60,153 nt of DNA from Microcoleus sp. Aus8_D1. Its GTDB lineage: Bacteria > Cyanobacteriota > Cyanobacteriia > Cyanobacteriales > Microcoleaceae. The notes beneath the pieces were generated by a model. That model was given only the letters and a program-made list of their open reading frames with translations, did no database searches and was not told the origin of the DNA. Positions within the stretch are counted from its first letter, which is position 1; each line of letters begins with the position of its first letter. The translations under genes were made by a program, and so were the position numbers. This document shows positions 1 through 60,153 of this stretch, one piece after another. Location: contig NZ_JAUBUO010000016.1 of assembly GCF_036702645.1 (NCBI RefSeq), positions 92,186 through 152,338 on the forward strand, read 5' to 3'.

Positions 1-519
1 TTTGCGATCGATTTCCGAGTAGGGAGTGAGGGCTCTACCGATGAGGCTGGCTGGATACAGGATTTGTTGGCTAGCGTCTGAGGAAGATGGCAAAGCTGGA
101 TATGGCATGAATTCTGGGGAATCTGCCGGCAATTCTGCGGGTTTGTCAGACAGCAGCCTGCCCATAACTAAGACTTTTGTAGCTTTGCCGTTTGAGTCGA
201 TCGCCGGAGTGACTGTCAAGTCGAAGAGAAAATATTGTCCGGCGTGGCAAAATGGATAGCTGAACCGTTGCGGTACGAGGGTTTCGAGCGCCCGCCGCAG
301 CCGATGGAGATAAGGCGCAGGGGCGATCGGTTGCAGGGTTTCCCTGAGAGGGCGATCGACAATTTGCTCTGCTTTAAGGTTATAGTGCTCGGCTTTTTGC
401 CAGTAAAAAGATAGGTATCGACCCCTGGCGTCTTGGGTAAATACTAATTCTGCCCCTAACTCTTGAAAAAAGGCTGTAGAGGCGAGGCTCGATCGCCGGA
501 AATCGGTGTTAGAGTCCAT
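1..519 (-). CDS. Partial CDS (N-terminal part in window) encoding a PAS-fold sensory domain protein; continues beyond position 1
   Basis: Minus-strand ATG at 517-519 opens a frame with no stop to position 1. Translation MDSNTDFRRSSLASTAFFQELGAELVFTQDARGRYLSFYWQKAEHYNLKAEQIVDRPLRETLQ...FLFDLTVTPAIDSNGKATKVLVMGRLL has a PAS-like beta/alpha pattern. Absent from the ORF track because it has no stop in the window. Confidence 0.45.
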   Translation of the reverse strand, partial: MDSNTDFRRSSLASTAFFQELGAELVFTQDARGRYLSFYWQKAEHYNLKAEQIVDRPLRETLQPIAPAPYLHRLRRALETLVPQRFSYPFCHAGQYFLFDLTVTPAIDSNGKATKVLVMGRLLSDKPAELPADSPEFMPYPALPSSSDASQQILYPASLIGRALTPYSEIDRK

Positions 520-1352
520 CAGAGTTGGGGATGAAAGTAGTTCTGATTTATTAATTTTATGTTTTTCTAGCAGATGTTGAAGTCAGAAGGCTTTAGTTAT
601 CGTCGCGAAATCGGGCTTTAGTTATCCTCGCGAGATCGGCACTCGACCGCAGGGGGAAATGGCCATTAAGAACCTTCTCACCGTCGGGCGCGGTTGCTAT
701 AATTCTCAACTCAAGACTCAAAATTGTTTTGGGCTTCGACCGTTAATTTGTGAGCGATCGCAGAAAGAAGAAGTCCTGCAGGTCGGCGGAAGAAGGAATA
801 AACAATATCAGAGTTCATGTTTCAGTAATTAAGAGCTTCCTAACTTTCGGGCGCGGTTGCTATCTTAATTAACTAAAAAGTTGTCGCCTCTTTAATTAAT
901 AATTTCACAGCTCAAAACTCACTCTTCACAACTTTTTTACGCTTCTGCCATTGCGTTTTGAGTTATTAATGAACTAAAAAAAATCTGAATTCTTTAATTC
1001 ACAACTTAACTCAAAACCCACAACTATTTGTTGTCAGCCGTTTTGGGTAATTAACAAAGCAAAATTAAGATTTAGGAATTAGTAGTCTGCACTGATTAAC
1101 GATCTCGTTTGAAAATTTAGCCAAAATTTGAGGCTGCGAACAATTCAAGTCGAGGACTGCCGATCGCATTTTGTCCGTCACAATAGAAGAGTTCCGAGGT
1201 TTTAAGTTAGCCCAGTTCGCTCCGAACAACCTGTAGCTTTCGCCCTGAAATCTGCCGGAACTCGAAGCCGGAGCTCGCGCGATCGAAATTTCACACCCAT
1301 AAATTTCATAGCCAGCAGATTGGCGCGTCTCCGGCTTTGACAGGAGAGAACC

Positions 1353-1580
1353 TCAGTCGTTCCACTCGCCACGGGGCGGGACTGGGGGGGTGCGGCGCAA
1401 ACTCATAGCCTGATCGTCTTCGCGACGCTCGCCTCTGAGCCACTGCTTGATTGCTGTTTCAATGACTTTGCTGGGGTCATTTGTCAAGTGCTTAATTTGG
1501 TCTAGCAGTTCAGAATCGATATGGATAGACAGTTCCACTTTTTCTGACGAACTGTGGGAGGGTATACTTGACTCGCTCAT
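1353..1580 (-). CDS. Small ribbon-helix-helix (CopG/antitoxin-like) DNA-binding protein, orphan
   Basis: 75 aa; KVELSIHIDSELLDQIKHL...SKVIETAIKQWL matches the beta-strand/helix/helix RHH pattern. No partner toxin ORF visible downstream. Confidence 0.4.
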   Translation of the reverse strand: MSESSIPSHSSSEKVELSIHIDSELLDQIKHLTNDPSKVIETAIKQWLRGERREDDQAMSLRRTPPVPPRGEWND

Positions 1581-2327
1581 AGTTAAAAAATCCTAGTTTT
1601 AATTCTTTAGTTTCAATTCCTTCTAGGAATTTACGCCTTTTTGTTTTGAAGGAAGTGTGTTGAAGGAAGTGATGGCCTACCTCTAGTAGAGATGCACAGC
1701 GGATGAAAACCTATATTTTTTACACCCTTACCGTCCCGCTTCCGTCATTTGACCAAATTATCTGCTTCTTGTCAAGCGCTAGCAACTTCTCACCAATATT
1801 TTTAAGTTGGCGATCGCCCTCTATAGAACAACCTGACCCCAAAAATCGATACCGTGCCACGTACAAGCGTCGTGAGCCGCCCAAAATTTGAGATCCGAGT
1901 TCCTGCTCCCAAATTCACGGAGCTGCAAGAAGTAAATCTCAAATCGTTCTCCTCTAGCGTGACTCTCCTCTAGCGCTCGCTAAACGTCTCGCCGAACGTC
2001 TCACGCCGAAGTCTCAAATCTCAAATCGAAAAATGGAAAAATGGAAAATCGACTGACTGGGCTGGGGGTGGAGGACGGATGCTGGCGATCGGGAATATTC
2101 CCTACCGTTCAACAGCTTTTTGTACAGTAACAGAGAGAAAAGTTTTTTCCTGGGAGGGCGTCTTGGAGCAACAGGGGATAATCAAGATAGCATAAATACA
2201 ATGGCTATGTCAACCCATAGCCGAGAAAAAATTAAATTGTATCTAAGTCTCTAAATGACTATAAATGACTGTAGATTGAATGAAGTTTTATAATACAACA
2301 AAAGTCAATCTTTTGCCGATAGGTTTT

Positions 2328-4142
2328 ATGACAAACGTTCCTGTATCTCGCATTCGTAATTTTTCGATTATTGCTCACATCGACCACGGAAAATCCACTT
2401 TGGCCGATCGCCTGTTGCAGGCGACTGGAACTGTGCAAGCACGGGAGATGAAGGAGCAGTTTTTAGACAATATGGATATCGAACGCGAACGTGGCATTAC
2501 GATCAAGCTGCAAGCGGCTCGGATGAATTACACTGCCAAGGACGGTCAGGAGTACGTGCTGAACCTGATCGACACTCCCGGACACGTTGACTTCTCCTAC
2601 GAGGTTTCGCGATCGCTCGCTGCTTGCGAAGGGGCGCTGCTGGTGGTAGACGCATCTCAAGGCGTGGAAGCACAAACCTTGGCAAATGTCTACCTTGCCT
2701 TGGGAAACAATTTGGAAATTATTCCGGTTCTAAATAAAATTGACCTACCGGGAGCGGAACCGGAACGGGTAAAAGGGGAAATTGAAGAAATTATCGGTCT
2801 GGACTGTAGCGGGGCGATTGAGGCTTCGGCTAAGGAAGGAATTGGTATTGATGAGATTTTGGAGGCGATCGTCGAATTGGTGCCGCCGCCGCAGGATACT
2901 GTTGACAAACCGCTGCGGGCGCTAATTTTTGACAGTTATTACGATGCTTATCGCGGGGTAATTGTGTATTTCCGGGTGATGGACGGAAGTGTTAAAAAGG
3001 GCGATCGGGTGTTGTTGATGGTTTCGGGGAAGGAATATGTCATTGATGAATTGGGCATCCTGTCACCGACACAAGTACAAGTAGATGAATTGCACGCGGG
3101 GGAAGTTGGTTATCTAGGCGCGGCAATTAAGGCGGTAGCTGATGCTCGCGTCGGGGATACGATTACTTTGGTCAAAAAGCCTGCACCAGAGCCTTGGCCT
3201 GGTTATACGGAGGCTAAGCCGATGGTTTTTTGTGGCTTATTCCCGATCGATGCCGACCAATTTCCCGACTTGCGGGAAGCTTTGGAAAAACTGGAACTCA
3301 ACGATGCGGCGCTTTCCTACGAACCGGAAACTTCTAGCGCGATGGGATTTGGTTTCCGCTGCGGTTTCTTGGGTTTGCTGCACATGGAAATTGTGCAGGA
3401 AAGACTGGAAAGAGAATACAATTTGGATTTGATTGTTACGGCTCCTTCTGTGGTTTATCAAGTCACAACAATCAAGGGAGAAGTGTTAACAATTGACAAT
3501 CCGAGCCACTTGCCAGATCCTCAGTATCGGGAGAAGATTGAGGAACCTTACGTGCGGGTAGAAATGCTGTCGCCGGAAACTTATGTGGGCGCGCTGATGG
3601 AGTTATCTCAAAGTCGGCGGGGCATTTTTATGGATATGAAGTATCTGAGTCAGGGGCGGACTACCTTGGTTTACGAGTTACCTTTGGCGGAGGTGGTGAC
3701 GGACTTTTTCGATCAGATGAAATCGCGATCGCGCGGTTATGCGAGTATGGAGTATCACATCATCGGTTATCGCGAAAATCCGTTGGTGAAATTGGACATT
3801 TTAATTAATGGCGATCCGGTTGATGCTTTGGCGATGATCGTGCACCGGGATAAGGCTTACAATGTGGGGCGCGGCTTGACGGAGAAACTGAAGGAGTTGA
3901 TTCCCCGCCACCAGTTTAAGGTGCCGATTCAAGCGACTATTGGCGCTAAGGTGATTGCTTCGGAACATATTCCGGCTTTGCGGAAAGATGTGTTGGCGAA
4001 GTGTTACGGCGGCGATATTTCGCGGAAGAAGAAGTTGCTACAAAAGCAGGCGAAGGGTAAGAAGCGGATGAAGTCTGTTGGTACTGTGGATGTGCCGCAG
4101 GAGGCTTTTATGGCTGTGCTGAAGCTCGATCGCGATTCGTAA
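2328..4142 (+). CDS. lepA: Elongation factor 4 (LepA), translational GTPase
   Basis: [31 protein letters not shown]1 motif, [13 protein letters not shown], and the LepA-specific C-terminal domain. Start moved from the ORF-track 2280 to Met17, the canonical LepA N-terminus. Confidence 0.95.
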
Positions 4143-4212
4143 TTTGTGTGTTGGGGCGATCGCACTTTTTACCGAAGGGCGATCGCACTTTCAGCTAATA
4201 AATGATTGCAGA

Positions 4213-4515
4213 TTACTCATCATCATCCTCATCATCCGGGCCAAATAAGTCGCTAGCCTTACTACCCAAAAGTCCAAAAATCGCACCCACGCCCATATTC
4301 CAAGTCGTATTGCAACTCTCAAAAATCCGAACTTGTTGGGGAGATAGACTATCCTTAGTACCAAGCGATACACACACGCCTCCAGAAAGTAAGGTAAAAC
4401 AAATCACGCTGAAGAAGACTTGCTGGAAAACTGGGGGAATTTGAGGAGGAGTATTTTTAGGACTCATTTGAGTAGATTTGGGTTTAGCGGGTGTGATATT
4501 AGATTTAGTTTTCAC
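4213..4515 (-). CDS. Hypothetical small protein with one predicted TM helix and an acidic C-terminal tail (DDEDDDE)
   Basis: 100-aa ORF with hydrophobic stretch VFFSVICFTLLSGGVCVSLG. No recognisable family; could be spurious. Confidence 0.25.
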   Translation of the reverse strand: MKTKSNITPAKPKSTQMSPKNTPPQIPPVFQQVFFSVICFTLLSGGVCVSLGTKDSLSPQQVRIFESCNTTWNMGVGAIFGLLGSKASDLFGPDDEDDDE

Positions 4516-4672
4516 CGTGGCTACCTTTGATTGAATATGTTTTAATCTTAAAGACTCAAAGCTGGAAAGTCAGCCTGTGTATAGGTTTCAGTTACTATGA
4601 GTTTGGTATGCGTTTGGGATGTGTTTGGTTGGCGATGCTCGCTATAATACTTAAAAGGTTTGTAATTTGGCT

Positions 4673-5728
4673 ATGGCGTCGCTCAAAGCATCCGAGGCAG
4701 GAATCGAAAAAATAAATATACGTTTTACAGACAAAGGCTGGAGTCGCCAAGACTTAGCCGATCGAGTTGTAATAGGGGAGGGCAAAAAGTCCAAGGAAGG
4801 GATTGATATTCAAGTTATTCATAAGTTTTTTACCCAGAAGAGTGTCAGCAGCCAGTATTTTGTGGGAATTTGCAAGGCTTTAGAGTTGGATTGGCAGGAA
4901 ATTCGAGAACCCAATGGAACGCCACCGCCCCCAATACTACCAAATCACAATCCCATCCCAGAAATAGAACAGCCAAATATCAAATACGATAATCCCTTTC
5001 GTCCGACAAGTGGCAAAATAGACGATCGCCGCTTTTTCTTTGGCAGACAGCGGGAAATTCGGCGGGTATTCGAGACTCTGAATAGTGGCAGTAGTGTAGC
5101 AATTGTTGGCGAAAGAGCGATCGGCAAAAGTTCTCTGCTACAAGCCATTTACCAACAAGCACCAAATCAACTCCGTCCTCCGCGCCAACCCATTTACCTC
5201 AACTTGCAAGATGTTTATGATGAAGATGATTTTTACTGTGCTTTGTGCAGCGAAGTCAATATAGATATAGCGAAGGGATATTTACTAAAACGGGCTTTAG
5301 AATCGCACCGACTGCTGTTGCTTTTAGATGAAGTTGAGAAAATGAACTGGAATGGATTTACTAACCAAATACGCGGTCAATTGCGGGGTTTAGCGGAGGG
5401 AACAAACGCACCTTTGCGTCTAGTTGTCGCCGCCTGCACCTCTCTCGATACGCTGTTTCCTGACAGTCAAGACCAAAATATGACATCTCCTTTCAAAGGA
5501 ATTTGCATTGAGGAAACTCTGAAGCGATGGGATGATGAAATCAGTCGCAAATTTATTGCAAGCCGCCTCCAGGCTGATTGGTTAACACCTGTTGCCCAAC
5601 CCGTGAGTTTTACAGAGGATGAAATTGCGAGTTTAATTGCTGAAAGTGGTGGCTATCCTCAGAAATTGATGCAGTTGTGCTATCAAACTTACGATCGCTA
5701 TCTTTGCGATCGATCCAATATTTTGTAG
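4673..5728 (+). CDS. XRE-type HTH domain fused to a minimal AAA-like/STAND-type P-loop NTPase
   Basis: N-terminus KGWSRQDLADRVV is a typical HTH_XRE helix, followed by a Pro-rich linker. FFGRQREIRRVFETL then Walker A GERAIGKSSLL and Walker B LLLLDEVEK. First in-frame ATG is at 4673 (the ORF track starts at TTG 4667). TATAAT at 4643-4648. Confidence 0.7.
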   Translation: MASLKASEAGIEKINIRFTDKGWSRQDLADRVVIGEGKKSKEGIDIQVIHKFFTQKSVSSQYFVGICKALELDWQEIREPNGTPPPPILPNHNPIPEIEQPNIKYDNPFRPTSGKIDDRRFFFGRQREIRRVFETLNSGSSVAIVGERAIGKSSLLQAIYQQAPNQLRPPRQPIYLNLQDVYDEDDFYCALCSEVNIDIAKGYLLKRALESHRLLLLLDEVEKMNWNGFTNQIRGQLRGLAEGTNAPLRLVVAACTSLDTLFPDSQDQNMTSPFKGICIEETLKRWDDEISRKFIASRLQADWLTPVAQPVSFTEDEIASLIAESGGYPQKLMQLCYQTYDRYLCDRSNIL

Positions 5729-6125
5729 GGGCAGGTTCACCAACAATAATTGTCGCCAACCAACAATTCTGATAAACCTGCCCCCACCCAACGACAAATC
5801 CCAATCTACCAATAACCAAATATCCAGTAGGGGCAGGTTCACCAACAATAATTGCCACCAACCAACAAATCTGATAAACCTGCCCCCACCCAACGATAAA
5901 TCCCAATCTACCAATAACCAAATATCCAGTAGGGGCAGGTTCGCCAACAATAATTGCCACCAACCGACAATTATCATAAACCTGCCCCCACCCAACGACA
6001 AATCCCAATCTACCAATAACCAAATATCCAGTAGGGGCAGGTTCGCCAACAATAATTGCCATTAACCAACAAATCTCATAAACCTGCCCTCACTCACCCA
6101 ACGACAAATCCCTATCTACCTTCTT
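5726..6125. repeat. Tandem array of four ~102-bp direct repeats. Each unit carries a 10-bp-stem hairpin, GGGGCAGGTT-(N38)-AACCTGCCCC
   Basis: Units start at 5726, 5828, 5930 and 6032 with a few substitutions. Lies in the intergenic region between the two NTPase genes. Open frames on the minus strand (5610..6062, 5633..6052) are repeat artefacts. Confidence 0.9.
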
Positions 6126-6162
6126 TTCAAACACTGAACGGTATTCGAGCATAATACATAGG

Positions 6163-6226
6163 CCGGGGCGGGTTTTTGAAATTGTCGATTTTTGGCAATG
6201 ATTGTTGGTGAACCCGCCCCTACGGA
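6163..6226. repeat. Inverted, diverged copy of the 102-bp unit hairpin, GGGGCGGGTT...AACCCGCCCC
   Basis: Reverse complement taggggcgggttcaccaacaatcattg matches the unit start taggggcaggttcaccaacaataattg. Confidence 0.7.
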
Positions 6227-6328
6227 AATAACGCTCGATCGACCTGAAATAATCAGTTACAAAATCAGTTGCCGAACTTCCTTCTGCTATATAACCAATC
6301 CTAAATTTTATTTATCTCCACCTATTTT

Positions 6329-8992
6329 ATGAATCAAAACCATCACCCCGTTCCTCGATTAGATTTAGCTCCCAAACTGAAGCGTCCTCTTTCTTTGTCG
6401 AATCCTTTAGATTACCTGCGATTGTTATATTGGGTGTTTTTCTTTCCTCAAGCTGTGCGGTGGTATGAGTTTATTTTTGGGGGTGAATCTAATTTAAAAG
6501 ATGCCAAAACGTGGCGAGAAAGGTGGGATTGGTTGCGTCAAAATCCAGTCCAGCGTCAGTTAATTTTGCAAGCTTTGATATTAATACTTGCTATCACTCT
6601 AGGTTTTAATATATTTTTTTTAGGCCTCAGTATTCCTATTAATTGGTGGGTTGTAGTGTTAGGCGTAGGGTTCCCTGTTGCCTATGGCGTGGGGTTGGCC
6701 GTGGAGTTCGGCGTAGCATCCGGTGTGGCATTCGGCATGGCGTTCGGCATGGTTTTGGGCATGACCTACGGCGCGGCCTCCGGCATAGCGTCCAGCGTGG
6801 CGTCCGGCCTGGGGTTAGGCCTGGCATTAGGTATTAGCTTGGGCGTGAGGTCAGGTGTGGGAGTGGGCGTGGCGTCTGCTGTAGGGATGGGTGCGGGGTT
6901 GGGTGTGGGTTTGGGCGTATTGTCCGGTGTGGGTTCCGGCGTGAGGTTTGGCGTGGCGTTGGGCTTGGGGTTAGGATTGGCGTCAGTCGTGGCGATCGCA
7001 CGTCCTGAAAATTGGCTGTTCGCTTTACCGTCTATCCTACTCCAGCGCCAACAGCAAAATAGACAATTTCCTCACATTACCCCGCTTCCCCTTCCTTACC
7101 TGTCTGCTCAAATAGCTAATTGGCTGAGGCGGGATTGGGAAACAGGATTGCACAACATTGACGAACTACTAAAATTTACTCTTCAGTTTATCCCGGTTAT
7201 TAAAGCTGTAAATTGCGTACTAGCAGAGACACCAAAAGACCAAATCATCTATCGCCTCGCTCAATTATCAGAAAATCCTTATGATTGGAATTTAGTGCGT
7301 TTTGCCTCAGCTTCTCTTAGTCAAAAAATGAAGTTAGAAGCAGTGGCAGGTTTTTTCAGCTTCATACCTTGGAAACAACAAATTCAAGCTCGTTTTCAAA
7401 CAGAAATTCGTTTAAATACTCCTGCCCGTGCCTCTGCCGCTGGTTTCTGGTATCTCCACGAACAGGAACCAGACAAAGCTACAGCAGCTTTTGCTGTAGT
7501 CCGAGATTTGCTTTATGGAGAGGAGATGTTTGCCTTAGCGCAAATTCTCACAAGTTGTCACCAAACAGCAGAACTAGCCGAGATTGCCGCCTTGAAACTG
7601 CCACCTTCCCCAAATCCACCTCTGCTTCGCGGGACTACTTGGGAAGCAATTGCCTCTCTGCGTCGGGTAATAGTCGATGTTCAACTTATCCAGAATAGTG
7701 TATCTCTTTTTGCCCGTTCTCTTGCCAGCAACCGAGCATTAGGTCAGCTTAAAACTATCTTAAATCAAGCTGGAGTTATACCTATATCTGAACGAAATTT
7801 AATTGTCAAAATAGTCAAAAAATGGTTAGAGATATTACTGCAATTCACAGTTGAAATAGGAGATATTTCAATTACTCAACCTGTCAGCAACCCCTATACC
7901 ATAGGCGATCCAGTCCAAGGCAATCAGTTTGTCGGCCGCGAAGACATCATCAGAGAGCTAGAGGAGTTGTGGGTACAGGGCGATCGCCTGCAATCTGTTG
8001 CTCTCTACGGTCATCGGCGGATGGGGAAAACTTCAATTTTGTTGAATGCTAGCAACTGCCTCGGAGCAAAGGTACAGGTAGCCTATGTCAATGTGTCGCT
8101 GGTGGCAGATTGTTCTCAGGGAGTCGGCGAATTGCTCATATTCGTTACCGATGCCATTGCCAAAACAGTCAAAATTGCACCTCCGGGCGATCGCGATTTA
8201 CTCGATTTGCCCTATATCACTTTTCGACGCTATATCGAACAAGTCATCGGAAATATAGAAGGCGGATTGATCGTTGCTTTAGACGAGTTTGAAAAAATCG
8301 AAGAATTGATCGACGCTGGGAAAATCGATCGCGATTTTATCGGTTTCTTGCGCGGCATGGTGCAAATGAGTTCTAAAATAGCCTTTGCGTTTGCCGGATT
8401 GCACACCTTAGACGAAATGACCGAGGATTATTTCAATCCTTTTTTTGCTAGCATTATCCCCATCCGAGTCGGTTTCCTGAGTTTGGGTGCAACTCGCCAA
8501 GTTTTAGCCAATCCCGATGATGATTTCCTCCTCGACTACAAACCGGAAGCACTCGATCGCATTTACGAACTAACAGGCGGCCAACCCTATCTCACGCAAT
8601 TAATCGGATTTCTATTAGTCCGCCACTACAACGACCAAGTATTTGAAATGGGACACCCCCGCGATCCAATGTTTAGCATAGAAGATGTGGAAACAGTCAT
8701 CAATGACCCGGATTTTTTCAGCAGAGGTCGCTACTATTTTACAGGAATTTGGGGTCAAGCAATGGAAGGTGCACCGGGACAACAGCAGATTTTAAGAGCA
8801 CTAGCACCTCACTTAGACGGAATGAATTTCGACAGGCTGAGTGCAGAAATAGGGATGGATAGAAAAAGTTTAGAGGAAGCATTAAAAACCCTGGAACGTC
8901 ACGATGTGGTTCAACAAAGTGATGGTTGCTACTGTATTAGTGTGGAACTATTTCGCCGTTGGGTTCAGATGTCATTGGGAGGGAACGGGTAA
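6329..8992 (+). CDS. Large membrane-anchored AAA-like/STAND-type NTPase. N-terminus has Gly/Ala/Val-rich small-residue TM helices; the C-terminal half carries an ORC/Cdc6-like P-loop ATPase
   Basis: Residues ~75-230 are hydrophobic GxxxG-rich repeats (GVGFPVAYGVGLAVEFGVASGVAFGMAFGMVLG...). Later come FVGREDIIRELEELW, Walker A GHRRMGKTSILLN and Walker B LIVALDEFEKI, typical of the cyanobacterial AAA-like domain family. Confidence 0.75.
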   Translation: MNQNHHPVPRLDLAPKLKRPLSLSNPLDYLRLLYWVFFFPQAVRWYEFIFGGESNLKDAKTWRERWDWLRQNPVQRQLILQALILILAITLGFNIFFLGLSIPINWWVVVLGVGFPVAYGVGLAVEFGVASGVAFGMAFGMVLGMTYGAASGIASSVASGLGLGLALGISLGVRSGVGVGVASAVGMGAGLGVGLGVLSGVGSGVRFGVALGLGLGLASVVAIARPENWLFALPSILLQRQQQNRQFPHITPLPLPYLSAQIANWLRRDWETGLHNIDELLKFTLQFIPVIKAVNCVLAETPKDQIIYRLAQLSENPYDWNLVRFASASLSQKMKLEAVAGFFSFIPWKQQIQARFQTEIRLNTPARASAAGFWYLHEQEPDKATAAFAVVRDLLYGEEMFALAQILTSCHQTAELAEIAALKLPPSPNPPLLRGTTWEAIASLRRVIVDVQLIQNSVSLFARSLASNRALGQLKTILNQAGVIPISERNLIVKIVKKWLEILLQFTVEIGDISITQPVSNPYTIGDPVQGNQFVGREDIIRELEELWVQGDRLQSVALYGHRRMGKTSILLNASNCLGAKVQVAYVNVSLVADCSQGVGELLIFVTDAIAKTVKIAPPGDRDLLDLPYITFRRYIEQVIGNIEGGLIVALDEFEKIEELIDAGKIDRDFIGFLRGMVQMSSKIAFAFAGLHTLDEMTEDYFNPFFASIIPIRVGFLSLGATRQVLANPDDDFLLDYKPEALDRIYELTGGQPYLTQLIGFLLVRHYNDQVFEMGHPRDPMFSIEDVETVINDPDFFSRGRYYFTGIWGQAMEGAPGQQQILRALAPHLDGMNFDRLSAEIGMDRKSLEEALKTLERHDVVQQSDGCYCISVELFRRWVQMSLGGNG

Positions 8993-9013
8993 ATAGTTAT
9001 GTTGGAAGCATCT

Positions 9014-9250
9014 CAAGCTCTGTAGGGTGTGGATCCATTGACAATTCTCAAGAAAAAAGCGACCATCTAATAGCGACGCACCTCTTTTTTTCAAGCTCTG
9101 TAGGGTGTGGATCCATTGACAATTCTCAAGAAAAAAGCGACCATCTAATAGCGACGCACCTCTTTTTTTCAAGCTCTGTAGGGTGTGGATCCATTGACAA
9201 TTCTCAAGAAAAAAGCGACCATCTAATAGCGACGCACCTGTTCTTTTCAA
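9014..9250. repeat. Tandem array of three 78-bp direct repeats, each ending in a T-run
   Basis: caagctctgtagggtgtggatccattgacaattctcaagaaaaaagcgaccatctaatagcgacgcacctcttttttt occurs at 9014, 9092 and 9170. ORFs 8959..9300 and 8972..9274 are artefacts of this array. Confidence 0.9.
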
Positions 9251-9382
9251 GAATCCAGGACACAAACCCAACATTTTTGTGGTATCAAGCTTTTTTATAA
9301 ACCGATTGGTAGGGTGAAGCGACTAAAGTCTGGAAGTGCGATCGCACTTCCACAGTGCTAATACCATTTCCGCCCCTTCCCT

Positions 9383-9706
9383 TCAAATCCCTTCTTCCTC
9401 TTCACCGCTAGACTCGCCTGAAAAAAGTAATTCTATATCCCGATAACCGCTGACTATTCTCACAATTTCAATATTTCCACTGACAGCTCGATAAAAAATC
9501 AAGTAATCTTCTACTAAAAAACTCCGCAAACCCAGCTCCAATTCATCCCGACTTCTCCCTATACTTGGAAAATCAACCAATAACTTGCACTGCTGCTTAA
9601 TCGCTTCCTTGAGTCTTTTCGCAGAATCCGGGTTAAACTGAGCAATATAGCGGACAATCTCTTTCAATTCACGCTTCGCTGAAGGTGCTAAAATATACCG
9701 AGTCAT
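9383..9706 (-). CDS. parE: Type II toxin, ParE/RelE family
   Basis: MTRYILAPSAKRELKEIVRYIAQFNPDSAKRL...YLIFYRAVSGNIEIVRIVSGYRD matches the ParE toxin fold pattern. Overlaps the upstream antitoxin gene by 1 nt. Confidence 0.8.
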   Translation of the reverse strand: MTRYILAPSAKRELKEIVRYIAQFNPDSAKRLKEAIKQQCKLLVDFPSIGRSRDELELGLRSFLVEDYLIFYRAVSGNIEIVRIVSGYRDIELLFSGESSGEEEEGI

Positions 9707-10014
9707 TACTTGACCTCCTCAGCTTGCTGCATTTGCGCCTCTATCCGACAAATATCTTCCTCGATTTCATCAAATACCTCTTCGCCATCAATCCCTTCAC
9801 CGCGATCTAATTCTTCTATCCCTACTCGAATTTTTTCCTTCAAGTCAGCAAGACGCTTCTCCTTAATGCGATCGCGCTCCCACAACAACCGCAAAGCTTC
9901 CCCCACCATCTCACTCGCTGAGGAATATTTACCTTTTTTTACCTGTTCTTGGATTAACCGTTCGAGTTCTGAAGTCAAAGATATATTCATCACAATTTGC
10001 TCCGCTATCGACAT
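9706..10014 (-). CDS. parD: Type II antitoxin, ParD family
   Basis: NISLTSELERLIQEQVKKGKYSSASEMVGEALRLLWERD is the ParD antitoxin signature. Start could instead be Met9 at 9990. Confidence 0.75.
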   Translation of the reverse strand: MSIAEQIVMNISLTSELERLIQEQVKKGKYSSASEMVGEALRLLWERDRIKEKRLADLKEKIRVGIEELDRGEGIDGEEVFDEIEEDICRIEAQMQQAEEVK

Positions 10015-10258
10015 TTTTATGATACCGCTTTTAATATCAGTTGCACAGTTTAATCCTTACTTTTTGGCAGCCTTAAGTAGGTAGGTGCAAATAAACTTTA
10101 CCGCTGGTTACAGAATGTGTATTGCTGTCATAACCCCTGCGATTGCTTCGTTTCACTGCGTTTCACTCGCAATGACATACATACATATTTTCCGACTCAT
10201 CTACTTAGCTCAAACGAAGTGCGTAGGCGTAGCCAGCCACAGGCATCGCCCAACCCAG

Positions 10259-10299
10259 CAAAAGTACGCGCGGCGCAGCTATCCCTCTTCGTGAATCGC
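10259..10299. repeat. Left 41-bp terminal inverted repeat of a small cassette
   Basis: aaaagtacgcgcggcgcagctatccctcttcgtgaatcgcc. Its perfect reverse complement lies at 11131..11171. Confidence 0.85.
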
Positions 10300-10326
10300 C
10301 CAACCCACCCGCCTCAACTCCCCAGA

Positions 10327-10524
10327 CTATTCCACCAAATCTTCGATCGAGAATTTCAGTAAATCACACAGCGCCTTCATCTGTACGGGGTAAAGCTTGG
10401 GTACGTGTCTGTCAGTCTCCCAGTTGATCACCGTCGATTGCACAACATGGCACGCCTTTGCCACTTGTATCCGAGTTAAACGGAGACTTTCACGTCGTTT
10501 TCTTAGCTTTTGTCCCAGCGTCAT
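10327..10524 (-). CDS. XRE-family HTH transcriptional regulator, 65 aa
   Basis: LGQKLRKRRESLRLTRIQVAKACHVVQSTVINWETDRHVP is a classic HTH_XRE. A divergent promoter region with three operator-like palindromes lies immediately upstream. Confidence 0.7.
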   Translation of the reverse strand: MTLGQKLRKRRESLRLTRIQVAKACHVVQSTVINWETDRHVPKLYPVQMKALCDLLKFSIEDLVE

Positions 10525-10540
10525 TATCTATCCCTCATGC

Positions 10541-10616
10541 AGTTGATTATATGTATTCAGTTGACTATATGTAGTCAACTGAAGATCTACATTAATTGAC
10601 TATATATAGTTAATTA
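10541..10616. promoter_or_regulatory. Three operator-like palindromes, TTGACTATAT(G/A)TAGTCAA type, in the divergent intergenic region
   Basis: agttgattatatgta (10541-10555), cagttgactatatgtagtcaactg (10557-10582) and taattgactatatatagttaatta (10593-10616). Probably binding sites for the adjacent XRE regulator. Confidence 0.45.
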
Positions 10617-10824
10617 TTTTAGGCAATTTTTGTCAAAAACTATTGACTTTATAGAAAGCCATTGGTAAAAATAGGAACTACAAACAACCTAATTTCTCTA
10701 GTCTTCTCTGAAATTAGGAACTAGACGCGCCAAGTCTGAAAAAAAGTCAAAAGCCAGTCCGCGCCCTCGACAAGCATTGAACTGGCTTTGGCGACCATTC
10801 CCGTGCAGAAAAATCCAACACTAA

Positions 10825-11052
10825 ATGGAGACCAACTTAATTATGCCTTACAAAGACCGCCTCAACAGGTGGCTGATAGTTCGTTTGCTGCCCAATATGC
10901 AGCGAATTACTGTAGCCCATTTTTTCAGGCATTCTGATGCTGACGGCCATCTGCGGATTATCCGACAGTTAATCCCGAATGCTCACTTTGTCATTGTGTT
11001 TAATGCTGATGTCAATCCTTACGCTGTTCCTAGCAGTAGCGAAAGCAGCTAG
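10825..11052 (+). CDS. Hypothetical 75-aa protein inside the IR-bounded cassette
   Basis: ORF divergent from the XRE gene; no recognisable motif. Confidence 0.3.
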   Translation: METNLIMPYKDRLNRWLIVRLLPNMQRITVAHFFRHSDADGHLRIIRQLIPNAHFVIVFNADVNPYAVPSSSESS

Positions 11053-11130
11053 AAGTTTGTCATAAAGGGCGATCGCACTTCTCGATCGCCCGATCGCCCT
11101 TTTCTGTCTTAGCTTAAACCAATTGCGAGG

Positions 11131-11171
11131 GCGATTCACGAAGAGGGATAGCTGCGCCGCGCGTACTTTTT
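11131..11171. repeat. Right 41-bp terminal inverted repeat of the cassette
   Basis: Perfect reverse complement of 10259..10299. Confidence 0.85.
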
Positions 11172-11238
11172 CGACAAAACTTACGCAACTTCTTGAGAGC
11201 GCAAAAACTCAGCAAGTCTATTTGTAGCATTTCGTAGG

Positions 11239-11272
11239 GGCAATCCCCCCGTGGTTGCCCCTATTTTTTTGA
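11239..11272 (+). terminator. Hairpin GGGGCAA-tccccccgtgg-TTGCCCC followed by a T-run; putative intrinsic terminator
   Basis: 7-bp stem then TATTTTTTT. The same core tccccccgtggttgcccc recurs at 40744..40762. Confidence 0.35.
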
Positions 11273-11283
11273 TCAACCCTAAA

Positions 11284-13491
11284 TCACACTCTCTTCTGAT
11301 TTTTACTCGGACTTTGTACTTGAGTGTACGACTCATTCGTAAAATAATAATGACTGTGCGGTTCATTCTTCGGACTCACCCCATTCACTACCATACCGAG
11401 TACGTGTTGACTAGATTTCTTTAACAAATCTTTAGCAAAAGCCACACTACCAGAATACAGCACTCCCGGCCGCGCCACCAATAAAATACCATCTGCCTTT
11501 TTACCCAGGATCAGAGCATCAGCAGCTACGTTCAAAGAAGGACTATCAATAACGACTAAATCGTAATTACTCGAAAATTGTTTAATTAATGAAGTTATCC
11601 GCTGCGATTCCAATAGAGCCATTGGGTTAGGCGGAATCACCCCACAACTGAGCACATCTAAATTATCCATCACTTGGGCGATCGCACTTTTCAACTCAGC
11701 TTGTCCCACAATCACATTGCTCAAACCCACCTGATTAGCAAGTTCCCAAATTCGGTGCTGAACCGGGCGGTGCATATCCGCATCTACCAGCAAAACCCTT
11801 CGTCCCAATTGAGCCACCGTCGCAGCCAAATTAGCAGCTACCGTAGACTTCCCCTCATGCGGGAGTGAACTGCTAACCACAATCACCTTTAGTTGTGTAT
11901 CCGAACTAAGAAACCTCAGATTTGCTTGAAGCATCCGGTAAGCAGCACTGACATTAGTGTGAGGAGTATCTTTCACAACAATTTGTCGAGAAGATGGTTC
12001 CGAATCCCCAGCACCAGAACTAGGCCGCAGGAAATTTCGCCAGCTATTTTTTTGAAATTTATGAGCAGGAATCACGCCCAGCAAGGTGAGTCCAAACAAT
12101 TCCTTTGCTTCCTCAATAGTTTTGACAGATTTGTCTTGAGATTCTAAAGCTATAGCCGTAGCTATACCTAGCAAGGTTCCCAGCAAACTACCCGAAACTA
12201 GCAATAGAGATTTGCGAGAAGCAATTGGTTCTTGAGGAACACTAGCTTTTTGGATAATGCGAGCGTTACCCACTTTCTGACTTTCTGCGATCCGAATTTC
12301 CTGAAGTTTTTTTTGCAATTCTGCATAAGCAGATTCGGTTTCTTGCAGTTTTCTGGATAGCTCGCGCTGTTCTTTCTCCAGCTTGGGCAAATTATGTACC
12401 CGCTGCTTGTAGCTAGCTAGCGCGTTTGATAAAATAGAAACTCGCTCAGCTAAACCTTGCCGCTCTACATCTACTTTGACAAACTCTTCGATCAGTCTTG
12501 GCTTCACTTCTCCTATCTGCAAATTTCCGTCATACCCTTGTTGCTGACCACCCGGAACCTGCTGTATTTGCTTGTCCAGTAGAGCTTTCAGGGTAGATTT
12601 CTTAGTTTCTAGCCTAGTTATTATAGGTGAAGTATCCAGATAGCGATTTTGCTCGAGTTTCAACTGCCGTTCTATCTGCTGGTATTCTTTCAAAGCTTCC
12701 TGCACAGCACTAGACTGGCTGAGGTTGCTCGCAGTTAATGCCTGCTGCGGATTCATCTGCAATTCTTTTTGGAATGCTTCGGACTTAGCACTTGCTTTGA
12801 CAAAATCCGACTTAGCGTCATCTATTTGGCTTTCTAAACGCGCCATAACTGACACGGCAGATCTAGCTTCTTCTTCTAAATTAACTACTTTATTGCCTTC
12901 TTTAAATCTGCTCAGTTCTGCTGCGGCTTTCCGCATTGAGTTTTCAGCAGTAGGTAATTTTTTTTCAATAAACTGGCGGACAGCCACAGCTTCTAGTCGA
13001 TTGACTTGGACATTATTTTCTATATAAAAATCCATCATGTTCTTGACAACATCTGCGGCTTCTTTGGATTTTTTACTTTTGTAAGAAACCGTCAGGATAT
13101 CTGCTCCCCGAATAGTTGTCACTGTCAGGTTTTTCAAAAAGCTTTTGCTTGTTAGAGGGTCGCCTTTTTGATCCTTGAGGTTGAGCTTGTTTATGGTCTT
13201 TGCTGCAAGTTCAACAGAACGAATTAGCTCGATTTCGGTAGTCAAGGGGTTGCTTTGCTCTGCTGCTGGAGTCAACTGTCCTATTTCTTTTCCCAATTCT
13301 GTTAAAGCAGAGGCAGGATTTGTCTTTTTAAATAAAAGCTTGCCTTCGGCTTCATAGACAGGCTTTTCCTTGAGTACACTATAGCTAGTTAATGCGAGAA
13401 CCGAGGCAAATACGACTAAGGCGGGCAGCCAGCGCCGCTTGATAATTTGCCAGTATTGCTGAAACCCTATACCAGTTTCTGCGGACTCCAT
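11284..13491 (-). CDS. wzc: Polysaccharide chain-length determinant / tyrosine autokinase (Wzc/ExoP/GumC family)
   Basis: N-terminal TM followed by Wzz-like coiled-coil periplasmic region. C-terminal P-loop kinase VIVVSSSLPHEGKSTVAANLA...LLVDADMHRP and Y-rich tail. Confidence 0.85.
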   Translation of the reverse strand: MESAETGIGFQQYWQIIKRRWLPALVVFASVLALTSYSVLKEKPVYEAEGKLLFKKTNPASALTELGKEIGQLTPAAEQSNPLTTEIELIRSVELAAKTINKLNLKDQKGDPLTSKSFLKNLTVTTIRGADILTVSYKSKKSKEAADVVKNMMDFYIENNVQVNRLEAVAVRQFIEKKLPTAENSMRKAAAELSRFKEGNKVVNLEEEARSAVSVMARLESQIDDAKSDFVKASAKSEAFQKELQMNPQQALTASNLSQSSAVQEALKEYQQIERQLKLEQNRYLDTSPIITRLETKKSTLKALLDKQIQQVPGGQQQGYDGNLQIGEVKPRLIEEFVKVDVERQGLAERVSILSNALASYKQRVHNLPKLEKEQRELSRKLQETESAYAELQKKLQEIRIAESQKVGNARIIQKASVPQEPIASRKSLLLVSGSLLGTLLGIATAIALESQDKSVKTIEEAKELFGLTLLGVIPAHKFQKNSWRNFLRPSSGAGDSEPSSRQIVVKDTPHTNVSAAYRMLQANLRFLSSDTQLKVIVVSSSLPHEGKSTVAANLAATVAQLGRRVLLVDADMHRPVQHRIWELANQVGLSNVIVGQAELKSAIAQVMDNLDVLSCGVIPPNPMALLESQRITSLIKQFSSNYDLVVIDSPSLNVAADALILGKKADGILLVARPGVLYSGSVAFAKDLLKKSSQHVLGMVVNGVSPKNEPHSHYYFTNESYTQVQSPSKNQKRV

Positions 13492-14047
13492 AAATTCCTC
13501 CTGAACTTATGACATAAAATGGTTCTATCATATCATATTTCGTCGCCTATGTCAATAATACTTAAGTATTATATTTTTTTGATATATTTAGTATTATTAG
13601 AAAAAAAATAATCTGTAGCGGTCAATAAGTGAAAGATTAACCGTGTCTATACTATACGAATTCCATGTAACAGAGGTGCCAATTTATACATATATCTAAA
13701 TATTATTGGTTTGATAAAGTATTTAACATACTAGAACAACAGCAAGAGGTTGGTGGGATAATAAAGAGCGTACATCAAAGTGGAATCAAAAAGATGGCAG
13801 ATAGTAGAGCTTCTCTATGCGATCTGGTTTCAGCGATCTGCTTTAGGTTCTCCCCCCGAAGCGGTTAAAAATTTGAGCGTGCGGGTGTGGGTCTACGAAT
13901 AGCTTATAACAAGTGGCAGTCAAAGGTAGATAAATAGGATAAGTAGGATAAGTAGGATTCTCCCAGACAAGAGGGAAGGAAGATTCTACATTTTAAAGAA
14001 GCAATTTGGTACGAGCGTAAGCTGTAGTTGTTGTTGTAGGGCGTGTT

Positions 14048-16855
14048 ATGAACCGGATAATCAGAAAAATCAGCCAAGGTTTGCTGAGATTGAGGAACCG
14101 TCATTTTTTGTTGATTGACACGATTTGTTTGGCGATCGCCCCCGTATTGGCGCTAGCTATTCGTTTAGATGATTCTTTTACTCTTGCACCCTACTTGTAC
14201 GGGCTAGCGGTAGCTACGGTATTGTTCGTTGCAGTAAAGCTAACTGTATTTTATAGCTTCGGGTTCTACAGGCGTTACTGGCGGTATGCCGGTATTGACG
14301 AATTGGCACAAATAGCGGTGCTGATCGGTGTGGCTTTAGCCTTAGAAACTATACTGTTCCAAGGGCTGGCTCACCTGAGTATTTTTGGGGTCAACAAACT
14401 GCCGCGATCGCTGCCACTGCTCGATGCGATGCTGAGCTTTTTGTTTATTGGCGGCATTCGTTTCAGCATTCCCGCGATCGAAAGGTTGAGCCAAAGACGC
14501 CGGAAATTTCAGCGGTGCGATCGCTTGCTGATAGTCGGTGCAGGGAGTGCAGGCATTTCTTTGATGCAGAAAATGCAGCGGAGTTCCCAGCTAGGACTTT
14601 ACCCCGCAGCTTTCATTGACGACGACCCGAAAAAGCTCAACTTGCGGATTCGCGGAGTAAGTGTAGTAGGCGATCGCCATCAAATTCCCCAAATAGTTAG
14701 GTCGTTAAATATCTCTAAAGTTATCATTGCCATACCCACAGCCCCGGGAAGAGAAATTAGAGAAATCGTAGAAATTTGTCAGTCAATTGGAGTGCCAACC
14801 AGTACACTGCCCGGTATCAATGAAATCATCAACTGCCGCGTCAGCTTGGGCAGCGTCAGGGAAGTACAAATTGAGGACTTGCTCCGTCGCGAATCCATCC
14901 AAACTGATGTCGAGAAAGTTTCCGAATTTATCATAGGCAAAAAAGTTCTAATTACCGGAGCTGGTGGCTCGATCGGCAGCGAACTTTGCCGACAAGTTTT
15001 AAAATCAGAACCTGCGGAAATGATCCTTGTAGGACACGGAGAAAACTCTGTATTCAACATTCAACAAGAACTAAACCGGGTGATTTCCCAACTCCAAAAA
15101 GCAGGCGAACTCAAAATACATATCCCTCAATTAACAACATTCATAGCCGATATTCGCTTTGTCGATCGCTTAGAGTACGTGTTTGACAAAGTTAGACCAG
15201 ATATTGTGTTTCACGCGGCGGCTCACAAACACGTACCCATGATGGAATTAAACCCGCCTGAAGCCATTACTAATAATGTGCGGGGAACAAAAAACCTGTT
15301 GGATATGGCATTGAAGTACGATGTCGAACATTTTGTGATGATTTCGACTGACAAGGCCGTGAATCCAACTAACATTATGGGCGCCAGCAAAAGAGTTGCA
15401 GAAATGCTGGTGCTGCAAGCTGCAAAAAAAAGCGGGAAACCCTTTGTAGTTGTACGTTTTGGCAATGTTCTCGGCAGTCGCGGCAGCGTCGTCCCCACCT
15501 TCAAACGGCAAATTGCTGAAGGCGGCCCGATCACCATTACCCATCCAGATATCAGCCGGTATTTCATGACAATTCCCGAAGCAGTGCAACTGCTGTTGCA
15601 GGCGGCAGTGCTCGGTGACGGGGGTCAAGTATTCATGCTCGACATGGGGCAGCCAGTCAGAATTGTTGACTTGGCAAAAGATTTAATTCGCCTTTCGGGA
15701 TATGAGTTGGGCAAAGACATTGATATTGTCTTCACGGGGCTGCGGCCTGGAGAAAAATTGTTTGAAGAACTGTTTATTCCCGGGGAAACCTACGACAAAA
15801 CTGAACATGAAAAAATTCTGATTCTCGGCAATGCCAGCCGCATTGTCCGAGAAAATATTGAGCAGGACATAGAAGCCCTTTGTCAAGCAGCTCATCGAAA
15901 TGATGCCAATTTAATTGTGTTTTTGCTAGAGCAGTTAGTGCCTGAATACATACCGGGATATTCAACTGTTAATTTGCACGCCAATATAGCCCAAGAAAAA
16001 ACGGATATCGCAGAAAATTCTCCGCAGGTTCAGACAAATTCCAACAGTGTTGTATCTGTTGACGTAGAGAATGATTTGAGGCAAGCTCTTAAACTTCAGG
16101 AGTTTCGCCTTTACTATCAACCGATAGTATGCCTGGAAACTCATAAGATTACAGGTTTTGAGGGGCTGCTGCGCTGGCAGCACCCGACTCGTGGATTTCT
16201 TGTCCCAGACGAGTTTATTCCAGCGGCAGAAGCCACGGGGTTGATTGTGCCTATTGGCGAGTGGGTGTTGCGTCAAGCTTGCAGCCAGTTGCGAATTTGG
16301 CAACAGCGATTTGATATTGACGATCCCTTAACAGTCAGCGTGAATCTGACTAGCAAACAGTTTTTCCAACCTGATTTAAGCGAGGTACTCTACCAAATTC
16401 TAACGGAAACTAAGCTTGATGCTTCTAGTTTAAAGATAGAGATTCCGGAGCAAGTTGCGATCGACAATTCTGAGCTAGCTACCGCTGTGTTTGTTAAACT
16501 CAAAGCTTTAGGGGTGCAATTGCAAATCGATCACTGCGGTTTGAGCGATCGATCTTTAACTCGCCTCCACCGCTTGATACGCATGAAGTATGGGAAGTTC
16601 GACAGTTTGAAGCTAGATTGTTCTGTGGTCAGCGGGCTGGAGGGTAATGACGCTAACTTAGAAACTCTCCAAAAAATTATTGCGATCGCGCAGGAGCTAG
16701 ATATGGGTATGATTGCAACTGGGGTGGAAACCTGCGAGCAAATAGCTCAGCTCAAAGCGCTGAAATGCGTCTACGGCCAGGGATACTTTTTCTCGAAGCC
16801 CGTGGAAGGCTCTAAGATAGAGACATTGATTGGCACTATGACTGCTCATAGTTAA
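14048..16855 (+). CDS. Fusion of a membrane-bound UDP-sugar 4,6-dehydratase (WbpM/CapD/PglF Polysacc_synt_2) with a C-terminal degenerate EAL (c-di-GMP phosphodiesterase-like) domain
   Basis: Four N-terminal TM helices and Rossmann LITGAGGSIGSEL. The EAL domain begins ~16090 (QEFRLYYQPIVCL...FEGLLRWQHP). The DDFGTGYSS motif is replaced by DHCGLSDRS and EAL by EGL. Confidence 0.85.
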   Translation: MNRIIRKISQGLLRLRNRHFLLIDTICLAIAPVLALAIRLDDSFTLAPYLYGLAVATVLFVAVKLTVFYSFGFYRRYWRYAGIDELAQIAVLIGVALALETILFQGLAHLSIFGVNKLPRSLPLLDAMLSFLFIGGIRFSIPAIERLSQRRRKFQRCDRLLIVGAGSAGISLMQKMQRSSQLGLYPAAFIDDDPKKLNLRIRGVSVVGDRHQIPQIVRSLNISKVIIAIPTAPGREIREIVEICQSIGVPTSTLPGINEIINCRVSLGSVREVQIEDLLRRESIQTDVEKVSEFIIGKKVLITGAGGSIGSELCRQVLKSEPAEMILVGHGENSVFNIQQELNRVISQLQKAGELKIHIPQLTTFIADIRFVDRLEYVFDKVRPDIVFHAAAHKHVPMMELNPPEAITNNVRGTKNLLDMALKYDVEHFVMISTDKAVNPTNIMGASKRVAEMLVLQAAKKSGKPFVVVRFGNVLGSRGSVVPTFKRQIAEGGPITITHPDISRYFMTIPEAVQLLLQAAVLGDGGQVFMLDMGQPVRIVDLAKDLIRLSGYELGKDIDIVFTGLRPGEKLFEELFIPGETYDKTEHEKILILGNASRIVRENIEQDIEALCQAAHRNDANLIVFLLEQLVPEYIPGYSTVNLHANIAQEKTDIAENSPQVQTNSNSVVSVDVENDLRQALKLQEFRLYYQPIVCLETHKITGFEGLLRWQHPTRGFLVPDEFIPAAEATGLIVPIGEWVLRQACSQLRIWQQRFDIDDPLTVSVNLTSKQFFQPDLSEVLYQILTETKLDASSLKIEIPEQVAIDNSELATAVFVKLKALGVQLQIDHCGLSDRSLTRLHRLIRMKYGKFDSLKLDCSVVSGLEGNDANLETLQKIIAIAQELDMGMIATGVETCEQIAQLKALKCVYGQGYFFSKPVEGSKIETLIGTMTAHS

Positions 16856-16978
16856 TGGGGAATTTATTGAGAATTTTCAAACTTACTCAATTTCCCCCAT
16901 AAAATAGGTTTATCAGTAGGTTAATCCCAGTCTTATGACTTAGCGATCGCAGAATCAACAGTGGAAGGCAGGAAAATT

Positions 16979-18424
16979 ATGAATTTGGCAAAATATATAA
17001 AGTTTCCTTTGGGGTCAATCTTGTTGTTTGCGATCGCTTCATACCAACCGACTGTTGCTACTGTTCCTTCTAATCAAACCACAGTAACGTATGAAAGCAG
17101 TTCTGAGGATTTTCCCAATCCAGAAAGAGGTTTCTTCGTACCGTTTAACCCTATCGGTAATAACCCAGTTTCTCCCTTGCAGTTATCTGACTTGCAAAAA
17201 GTGAGAACTCAGAACATGAGTTTGGTGCGCAGAATTTACCTGCTTTCAGAATTTCGAGAAAAACCGCTATCACAATCTTTCCTAGAGATGATTTCGCAGG
17301 ACTGCGAGACAGCCCGCCAAGCAGGGGTAAAATTGATTATCAAATTTTCCTACAATTGGCTAGAAGGTGGTTCTGATGCTCCGCGCGACAGAATTATCTC
17401 ACACTTGGAGCAGTTGAGACCAATTTTGGCAGAGAACTACGACGCGATCGCATACATCCATGCAGGTTTTATTGGTTACTGGGGGGAATGGAATCGTTCG
17501 ACCAACAATCTGCTAAATACTCAGGACATGAGAACCATTTTATTTAAAATTTTATCGGTACTTCCAGCAGACAGAATGGTAGCGCTACGTTACTCCAAAA
17601 ATAAAAGAGATATTTATGACAATCAAAATCCCCTTACTCCTGAAGACGCCTTCAACGGTACTTATCGCGCCAGAACAGGTGCTAATAACGAGTGTTTCTT
17701 AGCTAGTATAGATGATTGGGGTACATATATGAGTACAGATCCCACAATTGTAGAAAGAGAAAAGAATTTTTTAAACCTGGATAACAGCTATCTAGTTCAA
17801 GGAGGGGAAACTTGTAACGCTGACAGAGAAGCACAACCTTATATTGGTTGCCTTAATGCTTTAAAAGATTTACGACAAATGCGCTGGAGTGACTTAAACT
17901 CTAGATTTGACCAAGAAGTATTGAAAGTTTGGGAGGATCAAGGCTGTATGCCCGAAATCAAGCGTCGTTTAGGCTACCGCTTTCGTCTTTTGAATTCGGT
18001 GATTCCCCACACAATAAAACCTGGTGGTAGCTTTTCAATAAATTTGACACTTGTCAATGATGGATGGGCTAGTCCATACAACCCGCGACGACTAGAAGCG
18101 ATTTTGCGTAACCGTCAAACCCGAAAAGAATACTATTTGCCAGTACCAGAAGAGCCTCGTCTGTGGATGCCAGGAACTACTAAAATCGTAAATATTAAAG
18201 GTGGTATCCCAGCAAATATACCTCCAGGAGTTTATGAAGTATTATTGAACTTACCAGATCCCACTACCAAATTATATAATCGTCCTGAATATTCAATAAG
18301 ATTTGCTAATCTTAATGTGTGGGAACCATCCACAGGCTATAATTACTTACAAACAAGTGTGATTGTAGCTCCTAAAGCATCAGGAGGTGACTATTCAGGC
18401 AAGGATTTTTTTAGGACACGTTAG
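16979..18424 (+). CDS. Secreted protein, putative glycoside-hydrolase-like (DUF4874/DUF4832-like)
   Basis: Signal peptide MNLAKYIKFPLGSILLFAIASYQPTVA. Conserved YIHAGFIGYWGEWN motif. Start chosen at the ATG after the GGAAGG RBS; the ORF track begins at GTG 16961. Confidence 0.5.
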   Translation: MNLAKYIKFPLGSILLFAIASYQPTVATVPSNQTTVTYESSSEDFPNPERGFFVPFNPIGNNPVSPLQLSDLQKVRTQNMSLVRRIYLLSEFREKPLSQSFLEMISQDCETARQAGVKLIIKFSYNWLEGGSDAPRDRIISHLEQLRPILAENYDAIAYIHAGFIGYWGEWNRSTNNLLNTQDMRTILFKILSVLPADRMVALRYSKNKRDIYDNQNPLTPEDAFNGTYRARTGANNECFLASIDDWGTYMSTDPTIVEREKNFLNLDNSYLVQGGETCNADREAQPYIGCLNALKDLRQMRWSDLNSRFDQEVLKVWEDQGCMPEIKRRLGYRFRLLNSVIPHTIKPGGSFSINLTLVNDGWASPYNPRRLEAILRNRQTRKEYYLPVPEEPRLWMPGTTKIVNIKGGIPANIPPGVYEVLLNLPDPTTKLYNRPEYSIRFANLNVWEPSTGYNYLQTSVIVAPKASGGDYSGKDFFRTR

Positions 18425-18518
18425 GCGATCGTGCAAATAGAAGCTCAAGTGGTTGTAACGATGATGCCGCTAATAAAAAATGAGCGTCCAAAATTAACAA
18501 AAAACGGATCTGTATTTA

Positions 18519-19883
18519 ATGAAAATTTTGCGCTATAAAAAATGGCTAGATTTTTGGAAAAACTTGACAACTGGGTCTCCCAATCGTCAAATTTTAGGTG
18601 CAGCTTTAATAGTTGCTATAGGAACAGCATTAGTCAAATTAGCAGCTTTAGCTAAAGAATTGGCGGTTGCTTGGAAATTTGGCACTACCGATGCCTTGGA
18701 TGCATTCTTAATTGCTTTAGTGATTCCTTCTTTTATAGTTAATGTTGTAGCCAACTCTTTTAATGTTGCACTGATACCTACCTATATTAAAGTACGAGAA
18801 CAAGAAGGTATAACAGTAGCTCAAAAACTTTTTTCTGGAGCCACAGTCTGGAGTCTCGGACTACTAGGAATTACGACTCTAGCAATGGTGATGACTGCAC
18901 CACTGTATTTACCGTGGATTGCAGGTGGGTTCAGTGATGAAAAGTTAGACCTGACATTTAAGCTGCTATGCGCGATCGCGCCAATGGTTCTACTCAGTGG
19001 GATGCTCACTATATGGGGTGCTGTTTTGAATGCAGGAGAGCGTTTCGCTTTAGCAGCTATTTCTCCCATTATTACCCCAGCTATTACTATCATATTATTA
19101 TTGTTAGCCAATTCCTGGGGAGTCTTTGCCTTAGCAGCCGGACTCGTGTTTGGTCAAATATTAGAAATTGTTATTTTAGGAGTGGCATTAAAGAAGCAAC
19201 ACATTTCATTAATGCCAAAATGGTATGGATTTGATACTCATCTGCGTCAGGTAGCTAACCAATATGCTCCGATGATTGCTGGAGGACTTTTAATGTGTAG
19301 TGCCGGCTTGGTCGATCAAGCTATGGCAGCACAATTACCATCGGGAAGTGTGGCAGCATTGAACTATGGTAATCGAATAATTGCCTTGCCGATCACCCTA
19401 ACAACCACAGCCTTAAGCACTGCTGTAATACCATATTTTTCCAAAATGGTTGCGAGTGAAGATTGGAACGCTATACGTCATACATTGAGGCGCTATCTTT
19501 TTTTAATCTTTCTCATAACTGTACCATTGGTAGCATTTTTCTATCTGGGATCTGACAAAATTGTTGAGTTCATGTTCCAAAGAGGGACATTTAGTAGCAA
19601 AGATACTATTATAGTAGCTCAAATACAAGCATTTTATGCCTTGCAGATTCCTTTTTATGTGGCGAATATTTTGGTTGTAAGGCTGATTTCAGCCTTACAG
19701 GCTAATCATATTCTAATGTGGGGATCGGCGATTAACTTAATAGTCAATATCGGCTTAAACTACATTTTCATGAAAGTGCTTGGAATTAGCGGAATTGCAT
19801 TATCTACAAGTTGTTTATATATGATATGCTTGAGTTTTACATCATACTGGTGTTTCTATTTGTTAAGGAGGCAAAATGACTAA
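18519..19883 (+). CDS. MOP-superfamily flippase (MurJ/MviN-like; probable oligosaccharide-unit flippase)
   Basis: Polytopic membrane protein whose N-terminus is typical of MurJ/Wzx proteins. Confidence 0.75.
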   Translation: MKILRYKKWLDFWKNLTTGSPNRQILGAALIVAIGTALVKLAALAKELAVAWKFGTTDALDAFLIALVIPSFIVNVVANSFNVALIPTYIKVREQEGITVAQKLFSGATVWSLGLLGITTLAMVMTAPLYLPWIAGGFSDEKLDLTFKLLCAIAPMVLLSGMLTIWGAVLNAGERFALAAISPIITPAITIILLLLANSWGVFALAAGLVFGQILEIVILGVALKKQHISLMPKWYGFDTHLRQVANQYAPMIAGGLLMCSAGLVDQAMAAQLPSGSVAALNYGNRIIALPITLTTTALSTAVIPYFSKMVASEDWNAIRHTLRRYLFLIFLITVPLVAFFYLGSDKIVEFMFQRGTFSSKDTIIVAQIQAFYALQIPFYVANILVVRLISALQANHILMWGSAINLIVNIGLNYIFMKVLGISGIALSTSCLYMICLSFTSYWCFYLLRRQND

Positions 19884-20694
19884 TAGTAAAGCCAGCAAAG
19901 AATTATGGGATAGCTGGTGGGAAACAGGTGAGCTACCAGAACCAATGAACCCCCACCATCCTCATTTCAGAAATTATCGGGAACTTCGTCTACATCGATA
20001 TTTTTCTGAGATTTTTTCCAAGTTGGATGCAAAGGAGATGCGATTACTTGAAATCGGCTGTGCTAGATCTGATAAGCTTCCATATTTTGCTAAAGAATTT
20101 GATTTTCAAGTTTTTGGTCTAGACTATTCTGAATTAGGGTGTCAACAGGCAGAAAAAATACTGCAAAAAGCTGAAATAAAAGGAAAAATTGTTTGTTCTG
20201 ACTTTTTCAATCCAGCAGAAAATCTATTGGAAAGCTTTGATGTAGTGATTTCCTTTGGTGTTGCTGAACACTTTCCAGATACCGTTGGCTGTATTACAGC
20301 CTTTTCCAGATTTCTCAAGCCTAATGGGATTTTGATTACTCTGATTCCTAACCAGACAGGAAGTATTGGATTTTTCCAGAAAATTTTGGACAGGCAGACG
20401 TATGACATACACGTTCTCTTAGATCAGCATCTACTTCAGCTTGTACATGAAGATGCTGGTTTAAAGGTTAACAAATGCGGTTACTTTATGAGTACGCATT
20501 TTGGGGTGCTAAATTTAAGCCATCTTAATCCACAACATTCAACAACTAAAATAAAGGCTTTTGTGATGAATAGTCTCAGTCGGATTTCTAAATTGGTTTG
20601 GGCTATAGAATACTATACAGCGCCTCTCCCAGAAACTAAGATATTTGCACCATACATTATTTCTGTGGCACAGAAAATAGTTTTGAATCATTAA
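19876..20694 (+). CDS. Class I SAM-dependent methyltransferase
   Basis: LLEIGCARSD motif I and FGVAEHF. GGAGG RBS. Overlaps the upstream gene by 8 nt. Confidence 0.75.
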   Translation: MTNSKASKELWDSWWETGELPEPMNPHHPHFRNYRELRLHRYFSEIFSKLDAKEMRLLEIGCARSDKLPYFAKEFDFQVFGLDYSELGCQQAEKILQKAEIKGKIVCSDFFNPAENLLESFDVVISFGVAEHFPDTVGCITAFSRFLKPNGILITLIPNQTGSIGFFQKILDRQTYDIHVLLDQHLLQLVHEDAGLKVNKCGYFMSTHFGVLNLSHLNPQHSTTKIKAFVMNSLSRISKLVWAIEYYTAPLPETKIFAPYIISVAQKIVLNH

Positions 20695-20742
20695 ACTGTG
20701 TGTTGAAGCTATCTTATTAACTCTAGTTATCATCTAAAAATA

Positions 20743-21858
20743 ATGCGACTGACTTTACTAACTTCATCCCTTTCCTGTGGCGGTGCCGAGCGAGCAGCGA
20801 TTTTGATCGCTGAAGGATTGCTTAAAAAAGGTCATCAAGTTTCCTTTGTAACAATTGCTGGAACCGAGAGAGATTTCTACAAAGTACCAGATGGAGTTCA
20901 TAGATTAGCTCTGGATCTAGCTGGAATTTCACCAACACCATTCCATGCTTTGTGGAATAATCTGTACCGCCTTCGGGTATTAAGACAAACAATTCGAGCG
21001 CTTCAGCCAGATGCAGTCATCTCGTTTATGGCTGAAATAAATATCTTGACATTGTTAGCTCTTACCCAGACAAACTATCCTGTTATAGTTAATGAGCAGA
21101 ATAATCCAGATACTGACACTCAAAACTTGTGGAAGCAATTGCGTCGTTGGATATACCCACGAGCTAACAAAGTGGTGAGCGTCAGTGAAGGAGTCGATAA
21201 TTATTTTGATGACTGGTTGCCAAAAACACAAAGAGCAGTTATCTTTAACCCGTTGCAACCAATTAACGGTGAGACAGGTACGTTCGATTTACCTCAAGGA
21301 GCAGATCCAAATAAAAAATGGGCGATAGCAATGGGTCGTCTGGTATATCAAAAGAATTTTGAACTGCTGCTATCAGCATTTCATAAAATTATCGATCGCT
21401 ATCCAGACTGGCAATTACTGATATTTGGGGAAGGAGAAATGAGAAAAGAACTTGAACATTTAAGAGATCATTTTGGTTTAGGCGAGCAAGTTCTATTGCC
21501 GGGACAAACTAAAAATCCGATCGCAGTTTTCAAATCCTCACAGCTATTCATTTTATCATCTCGTTGGGAGGGATTACCAGCAGTTTTGTTTGAAGCATTA
21601 GCCTGTGGATTACCCGTAGTTTCCACAGATTGTCCTAGCGGGCCACGAGAAATTATCCGCGATGGGGTAGATGGTATATTAGTACCAACCGAAGATATGT
21701 TAGCCTTAGCTACAGCAATGGATTCTTTAATGTCTGATGAAGAAAAGCGAACAACTCTAGCTGCTCGTGCGCCAGAGGTTAAAGAACGGTTCAGCTTAGA
21801 AAAAATAGTAGAAAAGTGGGAAGAATTATTAAAGCAAATTGTGGAGGTTCCGCGATGA
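20743..21858 (+). CDS. Glycosyltransferase family 4
   Basis: GGAERAAILIAEGL N-terminus and C-terminal EGLPAVLFEALACGLPVVSTD. Confidence 0.85.
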   Translation: MRLTLLTSSLSCGGAERAAILIAEGLLKKGHQVSFVTIAGTERDFYKVPDGVHRLALDLAGISPTPFHALWNNLYRLRVLRQTIRALQPDAVISFMAEINILTLLALTQTNYPVIVNEQNNPDTDTQNLWKQLRRWIYPRANKVVSVSEGVDNYFDDWLPKTQRAVIFNPLQPINGETGTFDLPQGADPNKKWAIAMGRLVYQKNFELLLSAFHKIIDRYPDWQLLIFGEGEMRKELEHLRDHFGLGEQVLLPGQTKNPIAVFKSSQLFILSSRWEGLPAVLFEALACGLPVVSTDCPSGPREIIRDGVDGILVPTEDMLALATAMDSLMSDEEKRTTLAARAPEVKERFSLEKIVEKWEELLKQIVEVPR

Positions 21859-22985
21859 GACAAAATGTTGTATTCCTGATCCGGGATTTAAACTATGGTG
21901 GCGCTCAAAGGCAATTAGTCACTTTAGTAAAAGGGCTTAACAAACAAAGCTTCGATGTAATAGTCTTATGCTTTTATCGCGGTGGCCCTTTAGAAAAAGA
22001 GCTTAAAGACAATGAAATCCCACTAATATGTTTGGAAAAACGGGAACGTTGGGATATATTCGGTTTCTTTTGGCGTTTGTTTCAACATCTTAAACACATA
22101 CAACCTGATGTCTTGCACGGATACCTCGGCGAATCAAATGTATTAACAATATTCTTAAAGCCATTATTCCCCTCAACCAAAATGATTTGGGGAATCCGTG
22201 GCAGCAACACCGATCCCGATCTTTACGGATGGCTGGGGCGTGTACTATCTCAGCTAGAGAGTCTTTTATCTCCCTTTGCCGACTCGATCATTGTTAATTC
22301 CCACGCTGGTAAAACCTATTACCTAACACATGGATTTCCATCTGACAAAATGGTGGTAATTCCTAACGGTCTGGATACTAAACGTTTTCAGCCTGATTCA
22401 GAAGCTAGGGCAAAAGTAAGAGCAGAATGGAAAATTTCCGAAAACACTATTCTGATTGGCTTGGTGGGGCGATTAAACCCGATGAAAGACCATCCAAACT
22501 TTCTCAAAGCAGCAGCATTAATCTGCAAACAAAGACAGGATGTCCACTTTGTTTGTGTTGGTACAGGACTGGAAAACTATGCACAGGAATTGTATGAATT
22601 AACGTCTAAATTAGGTATTAATGAACGAGTTATTTGGGCAGGAGCGCGACCAGATATGCCTGCGGTACACAACGCCTTAGATATCGCTACTTCTGCTTCT
22701 GCCTATGGCGAAGGATTTGCTAATGTGATTGGAGAGGCAATGGCTTGTGGTGTACCATGTGTAGTAACAGATGTAGGAGATTCCAAGTGGATTGTCGGAG
22801 ATGCAGGAGTGGTAGTAGCGCCTAGCAATGCTCAAGCTTTATTTGCGGGGTGGTTAGAAATATTACAGATGAATAGAGAAAAGTTATCTATAATGGCTAG
22901 AACACGCATTAAGGAAAATTTCCAAACTAAGGTACTTTATGAAAAAACCGAAAACATATTAATATCTGTAATCAGACAAAGGTAG
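21855..22985 (+). CDS. Glycosyltransferase family 4
   Basis: MRQNVVFLIRDLNYGGAQRQ...EGFANVIGEAMACGVPCVVTDVGD. ATGA start/stop overlap with the upstream GT. Confidence 0.85.
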   Translation: MRQNVVFLIRDLNYGGAQRQLVTLVKGLNKQSFDVIVLCFYRGGPLEKELKDNEIPLICLEKRERWDIFGFFWRLFQHLKHIQPDVLHGYLGESNVLTIFLKPLFPSTKMIWGIRGSNTDPDLYGWLGRVLSQLESLLSPFADSIIVNSHAGKTYYLTHGFPSDKMVVIPNGLDTKRFQPDSEARAKVRAEWKISENTILIGLVGRLNPMKDHPNFLKAAALICKQRQDVHFVCVGTGLENYAQELYELTSKLGINERVIWAGARPDMPAVHNALDIATSASAYGEGFANVIGEAMACGVPCVVTDVGDSKWIVGDAGVVVAPSNAQALFAGWLEILQMNREKLSIMARTRIKENFQTKVLYEKTENILISVIRQR

Positions 22986-22991
22986 TTTGAA

Positions 22992-24335
22992 ATGCTAGAT
23001 TCTGCTTACTTGGTTTTGCTATTTATTATACCATTAATTGAAATATTTAGAAGGAAAGAAAATCCCATAGATTTTCTAACCATGTTTAATTGTGCTTTTA
23101 TAATGTGGTATGTTTTACCTGCTTTTCTAATAGCTTTTGACCCTGAAAATACAGTCACAGGTTCGTGGATAAATATTATTGGTTATACAAACAAAATACA
23201 AACTGCTTTAGCAATATTTGTCGGATATTTTTTTGTACTAATTGGCTTTTATTCAAAGTCAGCTAAAAAGTTTGGACAACGTATAGTGGTAAACGCTCGT
23301 AACAATTTGATGATTTTGGGATATGCCATTTTTTTGCTTCTATTTTCTGCTATGTCAGTTCAGATATATAGTTCAGCTTTTGGTGGAGTTGTCAATGCAA
23401 TCACACAGTCAATAGCCGTTAGATCTGGTACAGAACAGGCCGGTTCACTAGGATTTTTCATCAGATTTCTAGGAGCAGCAAGCTTCTCATCTTATTTATT
23501 ATGTGCTTTTGTATTTACGAAGGATATCAAGACCAAGACAGGAAAATTGTTGATAATTCTATCATTTGCTTTCTCACTAGTCGTAACAGTTTCTTCTTTT
23601 TTGGTGAGGGCTGGGCGCTTTGACGTTCTCTACTACTTTCTTGGATTTTACCAAATTTATATACTTAAAACCAGAAAAATACCCTGGTTGTTTAGTGTTA
23701 TTTTGGTTGTTTTAATGGTGTTATTCTTATTTTATGGTAAAAATCTTTTCTCTAGCTTAGCGGCTATTCCAGACGGTATTGATGCTGTTATTGATAGATT
23801 TAACAAATCTGCTGAGGGTAGCACAGATGGTGAAGGATTTAGTTTATACAAGTTTATGGACAACTTTTTTTTTACCGTTTTTTCGCTGGACACAGCTTTT
23901 GGTGCAGACTATGAAATACGCTGGTTCGTAGATTTGATCTATGGGTTTCTTTCTTTAGTCCCAGATCGTTTACTAGGTACGGAATCACCGGAAACAATAT
24001 TAGCTTATAACACCAGGTATATTACAGGAGCATTTGATTATTCGATACCAACAGGCTTTCTTGCTTTTGGTATATATAGTCTGTGGTGGCCAGGACTGAT
24101 TATAGTTTGTTTAACTTATGGGTGGTTAGGTGGGTACTTACAATCTGTGATGGAAAAGCATATCCAAGATGTATTTTGGATGCCGTCTTTTTATACAGCA
24201 GTAGCTCAAATATGGGCAATCATGCAAACAGCCGATCCAGAAACATTTTTGCAATCTCAATTCATATTATTAGTATCAAGTACGTTATTGATATTGGTAG
24301 GAACTAAAATATCTATTCTGCGACAGAAAAGTTAA
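22992..24335 (+). CDS. Wzy-like polysaccharide polymerase / O-antigen-ligase-like polytopic membrane protein
   Basis: About 10-12 predicted TM helices with a large loop. Sits among GT genes in the cluster. Confidence 0.55.
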   Translation: MLDSAYLVLLFIIPLIEIFRRKENPIDFLTMFNCAFIMWYVLPAFLIAFDPENTVTGSWINIIGYTNKIQTALAIFVGYFFVLIGFYSKSAKKFGQRIVVNARNNLMILGYAIFLLLFSAMSVQIYSSAFGGVVNAITQSIAVRSGTEQAGSLGFFIRFLGAASFSSYLLCAFVFTKDIKTKTGKLLIILSFAFSLVVTVSSFLVRAGRFDVLYYFLGFYQIYILKTRKIPWLFSVILVVLMVLFLFYGKNLFSSLAAIPDGIDAVIDRFNKSAEGSTDGEGFSLYKFMDNFFFTVFSLDTAFGADYEIRWFVDLIYGFLSLVPDRLLGTESPETILAYNTRYITGAFDYSIPTGFLAFGIYSLWWPGLIIVCLTYGWLGGYLQSVMEKHIQDVFWMPSFYTAVAQIWAIMQTADPETFLQSQFILLVSSTLLILVGTKISILRQKS

Positions 24336-24548
24336 TATATAACCAAAGCTATGTATAGCCTTTCTCACAAAGGTGAGGTATGCCAGATTCTATGTACATC
24401 AAGGTTTTCGACCTTTGATATATACCTCATCTATCTGAGAACCGCTATATGTTCTTTATTGGCCCAGCAAAATAAGTCCTTTTTGTATTAAAATTAATAT
24501 CAGACAAATCGATGTATGCTAAGATAGTGCAGAAATAAAATTAAAACT

Positions 24549-25718
24549 ATGGGTAATAAAAATATTTCCGAGAAAAAAGTGTCAATTATATATATCACTA
24601 CCGGACTGTCAACAGGTGGTGCAGAGAGAATGCTCTACAATTTGCTGTCCAGAATAAATCGGGAGCGGTTTAGTCCTGTTGTGGTTTCTTTAATGGATCG
24701 TGGGACGTGGGGCGATCGCATTGAAGCTTTAGGCATCCCTGTCTATATAATGGGCATGAAGCAAGGTAAACCTACACCAAAATCTATTTGGCAATTTATT
24801 CATCAAATCCGCCAATTAAAACCTGACCTTATACTAGGCTGGATGTATCATGCTAATTTAGCGGCACAGTTAGCTGGTATTTTTACCTTAAAATCTATAC
24901 CTGTAGTGTGGAACATTCGTCATTCTATTTACTCATTGGATTACGAAAAACCAGCTACATCAGCTATAATTAAGATTCTAGCTAAAATTAGTAGTTTTCC
25001 TGAAAAAATCTTATATAACTCAAAAACAGGTGCTAGTCAACACGAACAACTTGGATACCAAGCCTCTAAAACCCTTGTAATTTCCAATGGCTTTGATCCA
25101 GAAAATTTTATGCCTTCACTTGAGTTTCGGACTAGTCTTATAAAAGAACTCGGACTAGAAAGTGATACTTTTTTAATTGGTCGGTTTGCTCGCTATCATC
25201 TAATGAAAGACTTTGCTAACTTCCTTGAAGCGGCAGCAATCTTACTCAAAGATTATCCCGACGTACATTTTTTATTGGCTGGGGATGAAGTTAATTGGGA
25301 GAACCAAATATTATCTCAACTAATCCATGAGTTAAAAATTGTCGATCGCATTCACTTACTTGGCGATAGACAGGATATTCCTCGTCTTACTGCGGCCTTA
25401 GATATCGCTTCTTCTTCTTCATTCTATGGAGAAGCTTTTCCTAATGTTATTGGTGAAGCCATGTCCTGTGGCGTACCTTGCGTTGTCACGGATGTTGGCG
25501 ATTCAGCTTGGATTGTCTCTAATACTGGAAGAATAGTATCTCCAAAGAATCCAAAGGCATTGGCTGATGCTTGGAAAGAGTTAATCAAAGTTGGTTTAGA
25601 AGGCAGGAATGCTTTAGGAAAGGCGGCAAGAACCAGAATTATCGAAAATTTTTCCTTAGATTCTATTGTAGCTCAGTATGAGGAATTGTATGAAAGTGTG
25701 TTAATTAAAAAAAAATAA
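24549..25718 (+). CDS. Glycosyltransferase family 4
   Basis: TTGLSTGGAERMLYNL...EAFPNVIGEAMSCGVPCVVTDVGD. Confidence 0.85.
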   Translation: MGNKNISEKKVSIIYITTGLSTGGAERMLYNLLSRINRERFSPVVVSLMDRGTWGDRIEALGIPVYIMGMKQGKPTPKSIWQFIHQIRQLKPDLILGWMYHANLAAQLAGIFTLKSIPVVWNIRHSIYSLDYEKPATSAIIKILAKISSFPEKILYNSKTGASQHEQLGYQASKTLVISNGFDPENFMPSLEFRTSLIKELGLESDTFLIGRFARYHLMKDFANFLEAAAILLKDYPDVHFLLAGDEVNWENQILSQLIHELKIVDRIHLLGDRQDIPRLTAALDIASSSSFYGEAFPNVIGEAMSCGVPCVVTDVGDSAWIVSNTGRIVSPKNPKALADAWKELIKVGLEGRNALGKAARTRIIENFSLDSIVAQYEELYESVLIKKK

Positions 25719-25890
25719 AAATTTACCACCACATTGAATTAGTTGTCATCCAAAGGTGAATAATATGATAGGTAATTTTTTTTATGCTACATATCATCAG
25801 AGAACTTTCAACAGGCGGTACAGATAAAATGCTTTATAATTGGCTATTCTGGGATAAATTTGCTCAATTTTTATAGGTTTAGAGAATTAA

Positions 25891-27840
25891 ATGTGTGGAA
25901 TAACTGGTTTGTTTGATGCCGTTCAGCAAATGTCTGCTCAAGAAATGGGGTCTGTAGCTGAAAAGATGTCGGATAGCCTCGAACATCGGGGACCAGACGA
26001 TCGTGGCATTTGGGTAGATGCCCAGAAAGGTATTGCTTTGGGACATCGACGCCTCGCTATTATTGATATCTCGCCGGAAGGACACCAACCGATGGTATGT
26101 GCGGACGGTCGTTATGCGATCGCGTTTAATGGCGAGATTTATAACTTTTTAGAGTTAAGAGGCGAACTTGAGCGGTTAGGTCACCGCTTCCGGGGTCATT
26201 CTGATACTGAGGTAATGCTGGCTAGCTTTAGCGAGTGGGGGCTAGATCGGGCAATTCGGCGTTTCAACGGAATGTTTGCCTTTGCCTTGTGGGACTGTCA
26301 AGAGGGGGTTCTGCATTTGGGGCGCGATCGCTTAGGAGAAAAACCCCTTTATTACGGCTGGGTGGATCAAACTTTTTTGTTTGGCTCTGAACTAAAAGCT
26401 CTGAAAGCTTATCCTCATTTTCAGGCGGAAATCAACCGAGATGCTTTGACATTGTTTCTTCGGTATAGCTACATTCCTGCGCCCTATTCAATCTACCAAG
26501 GCATCTACAAGTTACCTCCCGGAACAATCCTCACTTGTAAAAGTGCAGGTACTCATCAGGAGCCAGTACCTTATTGGTCTATCAAGGAAGTGGCGACATT
26601 CGGTGTTGCCAATCCTTTCACAGGTTCGGAATCGGAAGCAGTGGCAGAGTTAGATGCGCTCCTGTGGAATGCAGTGGGGCTTCGAGTAGTTGCAGATGTA
26701 CCTTTAGGCGCTTTCCTTTCAGGAGGGATTGACTCCTCCACAGTGGTAGCTTTGATGCAGGCTCAAAGTAGTCAACCAGTGAAAACTTTTAGTATCGGTT
26801 TTGATGAGGATGCCTACAATGAAGCCAAGTATGCCAAGGCTGTAGCACAGCACCTGGGTACAGACCACACAGAACTTTATCTGACTCCAGAAGAGGTGCT
26901 GGGAGTCATCCCGAAGTTGCCAAGTTTATATGATGAACCCTTTTCCGATGTCTCTCAAGTACCTACCTTTCTGGTATCACAGTTAGCTAGACAGCAGGTA
27001 ACAGTAAGTCTTTCAGGCGATGGTGGCGATGAAATCTTTGCTGGGTACGAACGCTATTTTTTGGCTAACAGCATTAGGCAGAAGATAGACTGGATACCCT
27101 CAGGACTGAGATCGATGGTCGCGCATAGCTTGACTAGCTTATCTCCTCAAACTTGGGATCGAATTCTGCCTAACTTTAGTGCTTTACTGCCACTGAACCT
27201 TAGAAACTCTGTCTCAGGTGATAGATTGCACAAACTCGCTGAAATTGTGGCAGATGCCAATTACAAAGCTATGTACAGAAATTTTGTTTCTCACTGGAAA
27301 GACCCAGCAGAATTAATTATTGGTGGCTCAGAGCCACTGACAGCTATGAACGATCGCTTTGACAGAGCTGATTTCCCAAATTTCATAGAATGGATGATGT
27401 ATCTCGATACCGCCACCTTTTTACCGGACGATATCCTTGTCAAGGTAGACCGAGCTAGCATGGGTGTGAGTTTGGAAGTTCGCGTACCGCTATTAGACCA
27501 TCGGTTGGTGGAATTAGCTTGGCGAATGCCACTATCTATGAAAGTCCGTCATGGTCAAAGCAAATGGTTGTTGCGTCAGGTATTATACAAATACGTGCCT
27601 AGAAACTTGGTAGAGCGGCCAAAAATGGGATTTGGTGTTCCGATTGATAGCTGGTTGCGCGGTTCTTTGCGGGATTGGGCAGAAGCGTTGCTAGATGAAA
27701 AACGGTTGCGCAGAGAAGGGTTTTTTAATCCACAGCCAATTCGCCAAAAGTGGGCAGAACACCTGGCGGGCGATCGCGATTGGAAATACTGTTTATGGAA
27801 TGTGTTGATGTTCCAAGCTTGGTTAGAGGAAAATTATTAA
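25891..27840 (+). CDS. asnB: Asparagine synthase (glutamine-hydrolysing), WbpS-like amidotransferase
   Basis: MCGITG N-terminal nucleophile, HRGPDD, SGGIDSS PP-loop. Confidence 0.9.
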   Translation: MCGITGLFDAVQQMSAQEMGSVAEKMSDSLEHRGPDDRGIWVDAQKGIALGHRRLAIIDISPEGHQPMVCADGRYAIAFNGEIYNFLELRGELERLGHRFRGHSDTEVMLASFSEWGLDRAIRRFNGMFAFALWDCQEGVLHLGRDRLGEKPLYYGWVDQTFLFGSELKALKAYPHFQAEINRDALTLFLRYSYIPAPYSIYQGIYKLPPGTILTCKSAGTHQEPVPYWSIKEVATFGVANPFTGSESEAVAELDALLWNAVGLRVVADVPLGAFLSGGIDSSTVVALMQAQSSQPVKTFSIGFDEDAYNEAKYAKAVAQHLGTDHTELYLTPEEVLGVIPKLPSLYDEPFSDVSQVPTFLVSQLARQQVTVSLSGDGGDEIFAGYERYFLANSIRQKIDWIPSGLRSMVAHSLTSLSPQTWDRILPNFSALLPLNLRNSVSGDRLHKLAEIVADANYKAMYRNFVSHWKDPAELIIGGSEPLTAMNDRFDRADFPNFIEWMMYLDTATFLPDDILVKVDRASMGVSLEVRVPLLDHRLVELAWRMPLSMKVRHGQSKWLLRQVLYKYVPRNLVERPKMGFGVPIDSWLRGSLRDWAEALLDEKRLRREGFFNPQPIRQKWAEHLAGDRDWKYCLWNVLMFQAWLEENY

Positions 27841-27856
27841 GTCACAAAGCCAACTT

Positions 27857-28999
27857 ATGAATAGCCTTTTGATTGTCACTACCATTCCAGCTACTCTCCA
27901 GGCATTTCTTCTCCCTTTTGCTCTTCACTTCCGCAAAAAAGGCTGGAAAGTAGATGCAATGGCTCAAGGAATTTCTGAGTCTGCTGAATGCTTGCAAGCA
28001 TTCGATCGCGTCTGGGATGTAAAGTGGTCTCGCAATCCTCTAGATCCCCGCAATTTAATTCTTGCTCCTCAAATAATTAGAGAGGTCGTCGCCCAGGAAG
28101 CATACGACATAATTCACGTACACACCCCTGTAGCAGCTTTCGTTACCCGGTATGCCCTCAAAGATTTGAAAAAGCAGGCAAAATTCAAAGTAATTTACAC
28201 GGCTCACGGCTTTCACTTTTATCGCGGCGGGAAACCTCTAAAAAATACCGTCTTTCTCAATTTAGAAAAATTGGCTGGAGCTTGGACTGATTACTTAGTA
28301 GTAATTAATCGCGAAGATGAAGAGGCTGCAAAGCGCTATGGTATCCTGCCATCAGAACGAGTCCGCTATATGCCGGGAATTGGCGTAGATATCGATTATT
28401 ACAGTCCCGATGCTATTTCTGAAACTGATGTTAAACAAGTACGTCAGGAAATGGGAATCACCCAAGAAAATCCTCTATTCCTGTCAGTAGCCGAATTTAT
28501 TCCCCGCAAGCATCATCGGGATGTGATCCTAGCGTTTGCTAAGTTAGAGCGATCGCAAGTCCATTTAGCCTTGGCCGGCGACGGCCCGCTGATGTCAGAA
28601 ATGCGGCAATTAGCATCTGATCTAAAAGTAGAAAAACGGGTGCATTTTCTAGGGGAACGCCGGGATATTCCCACTTTGAGCCGTGCCTCAGCAGCTACGC
28701 TGCTGGCTTCTGAACAAGAAGGACTTCCCAGATGTGTAATGGAGTCTTTTTGCCTCGAAATTCCGGTCATCGGAACAGACATTCGGGGTATCCAGGATTT
28801 GCTGGAGGGAGACTGTGGCTTTTTGATTAAGGTAGGAGATGTGGAAAAACTTGCTGAAGCAATGGCTTGGATATTAGATCACCCAGAAGATGCCTTGGCG
28901 ATGGGCAAGCGTGGGCGATCGCGCATGGCTACACATGATTTGCAGAACATTATCAAACTGCATGAAACTTTGTATAACGAGGCGATGCACTTATCATAA
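27857..28999 (+). CDS. Glycosyltransferase family 4
   Basis: C-terminal EGLPRCVMESFCLEIPVIGTD. Its C-terminal ~30 aa (MGKRGRSRMATHDLQNIIKLHETLYNEA) recur as fragments at 30390-30497 and 32835-32950. Confidence 0.8.
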   Translation: MNSLLIVTTIPATLQAFLLPFALHFRKKGWKVDAMAQGISESAECLQAFDRVWDVKWSRNPLDPRNLILAPQIIREVVAQEAYDIIHVHTPVAAFVTRYALKDLKKQAKFKVIYTAHGFHFYRGGKPLKNTVFLNLEKLAGAWTDYLVVINREDEEAAKRYGILPSERVRYMPGIGVDIDYYSPDAISETDVKQVRQEMGITQENPLFLSVAEFIPRKHHRDVILAFAKLERSQVHLALAGDGPLMSEMRQLASDLKVEKRVHFLGERRDIPTLSRASAATLLASEQEGLPRCVMESFCLEIPVIGTDIRGIQDLLEGDCGFLIKVGDVEKLAEAMAWILDHPEDALAMGKRGRSRMATHDLQNIIKLHETLYNEAMHLS

Positions 29000-29149
29000 A
29001 TTCTGCAAAATTATGATGAGCGGTTAGTCTTCCAGCGACCAGCAGAATTTTATCGGGAATTAGGCGTATCCTATCTTGAAATTGCTGACTTATGAGTACA
29101 GAGATGAAGCCCATAGTTAGGTCAAGGAAGTTTTTTCCAAGTTTATGTT

Positions 29150-29986
29150 TTATTTGATAGTGGCACAAAAAATGTTGGGTATTAAATATTTTGCAACAAC
29201 TCTTATGTATTGCCTTGGGAATAAACCTAGCACTTTTTCACAGACTTCAAAATAGAAATTAGGCATTCTGAATTTTATGCTTTTTGCGCACCAATATGAA
29301 TCAAGTTTTGAATACCCTAACTGGCTCAGGATTTGATGTAGTTCGGCATAAGTCCACTCTTTCAAATGAAAGCATTCTGGCTCATCGGAAAAATAGGCAG
29401 ATACATCATGCGGACCTCTGAATGCGTGTGGTGTTATAAATATGTACTTGCCACCTTTTTTGAGAATACGATATGCTAATTGAAAATGAAGCTGAGTTTC
29501 TTCGGGATGAAAGTGTTCGATTATTTGATCGCTAAACAAGATGTCAATGGAATTTTCTTCGATCCCTTCAAGAGAGTAACCATCATATATAATTAATTTG
29601 AAATTATCAGGCGCATTGTGGTTTGGGTTGCGCTGATCTGAAATATCTATGCCATATGCACAGTTAACATATTTGGCAACTTCCATAGCAAATCGGCAGT
29701 CCCCAGGACCAAATTCTGCGAAGACAGTTGATTGATCTATAAGCCCACTGAGGGTAGCCAATTTGTTCTTATTTGCTATTAGAGTAAGTTGTTCATTGTC
29801 TCTTCTAGTCAATCTTGGGTGATCTGGTACTTTACCAAATAATTCATCATACATCGTGGCATAGATAAGTTTTCGGTCTTCAAGACTAGATACCTTGATT
29901 CTGTCGGCAATGGCTTTCTCCACCAAATAGTGATTTTGAATTTGTTCAAAACTCCGATTAGGAGGTAATGTTTTTTTTAATTTCAT
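29150..29986 (-). CDS. Class I SAM-dependent methyltransferase
   Basis: FAEFGPGDCRFAMEV motif I and ILFSDQIIEHF. Confidence 0.7.
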   Translation of the reverse strand: MKLKKTLPPNRSFEQIQNHYLVEKAIADRIKVSSLEDRKLIYATMYDELFGKVPDHPRLTRRDNEQLTLIANKNKLATLSGLIDQSTVFAEFGPGDCRFAMEVAKYVNCAYGIDISDQRNPNHNAPDNFKLIIYDGYSLEGIEENSIDILFSDQIIEHFHPEETQLHFQLAYRILKKGGKYIFITPHAFRGPHDVSAYFSDEPECFHLKEWTYAELHQILSQLGYSKLDSYWCAKSIKFRMPNFYFEVCEKVLGLFPRQYIRVVAKYLIPNIFCATIK

Positions 29987-30607
29987 GGTAGTTTTTTTGT
30001 AAACTTATACTCTTGATTGTTTGCACCTAATCTTAACACGTCCGTGAAATTGTCGGAGCGAGAATTCGTTACTCATTACCAAAATTTAATAATTCTTAAT
30101 ATTTTTGACTTGCGTAAATAATTTGATACAAAAAATAACTATTTTTGACATAAATCAACTTAGCTTGTGCAATGATTTACTCATTTGCCTCTATAATGGT
30201 AATTGTTTGTGGGTATCGCCATTTGTTTTTTTTACTGCAATACTTAGATATATAGCGGTTCTCACCAACATGAGGTGTACCAGATTCTATGAATTTCAGG
30301 ATTTTCGAGCATTTGTCTGTACCTCACCTACCTGAGAAAGGCTATAGTGGCGATCTCGATTTACATCCATTTACATATGTATCGTCCTGAAGATGCTTCC
30401 ATCATGGCAAAGCGCGGACGAGAAGGAATGACGGAGTATGGATTGCCACAGATCCTGAAAGTATATGAAGCTCTTTATACTGAAGCTCTATCGGTGTAAA
30501 TTATGCAGTCTTTTATTAAATTAAGAAACTTAGATATTAGAAATGACCAATGATTCAATAGCGATTCAACCGAACATGAAATTACTTATTATTTAGGAGT
30601 GCATAAA

Positions 30608-31681
30608 ATGCAAATTCAAGTAATTGGTTTATCAGACTCTTTGTGGTTAGAGACTCTGCAAAAAATTCGCCACGATATCTATCATTTGCCTGAATATCTA
30701 TATTTGGAGTCGATTCGGAACAACGCCCTAGCAGAAGCTATTGTGATAGCTGAAGATGACAAAATCTTTTTTATACCTTATTTTTTGCGTCCGTGCTATG
30801 ATATATTTGACCAAAGCTTGGCAACACAAGATGTTTTTGATGTTGTCTCCCCTTATGGTTATCCAGGAATTCTGTTGAGTGAGAAGGCAGCTAGTACAAA
30901 AGATTTTTTAGAGTTGGCAATGAATCAGCTAATCTCTGTATTGCGTGCCAAGGGAGTCTGTTCGGCATTTTTTCGGCTGCATCCGATACTTAACAGCGGA
31001 TTTAAGGAAATTTTATCGCCCGATATTTGCAAATTAAATGGAGAAACTGTATCTGTGAATTTGAAACTCTCCGAAGCGGAAATATGGAGTCAAACTAGAT
31101 CGGAACACCGCACGAGTATTAATAAGTTAAAGCGCTCTGAGATGACAGCAAAAATCGTTCCATTTCAGGACTATATCAGCGAGTTTATTTCGATTTACCA
31201 TGAAACAATGGATCGGGTAGAGGCTGGGCGATCGTACTATTTTGATGATGAATATTTTTCACATTTCTCTAAACTAGGTGAAAAAGTTCACTTGTGTATA
31301 GTATAATTAGAGGATAAAGTTACTTGTTCAGGGATATTTACCGAGTGTTGTGGAATAATTCAATATCACTTGGGAGGAACCAGAAGCGAGTTTTTTAAAC
31401 AAGCACCTAGCAAACTGATGTTTGATTATATTCGATTCTGGGCTAAAGAACGCGGCAATCAACTTTTTCATCTAGGGGGAGGTTTAGGAGGTTTCCAGGA
31501 CAGTCTCTACCATTTCAAGGCAGGTTTTTCCAAGCAAAGACATACTTTTTTGACGCTGCGGATAATTACAGAGCGAACTAAATATCTCGAACTGATTGAA
31601 CTGCGTGCAAGATTTTTGAACACAGAAGCAGATAAACTGCTAGTTACGGATTTTTTTCCGGTCTATCGTTCTCTTTATTGA
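30608..31681 (+). pseudogene. FemAB/CelD-like GNAT acyltransferase, interrupted by an in-frame TAA at 31306-31308; paralogue of 33999..35063
   Basis: ORFs 30599..31306 and 31370..31681 are colinear and in frame with the intact paralogue. The single nonsense codon falls where the paralogue has Glu (HLCIV*LEDKVTCSG vs HLCMVELNGEITCGG). Confidence 0.65.
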
Positions 31682-31691
31682 TGGTAAGTTT

Positions 31692-32450
31692 ATGAGTGAC
31701 AACAAGGAAGTTTACAGCACTGTAGCATTTGAGGAGTGGGCTTATAAAAAACGTTTACTCACTCAGGAAAAATTTTTGCTCGAAAACTATTTAGATAAAA
31801 GAGCAAAAACTTTAGAAGCTGGAACCGCAGGAGGAAGAATTTTGTTAGAGATGAAAAAAATTGGTTTTACATCTCTTTACGGTTATGACTACGTGCCAGA
31901 ATTCATTGAGCAGGCAAGACAGAAAGATTCGAGCGGCAGTATTTATTTTGAGGTGGAGGATGCAACTAGATTAAATTACAAAGATAATGATTTCGATCAG
32001 ATCATTTATTTACAGCAAATAATTTCTTCTATTGATGATGCCGAAGCCAGGTTAAAAGCCCTGAAGGAGGCTTATCGAATTCTCAAAAATGAGGGAACGG
32101 CTTTATTTTCGTTTCTAAGTTTTGATGCCAGAAAGAGCAGTGTTATGTATTCGTTGTTCTTGATGTATTTGGGTATGTTTAGGAATTTGCGGGGATCGAA
32201 TCGGACAATTCAGTATCTGCCTTGGCTTAAGCATGGTGGGAAAGTAAACTTGTCGGCGCTTGTCGATCGGGAACCTTATGTCTATTGGTACAAGGTTGAA
32301 GAGGTTTACCAGCTTTTAAGAGAAGTCAATTTTGAAGTGGTTGCTATTGGTTCTGATTTTCAGATTAAACAAGGCAAAATGCACCAGTCAATTGAAACAT
32401 TAGTCAAAGAACCGATTGCAGGGATGCTTTACTTTGTGTGCAAAAAGTAA
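31692..32450 (+). CDS. Class I SAM-dependent methyltransferase (paralogue of 35077..35838)
   Basis: LEAGTAGGRILLEMKKIGF motif I; ~60% identical to the downstream paralogue. Confidence 0.7.
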   Translation: MSDNKEVYSTVAFEEWAYKKRLLTQEKFLLENYLDKRAKTLEAGTAGGRILLEMKKIGFTSLYGYDYVPEFIEQARQKDSSGSIYFEVEDATRLNYKDNDFDQIIYLQQIISSIDDAEARLKALKEAYRILKNEGTALFSFLSFDARKSSVMYSLFLMYLGMFRNLRGSNRTIQYLPWLKHGGKVNLSALVDREPYVYWYKVEEVYQLLREVNFEVVAIGSDFQIKQGKMHQSIETLVKEPIAGMLYFVCKK

Positions 32451-32914
32451 ATTTTAGTTAATTAAGACTTTCGCACACCAAACATAGGCAAAAAATAGTT
32501 TAAGGTGGTATTAACTTGAGTTAAAGTATCAGGAATTACGCAGATACGCTATATACAACATATTCGATGTATATGTGATGCACAATCTTTTGGATCTACC
32601 TATGTAGCGGGTTTGCCAATAGTTGCTACTGTACTTCATAAACCTGGGATATGCTGTATATAGTGTTTTGTAGGGTAATCCGTGCGCGAGCGCCCCTATC
32701 CGTCAATGGAAAATAATGGTTTCAGACTACGAAATAAAAACTGTCCGAACTATTGATAAAGTGATATTCATAGTGTAGCAAAAGAAGGAGTAGTAACAAC
32801 AGAGATTTTAGACCATCCAGAGGAAGCTCAACATATGGGCAAGCGCGGACGAGAAAATATGGTTAATTATGACCTACCACATATCCTCAAGCAATACGAG
32901 GCTTTGTATGCTGA

Positions 32915-32948
32915 AGTCAACAATCAACAATCAACAATCAACAATCAA
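32915..32948. repeat. Heptanucleotide STR (CAATCAA)x4.5 ending 3 bp before the epimerase start
   Basis: gtcaacaatcaacaatcaacaatcaacaatcaaccc. Confidence 0.8.
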
Positions 32949-32951
32949 CCC

Positions 32952-33899
32952 ATGAGTAATATTGTTACAGGCGCGGCAGGTTTTATCGGCTCTAACTTAG
33001 TCGAAACTCTTTTAAACCAAGGTGAACAAGTAATCGGTGTTGATGAAGTCAACGATTACTACAATCCCGAATTGAAGAGAAAAAATCTCGCTCATTTTGA
33101 AAAAAATCCGAATTTTCAACTAATTGAGGGCAATATCTTATCTTTGGATTGGAAACCGCTATTAGCAAATGCAGAAGTCATTTACCACCAAGCAGCCCAA
33201 GCAGGAGTCCGTGCTAGTTGGGGAGACGGTTTCCGCAGCTATACGGAACGCAATATCAATGCAACTCAGGTACTCCTAGAAGCCGCAAAAGATGCACCGC
33301 AACTGAAAAAGTTTGTATTGGCTTCGTCTTCGTCGGTGTACGGCAATGCTGAAACTTTTCCTACTTCCGAAACTGCCTGCCCTCAACCAGTTTCTCCCTA
33401 CGGGATTACCAAATTAGCCGCTGAACGTTTGGCTTCGCTTTATCATCACAATTTTGGCGTTCCCGCAACCATGCTGCGGTATTTCACTGTTTACGGGCCT
33501 CGCCAGCGTCCCGATATGGCATTTCACATATTTTTTAAGTCAATTTTGCGCGGCGAAGCGATTTCAATTTACGGAGACGGACAGCAAACGCGAGATTTTA
33601 CATTTATCAGCGATTGCGTTGCCGCTAATTTAGCTGCCGCTAAAGTGCCGGAAGCTGTCGGGGAAATATTTAATATTGGAGGGGGAAGTCGAGTTGCTTT
33701 GGCGGAAGTTATTCAGACTATGGAAAGCATTGTCGATCGCCCGATTCGCATCAATTACCTAGAATCGAGCAAAGGAGATGCGCGAGATACTAGCGCTGAC
33801 GTATCGAAAGCTCAGAAAATCTTGGGATATCAGGCACAGGTTTCTTTGAGGGAAGGGTTGAAGCAAGAATGGGAATGGGTGCAGTCTTTGTACGGCTAG
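32952..33899 (+). CDS. NAD-dependent nucleotide-sugar epimerase/dehydratase (extended SDR)
   Basis: MSNIVTGAAGFIGSNL Rossmann motif and YGITK catalytic YxxxK. The ORF-track extension back to 32835 is a fossil of a GT4 C-terminus. Confidence 0.85.
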   Translation: MSNIVTGAAGFIGSNLVETLLNQGEQVIGVDEVNDYYNPELKRKNLAHFEKNPNFQLIEGNILSLDWKPLLANAEVIYHQAAQAGVRASWGDGFRSYTERNINATQVLLEAAKDAPQLKKFVLASSSSVYGNAETFPTSETACPQPVSPYGITKLAAERLASLYHHNFGVPATMLRYFTVYGPRQRPDMAFHIFFKSILRGEAISIYGDGQQTRDFTFISDCVAANLAAAKVPEAVGEIFNIGGGSRVALAEVIQTMESIVDRPIRINYLESSKGDARDTSADVSKAQKILGYQAQVSLREGLKQEWEWVQSLYG

Positions 33900-33998
33900 A
33901 AGGTGCTGAACCTACTCATCTGCTGAAGTGCTAAGTCAGCAGATGAGGTTATATGCACAGTAAATCTTCGCGAATAATCAACTTAAAATTATCAAGCC

Positions 33999-35063
33999 AT
34001 GAAAATCCAATTTATTGATTTAAGCAGTCCTTTGTGGCTAGAAACTCTGGATAATCTCAGACATGATTTTTATCATTTACCTGGCTATGTGGATTTAGAA
34101 GCAAAAAGAACCGAAGCAACCGCAGAAGCTATTTTGATTGCTGATGATGACAAAATATTCTTTTTGCCTTATTTATTGCGAAAGTGCAATAATTTATTTG
34201 CAGAGACAGTAGAAGTTTTTGATGTTATATCGCCCTATGGCTATCCGGGATTTTTGTTAAATGAAGCCGCAGCTAGCACTCCTGATTTTTTTATCTTGGC
34301 AATCGAAAATTTAACACAGGCCTGGCGCGATCGCAATATTTGTTCGGCTTTTTTACGGCTGCATCCTATTCTCAACAAGGATGTTAATACTTCGATAAAC
34401 AATGACTTGTTTACACTCAATGGAGAAACAGTTTCTGTAGATTTAACACTCGAACGAAGTGAAATATGGAGTCAAACTCGCTCTGAACATCGCAATAAAA
34501 TAAATAGATGCGTCCGCGAAGGTTTTTCGGCTAAAATGGTTCCTATTCAGGAATATATTAATGATTTCAACGCGATTTATGAGGAAACAATGGCTCGGGT
34601 TGGGGCTGCAAAGTTATATTATTTCGGAACTAATTATCTGGTAAAACTCATCGATGTATTAGGAGATAAATTGCATTTATGTATGGTAGAATTGAATGGA
34701 GAAATTACCTGTGGTGGTTTGTTTACTGAGTGCTGCGGCATCGTTCAGTATCATCTGGGTGGTACGAAGTCAAGCTTTTTGAAACAAGCACCCACTAAAC
34801 TAATGTTTGATTATGTTCGATTCTGGGCTAAGGAACGCGGTAATCAAGTTTTCCATCTAGGCGGTGGTTTAGGAGGTTCGCAAGATAGTCTCTACCATTT
34901 CAAAGCAGGTTTCTCTAAGCAAAGACACACTTTTTTCACCCGACGCTTAATTACAGATGAAGAAAAATATCTTCATTTAGTTAACCTACGTGCAAAATAT
35001 CTGAAGATCGAGGTGGAGCATCTACTGAATACCAATTTTTTCCCTGCATATCGCTCTAACTGA
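33999..35063 (+). CDS. FemAB/CelD-like GNAT acyltransferase, intact copy
   Basis: Conserved YHLGGTKSSFLKQAPTKLMFDYVRFWAKERGNQVFHLGGGLGGSQDSLYHFKAGFSKQ block typical of the FemAB-like Acetyltransf_6 family. Confidence 0.7.
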   Translation: MKIQFIDLSSPLWLETLDNLRHDFYHLPGYVDLEAKRTEATAEAILIADDDKIFFLPYLLRKCNNLFAETVEVFDVISPYGYPGFLLNEAAASTPDFFILAIENLTQAWRDRNICSAFLRLHPILNKDVNTSINNDLFTLNGETVSVDLTLERSEIWSQTRSEHRNKINRCVREGFSAKMVPIQEYINDFNAIYEETMARVGAAKLYYFGTNYLVKLIDVLGDKLHLCMVELNGEITCGGLFTECCGIVQYHLGGTKSSFLKQAPTKLMFDYVRFWAKERGNQVFHLGGGLGGSQDSLYHFKAGFSKQRHTFFTRRLITDEEKYLHLVNLRAKYLKIEVEHLLNTNFFPAYRSN

Positions 35064-35076
35064 TTAGGAGAATTGT

Positions 35077-35838
35077 ATGATGGACAACAAGCAAGTTTAC
35101 AGCACAGTAGAATTTGAGAGTTGGGCAGACAAAGAACAATTGATTGAGGAAGAAAAGTATCTAATAGAAACTTATTTAGCTCGAACAGGAAAAATACTCG
35201 AAGCTGGAACAGCAGGAGGAAGAATTTTATTAGAAATGAAACAGATGGGTTTTACATCTCTTGCCGGTTATGATTACGTGCCAGAATTTATTGAGCAGGC
35301 AAAAAAAAGAGATGCGACGCAGAGTATTTCTTTTGAAGTTCAGGATGCAACTAGCTTAAACTACGAAGATGCTAGTTTCGATCAGATAATTTATCTTCAA
35401 CAAATTATTTGTTTGATCGAAAATGATTCAAGCAGATTAAAGGCGATGGAAGAGGCTTATCGTATCCTCAAAATGGGGGGGATTGCATTATTCTCATTCC
35501 TCAGCTTTGAAACGAGAGTTAGAAGTCCCATCTACAAGTCATATTTATCTTATCTCAGCCTGATACGGAAGCTTCGCGGCTCAAATCGTTCTCTTCAATA
35601 TATTCCTTGGCTGAAGCTTGGTGGAAAACCAAACTGGTTATGCCTTCTGGATCGAGGCCCTTATCCTTATTGGTATCAAGTTGCAGAGGCTGAACAGATT
35701 ATAAAAAAAGTTGGTTTTCATGTAGTTGCTGTGGGTTCTAGTTATCAGATCAAACAAGAAGGAAGAATGCCAGAATCAATTGAAACATTAGCGAATGAAC
35801 GCCTACAAGGAATGCTTTACTTTGTCTGTAAAAAATGA
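35077..35838 (+). CDS. Class I SAM-dependent methyltransferase
   Basis: LEAGTAGGRILLEMKQMGF motif I. Confidence 0.7.
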   Translation: MMDNKQVYSTVEFESWADKEQLIEEEKYLIETYLARTGKILEAGTAGGRILLEMKQMGFTSLAGYDYVPEFIEQAKKRDATQSISFEVQDATSLNYEDASFDQIIYLQQIICLIENDSSRLKAMEEAYRILKMGGIALFSFLSFETRVRSPIYKSYLSYLSLIRKLRGSNRSLQYIPWLKLGGKPNWLCLLDRGPYPYWYQVAEAEQIIKKVGFHVVAVGSSYQIKQEGRMPESIETLANERLQGMLYFVCKK

Positions 35839-35855
35839 ATGATGAGCAATGAACC

Positions 35856-36494
35856 ATGAATAATCACCGATCGCCAATCACCAAATTCAGCAGATTAGTT
35901 AAGTGGGTATTAGATAGATTAGTTGCCGCGATCGCCCTACTAATTTTCTCTCCCATCGTTTTAATAGTGGCGATCGCCATTTACATCCGCATGGGTTCTC
36001 CCGTTGTGTTCACACAACCGAGGCCAGGTAAAGATAGCCACGTCTTCAAGTTCTACAAATTTCGCACGATGACGAGCGATCGCGATCGCGAAGGAAACTT
36101 GCTCCCCGACGAACAACGCCTGACTGCGATCGGTCAATTCTTGCGAAAAACCAGTTTGGACGAACTTCCCCAACTGTGGAATGTTCTCAAAGGCGACATG
36201 AGCTTTGTTGGCCCTCGTCCCTTGTTAGTACGATACCTAGAACGCTACAGCCCAGAACAAGCACGCCGCCATGATGTGATGCCCGGAATCACCGGGTGGG
36301 CCCAGGTGAACGGTCGCCGACTTCTAGATGGTAATTGGCCGGAGAAATTTAGGCTCGATGTTTGGTATGTGGATAATTGGAACCTGTGGCTGGATTTGAA
36401 AATACTTTTCCTGACAGTAGGTCAAGTCTTGGGACAAAAAGAAATCAGCCAAGAAGGTCATCTTACAAGTGAAGAGTTTAAAGGTAATGAATGA
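35856..36494 (+). CDS. Undecaprenyl-phosphate sugar phosphotransferase (PglC/WbaP C-terminal type; priming sugar transferase)
   Basis: Single N-terminal TM; KFRTM, DELPQLWNVLKGDMSFVGPRP. Confidence 0.85.
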   Translation: MNNHRSPITKFSRLVKWVLDRLVAAIALLIFSPIVLIVAIAIYIRMGSPVVFTQPRPGKDSHVFKFYKFRTMTSDRDREGNLLPDEQRLTAIGQFLRKTSLDELPQLWNVLKGDMSFVGPRPLLVRYLERYSPEQARRHDVMPGITGWAQVNGRRLLDGNWPEKFRLDVWYVDNWNLWLDLKILFLTVGQVLGQKEISQEGHLTSEEFKGNE

Positions 36495-37638
36495 AGTCTC
36501 CCCAATGACCAAACAAATCCTCCTCTCAACGCCGCACATGGGCGAACTAGAACAAAAGTTTGTCCAAGAAGCCTTTGACACCAACTGGATCGCCCCCGTC
36601 GGCCCCCATGTCGATGCTTTCGAGCGGGAATTCTGCGATGTTGTCGGTTCCAGCCACGCCGCTGCTCTGAGTTCGGGCACTGCGGCTTTACATTTAGCTT
36701 TACAATTAATTGGTGTCAGTGCAGGCGATGAGGTTTTTTGCTCGACTCTGACGTTTATTGCTACGGCGAGTCCGATTACTTATTTAGGCGCCAAACCGGT
36801 TTTCATTGATAGCGATCGCACTACATGGAACATGAATCCAGAATTGTTGCGAGAAGCCCTGGACAAACGAGCCAAATTAGGAAAGTTGCCCAAAGCTGTG
36901 GCGATCGTACACCTCTACGGTCAAAGTGCCGATATTGACCCTATTTTAGCAGTTTGCAATGACTATGAAATACCCCTAATTGAAGATGCGGCCGAATCCC
37001 TAGGAGCTACTTACAAAAACCGTTCTCCGGGAACTTTTGGCAAAATCGGGATTTTCTCATTCAACGGTAATAAAATTATCACCACTTCCGGCGGCGGAAT
37101 GTTAGTTTCTGACGACCAAAAACTGGTAGAAAAAGCCCGTTTCTTGGCGACGCAAGCCCGCGATCCTGCTCCTCACTACCAACACACCGAAATCGGCTAT
37201 AACTACCGCCTCAGCAACGTTTTAGCGGGGATTGGGATTGGTCAATTGCGGGTTTTGGAGGATAGAGTTGAGGCGAGACGGCACAATTTTGAGGTTTACA
37301 AACAAGCTTTGGGAAATTTGCCGGGAATCGAATTTATGCCGGAAGCTGATTTCGGACGCGCTACTCGCTGGCTGACTTGTTTGACAATTAATCCTGCTGC
37401 TTTCGGTGCGGATAGAGAACTTGTTCGCCTCGCACTGGCGAAGGAGAAAATAGAAGCGCGTCCGGTTTGGAAACCTTTGCATTTGCAGCCAGTATTTGCT
37501 GAGTGTGAATCTATCGGAGGCGAAGTTGCTGAAGAGTTATTTGAACATGGTCTTTGCTTGCCTTCTGGCTCGAATTTAACTGAAGAAGATTTAGAACGAG
37601 TCACCAGTGCGATCGCAGAAATTCATCGAACAGCTTGA
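36487..37638 (+). CDS. DegT/DnrJ/EryC1/StrS-family PLP-dependent sugar aminotransferase
   Basis: Family-typical N-terminus and SFNGNKIITTSGGGML PLP-lysine region. Start uncertain: 36487 (8-nt overlap) or 36505. Confidence 0.85.
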   Translation: MNEVSPMTKQILLSTPHMGELEQKFVQEAFDTNWIAPVGPHVDAFEREFCDVVGSSHAAALSSGTAALHLALQLIGVSAGDEVFCSTLTFIATASPITYLGAKPVFIDSDRTTWNMNPELLREALDKRAKLGKLPKAVAIVHLYGQSADIDPILAVCNDYEIPLIEDAAESLGATYKNRSPGTFGKIGIFSFNGNKIITTSGGGMLVSDDQKLVEKARFLATQARDPAPHYQHTEIGYNYRLSNVLAGIGIGQLRVLEDRVEARRHNFEVYKQALGNLPGIEFMPEADFGRATRWLTCLTINPAAFGADRELVRLALAKEKIEARPVWKPLHLQPVFAECESIGGEVAEELFEHGLCLPSGSNLTEEDLERVTSAIAEIHRTA

Positions 37639-37667
37639 GGGATGAAAGGCGATTCAGCTCAACGAAA

Positions 37668-37700
37668 AAAAACCTGTTTCTTCAAGAAACCGGGTTTTGA
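37668..37700. terminator. Bidirectional hairpin between convergent genes
   Basis: aaaaaaaacctgtttcttcaagaaaccgggtttt has an imperfect ~11-bp stem flanked by A-run and T-run. Confidence 0.4.
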
Positions 37701-37725
37701 GATGGTCTCGAAGTTGGTCGCTGAA

Positions 37726-38412
37726 TTAGGCTGAAAGAATGCGATCGGTTTCCGGTACTCTATTTAAGTTTAAGCGATCGCGCACTTCTGCCAGCGGCGT
37801 TTCCCACAGCTTATTCCACTCAATTCCAAATAGCAGTTTAGCCTGTTTTCCCCGCAACCAACCTCGGCATAGCGCATCCATATAATCGCCGCTGGTTTCA
37901 ATGTCTTGTAATGTAGATTTTAACAAATTTTTAGCAAGGAGTGCCAGCCAAAAACGAGAAGCCGACATCTGCGCCACATAAAAAGCCTCTAACTCAATTT
38001 CTCCTGTTATATGGGTGCTGCAACCGGTGACGACGTGCCAACAGTCATGGGTTTCAGTAGTATGCACAGCCAAAAATGCCAAGTCATCATCAGGGATTTC
38101 TTTGGCTGACAAAACTTTGAGGTTATTGCTTAGCATATGAACTGCATAATGATAACCGAGCGTATTTTTCGGCAATTGGTGGAGTGCTTCCAAATCGACA
38201 TTTCCCAAACGCGGACGTTCTTTAAATGCCCGTTTTGCTTGAGGTTCCTGGGAAAGAATATCTATTATTAGCTGGAGGCTATAACCATCGCTCGCAGCTT
38301 TGAACAAGTGTCCGAGAGCCTCAAAGTCTCCGTCAGGAGATTTCACCATGTTAATAAAAGCTTCCAGAAGCTGCGCTTCCCGCTGCTGTTTTTCTGTGAC
38401 GATGTTCTCCAT
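37726..38412 (-). CDS. Coq4-family protein (HDxxH...E zinc motif)
   Basis: THDCWHVVTG...EIELEAF matches the Coq4 HDxxH-(x11)-E motif. Start placed at MENIV, preceded by AAGGAGGA; the ORF track extends to 38514. Confidence 0.5.
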   Translation of the reverse strand: MENIVTEKQQREAQLLEAFINMVKSPDGDFEALGHLFKAASDGYSLQLIIDILSQEPQAKRAFKERPRLGNVDLEALHQLPKNTLGYHYAVHMLSNNLKVLSAKEIPDDDLAFLAVHTTETHDCWHVVTGCSTHITGEIELEAFYVAQMSASRFWLALLAKNLLKSTLQDIETSGDYMDALCRGWLRGKQAKLLFGIEWNKLWETPLAEVRDRLNLNRVPETDRILSA

Positions 38413-39039
38413 TTGCTCATCCTCCTTTGCTAAAAATATTTCTGGTAACTGATGCAGTATTTTAGCACGCATTTTTATTTGATAACAATAGTCCGGACAG
38501 TTTGCGATCGCCAACGGTAGAATGAGGGTTTCAGTTTCATCAGAATCAGAAATATTAACGGTAGAATGCGGGTTTTAGCGGCTAATCTCAAAACAGTCCG
38601 GAGTATTGATTTGATAAGTGCCCGCCAAGTTACACCATTCTATTGTATATTGAGAAATTTTGAGATTTTTATCACTTCTAGCTAAGGACTTGACGGGAGC
38701 ATCTAATACCATGCGTGAAAAAATGTTGCAACAATAAAATTTTGGGGTTTGTTTCGTTCACCTAATGTGTAAGGTGCGGAGCTATTAGATTTTCACTCTT
38801 TTTTAGAGATTGTCGATGGCTCCACACCCTACATATACTGTTGCATTAATGCATGAAAATTGGTATAACTTGAGACTTGAGGATAGGGTTATACCAATTT
38901 AGATTTGAGATTAAAGAATGGATATTAAAGAATTGAATAATGGGGAATCACTTACTGCATAAGGGTTCGGAGCAGGAGCCTACAGTTGCATTATTTTTGG
39001 GGAAACTGGTATTAGATGCGATCGCCCGTCATGTTCTCA

Positions 39040-39300
39040 AAAAAGTACGCGCGGCGCAGCATCCCGTAGGGCATCGCCCTGTTATTGATTAGCCCTCGCA
39101 AAAGTACGCGCGGCCCAGCTATCCCCCAAGGCTGAATTGCCCAACCCACCCCGCCTCAACTCCCCAGACTATTCTACCAAATCGGCGATCGAGAACTTCA
39201 GTAAGTCACACAGCGCCTTCATCTGTGCTGGGTAAAGCTTGGGTAGGTGTCTGTCTTCGAGTCGATCGCCGTGGACTGCACAACATTATACGCTTCTACT
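39040..39300 (-). pseudogene. Degraded second copy of the cassette end: duplicated terminus plus XRE regulator remnant
   Basis: ~85% nucleotide identity to 10258..10465 in the same orientation. Terminus aaaagtacgcgcggc occurs twice. An internal indel destroys the HTH reading frame. Confidence 0.6.
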
Positions 39301-39781
39301 TTGGTCGATCTAAACTAGATCAACATTTTCATCCATGAGATATTTGAGCATTGTTCGCCAAATTGACTTCTCTTTCTGCCTTTAACTGCATCAGAATGTG
39401 GGTGGGTGGCGGCGCGGTTAAGATTTATCTATTTGTTACCCCATTCCATCGCCTCACCCAACTCACGCTACAATAGGTTCTGTTGGCTAACTATATTTTT
39501 TTAAAATAAAAATATATTATATATTCACTTTGAAGATCGTGTCAAGAGTATTGTTGGAAAAATATCGAAGTCTCCGTAAAATTAACGAGCTTAGCTCCAG
39601 TGTCGATCGCACTCAGGTGAATATATTTTAAAATGCTAAGTTAATTAAAGATTGTATGAAGGTTGCGGATAAGTCTTTACATTGTCGCTCTAAATTTTGT
39701 TATTGTATTAGCAAGTTTGATTCGATCGACTGAATTATTGTACCACAGTCTTGCACTCTAAACAGAACGGCAGTTTCCCCC

Positions 39782-40720
39782 ATGAGAATTTTAGTCACAG
39801 GCGGTGCGGGTTTCATCGGTTCCCATCTGATCGATCGCTTAATGGCCCAAGGACACGAGGTAGTCTGCCTGGATAACTTTTACACCGGGACTAAGCGCAA
39901 TATCCTCAAATGGCTGGACAACCCCTATTTTGAGCTGATCCGCCACGACATCACGGAACCCATTCGGTTAGAGGTAGATCAGATTTACCATCTGGCTTGT
40001 CCGGCTTCGCCAGTACACTATCAGTTCAACCCCGTCAAGACAATCAAAACGAATGTCATCGGGACACTAAATATGCTGGGATTGGCGAAACGGGTAAAAG
40101 CAAGATTTTTTCTGGCTTCCACATCAGAAGTTTACGGCGATCCGGATGTCCATCCCCAAACAGAAGACTATCGCGGCAACGTTAATTGTATCGGTATTCG
40201 GAGCTGTTACGACGAGGGGAAGCGAGTAGCTGAAACCCTATCTTTTGACTACCACCGCCAAAATGGGGTAGACATTCGAGTTGTACGAATTTTTAATACC
40301 TACGGCCCGCGAATGTTAGAAAATGATGGCCGAGTTGTCAGCAATTTTATTGTTCAAGCTTTGCGCAATCAACCGCTGACTGTGTATGGCGATGGTTCCC
40401 AAACACGGAGTTTTTGCTACGTTTCTGATTTGGTGGAAGGATTTATGCGCTTGATGAATAGCGACGAAATCGGGCCGATGAATTTGGGGAATCCCGGCGA
40501 ATACACTATCTTGGAACTGGCCCAGAAAATTCAAAACATGATTAATCCTGGGGCGGAAATCATCTTCAAACCGCTGCCACAAGACGATCCAAAACAGCGA
40601 CAACCGGATATTACTCGTGCTAAAAGTTGGTTGGGGTGGGAGCCAACTATTCCGCTGGATCAAGGTTTAGAGTTGACTGTGAAAGATTTTCGCGATCGTA
40701 TCGAGGGAAACCAAAAGTAG
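39782..40720 (+). CDS. uxs: UDP-glucuronate decarboxylase (UDP-xylose synthase, extended SDR)
   Basis: [20 protein letters not shown]...[10 protein letters not shown]...[14 protein letters not shown]...[11 protein letters not shown] is strongly UXS-like. Confidence 0.9.
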
Positions 40721-40861
40721 ATACTGGGGGATTGTAGGGGCTTTCCCCCCGTGGTTGCCCCCTGCTGCTGCAGAAGAGTGGTTGCCCCCTGCTGCTGCAG
40801 AAGAGGGTAGGCACGGCGAGGCACTACCCCTACAAATTGTTCGCAATTCATAATTGAGGAC

Positions 40862-40925
40862 TATACCAATTCCCAATTCCCAATTCCCAATTCCCAATTC
40901 CCAATTCCCAATTCCCGATTCCCAA
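40862..40925. repeat. Heptanucleotide STR (CCCAATT)x~9, cyanobacterial STRR-like
   Basis: ccaattcccaattcccaattcccaattcccaattcccaattcccgattcccaattccc, ~45 bp upstream of the ugd start. Confidence 0.85.
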
Positions 40926-40970
40926 TTCCCATTCCTACCTGATTTATTTACTAACTTTGAGGAGATTTCT

Positions 40971-42359
40971 ATGCGTGTTTGCGTCATCGGTACAGGATAC
41001 GTTGGCTTAGTCACCGGCACTTGCTTGGCCCACATCGGACATCATGTCATTTGTGTAGACAACAACGAAGAAAAAGTTAAATTAATGAAGTCCGGACAGT
41101 CTCCTATTTTTGAACCCGGACTGTCTGAATTAATGTCCTCTGCTTCTCAATCGGGAAATCTAGAATTTACTTCAGATTTAGCAGCAGGAGTGGCTCACGG
41201 GGAGATTTTATTCATTGCGGTAGGGACTCCTCCTTTGCCCACTGGAGAAAGCGATACTCGCTACGTGGAAGCGGTTGCGCGCGGCATTGGCGCTCATCTC
41301 GACGGCGATTACAAAGTGATCGTAAACAAATCAACTGTACCCATCGGTTCGGGGGATTGGGTGCGGAGGATTGTATTAGACGGTTTGGCTGAACGTCAAA
41401 AAGCTCAAAGCGGTGAGGGCGTTACAGGTGAGGAAGTAGCAGCAAAAATAGGTGCTGATTTTGATGTGGTTAGCAATCCAGAGTTTTTGCGGGAGGGTTG
41501 CGCGGTTTTCGATACGTTTAATCCCGATCGCATTGTTCTCGGCAGCAACTCTCAGCGGGCGATGGATATGATGCTACAATTATACACGCCAATTGTCGAT
41601 CGCAAGTTTGCAGAAAATCCGTCTTTGCCTGTGGTACCTGTAGTGATGACTGATATCAGTTCGGCGGAGATGATTAAGTACGCAGCTAATGCTTTTTTGG
41701 CGACTAAGATTAGCTTTATCAATGAAGTGGCTAATATTTGCGATCGTGTCGGCGCAGATGTTACCCAAGTAGCCAAAGGTATCGGTTTAGATTCGCGAAT
41801 TGGCGGCAAGTTTTTGCAGGCTGGTATCGGTTGGGGCGGTTCTTGTTTCCCCAAAGATGTCTCGGCATTAGTTCACACTGCTGAGGATTACGGCTACGAG
41901 GCGCATTTGCTGAAAGCGGCGGTGGAAGTTAACGAACGCCAGCGCTTGATTGCAATTGAAAAGTTGCAGCAAGTTTTGAAGATTCTCAAAGGTAAAACAG
42001 TCGGACTTTTGGGTTTGACTTTCAAGCCGGATACTGACGATTTGCGGGATGCCCCAGCGCTGAATTTAATCGATAATTTGAACAGATTGGGAGCGAAAGT
42101 TAAAGCTTACGATCCGATTGTTTCTCAAACTGGGATGCGTCACGGTTTGTCCGGTGTTTTGGTGGAAACCGATCCGGAAAGGTTGGCTGATGGTTGCGAT
42201 GCTTTGGTGTTGGTGACTGACTGGGAACAGTTTCGTAATTTAGATTACGATAAAATGGCCAAATTGATGGCTCATGCAGTGATGATTGACGGCCGCAATT
42301 TCTTGGACAAGAAGGTTTTAGAAGCTGCTGGTTTCCAATATGTAGGGATTGGAAGATAA
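40971..42359 (+). CDS. ugd: UDP-glucose 6-dehydrogenase
   Basis: [30 protein letters not shown] and catalytic [17 protein letters not shown]. The ORF-track start 40854 runs through the STR. Confidence 0.9.
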
Positions 42360-42457
42360 GAAAGAGTTTTGAGGATAATATCTATCCTGTAGGGTGCGCT
42401 ATGCGCACCTTACAAAACTCGCAGCCAACAATCGCGCGTTTGCTCGCCCCGCCTGCT

Positions 42458-42928
42458 TTAGAAACTTTCCATTAAGGTTTTTTCTTGAGCGTAAACATCT
42501 CGTAGTTGTTGCAGTGCTGAGGCAGAAATTACCGATTTAACTGTAGCGACTAATGTACCCCATTCCAGCAAGCTGTCAACTGAAACAGCGGCTTTGAAGT
42601 TGTACGTATAGAATTTAGTCCAAAATTCTGGTGCTTGGGTGCGTTTCCAGCGTTTGTACCAGCCGAGAAAATCTTGAGCGCAGGCTGGTTTTACTTCTAA
42701 GATTGGGGGGAAATCGGCGTAGCTGACAAATCTACTCAGGCCTTTGGCGTGTACGTACACCATGTTGTGACAGCATTCGATTCGGTAAATTTGGTCGGGC
42801 GTGATGTTGAACAAAAGTGCTACTGTTTCTTCGGTGACAAATCTCGATCGCGGATTGACTATTGACGATTTGTGAATAATTTTTGAGGCGCCGATCGCTG
42901 ACGACCTTAACTGATTCTCTGATATCAT
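42458..42928 (-). CDS. Hypothetical protein, 156 aa
   Basis: Clean ORF with HIP1 sites; no recognisable family. Confidence 0.4.
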   Translation of the reverse strand: MISENQLRSSAIGASKIIHKSSIVNPRSRFVTEETVALLFNITPDQIYRIECCHNMVYVHAKGLSRFVSYADFPPILEVKPACAQDFLGWYKRWKRTQAPEFWTKFYTYNFKAAVSVDSLLEWGTLVATVKSVISASALQQLRDVYAQEKTLMESF

Positions 42929-43093
42929 TGTAGTTGCATCTGGTGGTGGTAGCTCAATCTATCTGCTAGGTGCGACCGACTGAAATTATCTGTCAGAATT
43001 AATTTTAACAGGCGATCGCCTTTAGTTTCGCTGACCGGGGGCGATCGCTTTTTGCTATATTATACTAAATCCAAAATTTTGTAAATAGTTTAT

Positions 43094-43312
43094 ATGAGTA
43101 AAGGTTTAGTCAGGTTGCGGGTTCGAGAGTTGGCGGCCGAGAAGGGATGGACGCTGAAGGAGGTTGCGGAGCGATCGGGCGTCGGCTACAGTACGATTAG
43201 CAATTATGCCCGCTCTCAGGGGATGGCGATGGTTGACTTTGCGGCAGTGTACAAGTTGGCCCGCACCTTTGATGTGCTGATTGAGGATTTTGTGATCATC
43301 ATGGAAAAGTAG
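43094..43312 (+). CDS. XRE-family HTH transcriptional regulator, 72 aa
   Basis: KGWTLKEVAERSGVGYSTISNYARSQ is an HTH_XRE signature. C-terminus resembles that of 10327..10524. Confidence 0.65.
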   Translation: MSKGLVRLRVRELAAEKGWTLKEVAERSGVGYSTISNYARSQGMAMVDFAAVYKLARTFDVLIEDFVIIMEK

Positions 43313-43423
43313 GTGCTTTTTGGCGATCGAGTTTTGTTTTTGCGATCGACCTTTTTGTCGAAATTATAGCAGTTTTAAATCGGATCAACAATTGCCCCGA
43401 AATTCGGACACGGTAGTAATCGT

Positions 43424-43745
43424 AGGGTGTGTCGCCTGCGAAGAATCCCTAACTAAATATCGAAAATCTCAAAGCTCCGCACCTGTCAACTCGCCCGATC
43501 GCCAATAAAGTCGATCGCCTACAATCAAGTATTCGGGTGTGTCGCCACAAAAAATCCTTAGCCAAACATGAAAAATCTCAAAGCGACGCACCTGTGAACT
43601 CGCCCGATCGCCAATAAAGTCGATCGCCTACAATCAAGTATTCGGGTGTGTCGCCACAGAAAATCCTTAGCCAAACATCGAAAATCTCAAAGCGACGCAC
43701 CTGTCAACTCGCCCGATCGCCACTAAAGTCGATCGCCTACAATCA
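43424..43745. repeat. Tandem array of ~3 copies of a 109-bp unit immediately upstream of the NACHT gene
   Basis: acctgt(c/g)aactcgcccgatcgccaataaagtcgatcgcctacaatcaag... recurs at 43481, 43590 and 43699. ORF 43320..43508 and the 43648 start extension are repeat artefacts. Confidence 0.85.
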
Positions 43746-43785
43746 AACTAACCCGCTTCGAGCAGCGCATCAGGAGAACCGTCAA

Positions 43786-46700
43786 ATGTCAGATCCGATT
43801 ACCTTGGGCTTGCTTTTCACAGTCGCTTGGCAAGGCATACTAGGAACTCAAGTTAATGATGCAGCAAAACATCTCTGTTTGACAGGCATTAAAAAGATAT
43901 CGCGAAACGGTAAAATTGTCAATCACGATTTAGAAAAAGCGCTGAAAACATCTTTCCTGAAAGCTCAGCAGCAAATCGCCTCAGAATGCAAGCAGGAAAT
44001 CGATCCGAAAAATAGCGCTAACCGAGAGAGTTTTAGCTATTCGCTGCAAGACAGGCGGCGCGATTTTGATTGGTTGAAACGAAAGCTCGAAAAGCTCAAA
44101 TTAGATTTAGAACAGGTTAATAAAGAAACAGTCCCGTCTGGGATTCCGATTGAGGGTTTAGATGAGATAGAATTGCTGCTGACTGCCACAGATGAGTTAA
44201 AGCAGAATCGGGTAGCAGCAGTTGAGCAAAAATTGCTGGAAGTTGCCCTCGAAAATTGCGATGTCGCACATTACAAAACGAAGTTAGAGCAAGAGTTGTT
44301 TGCCTTGGTGGCTGCATACTTTGCTCAAGAAATCAAGGAAAATGAAAAGGTTTTTCAGATATTCACCGGGCAAACTTTGACGCGAATTGATACCACAACC
44401 CAAGAGATGTATGCTTGGCTTGAGGAGATTGTGCAAAAGAGCCGCATTGTTTACCAACCGATTGACTGGCGGGCTATTTGTCAGCAGATTTTAGACGAGA
44501 AAGAACAGCAGCGGCTCAGTAGCAATCAGCTAACTTTTGGCGATCGTCAAATTGATGATGTTTATGTGCCGCTGGGATTGGTTGAACGGCACAAAGTGAC
44601 TCAGCGCCGGGAGGATTTGGCGGCGGAGGAAGGTTCGGATTTGTACCGGGAAAAAGAAGTAACTCAAACCTTTGAAAATAAGGAGTTTCTGGAGCAAGTT
44701 TTGCGGGGAGGAAGTAGCCCGAAGAGCAATGGGAAGCGGTTAGCAATTATTGGGGAACCGGGGGCGGGGAAAACTACGCTGTTGCGGCAGATTGCTAATT
44801 GGGTGGCGGAGGAAATTTCCGAGGCGATTGTTATTTGGGTTGCTTTGGCGGATTTGCAGGGGAAAGATTTAGAATCGTATTTATTTGATACTTGGTTGCT
44901 GGCGGCAATTAAGAGGGTTGGGAAAGCTGAGGCGACGGCGGATATTAAAGATGATTTTTTAGCACAGTTTAATGCTGAGCGGGTTTGGTTGGTGTTGGAT
45001 GGCGCGGATGAGATGGCTGCGGGTGATGGGAATCCTTTGGCGGAAATTCAGCGACAAGTTAGAACGGGCGGCTGTGTTCAAAGGGCGCGGATTGTGCTAA
45101 GTTGTCGGCAGAATGTTTGGGATGCGATCGGCTCTGCCTTGGATACTTTTGATACTTATCGTACTCTGGAGTTTTCCTATCCCGAACAGGTGGAAATGTT
45201 TATCGATAAGTGGTTTGGAACCCCCCCTAACCCCCCCTTGCTAAGGGGGGGGACAAGAGAAGAAGGGGATACTTTTGCTCGTGGTTTATCAACGCAGGCG
45301 ACAGGAGAAGGGAACACTCTTACTCCCCCCTTAGCAAGGGGGGCTGGGGGGGTTCTTCCTCCCTCCATCCCAACCCAAAATACAGAAGAAACTCTTACTC
45401 CCCCCTTAGCAAGGGGGGCTGGGGGGGTGCTTTCCCAACAGCTACGGGAAGCATTAGCAGCATCGGGGAAAGAGCGAATTCAAGACTTAGTAAAAAATCC
45501 GCTGAGATGTTCGCTGCTGTGCGGTACTTGGCAGTCGTTGGATGGGGATTTGCCGGATACTAAGGCTAAGCTTTATCGGCGGTTTGTGACTGCTTTGTAT
45601 CAGTGGAAGGAACCGCGCCTGAATTGGAGTCAGCAGCAGGATTTGAATGCGGCTTTGGGGAAATTGGCTCTGGCTGGGATGTTAAATGAAACGGATCGGT
45701 TTCAGTTACGAGAAAGTGTGGGATATCGGGTGATGGGTGCATCGCAGTTTGAGATAGCTTGCCGCTTGGGTTGGCTGAATTTGGTGGCGAGGGATGCGGA
45801 GACGGCGGAAGGGATTTATGCTTTTTATCATCCGACTTTTCAGGAATATTTTGCGGCGTTGGCGGCTGAGGATTGGCATTTTTTCTTGAATCATTTTCCT
45901 GGGAATCCGCAGCATCCTGATGCTCGATATCGGATTTTTGAGAAGCAGTGGAAGGAGGTTATTTTGCTGTGGTTGGGCCGTGAGGAGGTTGGGAAGGAGG
46001 AGAAGGAAGCGTTTATTAAGGCGTTGGTTGAGTTTGAGGATGGGTGTGGTAAATTTTATGGAGATCGGGCATATTTTCTCGCGGCTGCGGGGATTGCTGA
46101 GTTTAAGGATTGCAGTTTTGCTGATGAGATTGTGTCGCAGGTTATTAAGTGGGGGTTTGGTTATTTTGATGAGGAAAAGCAGGAGTGGCAAACATTTATC
46201 GCTCCACTGGCAGAGAGTTCATGGGATATACTGAAGGAGACGGATCGGAAAAGGGCGATCGTAGCTTTAGTTGAGTCAATCCGCAATTCAGGTAATGAAA
46301 AAACCCGGTGGATAGCGGCAAATATATTAGGGGAAATAAGCAAAGATAATCCAGTTGCGATCGAAGCTTTCGTCGAGTTAATCCGTAATTCTCAGGATGA
46401 AAATACCCGGAGGGAGGCGGCAGCTAGCTTAGGAACAATAGGCAAATCTAACCCTGTTGCGATCGAAGCTTTAGTCGAGTTAATCCGTAGTTCTCAGGAT
46501 GAAGATACTTGGAAGCAAGCGGCAAAAAGCTTAGGAGAAATAGGTGAAGATAACCCAGTTGCAATCTCCGGGTTAGTCAAGTTAATTCGCAATTCAGGCG
46601 AACAAAATACCCGGATGACAGCGGCAAATAGCTTAGGAAAAATTGACATAAATAACTTAGTTATACTTGTAAATTTTGATGAACTGAGTGCTACTTCTGA

Positions 46701-47607
46701 AGATGACAATACGATGATTAAATTGGCATATAGCTTGTCAAAATCAGTAACAAACAACTCTCTGATACTCGCAAATTTAGATAATTGCGACGAGCTTATT
46801 GGTACTTCTGAGGATGACAATACCTGGAGAAATGCCCTAAATATCTTAGGAAAAATCGAAAAAGATAACTCAGTTGCGCTCTCAGCTTTAGTCGAGTTAA
46901 TCGGTACTTTTCAGGATAAAAATACCCGGAGGAGAGCGACTGTAAGCCTAGGGCAAATATGCAAAAACAACCCGGATGCGATCGCCGCTTTAGTCGAGTT
47001 AATCAGCAATTCAGGTGATAGACATATCCGTAGTATAGCGGCAGATAGCTTAGGTGAAATCATGAAAGATAAACACTTCGCGATCGCAGTCTCTGGTTTG
47101 AAAGATTGCCTAACTTCCGAAATCTACAAAAACGACTTTACTCTTTATCACAAGTGCTGCCTCGTCATCTCTGACTGTGCCCAAAGCAAGACTTACCCAG
47201 AATTTTATCAAGCATGGCACACTCAACCCACCAATTCCCCAATACCGGACAACCACCCACAAAATCCAGATATCCCCACACTCCTAAAACAACTCAAACC
47301 CACAGATAAAACCTTCCCCGTACCCCTCAACATTCGCGCGTTAGAAGGCGAAACCGATATAAGCCCGATCGCCCAAGAACTCTGTACCCAACTATATCAA
47401 ACAATCTTCCCCGCAGATACAGACATCCCCGCCATCCGCAACGCCCCGGAATTCAAGCGATTAATCCCCCAACTCAAACACCGGCTGCAAAAACCGCACA
47501 TCGCCTTAATCTTGCACTCGTGCCCGTGCGAAAATGCGCTTTCGTCTTTCACCCGCAAACTCGCCGACTCTCACATGGGTATTCATATCGCCTGGATTAG
47601 CGATTAA
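43786..47607 (+). CDS. STAND NTPase: unknown N-terminal domain + NACHT + C-terminal HEAT (PBS-lyase-type) repeats
   Basis: Walker A GEPGAGKTTLLRQIANW and Walker B VWLVLDGADEM. At least 8 HEAT-like repeats (AIEALVELIRSSQDEDTWKQAAKSLGEIG...). Start at Met47 of the track ORF, after the CAGGAGAA RBS. Confidence 0.85.
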   Translation: MSDPITLGLLFTVAWQGILGTQVNDAAKHLCLTGIKKISRNGKIVNHDLEKALKTSFLKAQQQIASECKQEIDPKNSANRESFSYSLQDRRRDFDWLKRKLEKLKLDLEQVNKETVPSGIPIEGLDEIELLLTATDELKQNRVAAVEQKLLEVALENCDVAHYKTKLEQELFALVAAYFAQEIKENEKVFQIFTGQTLTRIDTTTQEMYAWLEEIVQKSRIVYQPIDWRAICQQILDEKEQQRLSSNQLTFGDRQIDDVYVPLGLVERHKVTQRREDLAAEEGSDLYREKEVTQTFENKEFLEQVLRGGSSPKSNGKRLAIIGEPGAGKTTLLRQIANWVAEEISEAIVIWVALADLQGKDLESYLFDTWLLAAIKRVGKAEATADIKDDFLAQFNAERVWLVLDGADEMAAGDGNPLAEIQRQVRTGGCVQRARIVLSCRQNVWDAIGSALDTFDTYRTLEFSYPEQVEMFIDKWFGTPPNPPLLRGGTREEGDTFARGLSTQATGEGNTLTPPLARGAGGVLPPSIPTQNTEETLTPPLARGAGGVLSQQLREALAASGKERIQDLVKNPLRCSLLCGTWQSLDGDLPDTKAKLYRRFVTALYQWKEPRLNWSQQQDLNAALGKLALAGMLNETDRFQLRESVGYRVMGASQFEIACRLGWLNLVARDAETAEGIYAFYHPTFQEYFAALAAEDWHFFLNHFPGNPQHPDARYRIFEKQWKEVILLWLGREEVGKEEKEAFIKALVEFEDGCGKFYGDRAYFLAAAGIAEFKDCSFADEIVSQVIKWGFGYFDEEKQEWQTFIAPLAESSWDILKETDRKRAIVALVESIRNSGNEKTRWIAANILGEISKDNPVAIEAFVELIRNSQDENTRREAAASLGTIGKSNPVAIEALVELIRSSQDEDTWKQAAKSLGEIGEDNPVAISGLVKLIRNSGEQNTRMTAANSLGKIDINNLVILVNFDELSATSEDDNTMIKLAYSLSKSVTNNSLILANLDNCDELIGTSEDDNTWRNALNILGKIEKDNSVALSALVELIGTFQDKNTRRRATVSLGQICKNNPDAIAALVELISNSGDRHIRSIAADSLGEIMKDKHFAIAVSGLKDCLTSEIYKNDFTLYHKCCLVISDCAQSKTYPEFYQAWHTQPTNSPIPDNHPQNPDIPTLLKQLKPTDKTFPVPLNIRALEGETDISPIAQELCTQLYQTIFPADTDIPAIRNAPEFKRLIPQLKHRLQKPHIALILHSCPCENALSSFTRKLADSHMGIHIAWISD
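45232..45425. repeat. Three copies of a near-palindromic mini-element CCCCCCTT(A/G)GC(A/T)AAGGGGGG embedded in frame in the NACHT gene
   Basis: 45232-45252 in one orientation; 45315-45352 and 45388-45425 as a 38-bp direct repeat in the other. They encode PPLLRGG / PPLARGAGG. Confidence 0.75.
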
Positions 47608-47640
47608 GCAGGCGAAAACCATGTTATACTGATTTTATGG

Positions 47641-47666
47641 TTTAACCCCTTAAATAAGGGGTTAAA
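47641..47666. repeat. Island palindrome family, copy 1 (TTTAACCCCTTAAATAAGGGGTTAAA)
   Basis: Perfect 11-bp arms. Related copies at 49302, 51469, 51682, 54661 and 57558. Confidence 0.8.
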
Positions 47667-47750
47667 TACCAGGCACATTCTAGTCATTATCTAGAAAGTA
47701 TCTAGAAACCCAGAACCTTGACAAACCAATAGTCACAGAGAGAACCTACC

Positions 47751-49202
47751 ATGAAAGCTCAATCTCAAAAGGCACAGTCCGCTTGTGATGTATCTGTTTA
47801 CTCTGACAAAGGGTCACTCGCCTTGCGCTTCCCCAAGCGCCATAGCACCCTGTGGGAGCTACTAGACGGTAAATCACTCAAGGGTAAGCCTAAGTGCTTA
47901 GGAATAGGCAAATACGGCTACTCTGATACCCCAGAGGATTGGAAGCGGGCTAGCCAAATTGCTGCTGCGATGGAGGCTGATTTAGACCATCCAGAGTGGG
48001 AAAAGCTGTTTGACCCTACCCTTGCTAAATATGGCTTAGGAGGGGGCAAATATGCTAAGTTAGCTGATGTACTTCAATTGCCGGGTACGACTCAAACCGT
48101 ACCTGAGATAACCGTAGGTGCGATGTGGGAAGCATATCTATTGTGGAAAAAAACAACCATAGAAGAAACTACTTTTGACACAACGTACAAAAAATATGGC
48201 AACATAATTTACGGTAAAATTTTTCAAAACAAGGGTAGTCAGTTGACACTATCTGACAACCCGCTAGCTACCGTTCATTTAAATGACAAACAGGGTATTG
48301 AAACCGCGCTTGATTCAATAACATCCAAACTCAAAACTTTGAGTTTGAGAGCGTTAAATCAAGCCTTTGAGTATGCCCAATCAAAAGGATTAATCGTTAA
48401 TTCGGCTACTAACAATCCTTTTGCTACTAACAAATTTAGCGTACCTGTTGTCACAACACAGCAAAAGTATGCTGACAAAGTAGTTAATGGTGAGATTGTA
48501 GAATGGCATGAAGTAGAGGATGAGAAAGCTTTAGAGAATGATAAGCGTGCCTTTACTAAGGATGAACGTGATATCATCATCAAAGCGTTTTATGAGTCTG
48601 ATAGCAATAGAACTCGCAAAGGTTCTATCATGTTTGCACCGTTTATCGAATTTCTGTTTTTAACGGGTTGTCGCCCTAGCGAAGTTTATGCACTAACTTG
48701 GCGTGACGTTAATTTTGAACGTCATGTTATCAAAATTAGTAAGTCACTAGGTGCTTCTACTCGCAAGGTTAAAAACACTAAGACGGGCGAGAGCCGCTTG
48801 TTTTATTTTGAAGATTTTGAACGTTTAAAAGCTTTGTTGTTAGAAATTAAAGGCGACAAAACAGAGGGTTTAATTTTTTCAAATGCCAATGGGGGGTATA
48901 TAGATACTTCTTCCCTAGGGAGAGTTTGGCGTGATTATGTAAAAAAACAAACTCTCAAATCAGGGGAAGAAGTAACGTATTTCTATCCCGGTATAGTCTC
49001 ACAATTGGCTCGTGAAGGCAAAATTAGTGGTTATTTAGCGTCCTATCATTGCCGTCACACTTACATCACGCTAACCGCGCAAGCTAATAGCCACAATAAC
49101 AACGCTCTGTTACGCATAGCTAGCAGTTGTGGCAACAGTGTGGATGTGATTCTAAGACATTACTTAGGTATTAATGAGTCAACAGAGTTAGTAGTAGTCT
49201 AA
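47751..49202 (+). CDS. int: Tyrosine-type site-specific recombinase / integrase
   Basis: Catalytic box SYHCRHTYITL (HxxR) and VILRHYLG (Tyr); LTGCRPSEVYALTWRDV arm. First gene of the HIP1-free, AT-rich region. Confidence 0.85.
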   Translation: MKAQSQKAQSACDVSVYSDKGSLALRFPKRHSTLWELLDGKSLKGKPKCLGIGKYGYSDTPEDWKRASQIAAAMEADLDHPEWEKLFDPTLAKYGLGGGKYAKLADVLQLPGTTQTVPEITVGAMWEAYLLWKKTTIEETTFDTTYKKYGNIIYGKIFQNKGSQLTLSDNPLATVHLNDKQGIETALDSITSKLKTLSLRALNQAFEYAQSKGLIVNSATNNPFATNKFSVPVVTTQQKYADKVVNGEIVEWHEVEDEKALENDKRAFTKDERDIIIKAFYESDSNRTRKGSIMFAPFIEFLFLTGCRPSEVYALTWRDVNFERHVIKISKSLGASTRKVKNTKTGESRLFYFEDFERLKALLLEIKGDKTEGLIFSNANGGYIDTSSLGRVWRDYVKKQTLKSGEEVTYFYPGIVSQLAREGKISGYLASYHCRHTYITLTAQANSHNNNALLRIASSCGNSVDVILRHYLGINESTELVVV

Positions 49203-49221
49203 CCCTACCCAGTACATACCT

Positions 49222-49249
49222 ACCTACCCTAACCCGGTAGGTTTTTTTG
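49222..49249 (+). terminator. Intrinsic terminator after the integrase gene
   Basis: ACCTACC-ctaaccc-GGTAGGT followed by TTTTTT. Confidence 0.55.
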
Positions 49250-49738
49250 TGCCTACTTACTGAGTGAACCTGTAGGTCATATCATCAGTAAATATATAAC
49301 TTTATCCCCCCCAATATGGGGGGATAAATAATAAAAATATTACAGCTACTAATCAAAACTGAACCCCCCTATATTTAAATAGATAAGTTTTATTAATGAA
49401 GTGAGTCGCTATCCTTTCCCTTCATTTTTTGCAATTTATAATCACTCATGCTCTTAATCGCCACAGAAACAGCCATTTTTGCCTCCTTTAAGGCTTGAAA
49501 GGTACAAAACCCTGGGGGGGATTTATTTTTCTTTACTACCTCTTTCTACCCACTATTTTTGTATCTCTCTGTTCATGTTTTTTATCTAGTTAGTTAGTTC
49601 TAATGCAATATTTCCGTTACATTGATTTACAATTACTCTAATTTTAATATTAATAAAACTTATCTATTGTACTCCCCTATACTCGTAAATGTTTACAAAT
49701 CTTACATATGTACATCACTTAAATAACACTGTTTAATG

Positions 49739-49767
49739 TTGACAACGATGTTACCAACCTATAAAGT
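49739..49767 (+). promoter_or_regulatory. Near-consensus sigma70-type promoter TTGACA-N17-TAAAGT inside the gene-poor AT-rich stretch
   Basis: Seen directly. No plus-strand ORF for ~800 bp downstream, so it may drive an ncRNA, possibly antisense to minus ORF 49862..50101. Confidence 0.3.
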
Positions 49768-50556
49768 TCCGTAATCCTGTACTACTAAATCCGCTTTATT
49801 TACCCACAAAAAAGTAGACCAACTGAGATTGACCTACTTTGATTTACGGTTTAATAGTGCTTTAGCCGTTACAGTAAACAAAACGGATAATAGCACCTTG
49901 TGGTTTCAAATGTTGGTTGTGTTCGTCTAATTTAATTTTCCACCATCTCCGACGGCATCTATCAATTATGCTATCGCCATCCTTAAGCGCTTCTAGCTTA
50001 TAAGCAGGGACGTACCTATTCTTTGTCAGGTAATGAGATGTTACTATGTGTTCCCAATAATGGGGCATAGAGACGGGTGTATTCTCGTAATTCACAATCA
50101 TTCTGCCACTTCCTTGTTCAGAATACTTTGCGCTTAAATCGCTGGCTGTTTTCAGTATATGTCAAAATATTTCAAAACCATATAGGTTTACAAAATCAGT
50201 ATAGCGTTAAAATGGACTAAAACAGGGTGTAAATAGTAAATATAAAAATAGCCAATAAAAAACCCTCCTATTCAACTTTTTTGTACCTTTTAGTCTAATT
50301 AAGTAAGCTATAATAAATAAACCATATTAGCGACTTACGCTACAAACAAAGGTTATATAACGAACTTTTATTTTTTCTGTACCATTACCCGTAACAAAAC
50401 TTTACAGAACTTAACGGTTATACCGTTGACAAGCGGCTGCAAACCTGCAATCGTGAGTAACTAAGGAAGATTGATGCGCGGTAATGCGGTTTTGACGAAC
50501 CACACTAACCACGACTTCCCCAAACGTTTACAACCAACGATTGGAACAGAATAACT

Positions 50557-51162
50557 ATGACAGATTTACCGTTATCAAGTGATTTGCGATCGCAAATCGT
50601 AACGTCCGCGTTAGAAGAGCGAGAAGAATACTGTTCGGCACGTAAAAGCCTAGGTTTCAACTCAGGTTTTGTTTTTGGTAACTTGGGTGCTGGGAGTTTC
50701 GAGTTCTACAAACAGCTTGCTAAGAAACTAAATATAGATTCCTATGCAAAATGTTTCGGCAATGTAACCATGACTGAAACATGGAAACGTCTAGTGCATT
50801 ATGAGGGTGAGTTTCCTCCTCCTGAATCGATAGAGCGAACAGAGCGAAAAGCGAAGTTACCGAATGAGAGTCCACATATCGCTCTTAAAAAAGCGACTGT
50901 AATGGAGGAATACTTAGGGAATTCCGACAAAGCTCAAATAAACATGGTAACTGACATCACCCCACAAAGTATTTTACAGTTACCGATATTGCCTCTTTCT
51001 TCACTCCATTTTTTACCTCCTTCTCGTGGTTTGTTCTTTGTGATGGTAAGCAAAACAGAACCAAAAGTTATTTATGTAGGCAAATCTCAAAACTTAAAAG
51101 TTTCTTGGGAACCTGTTTATACCCGTAGCAGGTGTCCAATTGCAGGACACAGAAAGCGATAG
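50557..51162 (+). CDS. Hypothetical protein with a GIY-YIG-like C-terminal motif, followed in the same frame after one TAG by ORF 51172..51402
   Basis: LFFVMVSKTEPKVIYVGKSQNLKVSW resembles the GIY...YVG motif. 51172 is in frame with 50557, so this may be a disrupted gene. Confidence 0.35.
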   Translation: MTDLPLSSDLRSQIVTSALEEREEYCSARKSLGFNSGFVFGNLGAGSFEFYKQLAKKLNIDSYAKCFGNVTMTETWKRLVHYEGEFPPPESIERTERKAKLPNESPHIALKKATVMEEYLGNSDKAQINMVTDITPQSILQLPILPLSSLHFLPPSRGLFFVMVSKTEPKVIYVGKSQNLKVSWEPVYTRSRCPIAGHRKR

Positions 51163-51400
51163 GTAACTACCTTGACCAACTTAGGACTTGACTTGTATAT
51201 TAGGTGGATACTTTTACCCGGCGGTAACGAACCTTCTGTGTGGCAAGAAGACATTGACAGTAGCCAACTTTCTTTGTGGCAAGCTCACGCCAACAAAGTG
51301 CTTAGTCCCTTCTTTTTGGGTAGGGAAATAGGAGATGAAATTACTTTAGACTGGGATTTACCAATGCCTCGCCACTGGCAACAAATCTCTAGAAAAGAGT

Positions 51401-51884
51401 AAGTTTGTCAGGTTAGGTAAAGTTAATATGCTAATGAGTCCTTTGGGTAGGGGGACTCATTTTTATTGTTTATCCCCTTATTTAAGGGGTTAAAGTTAAA
51501 TAATAGATTATCAATTATCCTACATATTTTTACTCTCACCAAGTCGAAAATCACTACTCTAGAGTCTGCCAAGCATAGCGATATTTGTACTTTGTGTTAT
51601 GGCCTAAAATCAAAACCGGGTTTTTCACCCCAAAACGTCATTTTAATTTTTTATAAATGGGGGTTTTGGGAGTGTTTATGATTTATCCCCTTATTTAAGG
51701 GGTTAAAGTTAAAGTGCAAGATACTAAGCTAGATTTTAGAGGGTGTGGTGTCTAGATTATGCCTAGAAAGTGACAAGCCACAATTAAGCAATCTCAACAA
51801 CTAGGATAACGTAAATAGGTTAAATGACTAGAAAGTATCTAGAAATCAAGGATAGGATGGCTGAAAGCATTGGTAAATGGTAAC
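51401..51884. repeat. Left arm of the long inverted repeat flanking ppk; carries a 195-bp insertion (51496..51690) bounded by duplicated palindromes
   Basis: Reverse complement of 54487..54753 aligns at >95% identity apart from the insertion. Confidence 0.85.
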
Positions 51885-52051
51885 TAATCTGGATTAGCGC
51901 CACACCGCTGGAATTGCCGTTAACAGGTTTTGCGGTGGATGCAGAGGATTTGTTGGAGGCGGTGCAGGATTGGATTGCGGGGATTGGTGCGTGATATGAT
52001 GTTATGCCTTTGGGGCGGGCTAGAAGCCCACCCCACAAGAGTTTATACTCG

Positions 52052-52152
52052 TTACCAGGCTCTGCCTGGTAACGCAGATCCGGGAGGCTCTGCCTCCATT
52101 TTACCAGCCGAGGCAGAGCCTCTGAATATGGGTTCCAAGGCTCTGCCTTGGA
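52052..52152. promoter_or_regulatory. Cluster of four hairpins in the ppk leader with a conserved GGCTCTGCC core and covarying stems
   Basis: ttaccaggCTCTGcctggtaa (52052-52072), ggaggCTCTGcctcc (52083-52097), gaggCAGAGcctc (52110-52122, opposite polarity), ttccaaggCTCTGccttggaa (52132-52152). Confidence 0.4.
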
Positions 52153-52305
52153 ACCAGTTAAGTTTTAATTTCTTCAACCCCTCTGAGCTCGGGTTTTGTC
52201 TGTGTCGGCGCGATTTCAATCGCCCGCAACCGCCCCACTACCGCAATACTACTGCAATACTAATGGTAAAGATACAATCGAGCCTCCCCAAGACTCCCGC
52301 AAACC

Positions 52306-54486
52306 ATGTCCAAGCAAAAAAAGACCCCAGCCAAAACCTACACCGAAATCAACCTCAGCGACCCGCAATACTACTTCAACCGAGAACAAAGCTGGCTAGA
52401 ATTCAACAACCGCGTGCTCCACGAAGCCCTAGACCCCCGCACGCCCCTCCTAGAAAGACTCAAATTTCTCGCTATTTTTAGCTCAAACTTAGACGAATAC
52501 TTCATGGTGCGAGTAGCCGCACTCAAACAGCAAGTAGAAGCAAAAGTCAGTAAATTGACCTCCGACGGCCGCACGCCCCAAGAACAGCTAGATGCCATCA
52601 ACAAGCGGCTTTTGCCGATGGTTACTCAGCAACACTCGTATTTTGAGCAAACTCTGCGGCCCAAATTAGCAGCAAACGGCATCCACATTCTCGACTACAT
52701 TGACCTCAATCAAGAACAGCGAAATTACTTGCATCGCTACTTCAAAGAACAAGTATTTCCTGTGCTCACACCCCTAGCAGTTGACCCCAGTCATCCCTTC
52801 CCATTTCTATCCAATCTCAGTCTTAATTTAGCAGTAGTTGTCAGAGACCCCGACACCCGCGAAGAACTATTTGCGCGCGTCAAAGTACCGCAGGTTCTGC
52901 CCAGATTTTTGCCCTTACCGGAGGACTTGCAGTGGCAGCAGAGGGGCAAATCTCCTGTGTGGACGGGGGTACCTCTCGAACAGGTAATCGCCCACAATTT
53001 AGAGGCTTTGTTTCCGGGGATGGACATTCAGGAATATCACCCGTTTCGGATTACTCGCAATTCCGATTTGACTGTGGAGGAAGATGAGGCAGATGATTTG
53101 CTGCTGGCCATTGAACAGGAACTCCGCAAACGCCGATTTACAGGTTCTGCGGTGCGCCTGGAAATTCCAGCGATTATGCCGCCTGCACTGCGAGATATGT
53201 TGATGGACGAGTTGGATCTCGGCGAGCAGGATGTTTACGCCGTGGAGGGGCTGCTAGGCCTCAAGGATTTGATGTCTTTTGTCGGGTTGCCGGTACCGGA
53301 ACTCAAAGATCCGCCTTGGACTCCGGTGGTGCCGCCCCGCTTGCGGAACTCGGAACCGCCCAGGATGGTAGGTAAATCGATGTTGGATGTTGAGGAGGGT
53401 GAGGATATTTTCACGGCCATCCGCCAGGGCGATTTGATGCTGCACCATCCCTATCACTCGTTTGCAGCCACTGTCCAGCGGTTTATTACTGAGGCGGCGA
53501 ACGATCGCTCGGTGTTAGCGATTAAGATGACTTTATACCGCACTTCTGGTGATTCGCCGATCGTCAGTTCTTTAATTCAAGCTGCGGAAAACGGCAAGCA
53601 AGTAGCCGTTTTAGTCGAGCTCAAAGCCCGGTTTGACGAAGAAAATAACATTAATTGGGCGCGCAAGTTAGAACAAGCGGGCGTGCACGTTGTCTACGGT
53701 TTGGTGGGACTCAAAACCCACACCAAGGTGGTGATGGTAGTCCGGCGCGAGGACAGTTGCATTCGCCGCTACGTCCACATCGGCACGGGAAATTACAACC
53801 CGAAAACTGCTGGACTGTATACGGATGTGGGTTTGTTGAGTTGTCGCGAAGATTTGGGTGCGGATTTGACGGACTTGTTTAATTATTTAACCGGTTATTC
53901 CCGACAGCTATCTTATCGTAAATTGTTGGTGGCGCCTGTCAATATGCGCGAGCGTTTTTTAGCATTAATCCGCCGCGAAGCCGACTTCTGCCGCTTACAG
54001 GCCGAAGGCGGCACCGGTAGCTGCGGCCGGATTGTCGCTAAAATGAATGCTTTAGTTGACCCTCAAATTATTGTTGCTTTGTACGAAGCTTCCCAAGCGG
54101 GTGTTAAAATTGATTTGATTATCCGGGGGATTTGTTGTTTGCGTCCGGGCGTTGAGGGTGTTAGCGAAAATATCAAAGTTATCAGTATTATCGGCCGCTT
54201 TTTAGAGCATTCTCGGATGTTTTATTTTTTCAACGGCGGCAACGAAGAGGTGTATATTGGTTCTGCTGACTGGATGCAGCGCAATCTCACAAGGCGGGTT
54301 GAGGCGATCGTGCAAGTGGAAGATCCGACTATAGTGATGGAGTTGCAAGAAATTTTGGGTGTGATGTTGGCGGACAACCGCCAAGCTTGGGATTTGCAGT
54401 CTGGGGGACACTACTCTCAGCGACGCCCGCCTGCTAATAACCCGGAGGTGAGCTCTCAGCAAATTTTGATGGATATGGTAAATTAA
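52306..54486 (+). CDS. ppk: Polyphosphate kinase 1
   Basis: DPQYYFNREQSWLEFNNRVL N-terminus and conserved PPK1 histidine regions. GC-rich, unlike the flanking DNA. The stop codon sits at the inner edge of the right inverted repeat. Confidence 0.92.
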   Translation: MSKQKKTPAKTYTEINLSDPQYYFNREQSWLEFNNRVLHEALDPRTPLLERLKFLAIFSSNLDEYFMVRVAALKQQVEAKVSKLTSDGRTPQEQLDAINKRLLPMVTQQHSYFEQTLRPKLAANGIHILDYIDLNQEQRNYLHRYFKEQVFPVLTPLAVDPSHPFPFLSNLSLNLAVVVRDPDTREELFARVKVPQVLPRFLPLPEDLQWQQRGKSPVWTGVPLEQVIAHNLEALFPGMDIQEYHPFRITRNSDLTVEEDEADDLLLAIEQELRKRRFTGSAVRLEIPAIMPPALRDMLMDELDLGEQDVYAVEGLLGLKDLMSFVGLPVPELKDPPWTPVVPPRLRNSEPPRMVGKSMLDVEEGEDIFTAIRQGDLMLHHPYHSFAATVQRFITEAANDRSVLAIKMTLYRTSGDSPIVSSLIQAAENGKQVAVLVELKARFDEENNINWARKLEQAGVHVVYGLVGLKTHTKVVMVVRREDSCIRRYVHIGTGNYNPKTAGLYTDVGLLSCREDLGADLTDLFNYLTGYSRQLSYRKLLVAPVNMRERFLALIRREADFCRLQAEGGTGSCGRIVAKMNALVDPQIIVALYEASQAGVKIDLIIRGICCLRPGVEGVSENIKVISIIGRFLEHSRMFYFFNGGNEEVYIGSADWMQRNLTRRVEAIVQVEDPTIVMELQEILGVMLADNRQAWDLQSGGHYSQRRPPANNPEVSSQQILMDMVN

Positions 54487-54753
54487 CCATTTACCAATGC
54501 TTTCAGCCATCCTATCCTTGATTTCTAGATACATTCTAGTCATTTAACCTATTTACGTCATCCTAGTTGTTGAGTTTGCTTAATTGTGGCTTGTCACTTT
54601 CTAGGCATAATCTAGACACCACACCCTCTAAAATCTAGCTTAGTATCTTGTACTTTAATTTTACCCCCTTAAATAAGGGGATAAACCATAAAAATGAGTC
54701 CCCCTACCCAAAGGACTCATTAGCATATTAACTTTACCTAACCCGACAAACTT
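54487..54753. repeat. Right arm of the long inverted repeat flanking ppk
   Basis: Reverse complement matches 51401..51495 plus 51691..51884. Includes palindrome copy 54661-54686 and hairpin ATGAGTCC...GGACTCAT. Confidence 0.85.
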
Positions 54754-54758
54754 GATAC

Positions 54759-54953
54759 TTAGAGCGGCATAGCCTCATTGTTGCCGATACCAAGATTTAA
54801 CGCTTCAACCTGACTTTTTAACCCCGCGATGTCTGATTCGGTTAAATCCGATTCATTATCCATTTTCAGTTCGTTCTGAATAGCCGCAAGTTGACTCTTA
54901 TGGTTAATTAGAATCTCTAAGATAGCCTTTACAACAGCGAGCAAGGTTTTCAT
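54759..54953 (-). CDS. Hypothetical small acidic protein (64 aa), last gene of the minus-strand operon
   Basis: ORF in the operon context. Confidence 0.3.
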   Translation of the reverse strand: MKTLLAVVKAILEILINHKSQLAAIQNELKMDNESDLTESDIAGLKSQVEALNLGIGNNEAMPL

Positions 54954-55005
54954 GCGATTTATGTCCTATTTGCGGTTCTAAAGTTATTGTAATAGTTGTG
55001 TCCGG

Positions 55006-55209
55006 TTAATTCAACCTTTTAGCTTTGGCAATTTTAAGTTTCTTAACCAAGTCCCGTACAAATGTTTTCATATCTCCTTCAATTTCCAGTCCCATATTGC
55101 GCCGCTCTAAAAGCATATCCAATTCCCGTAGACGTACTAACTCTTCTATTTTTGACTTGACCGCTTTACTGATGTACTTTTTAGTACCTTTATCACCTTT
55201 TTTCGCCAT
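55006..55209 (-). CDS. Hypothetical small Lys-rich basic protein (67 aa), possibly nucleic-acid binding
   Basis: MAKKGDKGTKKYISKAVKSKIEELVRLRELD... Start lies 2 nt from the upstream gene end. Confidence 0.35.
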   Translation of the reverse strand: MAKKGDKGTKKYISKAVKSKIEELVRLRELDMLLERRNMGLEIEGDMKTFVRDLVKKLKIAKAKRLN

Positions 55210-55210
55210 A

Positions 55211-57547
55211 CTACACTCCTCTTAAGGCTTTAGATATTGAGATATTATTGGGGTCAAATTTCCACTTAACAATAGGAATGTTGCTAGGTTGCAACATTTT
55301 ATTTAATACGGCCTCAACTTCATTATCCGTCTTAGCTTTGCTAATATTAATTTTTTTAGGCTCGGATTTTTGAAAACCTTTATGAGATTCATGGATAGTA
55401 AAGCTCACGGGTACATCTTCAGTGTCCAAAATAGGTTCATATCCAATAGCATCTATGATGTATTCAACTTTTCTGCTTGTCTCGGCTAACGCGCTCATTA
55501 ATTGCACTAATTGCATAATTGCACTAATCTCAAACTTCTGACTGCTGTCGCCATTGGACATACTTTCCGCAACCATCTCATATATTTGCGATGCCCACGC
55601 CGTCGCATTGACATTTTGCCACTCGTTGCCTAGTGGCTTGCTAATTGGATTAATGATTAATCCATTGGCAAGCATCCTAAATAATGCTTGCGTCACGGCG
55701 TAATAATCCTCACATTCTTGATTTCCCTTGCCTCCTGCTACCATAAAGGCTTTCGCAACTTTAAATTTATCTTTTTTCATCTTGGCAATACCAAGATATT
55801 TGTATATCTCTTTAATCTCTTTACAACAATCCATAGGTTTTATCTTTGTAGGTTTATTAGGTAAGCGGGGTGGCTTGTATTTAGGTGTTGGTACTGGAAT
55901 ACAAGTGCTATTAGCAATTGTAACCTTAATTGTGTGGGTATATTCATAAAATGCCCACACTCCACTAGGTTCAAAATGTCCGCCAGTGCTATGATGTAGA
56001 GTTGAAAGGTAATCATACATTGCTTGCTCATCACCTTTCAACTCTACAAGACCACCACCTATACTACGACGTTCAATCAAACCCCACCCACTGACTGTAT
56101 CAGGGCGAGGGTCTACAGGAATATTAACCGTTGTAGACTTGCTTCTTTTGTAATTGTATGTACCAGGATTAGGTTCCACAAGATTCAGGTGCAAAAAGTC
56201 TGTCTTAGAAACAACTGTACCCGTAAGAATACCATTGCTATCATATGTACCGTTTACAATTGAAGAGAAGTTATCCACAACATCTCCAAATTGATAAGGA
56301 GGATTACCCGAATAATCTCCTTTCCAGTCATAATGAATTTTTTCGTAATTGTAAATAAGTTTACAAAAACTTTTTGTACCTATAGGATAGATTGGTGCGG
56401 GTTCGATTGGTGGTCTAGGTGGTTTAGGGAATGGACTCCCTGTTGGAGTCGGAGTTGGCGTAGGCGTAGGCGTAGGCGTTGGAGTAGGTGTATCACGCGG
56501 CCATGGTGATGGTCTAGGTGTTTTGGGACGTGGGTTAGGTTTAGGAGGAGGAGCGGGTTTAGGTGTTTTTGGCGTAGGAGTTTTAGGTATAGCTGTTGGT
56601 TTAGGTGGTTTAGGTGGTTTAGGTGGTTTAGGTGGAGTTGAAGGCTTCTTTAAATTAATTGGCGATGTATCGATTGGTTTTTTAGGGTTTATAGGTGATT
56701 TTTTCTTTAAATCAATTACAGGTTTCTTTTTAAGGTCAATTGGTGATTTTTTCTTTAAATCAATTACAGGTTTCTTTTTAAGATTTGTAGGTGTGCGTTT
56801 TTTCTCGAAACCTGTTGGTTTCTTTTTGGTGTCAAGCTGTGGTTTTTTGTCTGTTTTGGGTTGATCCGGTTTAGGTGTTTTGGGACGTGGGTTAGGTTTA
56901 GGTGTATCTTTAGTAGGTGTATCGGATTTAGGTGTTTTTGGTTGTGGTTTTTTACGTGCAGATTTATTATCACTTGGTGCATTAGGTCTAGGTGGTCTAG
57001 GTGATTTTGGGGAACGTTCAAAGTCTAATCTTGGTAGCTTTAAAGTGCCTTCATTTTGTGGGTCTCCCTTGTCTCTACTAAAAGTGGTACAGGCCTCTAT
57101 AATTCCAATACCAAAACAAGTTTTTAAGGTTTTACTACCACCCGCATCTCGTGCTAATTCAATACCAATACCAAAACCTTGAATCGAAATTGACGCATCG
57201 CCCAGACTACTACCACTTATACCTCCGCCAAAACCCAAAAAACTACCCGCAATGTTACCACCTATGGAATTTATAGTTCCATTGTCATTAAATTGAACAC
57301 TTGCACCTATTTCTGCACCTAATTTATTTTTAGCAGAACCTATGCCTGCGCTAAGTCCTGCACCTTTATTTTCTGGGTCAATATAGCCCGTTACGCGGTT
57401 ATTCCTAATAAACGCATCAATTCCTATTTCTACACTTGCATCAGTACGAATACCGCCTAAAGAGCCTATCGTGCGCTCTCCTTCTAGTGAAAGCTTTACG
57501 GCTCCATTACTACTTTGTTGTTGGCGTGGACTTCTTGGTGTTCTCAT
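55211..57547 (-). CDS. Large ORFan protein: Gly-rich N-terminal domain, ~230-aa Pro/Thr/Lys-rich low-complexity linker with 10-aa repeats (IDLKKKPV), ~400-aa C-terminal domain
   Basis: Clean 778-aa ORF. (TP)n and (PKP)n tracts. Palindrome copy 57558-57583 immediately upstream of its start codon. Confidence 0.6.
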   Translation of the reverse strand: MRTPRSPRQQQSSNGAVKLSLEGERTIGSLGGIRTDASVEIGIDAFIRNNRVTGYIDPENKGAGLSAGIGSAKNKLGAEIGASVQFNDNGTINSIGGNIAGSFLGFGGGISGSSLGDASISIQGFGIGIELARDAGGSKTLKTCFGIGIIEACTTFSRDKGDPQNEGTLKLPRLDFERSPKSPRPPRPNAPSDNKSARKKPQPKTPKSDTPTKDTPKPNPRPKTPKPDQPKTDKKPQLDTKKKPTGFEKKRTPTNLKKKPVIDLKKKSPIDLKKKPVIDLKKKSPINPKKPIDTSPINLKKPSTPPKPPKPPKPPKPTAIPKTPTPKTPKPAPPPKPNPRPKTPRPSPWPRDTPTPTPTPTPTPTPTPTGSPFPKPPRPPIEPAPIYPIGTKSFCKLIYNYEKIHYDWKGDYSGNPPYQFGDVVDNFSSIVNGTYDSNGILTGTVVSKTDFLHLNLVEPNPGTYNYKRSKSTTVNIPVDPRPDTVSGWGLIERRSIGGGLVELKGDEQAMYDYLSTLHHSTGGHFEPSGVWAFYEYTHTIKVTIANSTCIPVPTPKYKPPRLPNKPTKIKPMDCCKEIKEIYKYLGIAKMKKDKFKVAKAFMVAGGKGNQECEDYYAVTQALFRMLANGLIINPISKPLGNEWQNVNATAWASQIYEMVAESMSNGDSSQKFEISAIMQLVQLMSALAETSRKVEYIIDAIGYEPILDTEDVPVSFTIHESHKGFQKSEPKKINISKAKTDNEVEAVLNKMLQPSNIPIVKWKFDPNNISISKALRGV

Positions 57548-57657
57548 ATTTTTATTGTTTACCCCCCTATTTATGGGGGTAAAATGGTTAATTATTAGAA
57601 AATTTATTTAGTTCTATTTTAAAGTAACGTAATGATGCTTTACTTTTATTGATTAAA

Positions 57658-58734
57658 TTAAGCTACGTATTCAATAACTACATAAAAAGGTTTAGAAAGA
57701 ATACCCGCCGAGTTGGCAGATTCGTTAGTAATATAAATATTTGTGGCATCTCTCGCAATAATAGTATTAAAATTAAACTGCTTTCCACATAAAGGAACTA
57801 AAGAATCAGTTGCGTAAAAAACAACTCCACACGCGCTTATTACTTTAGTTGAATTTATTCCGTGGGCTACAAATATTGATGCGCCTTCAGTCGCTGCTGT
57901 AGTACCACTGATTAATTTCTTTTTTATAGCAACATTATCGCCTAATGAGGTAAAACCAAACAGGCGGAAATTTCCACTCGAATCAACACTAAAAATGTTA
58001 GCGACAATAGCGGAATAATTATCTGAAAGCCTCCTCATTAATAAATTTCCCGAGCTTGTCAACCCACAGTCAATCACTTTTTGATTAGTTGGGGCTTGAG
58101 CAGCCGAAAGAAACCAATACCCACCGCCACCGATACCAGTAGCAAACAATCCGGCTTGATTTTCTTTACTTACATCTGCGAGACTTTCTACTCCTTGTGA
58201 GCGAATAGATTGTTTGCTCGTCAACGACAAAGTAAAAATTTTAATGCCGTTGATAACTTGGTTAAGCGAGGCACTAACAAATTCTAAAGGATTGTGCCAC
58301 GTTCTGTCACCTTTTAGTAAATAACTTTCTTCACCTGCGGAGGCTCCCTTAACCAGCCCATTAGTACCGCCTGCAATTGGCGTAGCAGCGCCGAACAAAT
58401 TTAATAGATTTTCTAATGCAGCCAGCCTATTTGTTAATTCTGTTAAATCATTTTTTTTTGAGATTTCTATGGTGCAACCAAAATCAATAGAAATAAAATC
58501 CGTATCCCATAGCAAACCATCACCATAATCGACTAGCTGTATTGCTATTGCATCATTTTTTTCCATTATGCGGGTTGGATATCCTGTATAGCTGCGTAAA
58601 TCTAAATAATCTTTACGTCCCCTATTTACCAAAATTATCTCGGCTGCTTCATTCCAATCACCCGTATTGTTCTTTCGTTTTAATATTTTTAAGCCTATTT
58701 TATTTGAATTTGCTTCTGATTTATTCAACAACAA
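57658..58734 (-). CDS. Hypothetical beta-rich, Gly/Ser/Thr/Asn-rich protein (358 aa); tail-fibre or adhesin-like composition
   Basis: Clean ORF in the operon; no recognisable motif. Confidence 0.5.
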   Translation of the reverse strand: MLLNKSEANSNKIGLKILKRKNNTGDWNEAAEIILVNRGRKDYLDLRSYTGYPTRIMEKNDAIAIQLVDYGDGLLWDTDFISIDFGCTIEISKKNDLTELTNRLAALENLLNLFGAATPIAGGTNGLVKGASAGEESYLLKGDRTWHNPLEFVSASLNQVINGIKIFTLSLTSKQSIRSQGVESLADVSKENQAGLFATGIGGGGYWFLSAAQAPTNQKVIDCGLTSSGNLLMRRLSDNYSAIVANIFSVDSSGNFRLFGFTSLGDNVAIKKKLISGTTAATEGASIFVAHGINSTKVISACGVVFYATDSLVPLCGKQFNFNTIIARDATNIYITNESANSAGILSKPFYVVIEYVA

Positions 58735-58740
58735 AACTTT

Positions 58741-58947
58741 TTATGTGTCAGATTCATCGCCTTCAAATGTTGGAAATTGAGCAATATTAAAACTCCCTAA
58801 ATCCCTACTCGCATTGGCTGTATCTAAATAAATTGCTATACGCTCATCCGCATCAAATGTCATGTCGCGAAAATGAATGATTTCTAAGATCGTACCCGCT
58901 ACATAACTAGGTACAAATTTGGTTCCAAAAGTACGTGTAATTGTCAT
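58741..58947 (-). CDS. Hypothetical 68-aa protein
   Basis: Packed between operon genes with 6-10-nt spacers. Confidence 0.4.
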   Translation of the reverse strand: MTITRTFGTKFVPSYVAGTILEIIHFRDMTFDADERIAIYLDTANASRDLGSFNIAQFPTFEGDESDT

Positions 58948-58957
58948 TGGTTTCCTC

Positions 58958-59920
58958 TTAAGTTAGTAAAATAAAATCAGACAAGCCGTCACCAAAACCT
59001 TCGATAAGCCCTTCTAAGAGGTTGCCAAATGCAGGGTCTTTTTCTGTAATCTTTTCAACCTTATCCTCTACTTTTTGTGCAATACTCCAAGTTTGGCTTT
59101 CTTGTAAGCCCCAATTTTTAATCTTTTCATCAATAACTTTAATACCAGTGCGGACATTTTGTCGCGCATATTTTCGCAATTCTAAGTAACCTAACTTACC
59201 CGCTAGCGTTGTCGCGTATCTCATAAAAATGTTGGCAAGCTGCGAAAGCTCTTCTACTAATTCTTCCTCAATATTACTACCGTCTTGTTTCGCCGTAATT
59301 ATTAATGCGGCGGTAGCGGTAATTGAAATATTTAATTTAGGATTAGCTTTCCCTCCTCCTAGTGCAAGGCCTGCTAACATTCTACCTGTGCTTTCACCTA
59401 AATTATTAAGAAAACCTAGATAAGAACCATTCAATTCTGCGAGTATCGCAGCATCAGACTTTGCCCAATCGATATTATATACCGTATTACCAGTAGATAC
59501 TATTGCCTGTTGCAAAGTTGGTAGCATTAAACTTACCGCAACCCCACCTATTTTTATAGCTCCTAACGATGTCCACATAGCAGAAATACCCGATGATGCT
59601 ACAGCAAATAAGCCACTTGCAGACCCAATAAACCAACCTGCTACCGCTACCGCACCCGCGCCTGCAAGCGCACTTTTGGGGTCATCTCGAAACCATTGTT
59701 TGAATATGTCCCAATCACCCCTACCAATAGCGCTAAGAAGTTCTTTCCCGCCCTCAAACATTCGTTTACCTAAATCAATAGCAGATGAAATTCCCGATTT
59801 TATCGCACTCCATACTGCACCTGCTGCATCTTGTATCCATTTGTCAGGAGTGACACCTTCCAAAGAAAAGGCGAGTGCACTGGATTCTAGAGTTACGCCT
59901 GAGTTTGTATTTGTAACCAT
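58958..59920 (-). CDS. Hypothetical protein with a hydrophobic Gly/Ala-rich central segment (probable 2-3 TM helices, GxxxG-rich)
   Basis: AGAGAVAVAGWFIGSASGLFAVASSGISAMWTSLGAIKIGGVAVSLMLP. Confidence 0.5.
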   Translation of the reverse strand: MVTNTNSGVTLESSALAFSLEGVTPDKWIQDAAGAVWSAIKSGISSAIDLGKRMFEGGKELLSAIGRGDWDIFKQWFRDDPKSALAGAGAVAVAGWFIGSASGLFAVASSGISAMWTSLGAIKIGGVAVSLMLPTLQQAIVSTGNTVYNIDWAKSDAAILAELNGSYLGFLNNLGESTGRMLAGLALGGGKANPKLNISITATAALIITAKQDGSNIEEELVEELSQLANIFMRYATTLAGKLGYLELRKYARQNVRTGIKVIDEKIKNWGLQESQTWSIAQKVEDKVEKITEKDPAFGNLLEGLIEGFGDGLSDFILLT

Positions 59921-59924
59921 AATT

Positions 59925-60153
59925 TTAAGTGATTAACCATTCTGTAGCATTCTCTGAAATTGTACCGTTTGTTCCTAGTAAAGTAGCATAAGGTAATGAT
60001 AAATTACCAGAAAAAATACAAAGCGAGTAATCAAAACTCATTTGTACCCCAGTTACTCTTTGAGGATTTTTAGTAACGTTTTTTTGCCAAACTAATGCGT
60101 AACTAATTGCGTCAATAAAATATTGAGCTAACGTAGTCCCTTTAATAGTCCCT
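59925..60153 (-). CDS. Partial CDS (C-terminal end in window); first visible gene of the minus-strand operon
   Basis: Minus-strand frame open from the window edge to a TAA complementary to 59925-59927 (...GTNGTISENATEWLIT*). Confidence 0.4.
   Translation of the reverse strand, partial: GTIKGTTLAQYFIDAISYALVWQKNVTKNPQRVTGVQMSFDYSLCIFSGNLSLPYATLLGTNGTISENATEWLIT

Follow-up and report, generated by a model that had tools for sequence, protein, structure and literature searches.

The region described here, from a Microcoleus cyanobacterium, forms the 3' part of a surface-polysaccharide locus of the Wzx/Wzy type and was analyzed within a window of 60,153 nucleotides. Related genomes have a single slot upstream of the phosphoglycosyltransferase (PGT) and aminotransferase genes, which holds a single Fem-like gene and, 3' of it, a single class I methyltransferase gene; in several of these genomes the slot lies directly 3' of GT4 and epimerase genes. 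There are at least two old allelic clades of this slot, designated A and B. The features of the locus in the window are as follows.

14048..16855, forward strand: PglF/CapD-type UDP-sugar 4,6-dehydratase with a C-terminal EAL fusion (Pfam Polysacc_synt_2 5.5e-117, EAL 8.2e-61)
19876..20694, forward strand: class I SAM methyltransferase, first of four (Pfam Methyltransf_31/11/23; weak generic matches only in NCBIfam)
27857..28999, forward strand: intact GT4 glycosyltransferase (Pfam Glycos_transf_1 5e-30)
29150..29986, reverse strand: class I SAM methyltransferase, second of four (Pfam Methyltransf_11 5.2e-9)
30383..30499, forward strand: GT4 relic 1, the final ~39 codons without the gene body (translation PEDASIMAKRGREGMTEYGLPQILKVYEALYTEALSV, aligning with GT4 C-termini)
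30608..31681, forward strand: clade-A Fem-like gene, nonsense-inactivated and chimeric, labeled FemA* (alignments, tree, codon comparison)
31304..31306, forward strand: in-frame TAA, from a GAA (Glu) codon by G-to-T
31400..31480, no strand: recombination breakpoint within the clade-A Fem-like gene (sliding-window identity)
31692..32450, forward strand: MT_A, class I methyltransferase, third of four, open reading frame intact (Pfam)
32451..32755, forward strand: truncated copy of the clade-A spacer (matches L048:3714-4018)
32756..32803, no strand: illegitimate junction between the two units (homology ends on either side)
32804..32951, forward strand: GT4 relic 2, the final ~45 codons (nucleotide identity and tblastx)
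32952..33899, forward strand: NAD-dependent sugar epimerase/dehydratase (Pfam)
33999..35063, forward strand: FemB, clade-B Fem-like gene, intact (Pfam FemAB 28.8 bits, cut-off 24; Acetyltransf_6)
35077..35838, forward strand: MT_B, class I methyltransferase, fourth of four (Pfam)
35856..36494, forward strand: small polyprenyl-phosphate glycosyl-phosphotransferase, Bac_transf, of PglC size (Pfam 1.6e-66; NCBIfam EPS_sugtrans)
36505..37638, forward strand: DegT-family sugar aminotransferase, LegC/PglE-like (Pfam 8.6e-101)

The dehydratase-EAL gene, a fusion also found in L001, L006 and L052, is the conserved 5' anchor of the polysaccharide locus. Toward the 3' end, the DegT aminotransferase reaches 400 bits against the NCBIfam LegC family (cut-off 420), and the intact GT4 has 74.5% identity with that of Microcoleus S13_C5. 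We place the true start of the epimerase at the ATG at 32952 rather than at 32835, because the exact 315-residue product is deposited in the protein database and the 354-residue version is not; the annotation should therefore begin this gene at 32952.

The initial annotation had counted six class I methyltransferases in the cluster, but Pfam scans of every window open reading frame of at least 120 residues yielded four, the two paralogues having been counted twice. Its expectation of a polymer with unusually heavy O-methylation and acylation was built on this miscount and is not supported; one of the four, moreover, resides in the redundant module. The methyltransferase at 19876..20694 is unrelated to both module enzymes, and the one at 29150..29986 has no counterpart among the related loci compared. 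That a class I methyltransferase stands beside each Fem-like copy was borne out by Pfam class I domains in both neighbors. MT_A has 98.9% nucleotide identity to the L048 methyltransferase (dN/dS 0.08) and MT_B 92.5% amino acid identity to that of L047, with a structure model of MT_B (pLDDT 91.3) giving generic fold matches. The closest sequences and folds of the module methyltransferases (TM 0.5-0.65) are uncharacterized enzymes mixed with N-, O- and C-methyltransferases, including phosphoethanolamine N-methyltransferases, the C-methyltransferase TleD and the sugar O-methyltransferases RebM and AtmM.

The modules at 30608-32450 and 33999-35838 had been described as paralogous at ~60-70% amino acid identity, and both the reading frames and the identity are as claimed: the Fem-like proteins share 62% identity over 356 residues and the methyltransferases 64% over 253 residues, with a DNA identity of 73-76%. 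The accompanying term "tandemly duplicated" is apt for their position but not for their history, given that dS reaches 1.24 between the Fem-like copies and 1.01 between the methyltransferase copies, and that each copy has far nearer relatives in other genomes. As an example, the A-type Fem-like copy has 83% identity to proteins from other genomes vs. 62% to the B-type copy next to it, and in a neighbor-joining tree the two fall in different clades. A recent tandem duplication is thus contradicted both by phylogeny, the copies not being closest relatives, and by a dS of at least 1. Module A has 91.8% nucleotide identity to the metagenome contig L048, while module B together with its downstream genes has 91.9% to L047, which is of the Microcoleus ARI1 type (87% amino acid identity for the B-type Fem-like protein). 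Both L047 and L048 carry one module in the slot; L052 has a single B-type gene.

Two relics of GT4 tails, a spacer cut short and a breakpoint within the A-type Fem-like gene identify the region as a recombination mosaic. This gene is a chimera, with ~850 nt of the Pol10D4/L049/L051 type at its 5' end and ~220 nt of the L048 type at its 3' end; downstream of the breakpoint (31400-31480), identity to L048 rises to 96-100% as that to the L004 type drops to ~70%, and dS falls from 0.49 in the N-terminal part to 0.17 in the C-terminal part and 0.04 in MT_A. The clade-A spacer, which in single-module genomes divides the methyltransferase gene from the PGT gene, corresponds at 32451-32755 to L048:3714-4018 as part of a 2201-nt alignment of 91.8% identity that decays at ~32720-32780. 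Homology to the L048 spacer stops at ~32755 and homology to a GT4 3' end begins at 32804, leaving a junction of 32756-32803 between them. Relic 2 ends in a TCAACAA repeat of 4.7 units (32917-32949) adjoining the epimerase start; nucleotides 32804-32953 have 92-93% identity to the GT4 3' end and epimerase start of L047 and L048, with 91-94% amino acid identity to the L047 GT4 end by tblastx, and the alignment breaks off abruptly at its left edge and contains one additional heptamer. Relic 1 (30383-30499) shows 51-64% tblastx identity to the GT4 ends in L002, L003, L004, L047 and L048. The flanking epimerase and DegT genes are L048-like (98-99% nucleotide identity), and the content of the slot is L047-like. 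No IS element was seen at the junctions. Comparable PGT and DegT relics adjoin the Fem-like gene in other cyanobacteria.

We consider it likely that divergent locus variants recombined and left both alleles in tandem, that the A-type Fem-like copy was inactivated by a nonsense mutation, and that the Fem-like enzyme aminoacylates a 4-amino sugar, this last being inferred. Recombination between divergent variants would have left clade-A and clade-B alleles side by side in the lineage of the window, with the clade-B module taking the working slot and the clade-A module being pushed upstream, where it would now lie as a chimera of two A alleles bordered by the two GT4 tail relics and the truncated spacer. 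The G-to-T change of a conserved Glu codon to TAA may have occurred once the A-type gene was redundant or just before its replacement. As a point against this account, duplication of a segment comprising GT4 tail, epimerase, Fem-like gene, methyltransferase gene and spacer, followed by allelic replacement, yields the same junction, and the order and number of events are not uniquely reconstructable.

The alternative that fares best, albeit an unlikely one, is an ancient in-situ tandem duplication of the module that was kept in this lineage only, with differential loss elsewhere, the copies having become sub-functionalized (e.g. for two amino acids) before one was lost recently. In keeping with this, two intact Fem-like genes occur in N3A4, N9_A2, S13_C5 and a Nostocales MAG, and the junction between spacer and GT4 tail at 32756-32803 is the scar expected of a segmental tandem duplication. 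However, 1) the second Fem-like copies elsewhere belong to a third clade, C, without an adjacent methyltransferase; 2) clades A and B occur together in none of the genomes compared; 3) L048-like flanks enclose slot content that is L047-like; and 4) the A module lacks an epimerase and has a separate, older GT4 relic and an internal breakpoint.

With respect to the nonsense codon, the initial annotation had reported a single in-frame TAA in the upstream Fem-like copy where the paralogue has GAA, and this is indeed the case (TAA at 31304-31306, paralogue GAA at 34689-34691), though its description of the copy as otherwise intact needs the exception of one Gly-to-Glu change. GAA occupies the position in all 12 sequences compared (8 of 8 clade-A homologues, 3 metagenome alleles and the paralogue). 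Past the TAA the frame is open and has the same end as in the homologues. The dN/dS of the A-type gene is 0.25 vs. 0.21-0.26 for pairs of intact genes, its branch in the tree is not longer than others, and it retains 74 of 75 invariant residues, deviating only by G178E; by omega and by invariant residues, no relaxed selection or further decay was found. These data indicate that the nonsense mutation is recent, as had been proposed, and the identical truncated product in four assemblies shows the codon to be real. Since the truncation takes away residues 233-357, and with them the C-terminal GNAT domain that bears the catalytic Tyr and Phe-Lys, the gene is a true pseudogene; the 232-residue "hypothetical protein" of the four assemblies should be annotated as its N-terminal fragment. 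From sequence, the B-type gene is the probable working copy.

We find it improbable that translation passes through or bypasses the TAA, or that the gene functions as two halves with separate translation, either of which would keep the upstream module functional, although a low level of readthrough or some role of the fragments is conceivable. The fully open frame past the TAA with its catalytic residues, the unrelaxed dN/dS and the intact, conserved MT_A downstream would all fit such a scheme, but a very recent mutation accounts for the missing relaxation equally well, and nothing points to the programmed readthrough once suggested: TAA serves as an ordinary stop in the window and is the most frequent one (16 of 27 genes), there is no tRNA gene within the window and no Rfam match in 27000-39800. 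For split halves, the earliest possible restart is a TTG 21 codons past the TAA, whose 103-residue product is absent from the protein collection, and single full-length proteins are found among the homologues listed for the intact copy (351-380 residues) and in 9 of 9 clade-A genes (356-359 residues). Even less credible is a sequencing or assembly error in an intact gene, another earlier suggestion, for which the one-base difference from a conserved GAA codon might speak, because the exact 232-residue product recurs under four NCBI accessions on four contigs of four separate Microcoleus assemblies. These assemblies have identical proteins for all neighboring genes and locus-wide, and may represent near-clonal isolates; a random read error is thereby ruled out, while four independent mutations are not demonstrated.

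Turning to the function of the Fem-like protein, its designation as a FemAB-like acyltransferase finds support for the intact copy as to family (Pfam FemAB, Acetyltransf_6) but less so as to activity, as the closest enzymes are aminoacyl-tRNA-dependent Fem transferases, making acylation less likely. The PF02388 match covers residues 152-233 only, and the score of 33 bits for the NCBIfam equivalogs FemX and pepcterm_femAB lies far below their cut-offs of 500 and 260. The AF2 model (pLDDT 91.6) consists of two tandem GNAT domains, i.e. the Fem fold, with FemX as the top Foldseek PDB match (E 1e-14, TM 0.70/0.74 for the model), and the top ranks comprise aminoacyl-tRNA-dependent transferases only (FemX, Sba18/Sbb17 with bound streptothrisamine, FemA and MprF). 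A profile of the Fem-like family matches FemX chains at E 2e-7 over the C-terminal domain, and in the HMM alignment Y254, F304 and K305 of FemX correspond to Y251, F301 and K302 of the family, F301 and K302 being invariant and Y251 nearly so among 32 members. In FemX, Lys305 is the catalytic residue (PMC12945691). More than 3000 Fem-like homologues were found, the pair of Fem-like and methyltransferase genes being common in cyanobacteria; in other phyla, roughly half of the loci of distant homologues also contain the PglF-like, DegT and PGT genes. Because of the FemX fold, the retained Phe-Lys and the company of the PglF/DegT/PGT trio, we surmise from sequence and model that the enzyme probably aminoacylates rather than acylates, with a 4-amino sugar as acceptor; gene context argues for a nucleotide amino sugar rather than a peptidoglycan precursor. 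In such a pathway, the PglF-like dehydratase and the DegT aminotransferase would supply UDP-4-amino-4,6-dideoxy-HexNAc, the Fem-like enzyme would move an amino acid from aminoacyl-tRNA to its 4-amino group, and the adjacent methyltransferase would next methylate the amino-acid substituent or the sugar.

Microcoleus is a major builder of soil crusts, and the window captures cassette exchange in its surface-polysaccharide locus in a clear and datable state. As a pseudogene within a mosaic polysaccharide locus, the A-type gene is nothing out of the ordinary; it is the debris expected at a recombination junction, and as such of little weight. The more interesting lead is the widespread, uncharacterized Fem-methyltransferase pair, through which tRNA-derived amino acids may be put on cyanobacterial polysaccharides. 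More speculatively, the pair may be a system that places a tRNA-derived amino acid on the initiating sugar of an exopolysaccharide, at its 4-amino group, and then methylates it. Clades A, B and C would in that case specify different amino acids, and recombinational swaps between them, of the kind seen in this window, would alter the chemistry of the surface much as a serotype switch does.

Among known systems, the FemABX enzymes (Weissella viridescens FemX, S. aureus FemX and FemA) have in common with the window Fem-like protein the double-GNAT fold and the equivalents of Tyr254, Phe304 and Lys305. They differ from it in that identity is only 15-17%, the window protein has no coiled-coil insertion of the S. 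aureus type, and its gene sits in a Wzx/Wzy polysaccharide locus with dehydratase, aminotransferase and PGT genes rather than in a peptidoglycan context. A precedent for Fem-like amide formation is Sba18/Sbb17 (Orf11 of the BD-12 pathway), which uses Gly-tRNA to aminoacylate the amino sugar of streptothrisamine (PMC12945691). Sba18/Sbb17 has the same fold as the window protein (fold-search ranks 5, 6 and 10) at ~15% identity, but belongs to an actinomycete antibiotic pathway whose substrate is no nucleotide sugar, whereas the window gene is part of a polysaccharide locus. The bacillosamine-type pathway to an initiating sugar consists of PglF dehydratase, PglE aminotransferase, PglD acetyltransferase and PglC phosphoglycosyltransferase. 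The window locus likewise holds a PglF-like dehydratase, a DegT aminotransferase and a small PGT, but its dehydratase bears an EAL domain and a Fem-like gene takes the place beside the PGT and aminotransferase genes; no hexapeptide/LbH domain of a PglD-type acetyltransferase was found by Pfam among open reading frames of at least 120 residues in 11-38 kb of the window. Lastly, cassette replacement and gene relics are well established for the mosaic O-antigen and capsule loci of Wzx/Wzy-dependent systems, which the window locus resembles in its conserved flanks, variable middle, allelic modules in one slot, and junction relics and pseudogenes, and from which it differs in that its host is a filamentous cyanobacterium and its conserved 3' block holds the pair of Fem-like and methyltransferase genes.

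By Pfam and NCBIfam searches of its open reading frames, 11-38 kb of the window is a Wzx/Wzy-type polysaccharide locus of a filamentous Microcoleus-type cyanobacterium, in which two modules, each a Fem-like gene with a partner methyltransferase gene, precede the 3' end of the locus. Its genes, in order, are as follows.

gene 1, Wzc-like tyrosine kinase
gene 2, 14048-16855, PglF/CapD-type dehydratase with a fused EAL domain
gene 3, DUF4874/DUF4832 protein
gene 4, MurJ/MatE-type flippase
gene 5, methyltransferase
genes 6 and 7, two GT4 glycosyltransferases
gene 8, 22992-24335, 447-aa protein, unmatched in Pfam and NCBIfam
gene 9, GT4
gene 10, AsnB-type amidotransferase
gene 11, 27857-28999, GT4
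30608-31681 (+), upstream Fem-like gene, broken
31692-32450, its partner methyltransferase
32952-33899 (+), epimerase
33999-35063 (+), downstream Fem-like gene, intact
35077-35838, its partner methyltransferase
35856-36494, small phosphoglycosyltransferase (PGT)
36505-37638, DegT aminotransferase

The locus is flanked by STAND/NACHT NTPase genes and a phage-integrase-family gene (4667-8992, 43648-47607 and 47751-49202), and a promoter and terminator scan returned fewer sites than in shuffled sequence.

The initial annotation had positioned the open reading frames correctly, and the modules are indeed paralogous, the Fem-like pair being 62% identical over 356 residues and the methyltransferase pair 64% over 253 residues. 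Frame 30608-31681 is open except for a single in-frame TAA (31304-31306), where the aligned codon of the paralogue is GAA. Since GAA also occupies this site in 8/8 homologues of the same clade (clade A) and in three metagenome alleles, the lesion is a single G-to-T change; a metagenome scan of the site yielded GAA alleles only, at 86-88% identity. Sequencing error, which had been offered as one explanation of the TAA, is very unlikely, because exact-sequence look-up found the 232-aa product ending at the TAA deposited from four assemblies as a 'hypothetical protein' (MEG4320533.1, MEG4356904.1, MEG4544110.1 and MEG4637376.1, on four contigs), with every neighbouring gene showing the same fourfold pattern; as the four genomes are possibly near-clonal, this shows one fixed mutation rather than four. 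Programmed readthrough or recoding is disfavored by the use of TAA as an ordinary stop in 16 of 27 window genes, the lack of tRNA genes in the window and of Rfam elements in 27000-39800, and, by exact-sequence look-up, the absence from the protein collection of the 103-aa product starting at the earliest possible restart, a TTG 21 codons downstream. The deposited protein (30608-31303) is the N-terminal fragment of a Fem-like pseudogene.

That the inactivation is recent, as previously proposed, is borne out by several measures. Against a metagenome contig with a single clade-A module (L048), the dN/dS of the broken gene was 0.25 vs. 0.21-0.26 for intact-intact pairs, and polarised changes numbered 23 synonymous and 22 non-synonymous on its branch and 34 and 41 on that of L048, with no relaxed selection seen in either the pairwise dN/dS or the polarised counts; in addition, its branch in the neighbour-joining tree was no longer than others, and 74/75 family-invariant residues were kept, the exception being G178E. 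These data place the stop as recent relative to all measurable divergence. At codon 178 (31139-31141), Glu replaces a Gly invariant in 32 family members, possibly a second damaging change as judged from sequence.

The modules had been described as tandemly duplicated, but the two copies do not stem from a recent duplication. The neighbour-joining tree resolved three Fem-like clades, with the broken gene in clade A (with L048, Pol10D4, N3A4, N9_A2, C2D2 and S13_C5), the intact gene in clade B (with P0002 and ARI1) and the second Fem-like copies of some genomes in clade C. Synonymous sites are saturated between the window copies (dS 1.24 for the Fem-like genes, 1.01 for the methyltransferases), and the broken gene shares 83% identity with Fem-like proteins from other Microcoleus genomes vs. 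62% with its neighbour. The best match was also at 83% in a genome-contig scan that did not recover the window's own species. An NCBI entry 'MULTISPECIES ... unclassified Microcoleus' matches the intact protein at 100% identity. In nucleotide comparisons, L048 matches module A plus the spacer after it at 91.8% identity (30556-32755), and an ARI1-type Microcoleus genome (L047) matches module B and what follows, as far as Coq4, at 91.9% (33999-38485). In both these loci and in metagenome locus L052, the slot that precedes the PGT and aminotransferase genes contains one module, and A and B modules occur together in none of the fetched loci.

The anatomy of the region is that of a mosaic. The window epimerase and DegT genes are 98-99% identical to those of L048, a clade-A-slot locus, and the slot content is L047-like clade B despite these L048-like flanks. 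The displaced module A retains about 300 nt of clade-A spacer, which in L048 leads to the PGT gene; this homology stops at ~32755, and from 32804 the last ~45 GT4 codons lead into the start of the epimerase gene, an arrangement identical to that of L047 and L048. Directly upstream of the broken gene is another, older relic of a GT4 tail (30383-30499). The broken gene is a chimera too, the initial ~850 nt being nearest to Pol10D4/L049/L051-type alleles (87-95%) and the rest from ~31450, together with its methyltransferase and spacer, 96-100% identical to L048, with dS stepping from 0.49 (5' part) to 0.17 (3' part) to 0.04 (methyltransferase). This chimerism, the lack of an epimerase upstream and the difference between the two GT4 relics rule out a one-step origin of the tandem state and imply at least two recombination events, compatible with more than one order.

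Other cyanobacterial loci have fragments of PGT and DegT genes next to their Fem-like gene (L002 2612-2935; L004 9497-9845; L005 946-1270; L009 7285-9327; L047 7307-7516 and 9408-9695), which marks the junction as a general scar zone; on sequence comparison, this variable/conserved boundary appears to gather recombination relics in many genomes. In L047, ATP-grasp and HAD-hydrolase genes (7529-9207), flanked by two PGT fragments, separate the epimerase from the Fem-like gene and are another cassette at the same junction. The GT4 relic ends in a heptanucleotide repeat (TCAACAA x4.7, 32917-32949), one unit shorter in L047 and L048, immediately ahead of the epimerase ATG; in intact-GT4 genomes, where the GT4 stop overlaps the epimerase start, gain or loss of a unit would move that stop, which makes the repeat a possible site of slippage. 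The longer ORF that begins at 32835 is the GT4 relic fused in frame to the epimerase, the true start of which is 32952.

As for function, a single-sequence search of the intact Fem-like protein against PDB sequences gave no match; matches came only from the family profile, which hit FemX (E 2e-7), and from a fold search with the predicted model (pLDDT 91.6), in which the best matches were all aminoacyl-tRNA-dependent transferases, namely FemX (TM 0.70-0.74), Sba18/Sbb17 bound to the amino-sugar compound streptothrisamine, FemA and MprF. Aminoacylation of streptothrisamine is Gly-tRNA-dependent, and Lys305 of FemX is catalytic (PMC12945691). In the profile alignment, FemX Tyr254, Phe304 and Lys305 correspond to conserved Y251, F301 and K302, all beyond codon 233, so the truncated product is predicted to be incapable of activity. 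The locus carries a PglF-like dehydratase, a DegT aminotransferase and a small PGT, with no PglD-type acetyltransferase in a Pfam scan of its ORFs, and the same trio accompanies distant Fem-like homologues (Firmicutes, Chloroflexi, Saccharibacteria) in roughly half of the fetched loci. This gene context points to an amino sugar as acceptor, and we infer that the Fem-like enzyme aminoacylates the 4-amino group of the initiating sugar. No usable precedent was found in the literature on Fem-like genes in cyanobacterial polysaccharides, on Myxococcus spore-coat ExoG or on aminoacyl-bacillosamine. Some cyanobacterial loci hold a second intact Fem-like gene of clade C (53-57% identity) without an adjacent methyltransferase (L003 13971-15035; L006 13845-14909; L011 7753-8823; L009 14583-15650), which hints that more than one residue may be added stepwise, as by FemX/A/B. 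The EAL domain at the C-terminus of the dehydratase is of c-di-GMP phosphodiesterase type, and the fusion, kept in Microcoleus Pol10D4, N9_A2 and L052 and found at 47% identity in a Pseudanabaena MAG, suggests c-di-GMP control over the first step of the amino-sugar pathway.

In most of the cyanobacterial loci analysed, a methyltransferase gene lies directly 3' of the Fem-like gene. The module enzyme is class I, and its nearest sequences and folds mix O-, N- and C-methylation, which neither the model nor the fold search could separate. When every ORF of 120 aa or longer was scanned with Pfam, four methyltransferases were found (19876-20694, 29150-29986 on the minus strand, 31692-32450 and 35077-35838) rather than the six initially counted, leaving the predicted heavily O-methylated, acylated polymer unsupported. 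The initial reading was largely sound on the sequence and on recent inactivation, and failed on duplication history, methyltransferase count and polymer. What remains at the site is a recent nonsense pseudogene, a by-product of cassette exchange within a mosaic polysaccharide locus and as such of an already known kind; experimental interest lies in the uncharacterised Fem-like and methyltransferase pair.

Follow-up and report, generated by a model that had tools for sequence, protein, structure and literature searches.

A hairpin-forming, REPIN/MITE-like repeat read in frame within a NACHT gene of Microcoleus

A NACHT gene of Microcoleus sp. Aus8_D1 carries three near-palindromic hairpins in frame. 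Hairpins 1 and 2 are the inverted arms of one REPIN/MITE-like element, and hairpin 3 belongs to a second, tandemly duplicated copy of the right arm. The region is probably a single copy of a dispersed repeat, hairpin-forming and non-autonomous, that has been kept in a loop and later changed locally, and the family to which its modules belong is mostly intergenic and mostly cyanobacterial. The window, that is, the whole stretch of 60,153 nucleotides that was analysed, contains one such element only, and the features discussed here are the following.

43648-47607, plus strand: host ORF, intact, 1319 aa from the first GTG, probable start M47
45217-45441, plus strand: hypervariable insert of 225 nt, encoding GTPPNPPLLRGG...PPLARGAGGVLSQQ, bounded by the conserved FIDKWF and LREALAA
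45217-45259, minus strand: left arm, inverted module GGAA-C7-TAA-[C7 TTGCTAA G8]-ACAAGAG, inverted repeat
45260-45315, no strand: central G/A-rich spacer, loop of the long hairpin, differing in length among orthologues
45316-45355, plus strand: right arm copy A, ACTCTTACT-[C6 TTAGCAA G6]-CT-G7-TTC, direct and inverted repeat
45391-45430, plus strand: right arm copy B, ACTCTTACT-[C6 TTAGCAA G6]-CT-G7-TGC, direct repeat of copy A at +75 nt, 98%
45231-45252: hairpin copy 1, CCCCCCCTTGCTAAGGGGGGGG, inverted relative to copies 2 and 3, encoding PPLLRGG
45325-45343: hairpin copy 2, CCCCCCTTAGCAAGGGGGG, in the same orientation as copy 3, encoding PPLARGAGG
45400-45418: hairpin copy 3, CCCCCCTTAGCAAGGGGGG, in the same orientation as copy 2, encoding PPLARGAGG

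The three palindromic repeats picked out by the sequence-only reading were recovered as C6-TT-NNN-AA-G6 hairpins at 45231, 45325 and 45400, and all of them begin, as it had held, in frame, at codon position 1 of the ORF; dinucleotide-preserving shuffles of the window gave no hairpin match, and no copy is expected by chance. The inversion of one copy and the 38-bp direct repeat of the other two were also borne out: read as its reverse complement, copy 1 matches copies 2 and 3 across 28 nt with 3 mismatches. Those two belong to a direct repeat of 42 nt (45316-45357 and 45391-45432; 98% identity, 75-nt spacing) with no difference in its initial 38 nt. TRF, run on the window, left the repeat uncalled because similarity survives in only 42 of the 75 nt of the duplication. 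The 20-mer consensus that had been proposed fits only with 1-2 mismatches, the true core being 19 nt long around a central triplet (TT-GCT-AA, TT-AGC-AA). The repeated unit exceeds the palindrome and also includes a second C/G run and the CTCTTACT / ACAAGAG flank, the basic module of ~40 nt being CTCTTryT, C6-TT-NNN-AA-G6, 2-5 nt, G6-8, (A/T)TC. The same peptide is indeed encoded by both orientations, since the palindrome is read in the same phase; this is a trivial consequence of the palindrome and does not point to design. Given these loop triplets, a stop interrupts one frame in three on each strand.

The strong DNA and RNA hairpins that had been anticipated are supported by the predicted folds. 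As DNA, 45217-45358 folds into a single hairpin (dG -41.1 kcal/mol, z -6.1) with an outer stem of 10 bp (GAAC-C6 / G6-GTTC), an inner one of 21 bp and ACAAGAG/CTCTT pairing, and as RNA the region 45205-45445 reaches -123.9 kcal/mol (z -5.0). The arms are 89% complementary between 45223-45250 and 45325-45352, and the complementarity of copies 1 and 2 reaches ~40 nt, flanks included. The core of the element (45217-45355) is small, 139 nt, and has no coding capacity of its own, its arms of ~40 nt constituting terminal inverted repeats. An intrinsic terminator was ruled out because the hairpin is not followed by a downstream T-run, and an Rfam E-value scan of 44800-45900 returned merely hairpin-shaped chance matches (miRNA and snoRNA models), far below gathering scores.

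The host ORF comprises, in this order, an N-terminal region, NACHT, HEAT repeats, NCC-H and NCAB1, and the nearest relatives of its protein are Microcoleus NACHT proteins. The repeats had been described as lying inside the NACHT domain; the Pfam NACHT match corresponds to ORF residues 365-523 and the insert follows directly C-terminal of it, outside the NTPase core. At the edges of 45217-45441, the initial GG(A) and the terminal CAACAG may be host sequence. In the AlphaFold model, residues 232-290 present pLDDT <50 and no secondary structure and separate helix 213-222 from helix 291-304; averaged over blocks of 10 residues, pLDDT is 23-35 across the encoded loop. The encoded segment is predicted from this model to be a disordered Pro/Gly loop joining two confident helices, just past the NACHT NTPase core. 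For the NACHT gene, the ~70-aa segment is in practice best treated as a variable passenger loop, outside the NACHT fold.

The segment had been proposed to be specific to a lineage, and the orthologue alignment agrees. In Nostoc, Calothrix, Kamptonema and Phormidium the site reads FG-SFPSAETQTG-QQL, a short unrelated linker of ~11 aa with no element sequence, while Microcoleus orthologues hold 57-376 nt of the same element parts with 1-5 hairpins, and the element is retained throughout the Microcoleus/Tychonema clade. The right arm is present in 2 copies here and in 1-4 copies in relatives. The closest relative (locus L121) has a clean tandem array of 3.5 units with a 75-nt period (97%); in L131 the arm has been duplicated along with the host coding sequence SQQPGEALDE; the minimal orthologues L124, L125 and L128 have exactly one left and one right arm, L126 presents a compact 57-nt form, and in L127 and L133 a different repeat occupies the same site. 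The gene is split by a change of G7 to G8 within the element of L121 and of C7 to C8 within that of L132, two frameshifted loci that both come from metagenome-assembled genomes, in which sequencing or consensus error is possible; homopolymer run lengths are otherwise identical among all intact orthologues. Many orthologues of the NACHT gene are fragmented, and some of the breaks fall outside the element. There is no empty site among the close relatives, so that a clean single insertion event is something that we infer and do not see; TTTC at both element ends, a possible target-site duplication, is found in L124 only.

Related modules are dispersed well beyond this gene. A scan for C6TTNNNAAG6 in 596 Gb of sequence recovered at least 120 loci, a figure to be read against a chance expectation of ~100 for this 16-base pattern. 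Cyanobacteria of many orders account for 64 of the 80 loci among the matches listed, which include Microcoleus, Lyngbya, Microcystis, Spirulina, Pseudanabaena and Leptolyngbya in addition to non-cyanobacteria. Across the many genomes of these listed matches, 133 of 148 hairpins have an extra C5+/G5+ run within 5 nt, ATC follows this run in 73 of 140 cases, and 43 different loop triplets occur; the few non-cyanobacterial matches that lack the extra run may be chance matches. An identical module of 27-37 nt, CTCTTACT flank included, recurs at the unrelated loci L129 (a non-coding tandem repeat) and L078 (CysRS); in metagenome contigs the exact 27-mer is found at only 3 loci, two of them orthologous. 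Inverted doublets of the same architecture occur at L058, L007, L028, L052 and L081, and the prophage-like contig L207 holds 11 near-identical copies in both orientations. The spanning open frame has a median of 220 nt at hairpins vs 1036 nt at random positions, and frames of at least 600 nt are present at 24% of hairpins vs 72% of random positions. Members read in frame, in all three phases across coding loci, were found in genes for LeuRS, CysRS, UvrA, an Eco57I-type methylase, kinases, a histidine kinase, an NRPS and a CHAT protein, and single modules stand alone in some genes, such as LeuRS (L010). In the LeuRS case, a 93%-identical orthologue carries a degenerate module of the same length and an 82%-identical one an unrelated linker only 9 nt shorter; the comparison yielded no readable insertion boundary or target duplication because the orthologue linkers are of similar length. 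A 37-nt Microcystis array was considered as a CRISPR and rejected because spacers are absent. No paper that names the element turned up in literature searches by string (GGGGGGATC, AAGGGGGG) or by topic.

The view that a palindromic repeat has colonised coding DNA therefore stands as regards a dispersed family, present at many unrelated loci and sometimes in frame; the part that did not hold is the origin of the three copies from separate mini-elements. Three independent insertions of a ~20-nt palindromic element, in either orientation and each preserving the frame, would be compatible with the lone modules seen in other genes and with the use of all three phases by the family, but such a history is decidedly improbable given that copies 1 and 2 are complementary well into their flanks, that the 42 nt common to copies 2 and 3 recur in a 75-nt register which becomes a clean tandem array in L121, that host sequence was duplicated together with the arm in L131, and that the minimal orthologues consist of exactly one left and one right arm. 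The strong copy-number variation and the internal duplications at the site, together with a LeuRS module that resembles in-place divergence with unchanged length, could instead suggest a purely local low-complexity or tandem expansion of a Pro/Gly linker, with no mobile or dispersed family and with incidental palindromy. This is very improbable, since it would have to accommodate an identical module with a freely varying loop triplet and the same flank at L129 and L078, a hairpin with second run common to 90% of the 148 hairpins among the matches listed, and the near-identical copies in both orientations on a single prophage-like contig.

Co-option of the element could also be envisaged, with its C/G homopolymers acting as a slippage switch of an NLR-like gene (phase variation), or with the strong mRNA hairpin or the loop of variable length tuning expression or activity. 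The two independent +1 run-length changes that split the gene exactly within the element, the constancy of the runs in all intact orthologues, the very stable RNA fold and the maintenance of the element across the Microcoleus/Tychonema clade are consistent with such a role. It is nevertheless improbable, considering that both frameshifted loci come from metagenome-assembled genomes and may reflect sequencing or consensus error, that the same element is found in housekeeping genes and intergenic DNA, that L127 and L133 carry a different repeat at the site, that the loop is predicted to be disordered, and that the NACHT gene is broken at further positions outside the element.

A single insertion followed by local change, the preferred reading, could have proceeded as follows. 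Two modules inverted around a G/A-rich spacer allow 45217-45355 to fold as one long hairpin, and this unit would have entered once, in the Microcoleus/Tychonema ancestor, into a loop-coding stretch past the NACHT NTPase core. It would have survived because it is read without stops in the frame used, its C-runs, G-runs and TT/AA giving Pro, Gly, Leu and Arg/Lys, and because the site is tolerant, the modelled surface loop between two helices being likely to accommodate a disordered Pro/Gly-rich segment of ~70 aa. Later change would have been local and without new insertions, involving tandem duplication of the right arm, substitutions in the loop triplets, a deletion between two hairpins leading to the compact form of L126, and homopolymer slippage that would have split the gene in two relatives. 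The element would thus be a tolerated selfish passenger, neutral for its host. Relaxed selection on the NACHT gene, in place of loop tolerance, could explain its persistence, since many NACHT orthologues are fragmented.

Several groups of known repeats share part of these properties. RPE (Ogata et al. 2000) are described as dispersed palindromes of ~100-150 bp, intergenic as well as in frame in intact ORFs that include essential enzymes, translated as an additional peptide at structurally tolerant positions and found in Rickettsia only, each family having its own conserved peptide (PMC10969869, PMC3733652). Compared by description, RPE are the closest analogue of the element, which is an analogue and not a member because its host, Microcoleus, is a cyanobacterium. 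Both are palindromic dispersed repeats that are read in frame and leave the ORF open (1319 aa here; also LeuRS, CysRS, UvrA, kinases and NRPS), but the Microcoleus family consists of a ~40-nt module with C6-8/G6-8 runs in which the loop triplet varies freely; it uses all three reading phases and extends across cyanobacteria and some other phyla. REP and REPIN are short, G+C-rich imperfect palindromes, mostly extragenic and mobilised by RAYT (TnpA-REP) (PMC3116915, PMC6006769, PMC3733652). The present family resembles them in these traits of sequence and of mostly extragenic location (median open frame 220 vs 1036 nt), in comprising both singlets and inverted doublets able to form a single long hairpin (45217-45358, z -6.1), and in the homogeneity of the copies within a genome (L207); it differs in that a second C/G run replaces the GTAG/CGTC tag at the palindrome foot. 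A RAYT gene did not appear among the 25 Pfam families most often matched by 150 adjacent ORFs.

Bacterial MITEs are exemplified by Nezha and the Anabaena MITEs (PMC3184786, PMC10969869). The element is similar to them in its length of ~140 nt, terminal inverted repeats, lack of coding capacity, stable hairpin and occasional ORF fusions, and is unlike them in that its arms occur also alone as ~40-nt singlets. A target-site duplication could not be demonstrated, and the 8-kb flanks showed no parent IS whose ends match. The Nostoc punctiforme repeats SDR1-8 (Elhai et al. 2008) are described as hairpin-forming repeats of 21-27 nt, often nested in other repeats (PMC5861425, PMC3116915) and reported as confined to Nostocaceae (PMC5861425). 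They too are very short, hairpin-forming, dispersed cyanobacterial repeats, and it is by this reported host range that they are set apart from the present family, which occurs in Oscillatoriales, Chroococcales, Pseudanabaenales and Spirulinales and beyond the phylum.

Rickettsia provides the best-known examples of palindromic selfish DNA that colonises genes in frame; in-frame palindromic elements are also common in free-living cyanobacteria, where they reach core enzymes (LeuRS, CysRS, UvrA). The element itself is interesting and not unprecedented. For those who annotate or assemble cyanobacterial genomes, it yields Pro/Gly-rich pseudo-domains, contig breaks and apparent frameshifts. With a module architecture conserved across orders and, to our knowledge, no mobilising enzyme for the family, it also constitutes a concrete mobile-element problem.

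The 150 ORFs adjacent to hairpins are ordinary genes as judged from the 25 most frequent of their 158 Pfam families, among which there is no transposase or HUH (Y1 transposase) family, and a single RAYT locus per genome would be rarely sampled by looking at such ORFs. No parent IS with matching terminal repeats was seen in the 8-kb flanks of the hairpins, and on the copy-rich contig L207, which encodes a tail tube protein as well as a serine recombinase, no transposase appeared either. The hairpin has neither GTAG nor CGTC beside it, the flanks being TAA, CT, TTA or CTA, followed by the C/G run. Because neither a RAYT-type GTAG tag nor classical IS features are present, a novel spreading machinery is possible; there is an outside chance that the module represents an undescribed ancient palindromic family, extending from cyanobacteria to planctomycete- and Nitrospirae-type genomes and prophage, that has such a machinery, has repeatedly given rise to Pro/Gly loops in essential proteins and provides homopolymer frameshift switches in NLR-like defence genes. 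HIP1 insertion, as for SDR5, was considered and rejected: the ends are often CGATC...GATCG, yet the base after GATCG is inconsistently C. A separate family of GTAG-tagged palindromes is present in the window at 11234 and 40734.

The NACHT-HEAT gene and the three C-run/G-run palindromes that it contains are located as follows:

43648-47607, plus strand: host ORF, 1319 aa, containing all three palindromes
45231-45252: palindrome copy 1, CCCCCCCTTGCTAAGGGGGGGG
45325-45343: palindrome copy 2, CCCCCCTTAGCAAGGGGGG
45400-45418: palindrome copy 3, CCCCCCTTAGCAAGGGGGG

The presence of three palindromic copies in this ORF, first noted from the sequence alone, was confirmed by a sequence scan; dinucleotide-preserving shuffles of the 60-kb window gave 0 matches, and all three palindromes begin at codon position 1, encoding PPLLRGG, PPLARGAGG and PPLARGAGG. 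The 20-mer consensus proposed for the palindrome fits only with mismatches, since the core spans 19 nt around a 3-nt centre. The repeated unit exceeds the palindrome in length: the 28-mer CCCCCCTTAGCAAGGGGGGCTGGGGGGG has two exact occurrences and one reverse complement with 3 mismatches, and copies 2 and 3 lie inside a 42-nt direct repeat (45316-45357 and 45391-45432; 98% identity, 75-nt spacing), whose first 38 nt are exact and correspond to the 38-nt repeat already described.

The left copy with its flanks (45217-45259; GGAA-C7-TAA-C7TTGCTAAG8-ACAAGAG) is the reverse complement of the right copy with its flanks (45316-45355; ACTCTTACT-C6TTAGCAAG6-CT-G7-TTC), and a repeat search returned arms of 28 nt with 89% complementarity, together with outer arms. 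As single-stranded DNA, 45217-45358 folds into one long hairpin (dG -41.1 kcal/mol, z -6.1; 0 of 200 shuffles fold as well), with a 10-bp outer stem (GAAC-C6/G6-GTTC), a TAA/CT internal loop, and a 21-bp inner stem formed between the left and right palindromes, in addition to an ACAAGAG/CTCTT pairing. The RNA fold of 45205-45445 reaches -123.9 kcal/mol (z -5.0), so the strong hairpins anticipated for both DNA and RNA are borne out. The region is one REPIN/MITE-like inverted-repeat element with one of its arms duplicated in tandem. The sequence-only reading, correct in its observation, was thus partly right in its interpretation: instead of three separate insertions, copies 1 and 2 are the arms of a single inverted repeat, and copy 3 repeats the right arm in tandem, 75 nt further downstream.

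Pfam matches on the host ORF comprise NACHT (residues 365-523), HEAT repeats, NCC-H and NCAB1, and its nearest proteins are Microcoleus NACHT proteins with up to 95% identity, which places the window in a Microcoleus-like cyanobacterium of the Oscillatoriales. The insert had been placed within the NACHT domain; it starts at residue 524, immediately C-terminal of the Pfam match and outside the NTPase core. In an AlphaFold model of ORF residues 301-800, based on the protein alignment A1, model residues 232-290 have pLDDT <50 (10-residue block means of 23-35) and no secondary structure, and are positioned between helix 213-222 (...EQVEMFIDKW) and helix 291-304 (QQLREALAAS...), while the flanking blocks average ~67-85. 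The repeat-encoded segment is therefore predicted to be a disordered loop joining two helices.

In alignment A1, the Nostoc, Calothrix, Kamptonema and [Phormidium] orthologues carry at this position a linker of ~11 residues (e.g., GSFPSAETQTG) between FI..WF and QQLC/REAL, without Pro/Gly runs, and all Microcoleus/Tychonema orthologues have extra sequence, in agreement with the proposed lineage-specific insertion. The DNA of eleven orthologous loci was compared over the stretch excised from FIDKWF to LREALAA, with the following inserts:

window: 225 nt; left arm, long spacer, 2 right arms
L121 (closest relative, 95% aa identity): 376 nt; 3.5 units, 75-nt period, 97%
L122, L123, L130: 321 nt; additional partial left end, 3 right arms
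L132: 250 nt; additional partial left end, 2 right arms
L131: 249 nt; 3 right arms, repeat unit taking in host sequence (...VLSQQPGEALDETL...)
L124, L128: 123 nt; 1 left and 1 right arm
L125: 105 nt; 1 left and 1 right arm
L126: 57 nt; compact palindrome C7-TAA-C4ACCTTAGCAAG6-CT-G7

Insert lengths are divisible by 3 in all intact genes and, as read from the ORF, the element would be translated in frame within an otherwise intact gene. Both its copy number and its homopolymer lengths differ between relatives. The pattern of inserts fits one ancestral element later altered by local duplication, deletion and slippage, and does not match repeated insertions at the site. The compact form in L126 would be the expected remnant of a deletion between both hairpins. 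A single insertion probably occurred in the Microcoleus/Tychonema ancestor and presumably persisted because the C/G runs and TT/AA are free of stops in the frame used and the loop accepts extra residues, with slipped-strand or unequal recombination between arms producing the later changes. In a sub-clade (L127, 2432-2551; L133, 2432-2536) the linker site is occupied by another repeat, ACnAATCCCCTCAATGTAGGGGCGGTGCCCCCGTGCCCGCCC, which contains GTAG and encodes TNPLNVGAVPPCPP; the L133 insert starts with CGATCCCCC, a left-end remnant of the C/G element, ahead of this repeat. The site thus tolerates, or attracts, more than one kind of palindromic repeat. Another repeat-derived segment (PPEGGHGGTAPT) is found at a second site, after FFLNHI, in three orthologous proteins (P0005, P0009, P0010).

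Homopolymer run lengths are identical among all intact orthologues. In L121 the final G-run is G8 instead of G7 and the gene is called as two ORFs (642 and 768 aa); in L132 the inner C-run is C8 instead of C7, breaking the gene into 599 and 593 aa. Both alleles come from metagenome-assembled genomes (MAGs), so slippage and assembly error are indistinguishable. The element might serve as a switch based on its homopolymers, as a hairpin in the mRNA or as a linker that can be tuned, and these two frameshifted alleles are the only observations that point that way. Further breaks in this gene family fall outside the element; the orthologous gene, intact in the window, is often fragmented or truncated (L121, L122, L124, L126, L128, L132) and is evidently often decaying within the genus. 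Its upstream companions are a conserved 72-aa HTH gene and a 156-aa ORF (42458-42928, minus strand).

The element is a hairpin-forming inverted repeat from a dispersed family. A scan for CCCCCCTTNNNAAGGGGGG over one genome per species (596 Gb) returned at least 120 loci; a 16-base pattern would be expected to give on the order of 100 chance matches, which leaves room for a few isolated hits to be noise. Most hits are nevertheless not due to chance, since their flanks, unconstrained by the search, share runs and motifs: 133 of 148 hairpins have an extra G (or C) run of at least 5 within 5 nt (one side in 126, both in 7), followed by ATC in 73 of 140 cases, and the upstream flank is frequently CTCTTgyTC, while the loop triplet takes 43 different values. 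The window copies match this architecture exactly. Among the matches listed, 64 of 80 are cyanobacterial (including Microcoleus, Tychonema, Lyngbya, Laspinema, Nostoc, Calothrix, Microcystis, Crocosphaera, Spirulina, Pseudanabaena, Leptolyngbyaceae), and the others listed are mainly Planctomycetes and Nitrospirae-type MAGs.

Inverted doublets like that of the window occur in L058 and L007 (GGAACCCCCCCTCAGTC-hairpin, ~20 nt, hairpin-GCCGGGGGGGGTTC), and also in L028, L052 and L081. In a Microcystis ichthyoblabe chromosome (L064, 6482-6945) the same module forms 12 head-to-tail copies of a 37-nt unit, CCCCCCTTATCAAGGGGGGACTAAGGGGGGATCGGCA, a tandem array without spacers, which rules out a CRISPR. 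The module recurs unchanged over 27-37 nt, with its free AGC loop and ACTCTTACT flank, in an unrelated non-coding tandem repeat (L129) and as a tandem array in a Microcoleus CysRS gene (L078), which argues for copying between loci over independent origin. A scan of viral contigs gave 78 stretches; L207 (4071-11351 of IMG/VR contig 3300032160_001195), a high-GC, prophage-like contig with a large serine recombinase and a phage tail tube protein, has 11 copies, nearly identical to one another and lying in both orientations, over ~7 kb ( cTC-CCCCCCTTCGCAAGGGGGG-GCA-GGGGGGG-TCGGGTGAA), indicating within-genome homogeneity. Several contigs (L013, L022, L042, L087, L100) start exactly at a hairpin, as expected because assemblies break at repeats.

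In a set of 130 hairpins lying clear of the ends of their loci, the median length of the longest open frame across the hairpin is 220 nt, versus 1036 nt at random positions in the same loci, and open frames of 600 nt or more hold 24% of hairpins versus 72% of random positions. Most of the family therefore lies between genes. The smaller share inside genes is read in frame, and all three phases occur (PPLxRG.., (S/A/P)PLxKGG, xPPxxGG). Its hosts in Microcoleus include LeuRS, CysRS and a CHAT-TPR protein; Nitrospirae-type MAGs have it in UvrA and in an Eco57I-type methylase, and further hosts are Ser/Thr kinases, a hybrid histidine kinase and an NRPS. The 150 ORFs adjoining hairpins represent 158 different Pfam families, those listed being ordinary metabolic or housekeeping ones, and no transposase or HUH family is among the 25 most frequent. 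No target duplication was established from the LeuRS orthologues compared, the one at 93% identity having a degenerate module of equal length and the one at 82% a linker that is unrelated and just 9 nt shorter.

Among known systems the Rickettsia palindromic element (RPE) comes closest, as a palindromic repeat with in-frame insertions in many genes, and a review suggests that comparable processes may exist in other prokaryotes (PMC10969869, PMC3733652). In-frame palindromic selfish DNA is not unprecedented, and the element is a further example. The definitions of REP/REPIN and MITE apply to it in part: doublet shape and within-genome homogeneity resemble REPINs, whereas the GTAG tag defining RAYT-linked REPs is absent. 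The SDRs of Nostoc (Elhai) are similar in size and phylum but differ in host range, being reported as confined to Nostocaceae (PMC5861425). Rfam holds nothing matching the element, and a literature search of incomplete coverage, which does not establish the family as undescribed, found no paper naming the C6/G6 module. The family is widespread and mainly cyanobacterial, and its member here is carried in frame as a predicted disordered loop just past the NACHT NTPase core. Its conserved architecture without a known mobilising enzyme is of specialist interest, as are its occurrence in essential genes and, within an NLR-like gene, homopolymers prone to frameshifts.

Other repeats are present in the window. 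A GTAG-tagged palindrome, GTAGGGGCwwTCCCCCCGTGGTTGCCCC, has two copies (11234-11261 and 40734-40761; 0 expected by chance) and is a distinct REP-like repeat family of the same genome. Between the NACHT gene and ppk, a low-GC (0.37-0.39) segment of ~4.7 kb (47751-52300) includes a tyrosine recombinase gene (47751-49202; Phage_integrase, E 1e-8), with a separate palindrome, TTTATCCCCCCCAATATGGGGGGATAAA (49302-49327), just downstream; the segment looks like an inserted island, because only ~370 nt separate the two genes in L121. An A/T-richer palindrome, TTTAA-CCCCTTAAATAAGGGG-ATAAA, has four copies, at 47646 (39 nt past the NACHT stop codon), 51474, 51687 and 54665 (past the ppk stop codon). The copies at 51687 (reverse complement) and 54665 have ~60 nt of flank in common, forming inverted repeats that bracket ppk, and those at 51474 and 54665 share the other flank.

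Follow-up and report, generated by a model that had tools for sequence, protein, structure and literature searches.

Phage 21 and e14 integrate in the 3' end of icd in E. coli, and in integration of this type the element supplies a new end for the gene and the displaced tail is found at the other junction. Among cyanobacteria, the nifD, hupL and fdxN gene-interruption elements (XisA, XisC, XisF) of heterocystous species have been surveyed (PMC4874684). These elements range from a few kb to tens of kb and are located inside protein-coding genes between short direct repeats, with a recombinase gene beside one end, and their excision restores the gene; they were suggested to be phage remnants, and three cases were reported in non-heterocystous cyanobacteria (PMC4874684).

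The locus described here occupies the right end of the window, i.e., the whole stretch of 60,153 nucleotides of Microcoleus sp. Aus8_D1 that was analyzed. The original prediction had interpreted this end as a single horizontally acquired island, starting at 47,608 with a tyrosine integrase gene, carrying ppk and running off the window, and this interpretation was partly supported. The analyses indicated, with a probability of about 85% on the basis of sequence comparison, that the right end is a mosaic of an integrative element (element A), resident DNA, and a related element inserted in the opposite orientation (element B). The acquisition of foreign DNA thus stood, whereas the single island was replaced by two elements with a resident ppk between them. 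The kind of event is ordinary, namely integrase elements inserted into the ends of resident genes.

The resident gene at the left junction is a truncated NACHT/HEAT STAND NTPase gene (43,648-47,607, + strand; Pfam NACHT, HEAT_2, NCC-H, and NCAB1), whose TAA stop codon (47,605-47,607) is supplied by element A; at the last residue of the truncated protein, NCAB1 was matched only to position 113 of the 140 profile positions. The closest available genome, MAG SOY_34 (L001), served as the reference for the uninterrupted NACHT-ppk site. It belongs to a different species from the strain of the window (ppk nucleotide identity of ~90%) and is the only genome in which the empty NACHT site was seen, the window's own species being absent from the searched collections. 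In L001, the NACHT gene is directly beside ppk, with a spacer of 150 bp. Positions 45,405-47,604 of the window aligned to L001 138-2,439, where the open reading frame runs 90 nt further, while positions 51,889-51,977 aligned to 2,427-2,515 (91%) and positions 52,190-54,478 to 2,571-4,852, the left and right alignments overlapping by 13 bp at the repeat. As the flanking alignments are contiguous in L001, the intervening 4.3 kb is absent from that genome, and the direct adjacency of NACHT and ppk there identifies 47,603-51,899 as a 4.3-kb insertion in the 3' end of the NACHT open reading frame. The comparison with relatives that might carry the same DNA at the same place, proposed in the original prediction, therefore came out in favor of an insertion. 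When 43,648-47,602 was joined in silico to 51,900 onwards, an open reading frame of 1349 amino acids was obtained, with a tail matching L001, and the NCAB1 match was extended from profile positions 14-113 to 14-138 of 140 (75.7 vs. 51.3 bits). The displaced NACHT 3' tail (51,900-51,993, + strand) still has an open frame.

An 11-bp direct repeat, CTGGATTAGCG, marks both ends of the 4.3-kb element A. The window contains only two exact copies of it: the attL core (47,592-47,602, + strand), where the uninterrupted site of L001 reads CTGGATTACCG, and the attR core (51,889-51,899, + strand). The start of foreign DNA at about 47.6 kb was thus confirmed, but the exact border is the junction 47,602/47,603, located 5 bases before the stop codon that had been taken as the limit. 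Similarly, the junction sequence is indeed repeated, though inside the window and not beyond its end, where a search for it had been suggested, and its recurrence at 51,889-51,899 makes the integrase element only 4.3 kb long. Analysis of the whole window with ARAGORN returned 0 tRNA and 0 tmRNA genes, in agreement with the reported absence of a tRNA target; of the two options then considered for the attachment site, atypical or elsewhere, the second did not hold, and the sites lie inside protein-coding genes.

Downstream of element A, ppk1 (52,306-54,486, + strand) encodes a polyphosphate kinase 1 with four Pfam PPK domains and an NCBIfam poly_P_kin match of 870 bits. Its protein identity to the nearest Oscillatoriales genomes was 94, 92, and 89%, and its GC and GATC are like those of its orthologues, which in the nearest relatives have the same GC content (0.49-0.50) and are also without HIP1; its GATC content is host-like. 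The inclusion of ppk in the island was not upheld, as the NACHT gene, the 150-bp spacer and ppk are contiguous in L001. Judged from these data, ppk and the displaced NACHT tail (51,900-54,486) are to be read as resident DNA in ancestral order, not as cargo, and ppk as vertically inherited. The last codons and the stop of ppk were rebuilt by element B (...MDMVN* in the window vs. ...MDMALN* in L001).

The left arm of element A (47,603-47,750, + strand) contains the motif TGTTATACTGA, a hairpin CCCCTTAAATAAGGGG (47,641-47,667), the arm repeat CTAGAAAGTATCTAGAAA (47,691-47,708) and, immediately upstream of the integrase start, CCAGAACCTTGACAAA. The same blocks, in unchanged order, precede four homologous integrase genes of other genomes, and in the window the arm motifs are restricted to 47.6-57.6 kb. 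The tyrosine integrase of 483 amino acids (47,751-49,202, + strand), correctly foreseen as the first gene of the insert, matched PF00589 (35.5 bits, cut-off 27.1) and the phrog_1 integrase (2e-27). Its residues R308, K331/K344, H433, R435, and Y471 are invariant across 19 homologues, and a 100% identical protein is on record as 'MULTISPECIES, unclassified Microcoleus'; no named relative was found among its matches. A terminator-like hairpin (49,222-49,242) lies 3' of the gene. It is followed by a small open reading frame of 27 amino acids, X (49,393-49,476, - strand), which was read from the sequence, is preceded by AAGGAGG and has a counterpart at 4,576-4,695 of a mini element of another genome, L087. 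The 79-aa ORFan o79 (49,862-50,101, - strand) is a signature gene of the mini elements and shares 88% protein identity with the 78-aa gene of L087, whereas the integrases of the pair share only 75%; it fell in only four protein clusters among 5.8 billion sequences, and its AlphaFold model was uninformative (pLDDT 38). A conserved non-coding block, Y (50,288-50,375), contains TATAAT, is 93% identical to L087 4,356-4,443, where it is inverted, and is probably a promoter or operator; no RNA-structure signal was detected in it (z = 0.7). The frames o201 and o76 (50,557-51,402, + strand) represent one frame, as seen in translation, broken by an in-frame TAG (51,160-51,162), and showed no Pfam, PHROG or PADLOC match. 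By eye only, the stretch GLFFV...VIYVGKSQNL of this frame recalls the GIY-YIG motif. The right arm (51,403-51,888, + strand) comprises a terminator (51,433-51,461), two copies of the hairpin, the arm repeat CTAGAAAGTATCTAGAAA (51,828-51,845) and GGCTGAAAGCATTGGTAAATGG, and contains a 174-bp internal insert (51,501-51,674) relative to element B. The right-arm blocks are common to elements A and B, L087 and a larger relative, L085.

Element B begins at 54,480, in the last codons of ppk, in the orientation opposite to that of A, and runs past the end of the window. Its right arm (54,480-54,753, - strand) abuts ppk, and over its terminal 267 bp it matches the inverted right arm of A at 96-97% identity: positions 54,486-54,692 are 97% complementary to 51,675-51,881 and positions 54,654-54,753 are 96% complementary to 51,401-51,500. 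The right arms of three other elements could be aligned to this one until 7-10 nt before their repeats. The genes of B are collinear with L085 8,467-14,700, the distal half of that 15.8-kb element. Two small open reading frames of 64 and 67 amino acids (54,759-55,209, - strand), the latter weakly similar to an 85-aa gene of L085, are followed by o778 (55,211-57,547, - strand; 778 amino acids, including a long linker rich in Pro and Lys), which aligned along its whole length with a 754-aa gene of L085 at 39% identity; it had no significant family match, those to Pfam Glutaminase (17.7 bits, cut-off 27) and NCBIfam PedR (17.8 vs. 120) being at chance level. The frames o68 and o358 (57,658-58,947, - strand) form a tail-fibre-like receptor-binding gene, broken in translation by a TAA (58,741-58,743), which is one unbroken 435-aa gene in L085. 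Its homologues have the N-terminal ~110 amino acids in common and a variable C-terminal part, some of them with PF13884 and one named 'pyocin knob'. AlphaFold modelled the C-terminal ~90 residues with a pLDDT above 90, and the search of BFVD returned 20 matches at E <= 1e-3; those bearing a name or organism were all tailed-phage proteins (tail-fibre, virion or uncharacterised), several others being nameless, while the search of the PDB gave weak matches to the P1 baseplate and a pyocin fibre. The 358-aa frame also gave the sole PHROG match beyond ppk and the integrase, a weak one (E 9e-5). The ORFan o320 (58,958-59,920, - strand; 320 amino acids with a hydrophobic central segment) is 63% identical to a 320-aa gene of L085 and had no match in phage genomes or IMG/VR, and the C-terminal part of a gene cut by the window end (59,928-60,152, - strand) is 65% identical over 75 amino acids to a 165-aa gene of L085. 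By comparison with this complete copy, the portion in the window would be the distal ~5.7 kb of a ~16-kb element, with the integrase end estimated to lie ~9-10 kb past the window; as the far end, the integrase and the second repeat are outside the window, the status of B as a complete element and its core are assigned by analogy. In another genome (L002), an integrase-only insert occupies, in the opposite orientation, the same ~12-bp stretch of ppk in which B is inserted. Opposite orientations at one ppk site are not predicted by simple site-specific logic.

Only Microcoleus-like Oscillatoriales carry the integrase family, which occurs in mini (3.4-4.5 kb) and large (~16 kb) forms; the family of elements appears to be undescribed. 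All characterised copies lie within coding sequences, and deletion of the element in silico restored an open frame in four of the four complete relatives. L085 (15.8 kb) is located in a complete Microcoleus chromosome between 16-bp repeats, GATATGTTGGAATAAG, and the mini element L087 (4.06 kb) splits a Peptidase_M42 gene with the repeat GTAAACCC(C)AGGGA; two further complete relatives, of 3.4 and 4.5 kb, have repeats of 16 and 22 bp, respectively. Among elements with integrases of 53-75% identity, the blocks of both the left and the right arm are conserved. The large form encodes a Dam methylase and, in a replication-like module, a Walker-A protein; in L085, the complete reference element, the search for capsid, portal and terminase genes was negative.

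The insertion and its repeats, the reading frame that can be restored, the arms common to the elements, the gene order that B shares with a complete element and the avoidance of GATC are counted here as observations, from which the following sequence of events is proposed. Element A would be a miniature integrative element consisting of an integrase gene beside the left arm, a few tiny open reading frames and a right arm. It would have recombined via the 11-bp core CTGGATTAGCG, 31 codons before the end of the NACHT/HEAT STAND gene, thereby removing the end of the NCAB1 domain and providing a new stop codon, and element B would have been inserted, oppositely oriented, in the last codons of ppk. 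The integrase is predicted to catalyze integration and excision between the core repeats, with the conserved CTAGA-type arm repeats as putative accessory binding sites. The large form may be phage-derived or a phage satellite, because it has a tail-fibre-like gene and no recognisable capsid or terminase gene; in the absence of capsid, portal and terminase genes, this label rests on the fibre-like gene, the Dam methylase and the compositional signal. The mini form could then be a stripped derivative keeping only the integration module, and may need the large element for transfer from cell to cell.

The most serious alternative, which we consider possible but rather unlikely, is that A and B are fixed remnants in decay that have lost their mobility, A being a dead mini element and B a piece of a dead prophage, with the identity of their arms due to gene conversion and not to a functional relation. 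The stop codons that interrupt o201/o76 and the fibre gene in frame suggest that one or both elements may be decaying, and the insert inside the right arm of A, the failure to recognise an excisionase and the integrase-only stump at the ppk site of L002 point in the same direction. Against this, the integrase frame is intact, with its catalytic residues conserved, and several Microcoleus genomes encode a 100% identical protein; the two repeat copies match exactly, and the displaced NACHT tail has kept its open frame; o79 is conserved more strongly than the integrase; and four further sites show the mini architecture, their repeats being perfect or nearly so. That A and B are halves of one element, driven apart by a rearrangement, with the NACHT tail and ppk trapped between them, is very improbable: the right arms are near-identical and inverted on either side of a short host segment, which speaks for it, but A has both arms and its own repeat pair and is complete when compared with L087 and two other relatives (L103 and L151), the trapped segment has the order and orientation seen in L001, and B ends in a right arm and not a left one, so that two right arms exist. 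We give hardly any credence to the window being the ancestral arrangement from which L001 lost 4.3 kb by deletion. The NACHT site has a single comparator genome, which leaves room for this proposal, yet the deletion would have had to fuse two gene fragments exactly into an open frame with a complete NCAB1, the segment has an integrase at one end and an exact 11-bp bounding repeat, and the same architecture breaks unrelated genes elsewhere; in the L001 lineage the integrase could have excised the segment precisely, but this would be the same biology.

The HIP1 motif (GCGATCGC) occurs 43 times in the window, vs. 0.55 expected from shuffles, and the loss of HIP1 past ~47 kb was borne out: 42 sites lie at or before 47,080-47,087 and the remaining one at 50,586-50,593 (previously given as 50,584), within the o201/o76 frame of element A. 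With 0.88 sites per kb, as on the left, the last 13.07 kb would be expected to hold 11.7 (Poisson P(<=1) = 1.1e-4). The fall in GC content, sparing ppk, was likewise reproduced (0.37-0.39 in 48-51 kb and 54-60 kb, vs. 0.51 over ppk), as was the dominance of ORFans, since apart from ppk and the integrase no right-end open reading frame had a significant Pfam or NCBIfam match. HIP1 spacing is, however, uneven left of 47 kb, where two other HIP1-free tracts with a GC content of 0.38 occur (18,980-24,711, 5.7 kb; 28,923-34,326, 5.4 kb), so that HIP1 absence and low GC alone do not mark a mobile element; the deficit is also weak per segment (1 vs. 3.8 expected in A, 0 vs. 2.3 in ppk and the NACHT tail, 0 vs. 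5.0 in B). GATC gave a sharper signal, with 1 site vs. 15 expected in A (P 5e-6) and 2 vs. 19 in B (P 8e-7), that is, observed/expected ratios of 0.07 and 0.10; the corresponding ratio was 1.22 for host DNA and 0.69 for ppk, and the other HIP1-free (polysaccharide) tracts gave 0.85-1.06. The tetranucleotide correlation with the host profile was 0.73 for A and 0.80 for B, and higher (0.81-0.94) for all host tiles of the same size. Avoiding restriction sites is a known viral strategy (PMC6286503). A single island from 47,608 past the window end, with the integrase first and ppk as cargo, may be dismissed: the HIP1 deficit does cover all 13 kb, ppk included, but the nearest ppk orthologues also lack HIP1 at the same GC and ppk is host-like in GATC, NACHT and ppk are adjacent and collinear in L001, the junction repeat recurs at 51,889 with the NACHT tail after it, and a second element end abuts the ppk stop.

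In architecture, the elements resemble those of nifD, hupL and fdxN in size, in-gene site, bracketing repeats and a recombinase near one end. Unlike the hosts of the latter, Microcoleus forms no heterocysts, and developmental excision is therefore not expected; the targets also differ, being a NACHT gene and ppk here and SOUL, Peptidase_M42 and other genes in relatives. Because the two insertions are so near the 3' end, the host gene probably still works in both cases. As in phage 21 and e14, a tyrosine integrase is associated with a core within the 3' end of a coding sequence and with a displaced tail at the far junction; in contrast to them, what the elements provide is limited to a stop codon in NACHT, which loses 30 residues, and to one residue and a stop in ppk, with no homologous replacement end, and A and B are much smaller, with no recognisable virion genes except the fibre-like one. 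With phage satellites (P4-like, PICIs) and small integrase islands they share a size of 4-16 kb, an integrase at the end with divergent small genes adjoining, a Walker-A protein in the replication-like module of the large form, the absence of capsid and terminase genes, and the presence in one genome of a small and a larger form with cis-acting end sequences in common. A tail-fibre-like gene is atypical of classical satellites, no homology to any satellite family was found, and no helper is known. Finally, the boundary integrase, flanking direct repeats, deviant composition and prevalence of ORFans are those of islands and prophages that target tRNA genes, from which these elements differ in that neither junction lies at or close to a tRNA or tmRNA gene and in that each variant of the family has its own core in coding sequence.

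Counting of the cyanobacterial octamer HIP1 (GCGATCGC) gave 43 sites across the window, where chance alone predicts 0.55, with 42 of them at or before 47,080 and a single one at 50,586. Had the left-hand density of 0.88 sites per kb continued, the final 13 kb would have contained 11.7 sites (Poisson P = 1.1e-4), and GC content is 0.37-0.39 on both sides of ppk, with a peak of 0.51 over this gene. These counts confirmed the scarcity of HIP1 and the drop in GC past approximately 47.6 kb, from which the original prediction had drawn one horizontally acquired island. The predicted integrase was also recovered, the ORF at 47,751-49,202 encoding a tyrosine integrase (PF00589, phrog_1), and the junction indeed lacks a tRNA, since ARAGORN found no tRNA or tmRNA gene across the 60 kb; the DNA is not of the tRNA-targeting island class. 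The change in composition is genuine and coincides with a true junction of inserted DNA. The single island, however, was not upheld: the adjacency of the NACHT/HEAT STAND gene (43,648-47,607, plus strand) and ppk (52,306-54,486, plus strand) in the closest available genome (L001, MAG SOY_34), together with a repeat at 51,889, indicated two elements flanking a resident ppk. Element A (47,603-51,899, 4.3 kb) is inserted into the NACHT 3' end, while element B starts at 54,480 in the last codons of ppk, in the opposite orientation, and runs off the window end.

The HIP1/GC signal of the right end is less distinctive than it looks, because two further tracts of the window (18,980-24,711 and 28,923-34,326) are HIP1-free and AT-rich to the same degree. 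Within the HIP1-free tracts of GC 0.38 at 18,519-25,718 and 29,150-33,899 lie genes for a MurJ-type flippase, three GT4 glycosyltransferases, methyltransferases and an NAD-dependent epimerase; in GATC content and tetranucleotide usage these tracts resemble the host, and they represent a variable polysaccharide-synthesis cluster, not a mobile element. The observed/expected ratio of GATC was 0.07 in A (47,603-51,899; 1 site vs 15 expected) and 0.10 in the visible part of B (54,487-60,153; 2 sites vs 19 expected), as compared to 1.22 in host DNA (1-47,602), 0.69 in the NACHT tail plus ppk and 0.85-1.06 in the two polysaccharide tracts. Tetranucleotide usage deviated in the same two segments, A and B. 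GATC avoidance thus cleanly set the mobile DNA apart from the polysaccharide genes, whereas HIP1 absence and low GC mark both, and it fits a lifestyle under restriction pressure (PMC6286503). In a reference element of the same family, located in a complete Microcoleus chromosome (L084 9,846 to L085 15,024, CP181291.1), the avoidance was milder (0.47) and, unlike in A and B, HIP1 was present at 10 sites; this element encodes its own Dam-type methylase.

Three alignments to L001 (window 45,405-47,604 to L001 138-2,439, window 51,889-51,977 to 2,427-2,515, and window 52,190-54,478 to 2,571-4,852) show that NACHT and ppk are adjacent in L001, which lacks 4.3 kb of the window sequence. The first two alignments overlap at the core repeat CTGGATTAGCG, found at 47,592 and 51,889 and nowhere else in the window, and the repeat sequence is already present in the uninterrupted target in L001, the only site with an uninterrupted copy for this comparison. 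The stop codon of the window NACHT gene (TAA, 47,605-47,607) is provided by A, and the NACHT ORF of L001 extends 90 nt beyond it. When 43,648-47,602 was fused in silico to 51,900 onwards, an open frame of 1349 amino acids resulted, whose final 26 residues match L001, and the Pfam NCAB1 match was extended from positions 14-113 to 14-138 of the 140 in the profile (from 51 to 76 bits). The empty L001 site, the core repeat, the restored frame and the extended NCAB1 match argue that A is a site-specific insertion into the NACHT 3' end and not the product of a deletion in L001. The NACHT/HEAT STAND gene of this strain is a 3'-truncated allele, and precise excision of A would restore the full gene and its full-length protein. 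Inactivation of a known anti-phage system by A was considered and dropped, because PADLOC gave no convincing defence-system match for the NACHT gene (best E around 1e-4).

The gene between the two elements, ppk, has kept the ancestral place and direction with respect to NACHT that are seen in L001. In a search of one genome per species, the nearest ppk proteins were 94, 92, and 89% identical, all from Oscillatoriales/Microcoleaceae, so that the closest relatives of ppk are those of the organism itself. The orthologues in L001 and in the next ppk-bearing relatives (L002 and L003) share its GC (0.49-0.50), likewise lack HIP1 and contain GATC in similar numbers. By these comparisons, ppk is a resident gene, not a horizontally acquired one. 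As the supposed island consists of two elements, calling islands by composition in HIP1-rich cyanobacteria can fuse adjacent insertions and the resident genes that separate them. In the spacer from the NACHT tail to ppk (52,051-52,155), a 23-nt palindrome occurs twice (GTTACCAGGCTCTGCCTGGTAAC, GTTCCAAGGCTCTGCCTTGGAAC); because it has no counterpart in L001, it is probably a small dispersed repeat of the host, and it was the source of a chance miRNA match, which was the sole match in an Rfam scan of 47-60 kb that otherwise returned nothing relevant. Elsewhere in the window, 5,722-6,011 aligned at 70% to L001 11,323-11,530, distant from its syntenic place; a dispersed repeat or a fragment of a paralogous gene is the probable explanation.

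Element A begins with a left arm of 148 bp, followed by the integrase gene (47,751-49,202) and a terminator. Upstream of integrase homologues elsewhere, the left-arm blocks TGCTATACTGA, CCCCTTAAATAAGGGG (a hairpin), TCTAGAAAGTATCTAGAA and CCAGAACCTTGACAAA (immediately 5' of the start codon) occur in constant order. A small minus-strand ORF of 27 amino acids (49,393-49,476) has a strong ribosome-binding sequence, a perfect AAGGAGG, in front of it; the mini element L087 has a related small ORF, but on the other strand relative to its integrase. The 79-aa ORFan o79 is encoded on the strand opposite to the integrase; its single-sequence AlphaFold model was uninformative (pLDDT 38), and its homologues were too few for an alignment. 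A non-coding block of 88 bp (50,288-50,375), which contains TATAAT, is 93% identical to L087 4,356-4,443, where it is inverted relative to the integrase, and is more conserved than the flanking genes; no RNA-structure signal was found in it. A 283-codon frame (o201/o76) with one in-frame TAG (51,160-51,162) precedes the right arm of 486 bp. The right-arm blocks (two CTAGA..CTAGAA pairs and GGCTGAAAG..TTGGTAAAT) recur at the opposite end in four elements and stop 7-10 nt short of the repeat of each.

At the other junction, the sequence past ...GATATGGT in the last ppk codons turns at once into the reverse complement of the right arm of A (B 54,486-54,692 vs A 51,675-51,881, 97%; B 54,654-54,753 vs A 51,401-51,500, 96%). 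The 3' end of ppk is uninterrupted in L001 and L003, and the protein ends in MDMVN in the window, in MDMALN in L001 and, in the displaced tail of L002, in MDMVLN, so that here, too, the end of the target gene is rebuilt by the element. The minus-strand ORFs of B match, in the same order, the distal half of the reference element: the homologue of its 165-aa gene, of which only the C-terminal part is in the window, is 65% identical to L085, the 320-aa gene (o320) 63%, the fibre-like gene 52-70% across its N-terminal part, the Pro-rich gene (778 aa vs 754 aa in L085) 39% and a small gene 36%. The fibre-like gene is split by a TAA at 58,741-58,743 into o68 and o358 and is a single gene of 435 amino acids in L085; this stop, like the TAG in o201/o76, may mark a pseudogene, a sequencing error or a read-through site.

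By analogy with the reference element, approximately 9-10 kb of B, integrase included, would lie beyond the window, as minus-strand homologues of L085 genes 1,384-8,245 followed by a minus-strand integrase gene. At its far end, B would have the left-arm motif CAGAACCTTGAMAAMYCAATA in reverse complement, a repeat that includes part of ACCATATCCATC and, after it, the displaced tail of ppk (..GTTGAATTAG), past which homologues of L001 5,418-7,747 would follow. Exact-protein look-ups with the window integrase, ppk, an identical entry (P0001) and an identical fibre fragment (P0121) yielded no contig, and an exact 32-mer of the window end had no match in the metagenome scan. In L002 (Oscillatoriales MAG GFS_6261), the last ppk codons carry a 1.57-kb insert (2,385-3,956) that consists of the left arm and the integrase gene only; it is flanked by the repeats GATGAATATGG and GATGGATATGG, and its integrase gene has a HIP1 site. 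This insert and B are placed in one and the same ~12-bp stretch of ppk and point in opposite directions, which is not explained by our model.

Comparison with complete copies in other genomes revealed two size classes. The reference element measures 15.8 kb, with an exact 16-bp repeat (GATATGTTGGAATAAG) at both ends, and contains the integrase, nine opposite-strand genes and nine genes on the integrase strand; the opposite-strand genes include the Dam methylase, a Walker-A protein of 424 amino acids (GEAGSGKS) and a nuclease-like protein, and the Walker-A and PD-(D/E)xK-like proteins are both without a family match. The small class comprises A (4.3 kb, 11-bp repeat), L087/88 (4.06 kb, repeats of 13 and 14 bp that differ by a one-base insertion), L103 (3.4 kb, 16-bp repeat) and L151 (4.5 kb, 22-bp repeat). 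The core differs in each, and a common TGGAT-like core, considered after the first four junctions, was ruled out by the unrelated later cores GTAAACCCAGGGA, ACTTCGACAGATGTTG and TACCGGAGTGTGATGGCTTCGG. In-silico deletion reopened a frame for A and for all four relatives, in which the interrupted genes are of the SOUL-family, Peptidase_M42, hydantoinase-like and ferritin-like hydroxylase types. All seven insertions are located in coding sequence, which is not significant by itself (P about 0.3 by our estimate, at a coding density of about 85%). The mini elements have o79 in common, with 88% identity between A and L087, more than the integrases, and L087 also retains the final gene of the large form; this fits an origin of the mini elements from internally deleted large ones. 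Another small element, L090 (2,783-7,137, ~4.9 kb), is located between thioredoxin-like and NTP-transferase genes; its integrase has 462 amino acids, and a homologue of o79 is encoded at the far end of the element.

The integrase scored 35.5 bits against PF00589 (curated cut-off 27.1) and matched the phrog_1 integrase at 2e-27. R308, K331/K344, H433, R435, and Y471 are invariant among 19 homologues, with an H-x-R spacing vs the H-x-x-R of the family and N462 apparently at the usual H/W position, the motif having been read by eye. More than 300 close homologues were found, nearly all in Microcoleus or other Oscillatoriales, with multiple copies in several genomes and many of the copies on very short contigs, while a search of 1.84 billion representatives gave only 19 clusters at E 1e-30; none of these matches or clusters was named as an XisA/XisC relative. 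Neither phmmer against PDB nor a scan of IMG/VR, the latter also with o320, returned a relative, and tblastn against 50,697 phage genomes gave only matches of 24-32% confined to the catalytic half. Three metagenome contigs from three samples (L081, L082, and L083) all end ~330 bp past the same integrase gene; this common break suggests that the downstream DNA is repeated or variable in those populations. Microcoleus, to which toxic mat-formers belong, commonly carries this integrase/element family, which has precise ends, cores, two size classes and nearly all genes unannotated, and which offers concrete targets for the study of excision, transfer and a possible helper-hitchhiker relation. This kind of element is known, and the family appears to be undescribed.

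Integration took place at a short core within the target gene, the arms are asymmetric and conserved, and the integrase gene adjoins the left arm. The integrase would bind the core as well as the arm repeats of the CTAGA type and catalyse both integration and excision, for which the recurrence of one architecture at different sites in other genomes is indirect evidence. A mini element could integrate alone and would need other means for movement between cells. A and B are alike in nothing in this genome except their right arms, whose near-identity could equally reflect recent gene conversion or functional mimicry. The inverted right-arm copies (51,401-51,881 and 54,486-54,753; ~270 bp each, 96-97% identical) bracket ppk and the NACHT tail and are a potential substrate for ppk inversion by homologous recombination.

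Insertion sequences or transposons do not describe these elements; the enzyme is a tyrosine integrase, not a DDE, serine or Y1 type, the arms differ and are not inverted copies of each other, and the repeats measure 11-22 bp, with the repeat sequence pre-existing in the target at the one site that has an uninterrupted copy (L001). A tail-fibre or receptor-binding protein, as in a tailed prophage, is encoded by the fibre-like gene of B. The N-terminal ~110 residues of this protein are conserved and the C-termini variable, some homologues carry an S74 chaperone domain (PF13884), one is named "pyocin knob", and the L085 orthologue matches the phrog_1219 tail needle (2e-11). The confident C-terminal domain of its alignment-based model gave 20 BFVD matches at E <= 1e-3, of which all named or organism-tagged ones are tailed-phage proteins, several of them tail-fibre or virion proteins, and weakly resembles P1 baseplate and pyocin fibre domains. 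Against a tailed prophage, no terminase, portal or major capsid family was matched by any of the 18 genes of the reference element (PHROGs, Pfam) or in the visible part of B, and a total of 15.8 kb is too small for a tailed phage. In addition, tblastn of o358 and o320 against the 50,697 phage genomes gave no match. The only described Microcoleus prophage, considered as a relative, is an unrelated 62-kb siphovirus.

The large elements are therefore best described as phage-derived integrative elements, possibly satellites; their small size, the integrase at one end and the lack of virion genes agree with a satellite, and the family-less Walker-A and PD-(D/E)xK-like proteins may belong to a replication module. 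A more specific and still tentative reading, to which we give about one chance in four, is that the ~16-kb elements are an undescribed group of small temperate viruses or phage satellites restricted to Microcoleus-like filamentous cyanobacteria, with a caudoviral-type fibre and otherwise unannotatable genes. The 3.4-4.5-kb minis would be hitchhikers (only integrase, two arms and o79) that copy the ~270-bp right arm nearly perfectly (96-97% identity in this genome) in order to use the excision, replication or packaging of the large element, and the window would hold a helper-hitchhiker pair 2.6 kb apart, flanking ppk.

Mechanistically, the closest parallel is found in phages that integrate at the 3' terminus of protein-coding genes; phage 21 and e14, both in icd, are examples. 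Microcoleus is non-heterocystous, and excision programmed by heterocyst development is therefore not expected. Among cyanobacteria, the closest parallel is that of the heterocyst gene-interruption elements of the XisA/XisC type (PMC4874684), with which element A and its four relatives share a site in coding sequence, direct repeats, a recombinase gene near one end and an open reading frame that is restored on removal. Size and gene content, in turn, are reminiscent of phage satellites.

Follow-up and report, generated by a model that had tools for sequence, protein, structure and literature searches.

Background

Dispersed sites confined to one kind of element have been described before in some phages, and the closest precedents for the palindromes described here are the repeats of the Cluster O and Cluster A mycobacteriophages. 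The Cluster O repeat is a 17-bp palindrome, TGTTCGG-N3-CCGAACA, that has been interpreted as a site for a dimeric protein, its function being left open (PMC4351075). The stoperators of Cluster A phages (L5, Bxb1) occur singly as asymmetric 13-bp sites oriented with transcription, are bound by a monomer, co-vary with their repressor and are proposed to block elongation and silence the prophage (PMC6550527, PMC9283540).

The palindromes of the window (the whole stretch of 60,153 nucleotides of Microcoleus sp. Aus8_D1 DNA that was analysed) and of related Microcoleus elements share with the Cluster O repeats the presence of many copies per element genome and none in the host, an A/T-rich centre (AAA/TTT in Cluster O), the lack of a consistent orientation relative to transcription, the location of many copies in short intergenic gaps, mostly away from promoters, and the bracketing of indels between relatives by pairs of repeats. 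They differ in having longer arms (9-12 bp) and 6-10 copies per roughly 16 kb rather than >30 per roughly 70 kb, in being nearly all intergenic, in half-sites that also occur in tandem, in a motif that is wholly replaced between sister lineages, and in residing in small, integrative, ORFan-built elements of a cyanobacterial host. The Microcoleus sites fall in the same descriptive class as the Cluster O repeats, a placement that implies no homology. With the Cluster A stoperators they share restriction to the element, dispersal of many copies in short intergenic regions within operons with none in the host flanks, and a motif that co-varies with lineage, but they are paired half-sites, mostly palindromic and flippable, and not single asymmetric 13-bp sites in one orientation (the unit is flipped between the related loci L008 and L025). 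No repressor homologue of the Cluster A type is recognisable in the Microcoleus elements.

On IncP plasmids, about a dozen identical palindromic operators, some of them far from promoters, serve one global regulator, the ParB-family protein KorB. The Microcoleus palindromes are similarly scattered over the backbone of a mobile element, but no ParB/KorB domain was recorded in the Microcoleus elements, and the similarity between TTAGGCGGCTAA and the KorB operator, which we take to be TTTAGCSGCTAAA, is a lead only. REP/BIME repeats are also short palindromic units that lie at gene 3' ends or within operons and avoid divergent promoter regions, and in REP/BIME-RAYT systems, as here, palindromes flank an enzyme gene and co-vary with the enzyme. 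REPs, however, occur host-wide in hundreds of copies and depend on an HUH Y1 transposase, whereas the Microcoleus sites are confined to elements that have no such enzyme.

Two mobile elements and the host DNA between them

The sequence-only reading described a single island, with ppk enclosed between a left and a right inverted repeat. This "island" is two virus-like mobile elements, E1 and E2, inserted separately in the Microcoleus chromosome; ppk is host DNA, and what had been read as inverted repeats are the right ends of the two elements, which match each other. E1 (47603..51888, plus strand) is a 4.29-kb mini integrative element that carries int, o79, o201 and o76, and its site is empty in L037. 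Its target is the 3' end of a NACHT/HEAT gene, the open reading frame of which picks up again at 51887, past E1, and the 11-bp target repeat CTGGATTAGCG is present as a left copy, the attL core (47592..47602, plus strand), and a right copy, the attR core (51889..51899, plus strand). The int gene (47751..49202, plus strand) encodes a tyrosine recombinase of 483 aa. The host DNA between E1 and E2 (51889..54478, plus strand) consists of the displaced NACHT 3' end and ppk, and is colinear with positions 5470-8054 of L037. E2 (54479..60153, minus strand, continuing past the window end) is the right-hand portion of a prophage-like element that has integrated into the 3' end of ppk; its full-length relatives are about 15-16 kb. 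The right terminus of E2 (54486..54753, minus strand, 268 bp) is 96-97% identical to the terminus of E1 (51401-51500 plus 51675-51881).

The reconstructed attP has palindrome 1 in the P' arm, 38 bp away from the core, and palindromes 4/5 in the P arm, at a distance of about 190 bp. Direct repeats of TCTAGAAAGTATCTAGAAA (47690..47708, plus strand), conserved in all lineages, recur at 51828-51845 and, inverted, at 54517-54539, and are candidate arm-type sites of Int on both att arms. An extended -10-like box, TGTTATACT (47622..47630, plus strand), precedes int; 28 of 32 related loci retain its form, TGnTAYRNT, 8-11 nt 5' of the lineage-specific paired repeat.

The palindrome family in the window

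All six palindromes that had been reported from the sequence were located, the fifth of them starting at 54660, and all six lie outside genes, as had been stated. The form common to them, none of which is assigned to a strand, is TTTA-n-CCCC(C)-TTA, a 2-nt centre and TAA-GGGG(G)-n-TAAA. The geometry is 12 + 2 + 12, one base fewer than the N3 centre originally given, and because of that surplus base the N3 pattern as printed matches only one copy, even with three mismatches allowed.

Palindrome 1 (47641-47666, TTTAACCCCTTAAATAAGGGGTTAAA) lies 38 bp from the att core within the P' arm of E1, 84 nt 5' of the int ATG and 10 nt 3' of the extended -10-like box. Palindrome 2 (49302-49329, TTTATCCCCCCCAATATGGGGGGATAAA) lies 100 nt past the int stop codon, 3' of the int terminator, and is followed at 49363-49375 by a lone, degenerate half-site that is probably a seventh copy of the family. 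Palindromes 3 (51469-51494) and 4 (51682-51707), both TTTATCCCCTTATTTAAGGGGTTAAA, are each contained in an identical 32-nt direct repeat, of which they mark the first and second copies; palindrome 3 is in the E1 right terminus, directly 3' of a canonical terminator, and the 213-bp segment between the two is missing from the otherwise matching E2 terminus. Palindrome 5 (54660-54685, TTTACCCCCTTAAATAAGGGGATAAA) is in the E2 right terminus, past the terminator of the last E2 gene. Palindrome 6 (57558-57584, TTTACCCCCCTATTTATGGGGGTAAAA) is in the late/structural operon of E2, 10 nt 5' of the ATG of the 778-aa gene, with a tail-fibre-like 358-aa gene on its other side. Palindromes 2 (C7/G6) and 6 are diverged members with longer C/G runs.

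A scan of the window for CCCCTTA-N(1-8)-TAAGGGG found four copies compared to 0.01 expected by chance. The density of the family is six copies in 12.5 kb versus none in the remaining 47 kb of the window, so the claim that no copy precedes them holds for the CCCC family. Three further palindromes of a C-run and a G-run, at 45231, 45325 and 45400, are members of another repeat and are located inside the coding sequence of the NACHT gene.

Distribution in related elements

Related elements in other Microcoleus genomes have 4-10 sites apiece, the first about 25 bp inside the left end. Scanning related elements for the motif had been proposed as a check, and the sites proved to be confined to the elements: at 14 related loci, 56 paired half-sites were found on the element side and none in 147 kb of upstream host flank. 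When 241 million metagenome records were scanned for the exact motif, six contigs matched, all six of them with genes of this element family; a scan of a viral contig collection for the motif gave zero matches.

The motif co-varies with element lineage, such that site positions are kept while sequence differs. The CCCC..GGGG motif is found in the window, L038, L048 and L049, TAGCCGCC-N5-GGCGGCTA in L005-L014, L025 and L046, and TAGCTACCTAC in L017 and L047. Gene order is largely syntenic between elements and exact site positions drift between lineages; a site is always present upstream and downstream of int in about 30 loci, although its sequence has turned over completely.

Conservation and placement of the half-sites

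Each site is a pair of half-sites of 9-12 bp, the half-site of the window lineage being TTTAnCCCCnTTA (about 12 bp). The CCCC type has a 12+2+12 geometry, with a 2-nt centre, mostly AA/TT, in 25 of 29 sites; that of the GGCGGC type is 9+5+9. The arms conserve sequence, not pairing: deviations in one arm outnumber compensatory ones by 64 to 5 among 50 GGCGGC-type sites and by 38 to 12 among CCCC-type sites, and the arms are near-invariant across elements that share about 72% identity in the neighbouring DNA. Conservation in the GGCGGC lineage extends over about 70 bp, flanks included, whatever the gene context, for which copying or gene conversion could be responsible instead.

The half-sites are modular, being found inverted, tandem or everted. 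Tandem or everted half-sites take the place of the palindrome at the int-upstream position in eight lineages, and in L038, L048 and L049 the gap between the tail-fibre-like gene and a 754-aa gene, which is the position of palindrome 6, holds tandem half-sites. The C-rich strand may be sense or antisense, and between L008 and L025 the entire unit of roughly 56 bp is flipped. A stable hairpin of -10 to -19 kcal/mol is predicted for about 80% of sites, but the tandem and everted arrangements and the occurrence of the C-rich strand on either side argue against an RNA hairpin.

Sites begin 0-30 nt past stop codons where the neighbouring genes are co-directional or convergent, and none was found in the divergent promoter gaps examined (L038 8148-8263; L046 4955-5070 and 7619-7765), which indicates that they are not classical promoter operators. 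The suggestion that they are transcription terminators is not supported. The stem of an intrinsic terminator is present and the U-tract on the sense strand is absent (one of the six has a weak T-rich tail); a terminator scan flags one palindrome in six; the sites of L046 have no U-tract; canonical terminators at 49222, 51433 and 54721 adjoin palindromes 2, 3 and 5; and at the same positions relatives have tandem versions that form no hairpin.

A putative element-encoded binding protein

From these comparisons of sequence, the palindromes may tentatively be regarded as dispersed binding sites for a putative element-encoded protein, with the function of stoperator-like roadblocks or insulators. 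A sequence-specific protein encoded by the roughly 15-16-kb prophage-like elements of Microcoleus would recognise the sites on double-stranded DNA just within the element borders, to either side of int and in short post-stop gaps inside operons. The bound protein would block or insulate transcription, namely read-through from the host and between modules, and at int it would cover the start region of the conserved extended -10 promoter, an action analogous to the stoperator system of the Cluster A mycobacteriophages. The mini-element E1 has the same sites and att arm as the full-length E2, and so the same protein would control it, in the manner of a satellite.

The original proposal of operators for an island-encoded regulator therefore survives in part, as the best fit to the comparative data, but a search of the element genes yields no binding protein. 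Pfam, PHROG and NCBIfam searches left nearly all element genes without a match and found no DNA-binding protein, and there was no profile support for our own reading of g91 of L038 and a 92-aa protein of L046 as RHH-like. The small basic protein (55006-55209; o67/g85) that had been put forward as the binder does not follow motif type: its identity to the counterpart in L038, where the motif is the same, is 36%, and the counterpart in L046, where the motif differs, shares 37% identity with that L038 protein.

Alternative explanations

It is unlikely that the sites are cis-acting nucleic-acid hairpins that serve as protein-independent pause or termination signals or as REP-like stabilisers of mRNA 3' ends, with duplication and gene conversion accounting for their uniformity. 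Positions 0-30 nt past stop codons, avoidance of divergent promoter gaps, predicted RNA hairpins of -9.7 to -18.8 kcal/mol (lower than most shuffles), conserved flanks within a 56-70-bp unit and, to our knowledge, the lack of Rho in Cyanobacteria are consistent with such hairpins; missing sense-strand U-tracts, the single palindrome of six flagged by the terminator scan, the canonical terminators next to palindromes 2, 3 and 5, the tandem, non-pairing versions at orthologous positions, and the great excess of single-arm over compensatory changes, with arm sequence kept between diverged elements, are not. A unit of about 56-70 bp with flanks that occurs regardless of neighbouring genes, flips in orientation, shifts in position between lineages and avoids promoter gaps could also be a selfish or neutral REP/MITE-like micro-repeat, tolerated in non-promoter gaps, homogenised by gene conversion and functionless for the element. 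This is improbable considering that host DNA has no sites, that the elements have no RAYT or transposase, that a site upstream and downstream of int has always been retained in about 30 loci despite full sequence turnover, and that the arms are constrained in sequence between elements. Still less probable are integration/excision accessory sites only, whether for an excisionase/RDF or of the Int arm type: palindromes 1 and 4/5 do belong to the P' and P arms of the reconstructed attP, at the distances given above, but most copies are 2-10 kb from att, within operons; the TCTAGAA direct repeats, which are conserved and present on both arms, make more convincing candidates for arm sites; a precomputed Arm-DNA-binding Pfam hit (PF12167) is recorded for one Int homologue; and L038 lacks a palindrome in its right arm.

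The hix and gix sites are 26 bp long, 12 + 2 + 12 with a central AA/TT, a geometry that the CCCC type shows and the GGCGGC type (9+5+9) does not. Recombination sites or hot spots at which an element recombinase or homologous recombination inverts, deletes or swaps modules (shufflon-, hix-like or "linker") would also be in keeping with the 213-bp segment bracketed by palindromes 3 and 4 and missing from the E2 terminus, the site-flanked int-att module, whose orientation with respect to the body is reversed from L038-type to L008-type elements, the flipped unit of L008 versus L025, the rearranged segments of E1 versus L041, the many assemblies that break right after int, and the precedent of Cluster O repeats that bracket indels. 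This explanation is nevertheless improbable: the true att crossover is a different sequence, sites accompany tyrosine and serine recombinases alike, tandem half-sites are unable to act as crossover sites, the GGCGGC type is 9+5+9, gene order is mostly syntenic and not shuffled, and Pfam reveals no second recombinase in the complete elements L038, L049 and L046 (a Resolvase domain is absent from these three and present only in the variant L048). In L048, CCCC-type sites occur alongside a serine recombinase instead of an E1-type int, and therefore the palindromes are independent of this int. Hence the earlier suggestion of recombination-associated sites does not extend to crossover, but two sites bracket the 213-bp indel and some lie in att arms. 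There is a slim chance that, within this previously undescribed virus-like family of Microcoleus, an element-encoded enzyme copies, flips and recombines flanked units of about 56-70 bp in a REP/RAYT- or shufflon-like manner, which would drive the int-att inversion, the 213-bp indel and the 3-4-kb int-only mini-elements.

Several specific assignments were rejected. The palindromes are not the att crossover, as the junction repeat is CTGGATTAGCG in E1 and GATATGTTGGAATAAG in L038 and the palindromes are 38-190 bp inside the element. An integron is excluded by the score of the integrase model TIGR02249 (13.8 bits versus a cut-off of 265), and an integron cassette array by the syntenic gene order of the elements and the uniformity of site sequence within each. 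An assignment to REP/RAYT or MITE repeats is contradicted by the lack of any copy in host DNA (47 kb and a further 147 kb), by six of six metagenome matches being element-borne, and by the lack of a transposase Pfam hit in the elements.

Implications

If an element protein binds the sites, they would represent a second, independently evolved instance of genome-wide prophage silencing or insulation by dispersed sites, in cyanobacteria and within an element family composed almost entirely of ORFans, and the wholesale replacement of the motif from one sister lineage to another would mark immunity groups. That replacement also provides natural covariation data with which to look for a new DNA-binding fold. 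The att arms and sites are common to the small int-only elements and a full-length element, which suggests a satellite-helper relationship that would concern bloom- and mat-forming Microcoleus. In the corrected map of the locus ppk is not cargo, and the 3' ends of ppk and the NACHT gene are integration hot spots.

Insertions on either side of ppk

A chimeric query, in which the end of the NACHT/HEAT ORF is joined to the frame that reopens at 51887, matches full-length C-termini of Microcoleus proteins with 83-86% identity and 100% coverage. One of these is at L037, a related locus of another Microcoleus genome and an empty site, in which ppk comes directly after the NACHT-C-terminal gene. BLAST aligns positions 46792-47604, 51889-51995 and 52161-54478 of the window colinearly with L037 4670-5482, 5470-5576 and 5736-8054, respectively; therefore, what the sequence-only reading had treated as a single island is two separate insertions: a mini-element of 4.29 kb (E1, 47603-51888), which interrupts the NACHT gene at its 3' end between two direct copies of the 11-bp sequence CTGGATTAGCG (47592-47602 and 51889-51899), and a prophage-like element (E2) that begins at 54479, within the final codons of ppk, and continues past the end of the window. 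It follows that ppk is host DNA. The supposed 268-bp inverted repeat is really the facing right termini of E1 (51401-51881) and E2 (54486-54753), which are 96-97% identical and enclose 2.6 kb of host sequence consisting of the NACHT 3' remnant and ppk. Homologous recombination between the facing termini might invert ppk. Palindromes 3 and 4, numbered from the left, bracket a 213-bp segment that is missing from E2.

The same insertion position in ppk (window 54470-54486) is used by elements at L023 (2370-2420) and L049 (17792), making the last codons of ppk a recurrent integration site of the family, occupied by three independent elements in both orientations; replacement stop codons are supplied by the inserted elements. 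The tyrosine recombinase encoded by int of E1 is 100% identical to one of unclassified Microcoleus. Between int and o79 lies a 20-nt perfect inverted repeat, AATAGATAAGTTTTATTAAT (49378-49397 and 49649-49668), with arms 251 nt apart, and the order of segments around o79 is rearranged between E1 and L041. The ORF o76 begins 10 nt past o201 (both within 50557-51402), the C-terminal end of which, GLFFVMVSKTEPKVIYVGKSQNLK, resembles a GIY-YIG motif by eye with no profile match; together, the two ORFs may be a disrupted nuclease gene.

Palindromes of the window

All six palindromes (starting at 47641, 49302, 51469, 51682, 54661 and 57558) are present and intergenic, and the earlier statement that the preceding 47 kb has none is borne out by the absence of copies from 1-47600. 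Their shared architecture is an arm of 12 bp, of the form TTTA-n-CCCC(C)-TTA, two central nucleotides (AA, TT or AT) and the arm in inverted form; the consensus first proposed had N3 at the centre in place of N2, one base too many, so that a literal search with it fails. The pattern CCCCTTA-N(1-8)-TAAGGGG has four matches in the window versus 0.01 expected; two members, at 49302 and 57558, have diverged and carry runs of C6-7 and G5-6. Three C-run/G-run palindromes, CCCCCCTTAGCAAGGGGGG (45231-45252, 45325-45343 and 45400-45418), were rejected as family members, being a different repeat in coding sequence; within the NACHT/HEAT ORF they encode repeated 'TPPLARGAGGVL' segments, as though a small cyanobacterial repeat had inserted in frame. 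The sequence GTAGGGGC(A/T)(A/T)TCCCCCCGTGGTTGC, present twice (11237-11258 and 40737-40758), looks like a host repeat with no relation to the island palindromes. Scans of the whole window for tRNA genes and Rfam families gave no matches.

Sites in related elements

Comparable sites occur in seven copies in the L038 element, eight in L049 and ten in L046, with sequences that differ among lineages (CCCC..GGGG, TAGCCGCC-N5-GGCGGCTA, TAGCTACCTAC and others). In 14 loci, the element side has 56 paired half-sites, compared with none in the 147 kb of host flank upstream, and the exact CCCC motif was found in only six metagenomic contigs, every one of which carries element genes. Half-sites are modular: tandem or everted forms replace the palindrome upstream of int in eight lineages and again between the tail-fibre-like and 754-aa genes of L038, L048 and L049, and the sense strand may be either of the two. 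Deviations affecting a single arm outnumber compensatory ones in both the GGCGGC type (64 versus 5) and the CCCC type (38 versus 12); thus, the arms keep sequence rather than pairing. Between elements, the DNA around the sites shares only about 72% identity. Sites start 0-30 nt past stop codons, in gaps between co-directional or convergent genes, and the divergent promoter gaps of the elements have none. A dependence of site orientation on transcription, apparent in L008, is contradicted by L025.

Proposed recognition sites and alternatives

Lineage specificity, modular half-sites, conservation of arm sequence, an att crossover of different sequence, and the persistence of CCCC sites in L048, where a serine recombinase replaces the tyrosine Int of the family, point to a predicted protein of the element that would recognise the sites as double-stranded DNA, and we tentatively prefer this reading. 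All but the first of these features argue against both a hairpin function and Int crossover sites. Hairpins acting in cis are an unlikely explanation, given that half-sites are modular and that arms retain sequence rather than pairing. Of the three roles first considered for the palindromes, that of terminators is not supported, as the sites have no sense-strand U-tract and canonical terminators adjoin three of the window copies. A role as recombination sites is improbable: Int crossover is opposed by the att sequence and by L048, and what keeps recombination or copying models alive is a unit of about 56 bp that is flipped as a whole between L008 and L025, along with the 213-bp segment that palindromes 3 and 4 bracket in E1 and that has no counterpart in E2. 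Selfish repeats would be a scarcely better explanation, and a function solely as att-accessory sites is very doubtful. The remaining role, as operators, survives in altered form, since positions past stop codons and absence from divergent gaps argue against classical promoter operators; such positions favour protein sites that act as roadblocks or insulators, which would then stand at both element borders and at the start region of the int promoter. The stoperators of Cluster A phages (PMC6550527, PMC9283540) are an analogue of the proposed roadblocks. By description, the closest known system is the 17-bp palindromes of Cluster O (PMC4351075), which likewise have an A/T centre, show no bias in orientation, do not occur in the host and bracket indels. 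Dispersed element-specific palindromes are of a known kind, found here within a previously undescribed family of Microcoleus integrative elements.

Neither a fixed Shine-Dalgarno sequence or start codon nor a promoter is carried by the sites as a rule: the GAAGGTAAATA-ATG flank is a start in 4 of 29 GGCGGC-type sites, and a promoter scan found 28 against 29 expected, without enrichment.

No DNA-binding family was recovered when the small island proteins were compared with Pfam, PHROG, NCBIfam and PDB. The small basic protein o67 (55006-55209), previously put forward as a binder, does not track motif type; among the few complete elements, neither o67/g85 nor a g91-like protein covaries convincingly with the sites as a specificity determinant. 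Ribbon-helix-helix proteins tolerate direct as well as inverted subsites, and for this reason two small proteins that resemble them by eye, of 91 aa in L038 (2367-2642) and 92 aa in L046 (1071-1349), both ending in DW, are possible site binders; profile searches gave the pair no ribbon-helix-helix match, and the two align poorly.

The int locus and the element family

All int loci compared have one order: an extended -10-like box, TGnTAYRNT (28 of 32 loci), of which TGTTATACT is a candidate int promoter element; a spacer of 8-11 nt; the lineage-specific paired repeat; conserved TCTAGAA direct repeats; a conserved leader, followed by the int ATG; and the int terminator, after which the same paired repeat recurs. 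Lineages whose Int proteins are 45-75% identical share a highly conserved leader, CAGAACCTTGAYAAAYCAATAGTTTCAGGAG (window 47709-47750), and a similar box, CAGAACCTTGA, follows the downstream sites of L014.

The E2 genes o778, o358, o68, o320, o67 and o64 are syntenic with elements of other Microcoleus genomes, including the 15.76-kb L038 element, bounded by the direct repeat GATATGTTGGAATAAG, the L049 element of M. anatoxicus, the right end of which abuts the 3' end of ppk as E2 does, and the L046 element of M. asticus (at least 16.7 kb). The only recognisable genes are int, a Dam-like methylase, a tail-fibre-like segment and a C39-like or endolysin-like peptidase. Scans of IMG/VR with the palindrome motif and with o320 (single sequence and profile) gave no matches, as did INPHARED tblastn with o320; the INPHARED matches of int were distant and confined to the catalytic domain. 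The elements are therefore labelled only prophage-like. Exact-protein look-ups of the window int and o320 returned no record.

Mini-elements of 3-7 kb that carry int together with the same P arm occur commonly (L005, L006, L009, L013, L030 and E1); these, with L041, consist of int and a few ORFans, and P-arm and palindrome types are common to mini-elements and full-length elements of about 16 kb. The position of E1 beside E2, with nearly identical 268-bp termini, suggests a putative satellite-helper pair. In L048 (15219-15800 and 15998-16310), a variant that retains the structural module and CCCC sites, the tyrosine int and leftward module are replaced by a Resolvase-family serine recombinase of 193 aa, an HU-like gene and 57-bp units arrayed in tandem. 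Many assemblies (contig ends of L010, L016, L017, L028, L029 and L032) break off within 0.1-1.5 kb past int, which would fit repeats or structural heterogeneity at that point.
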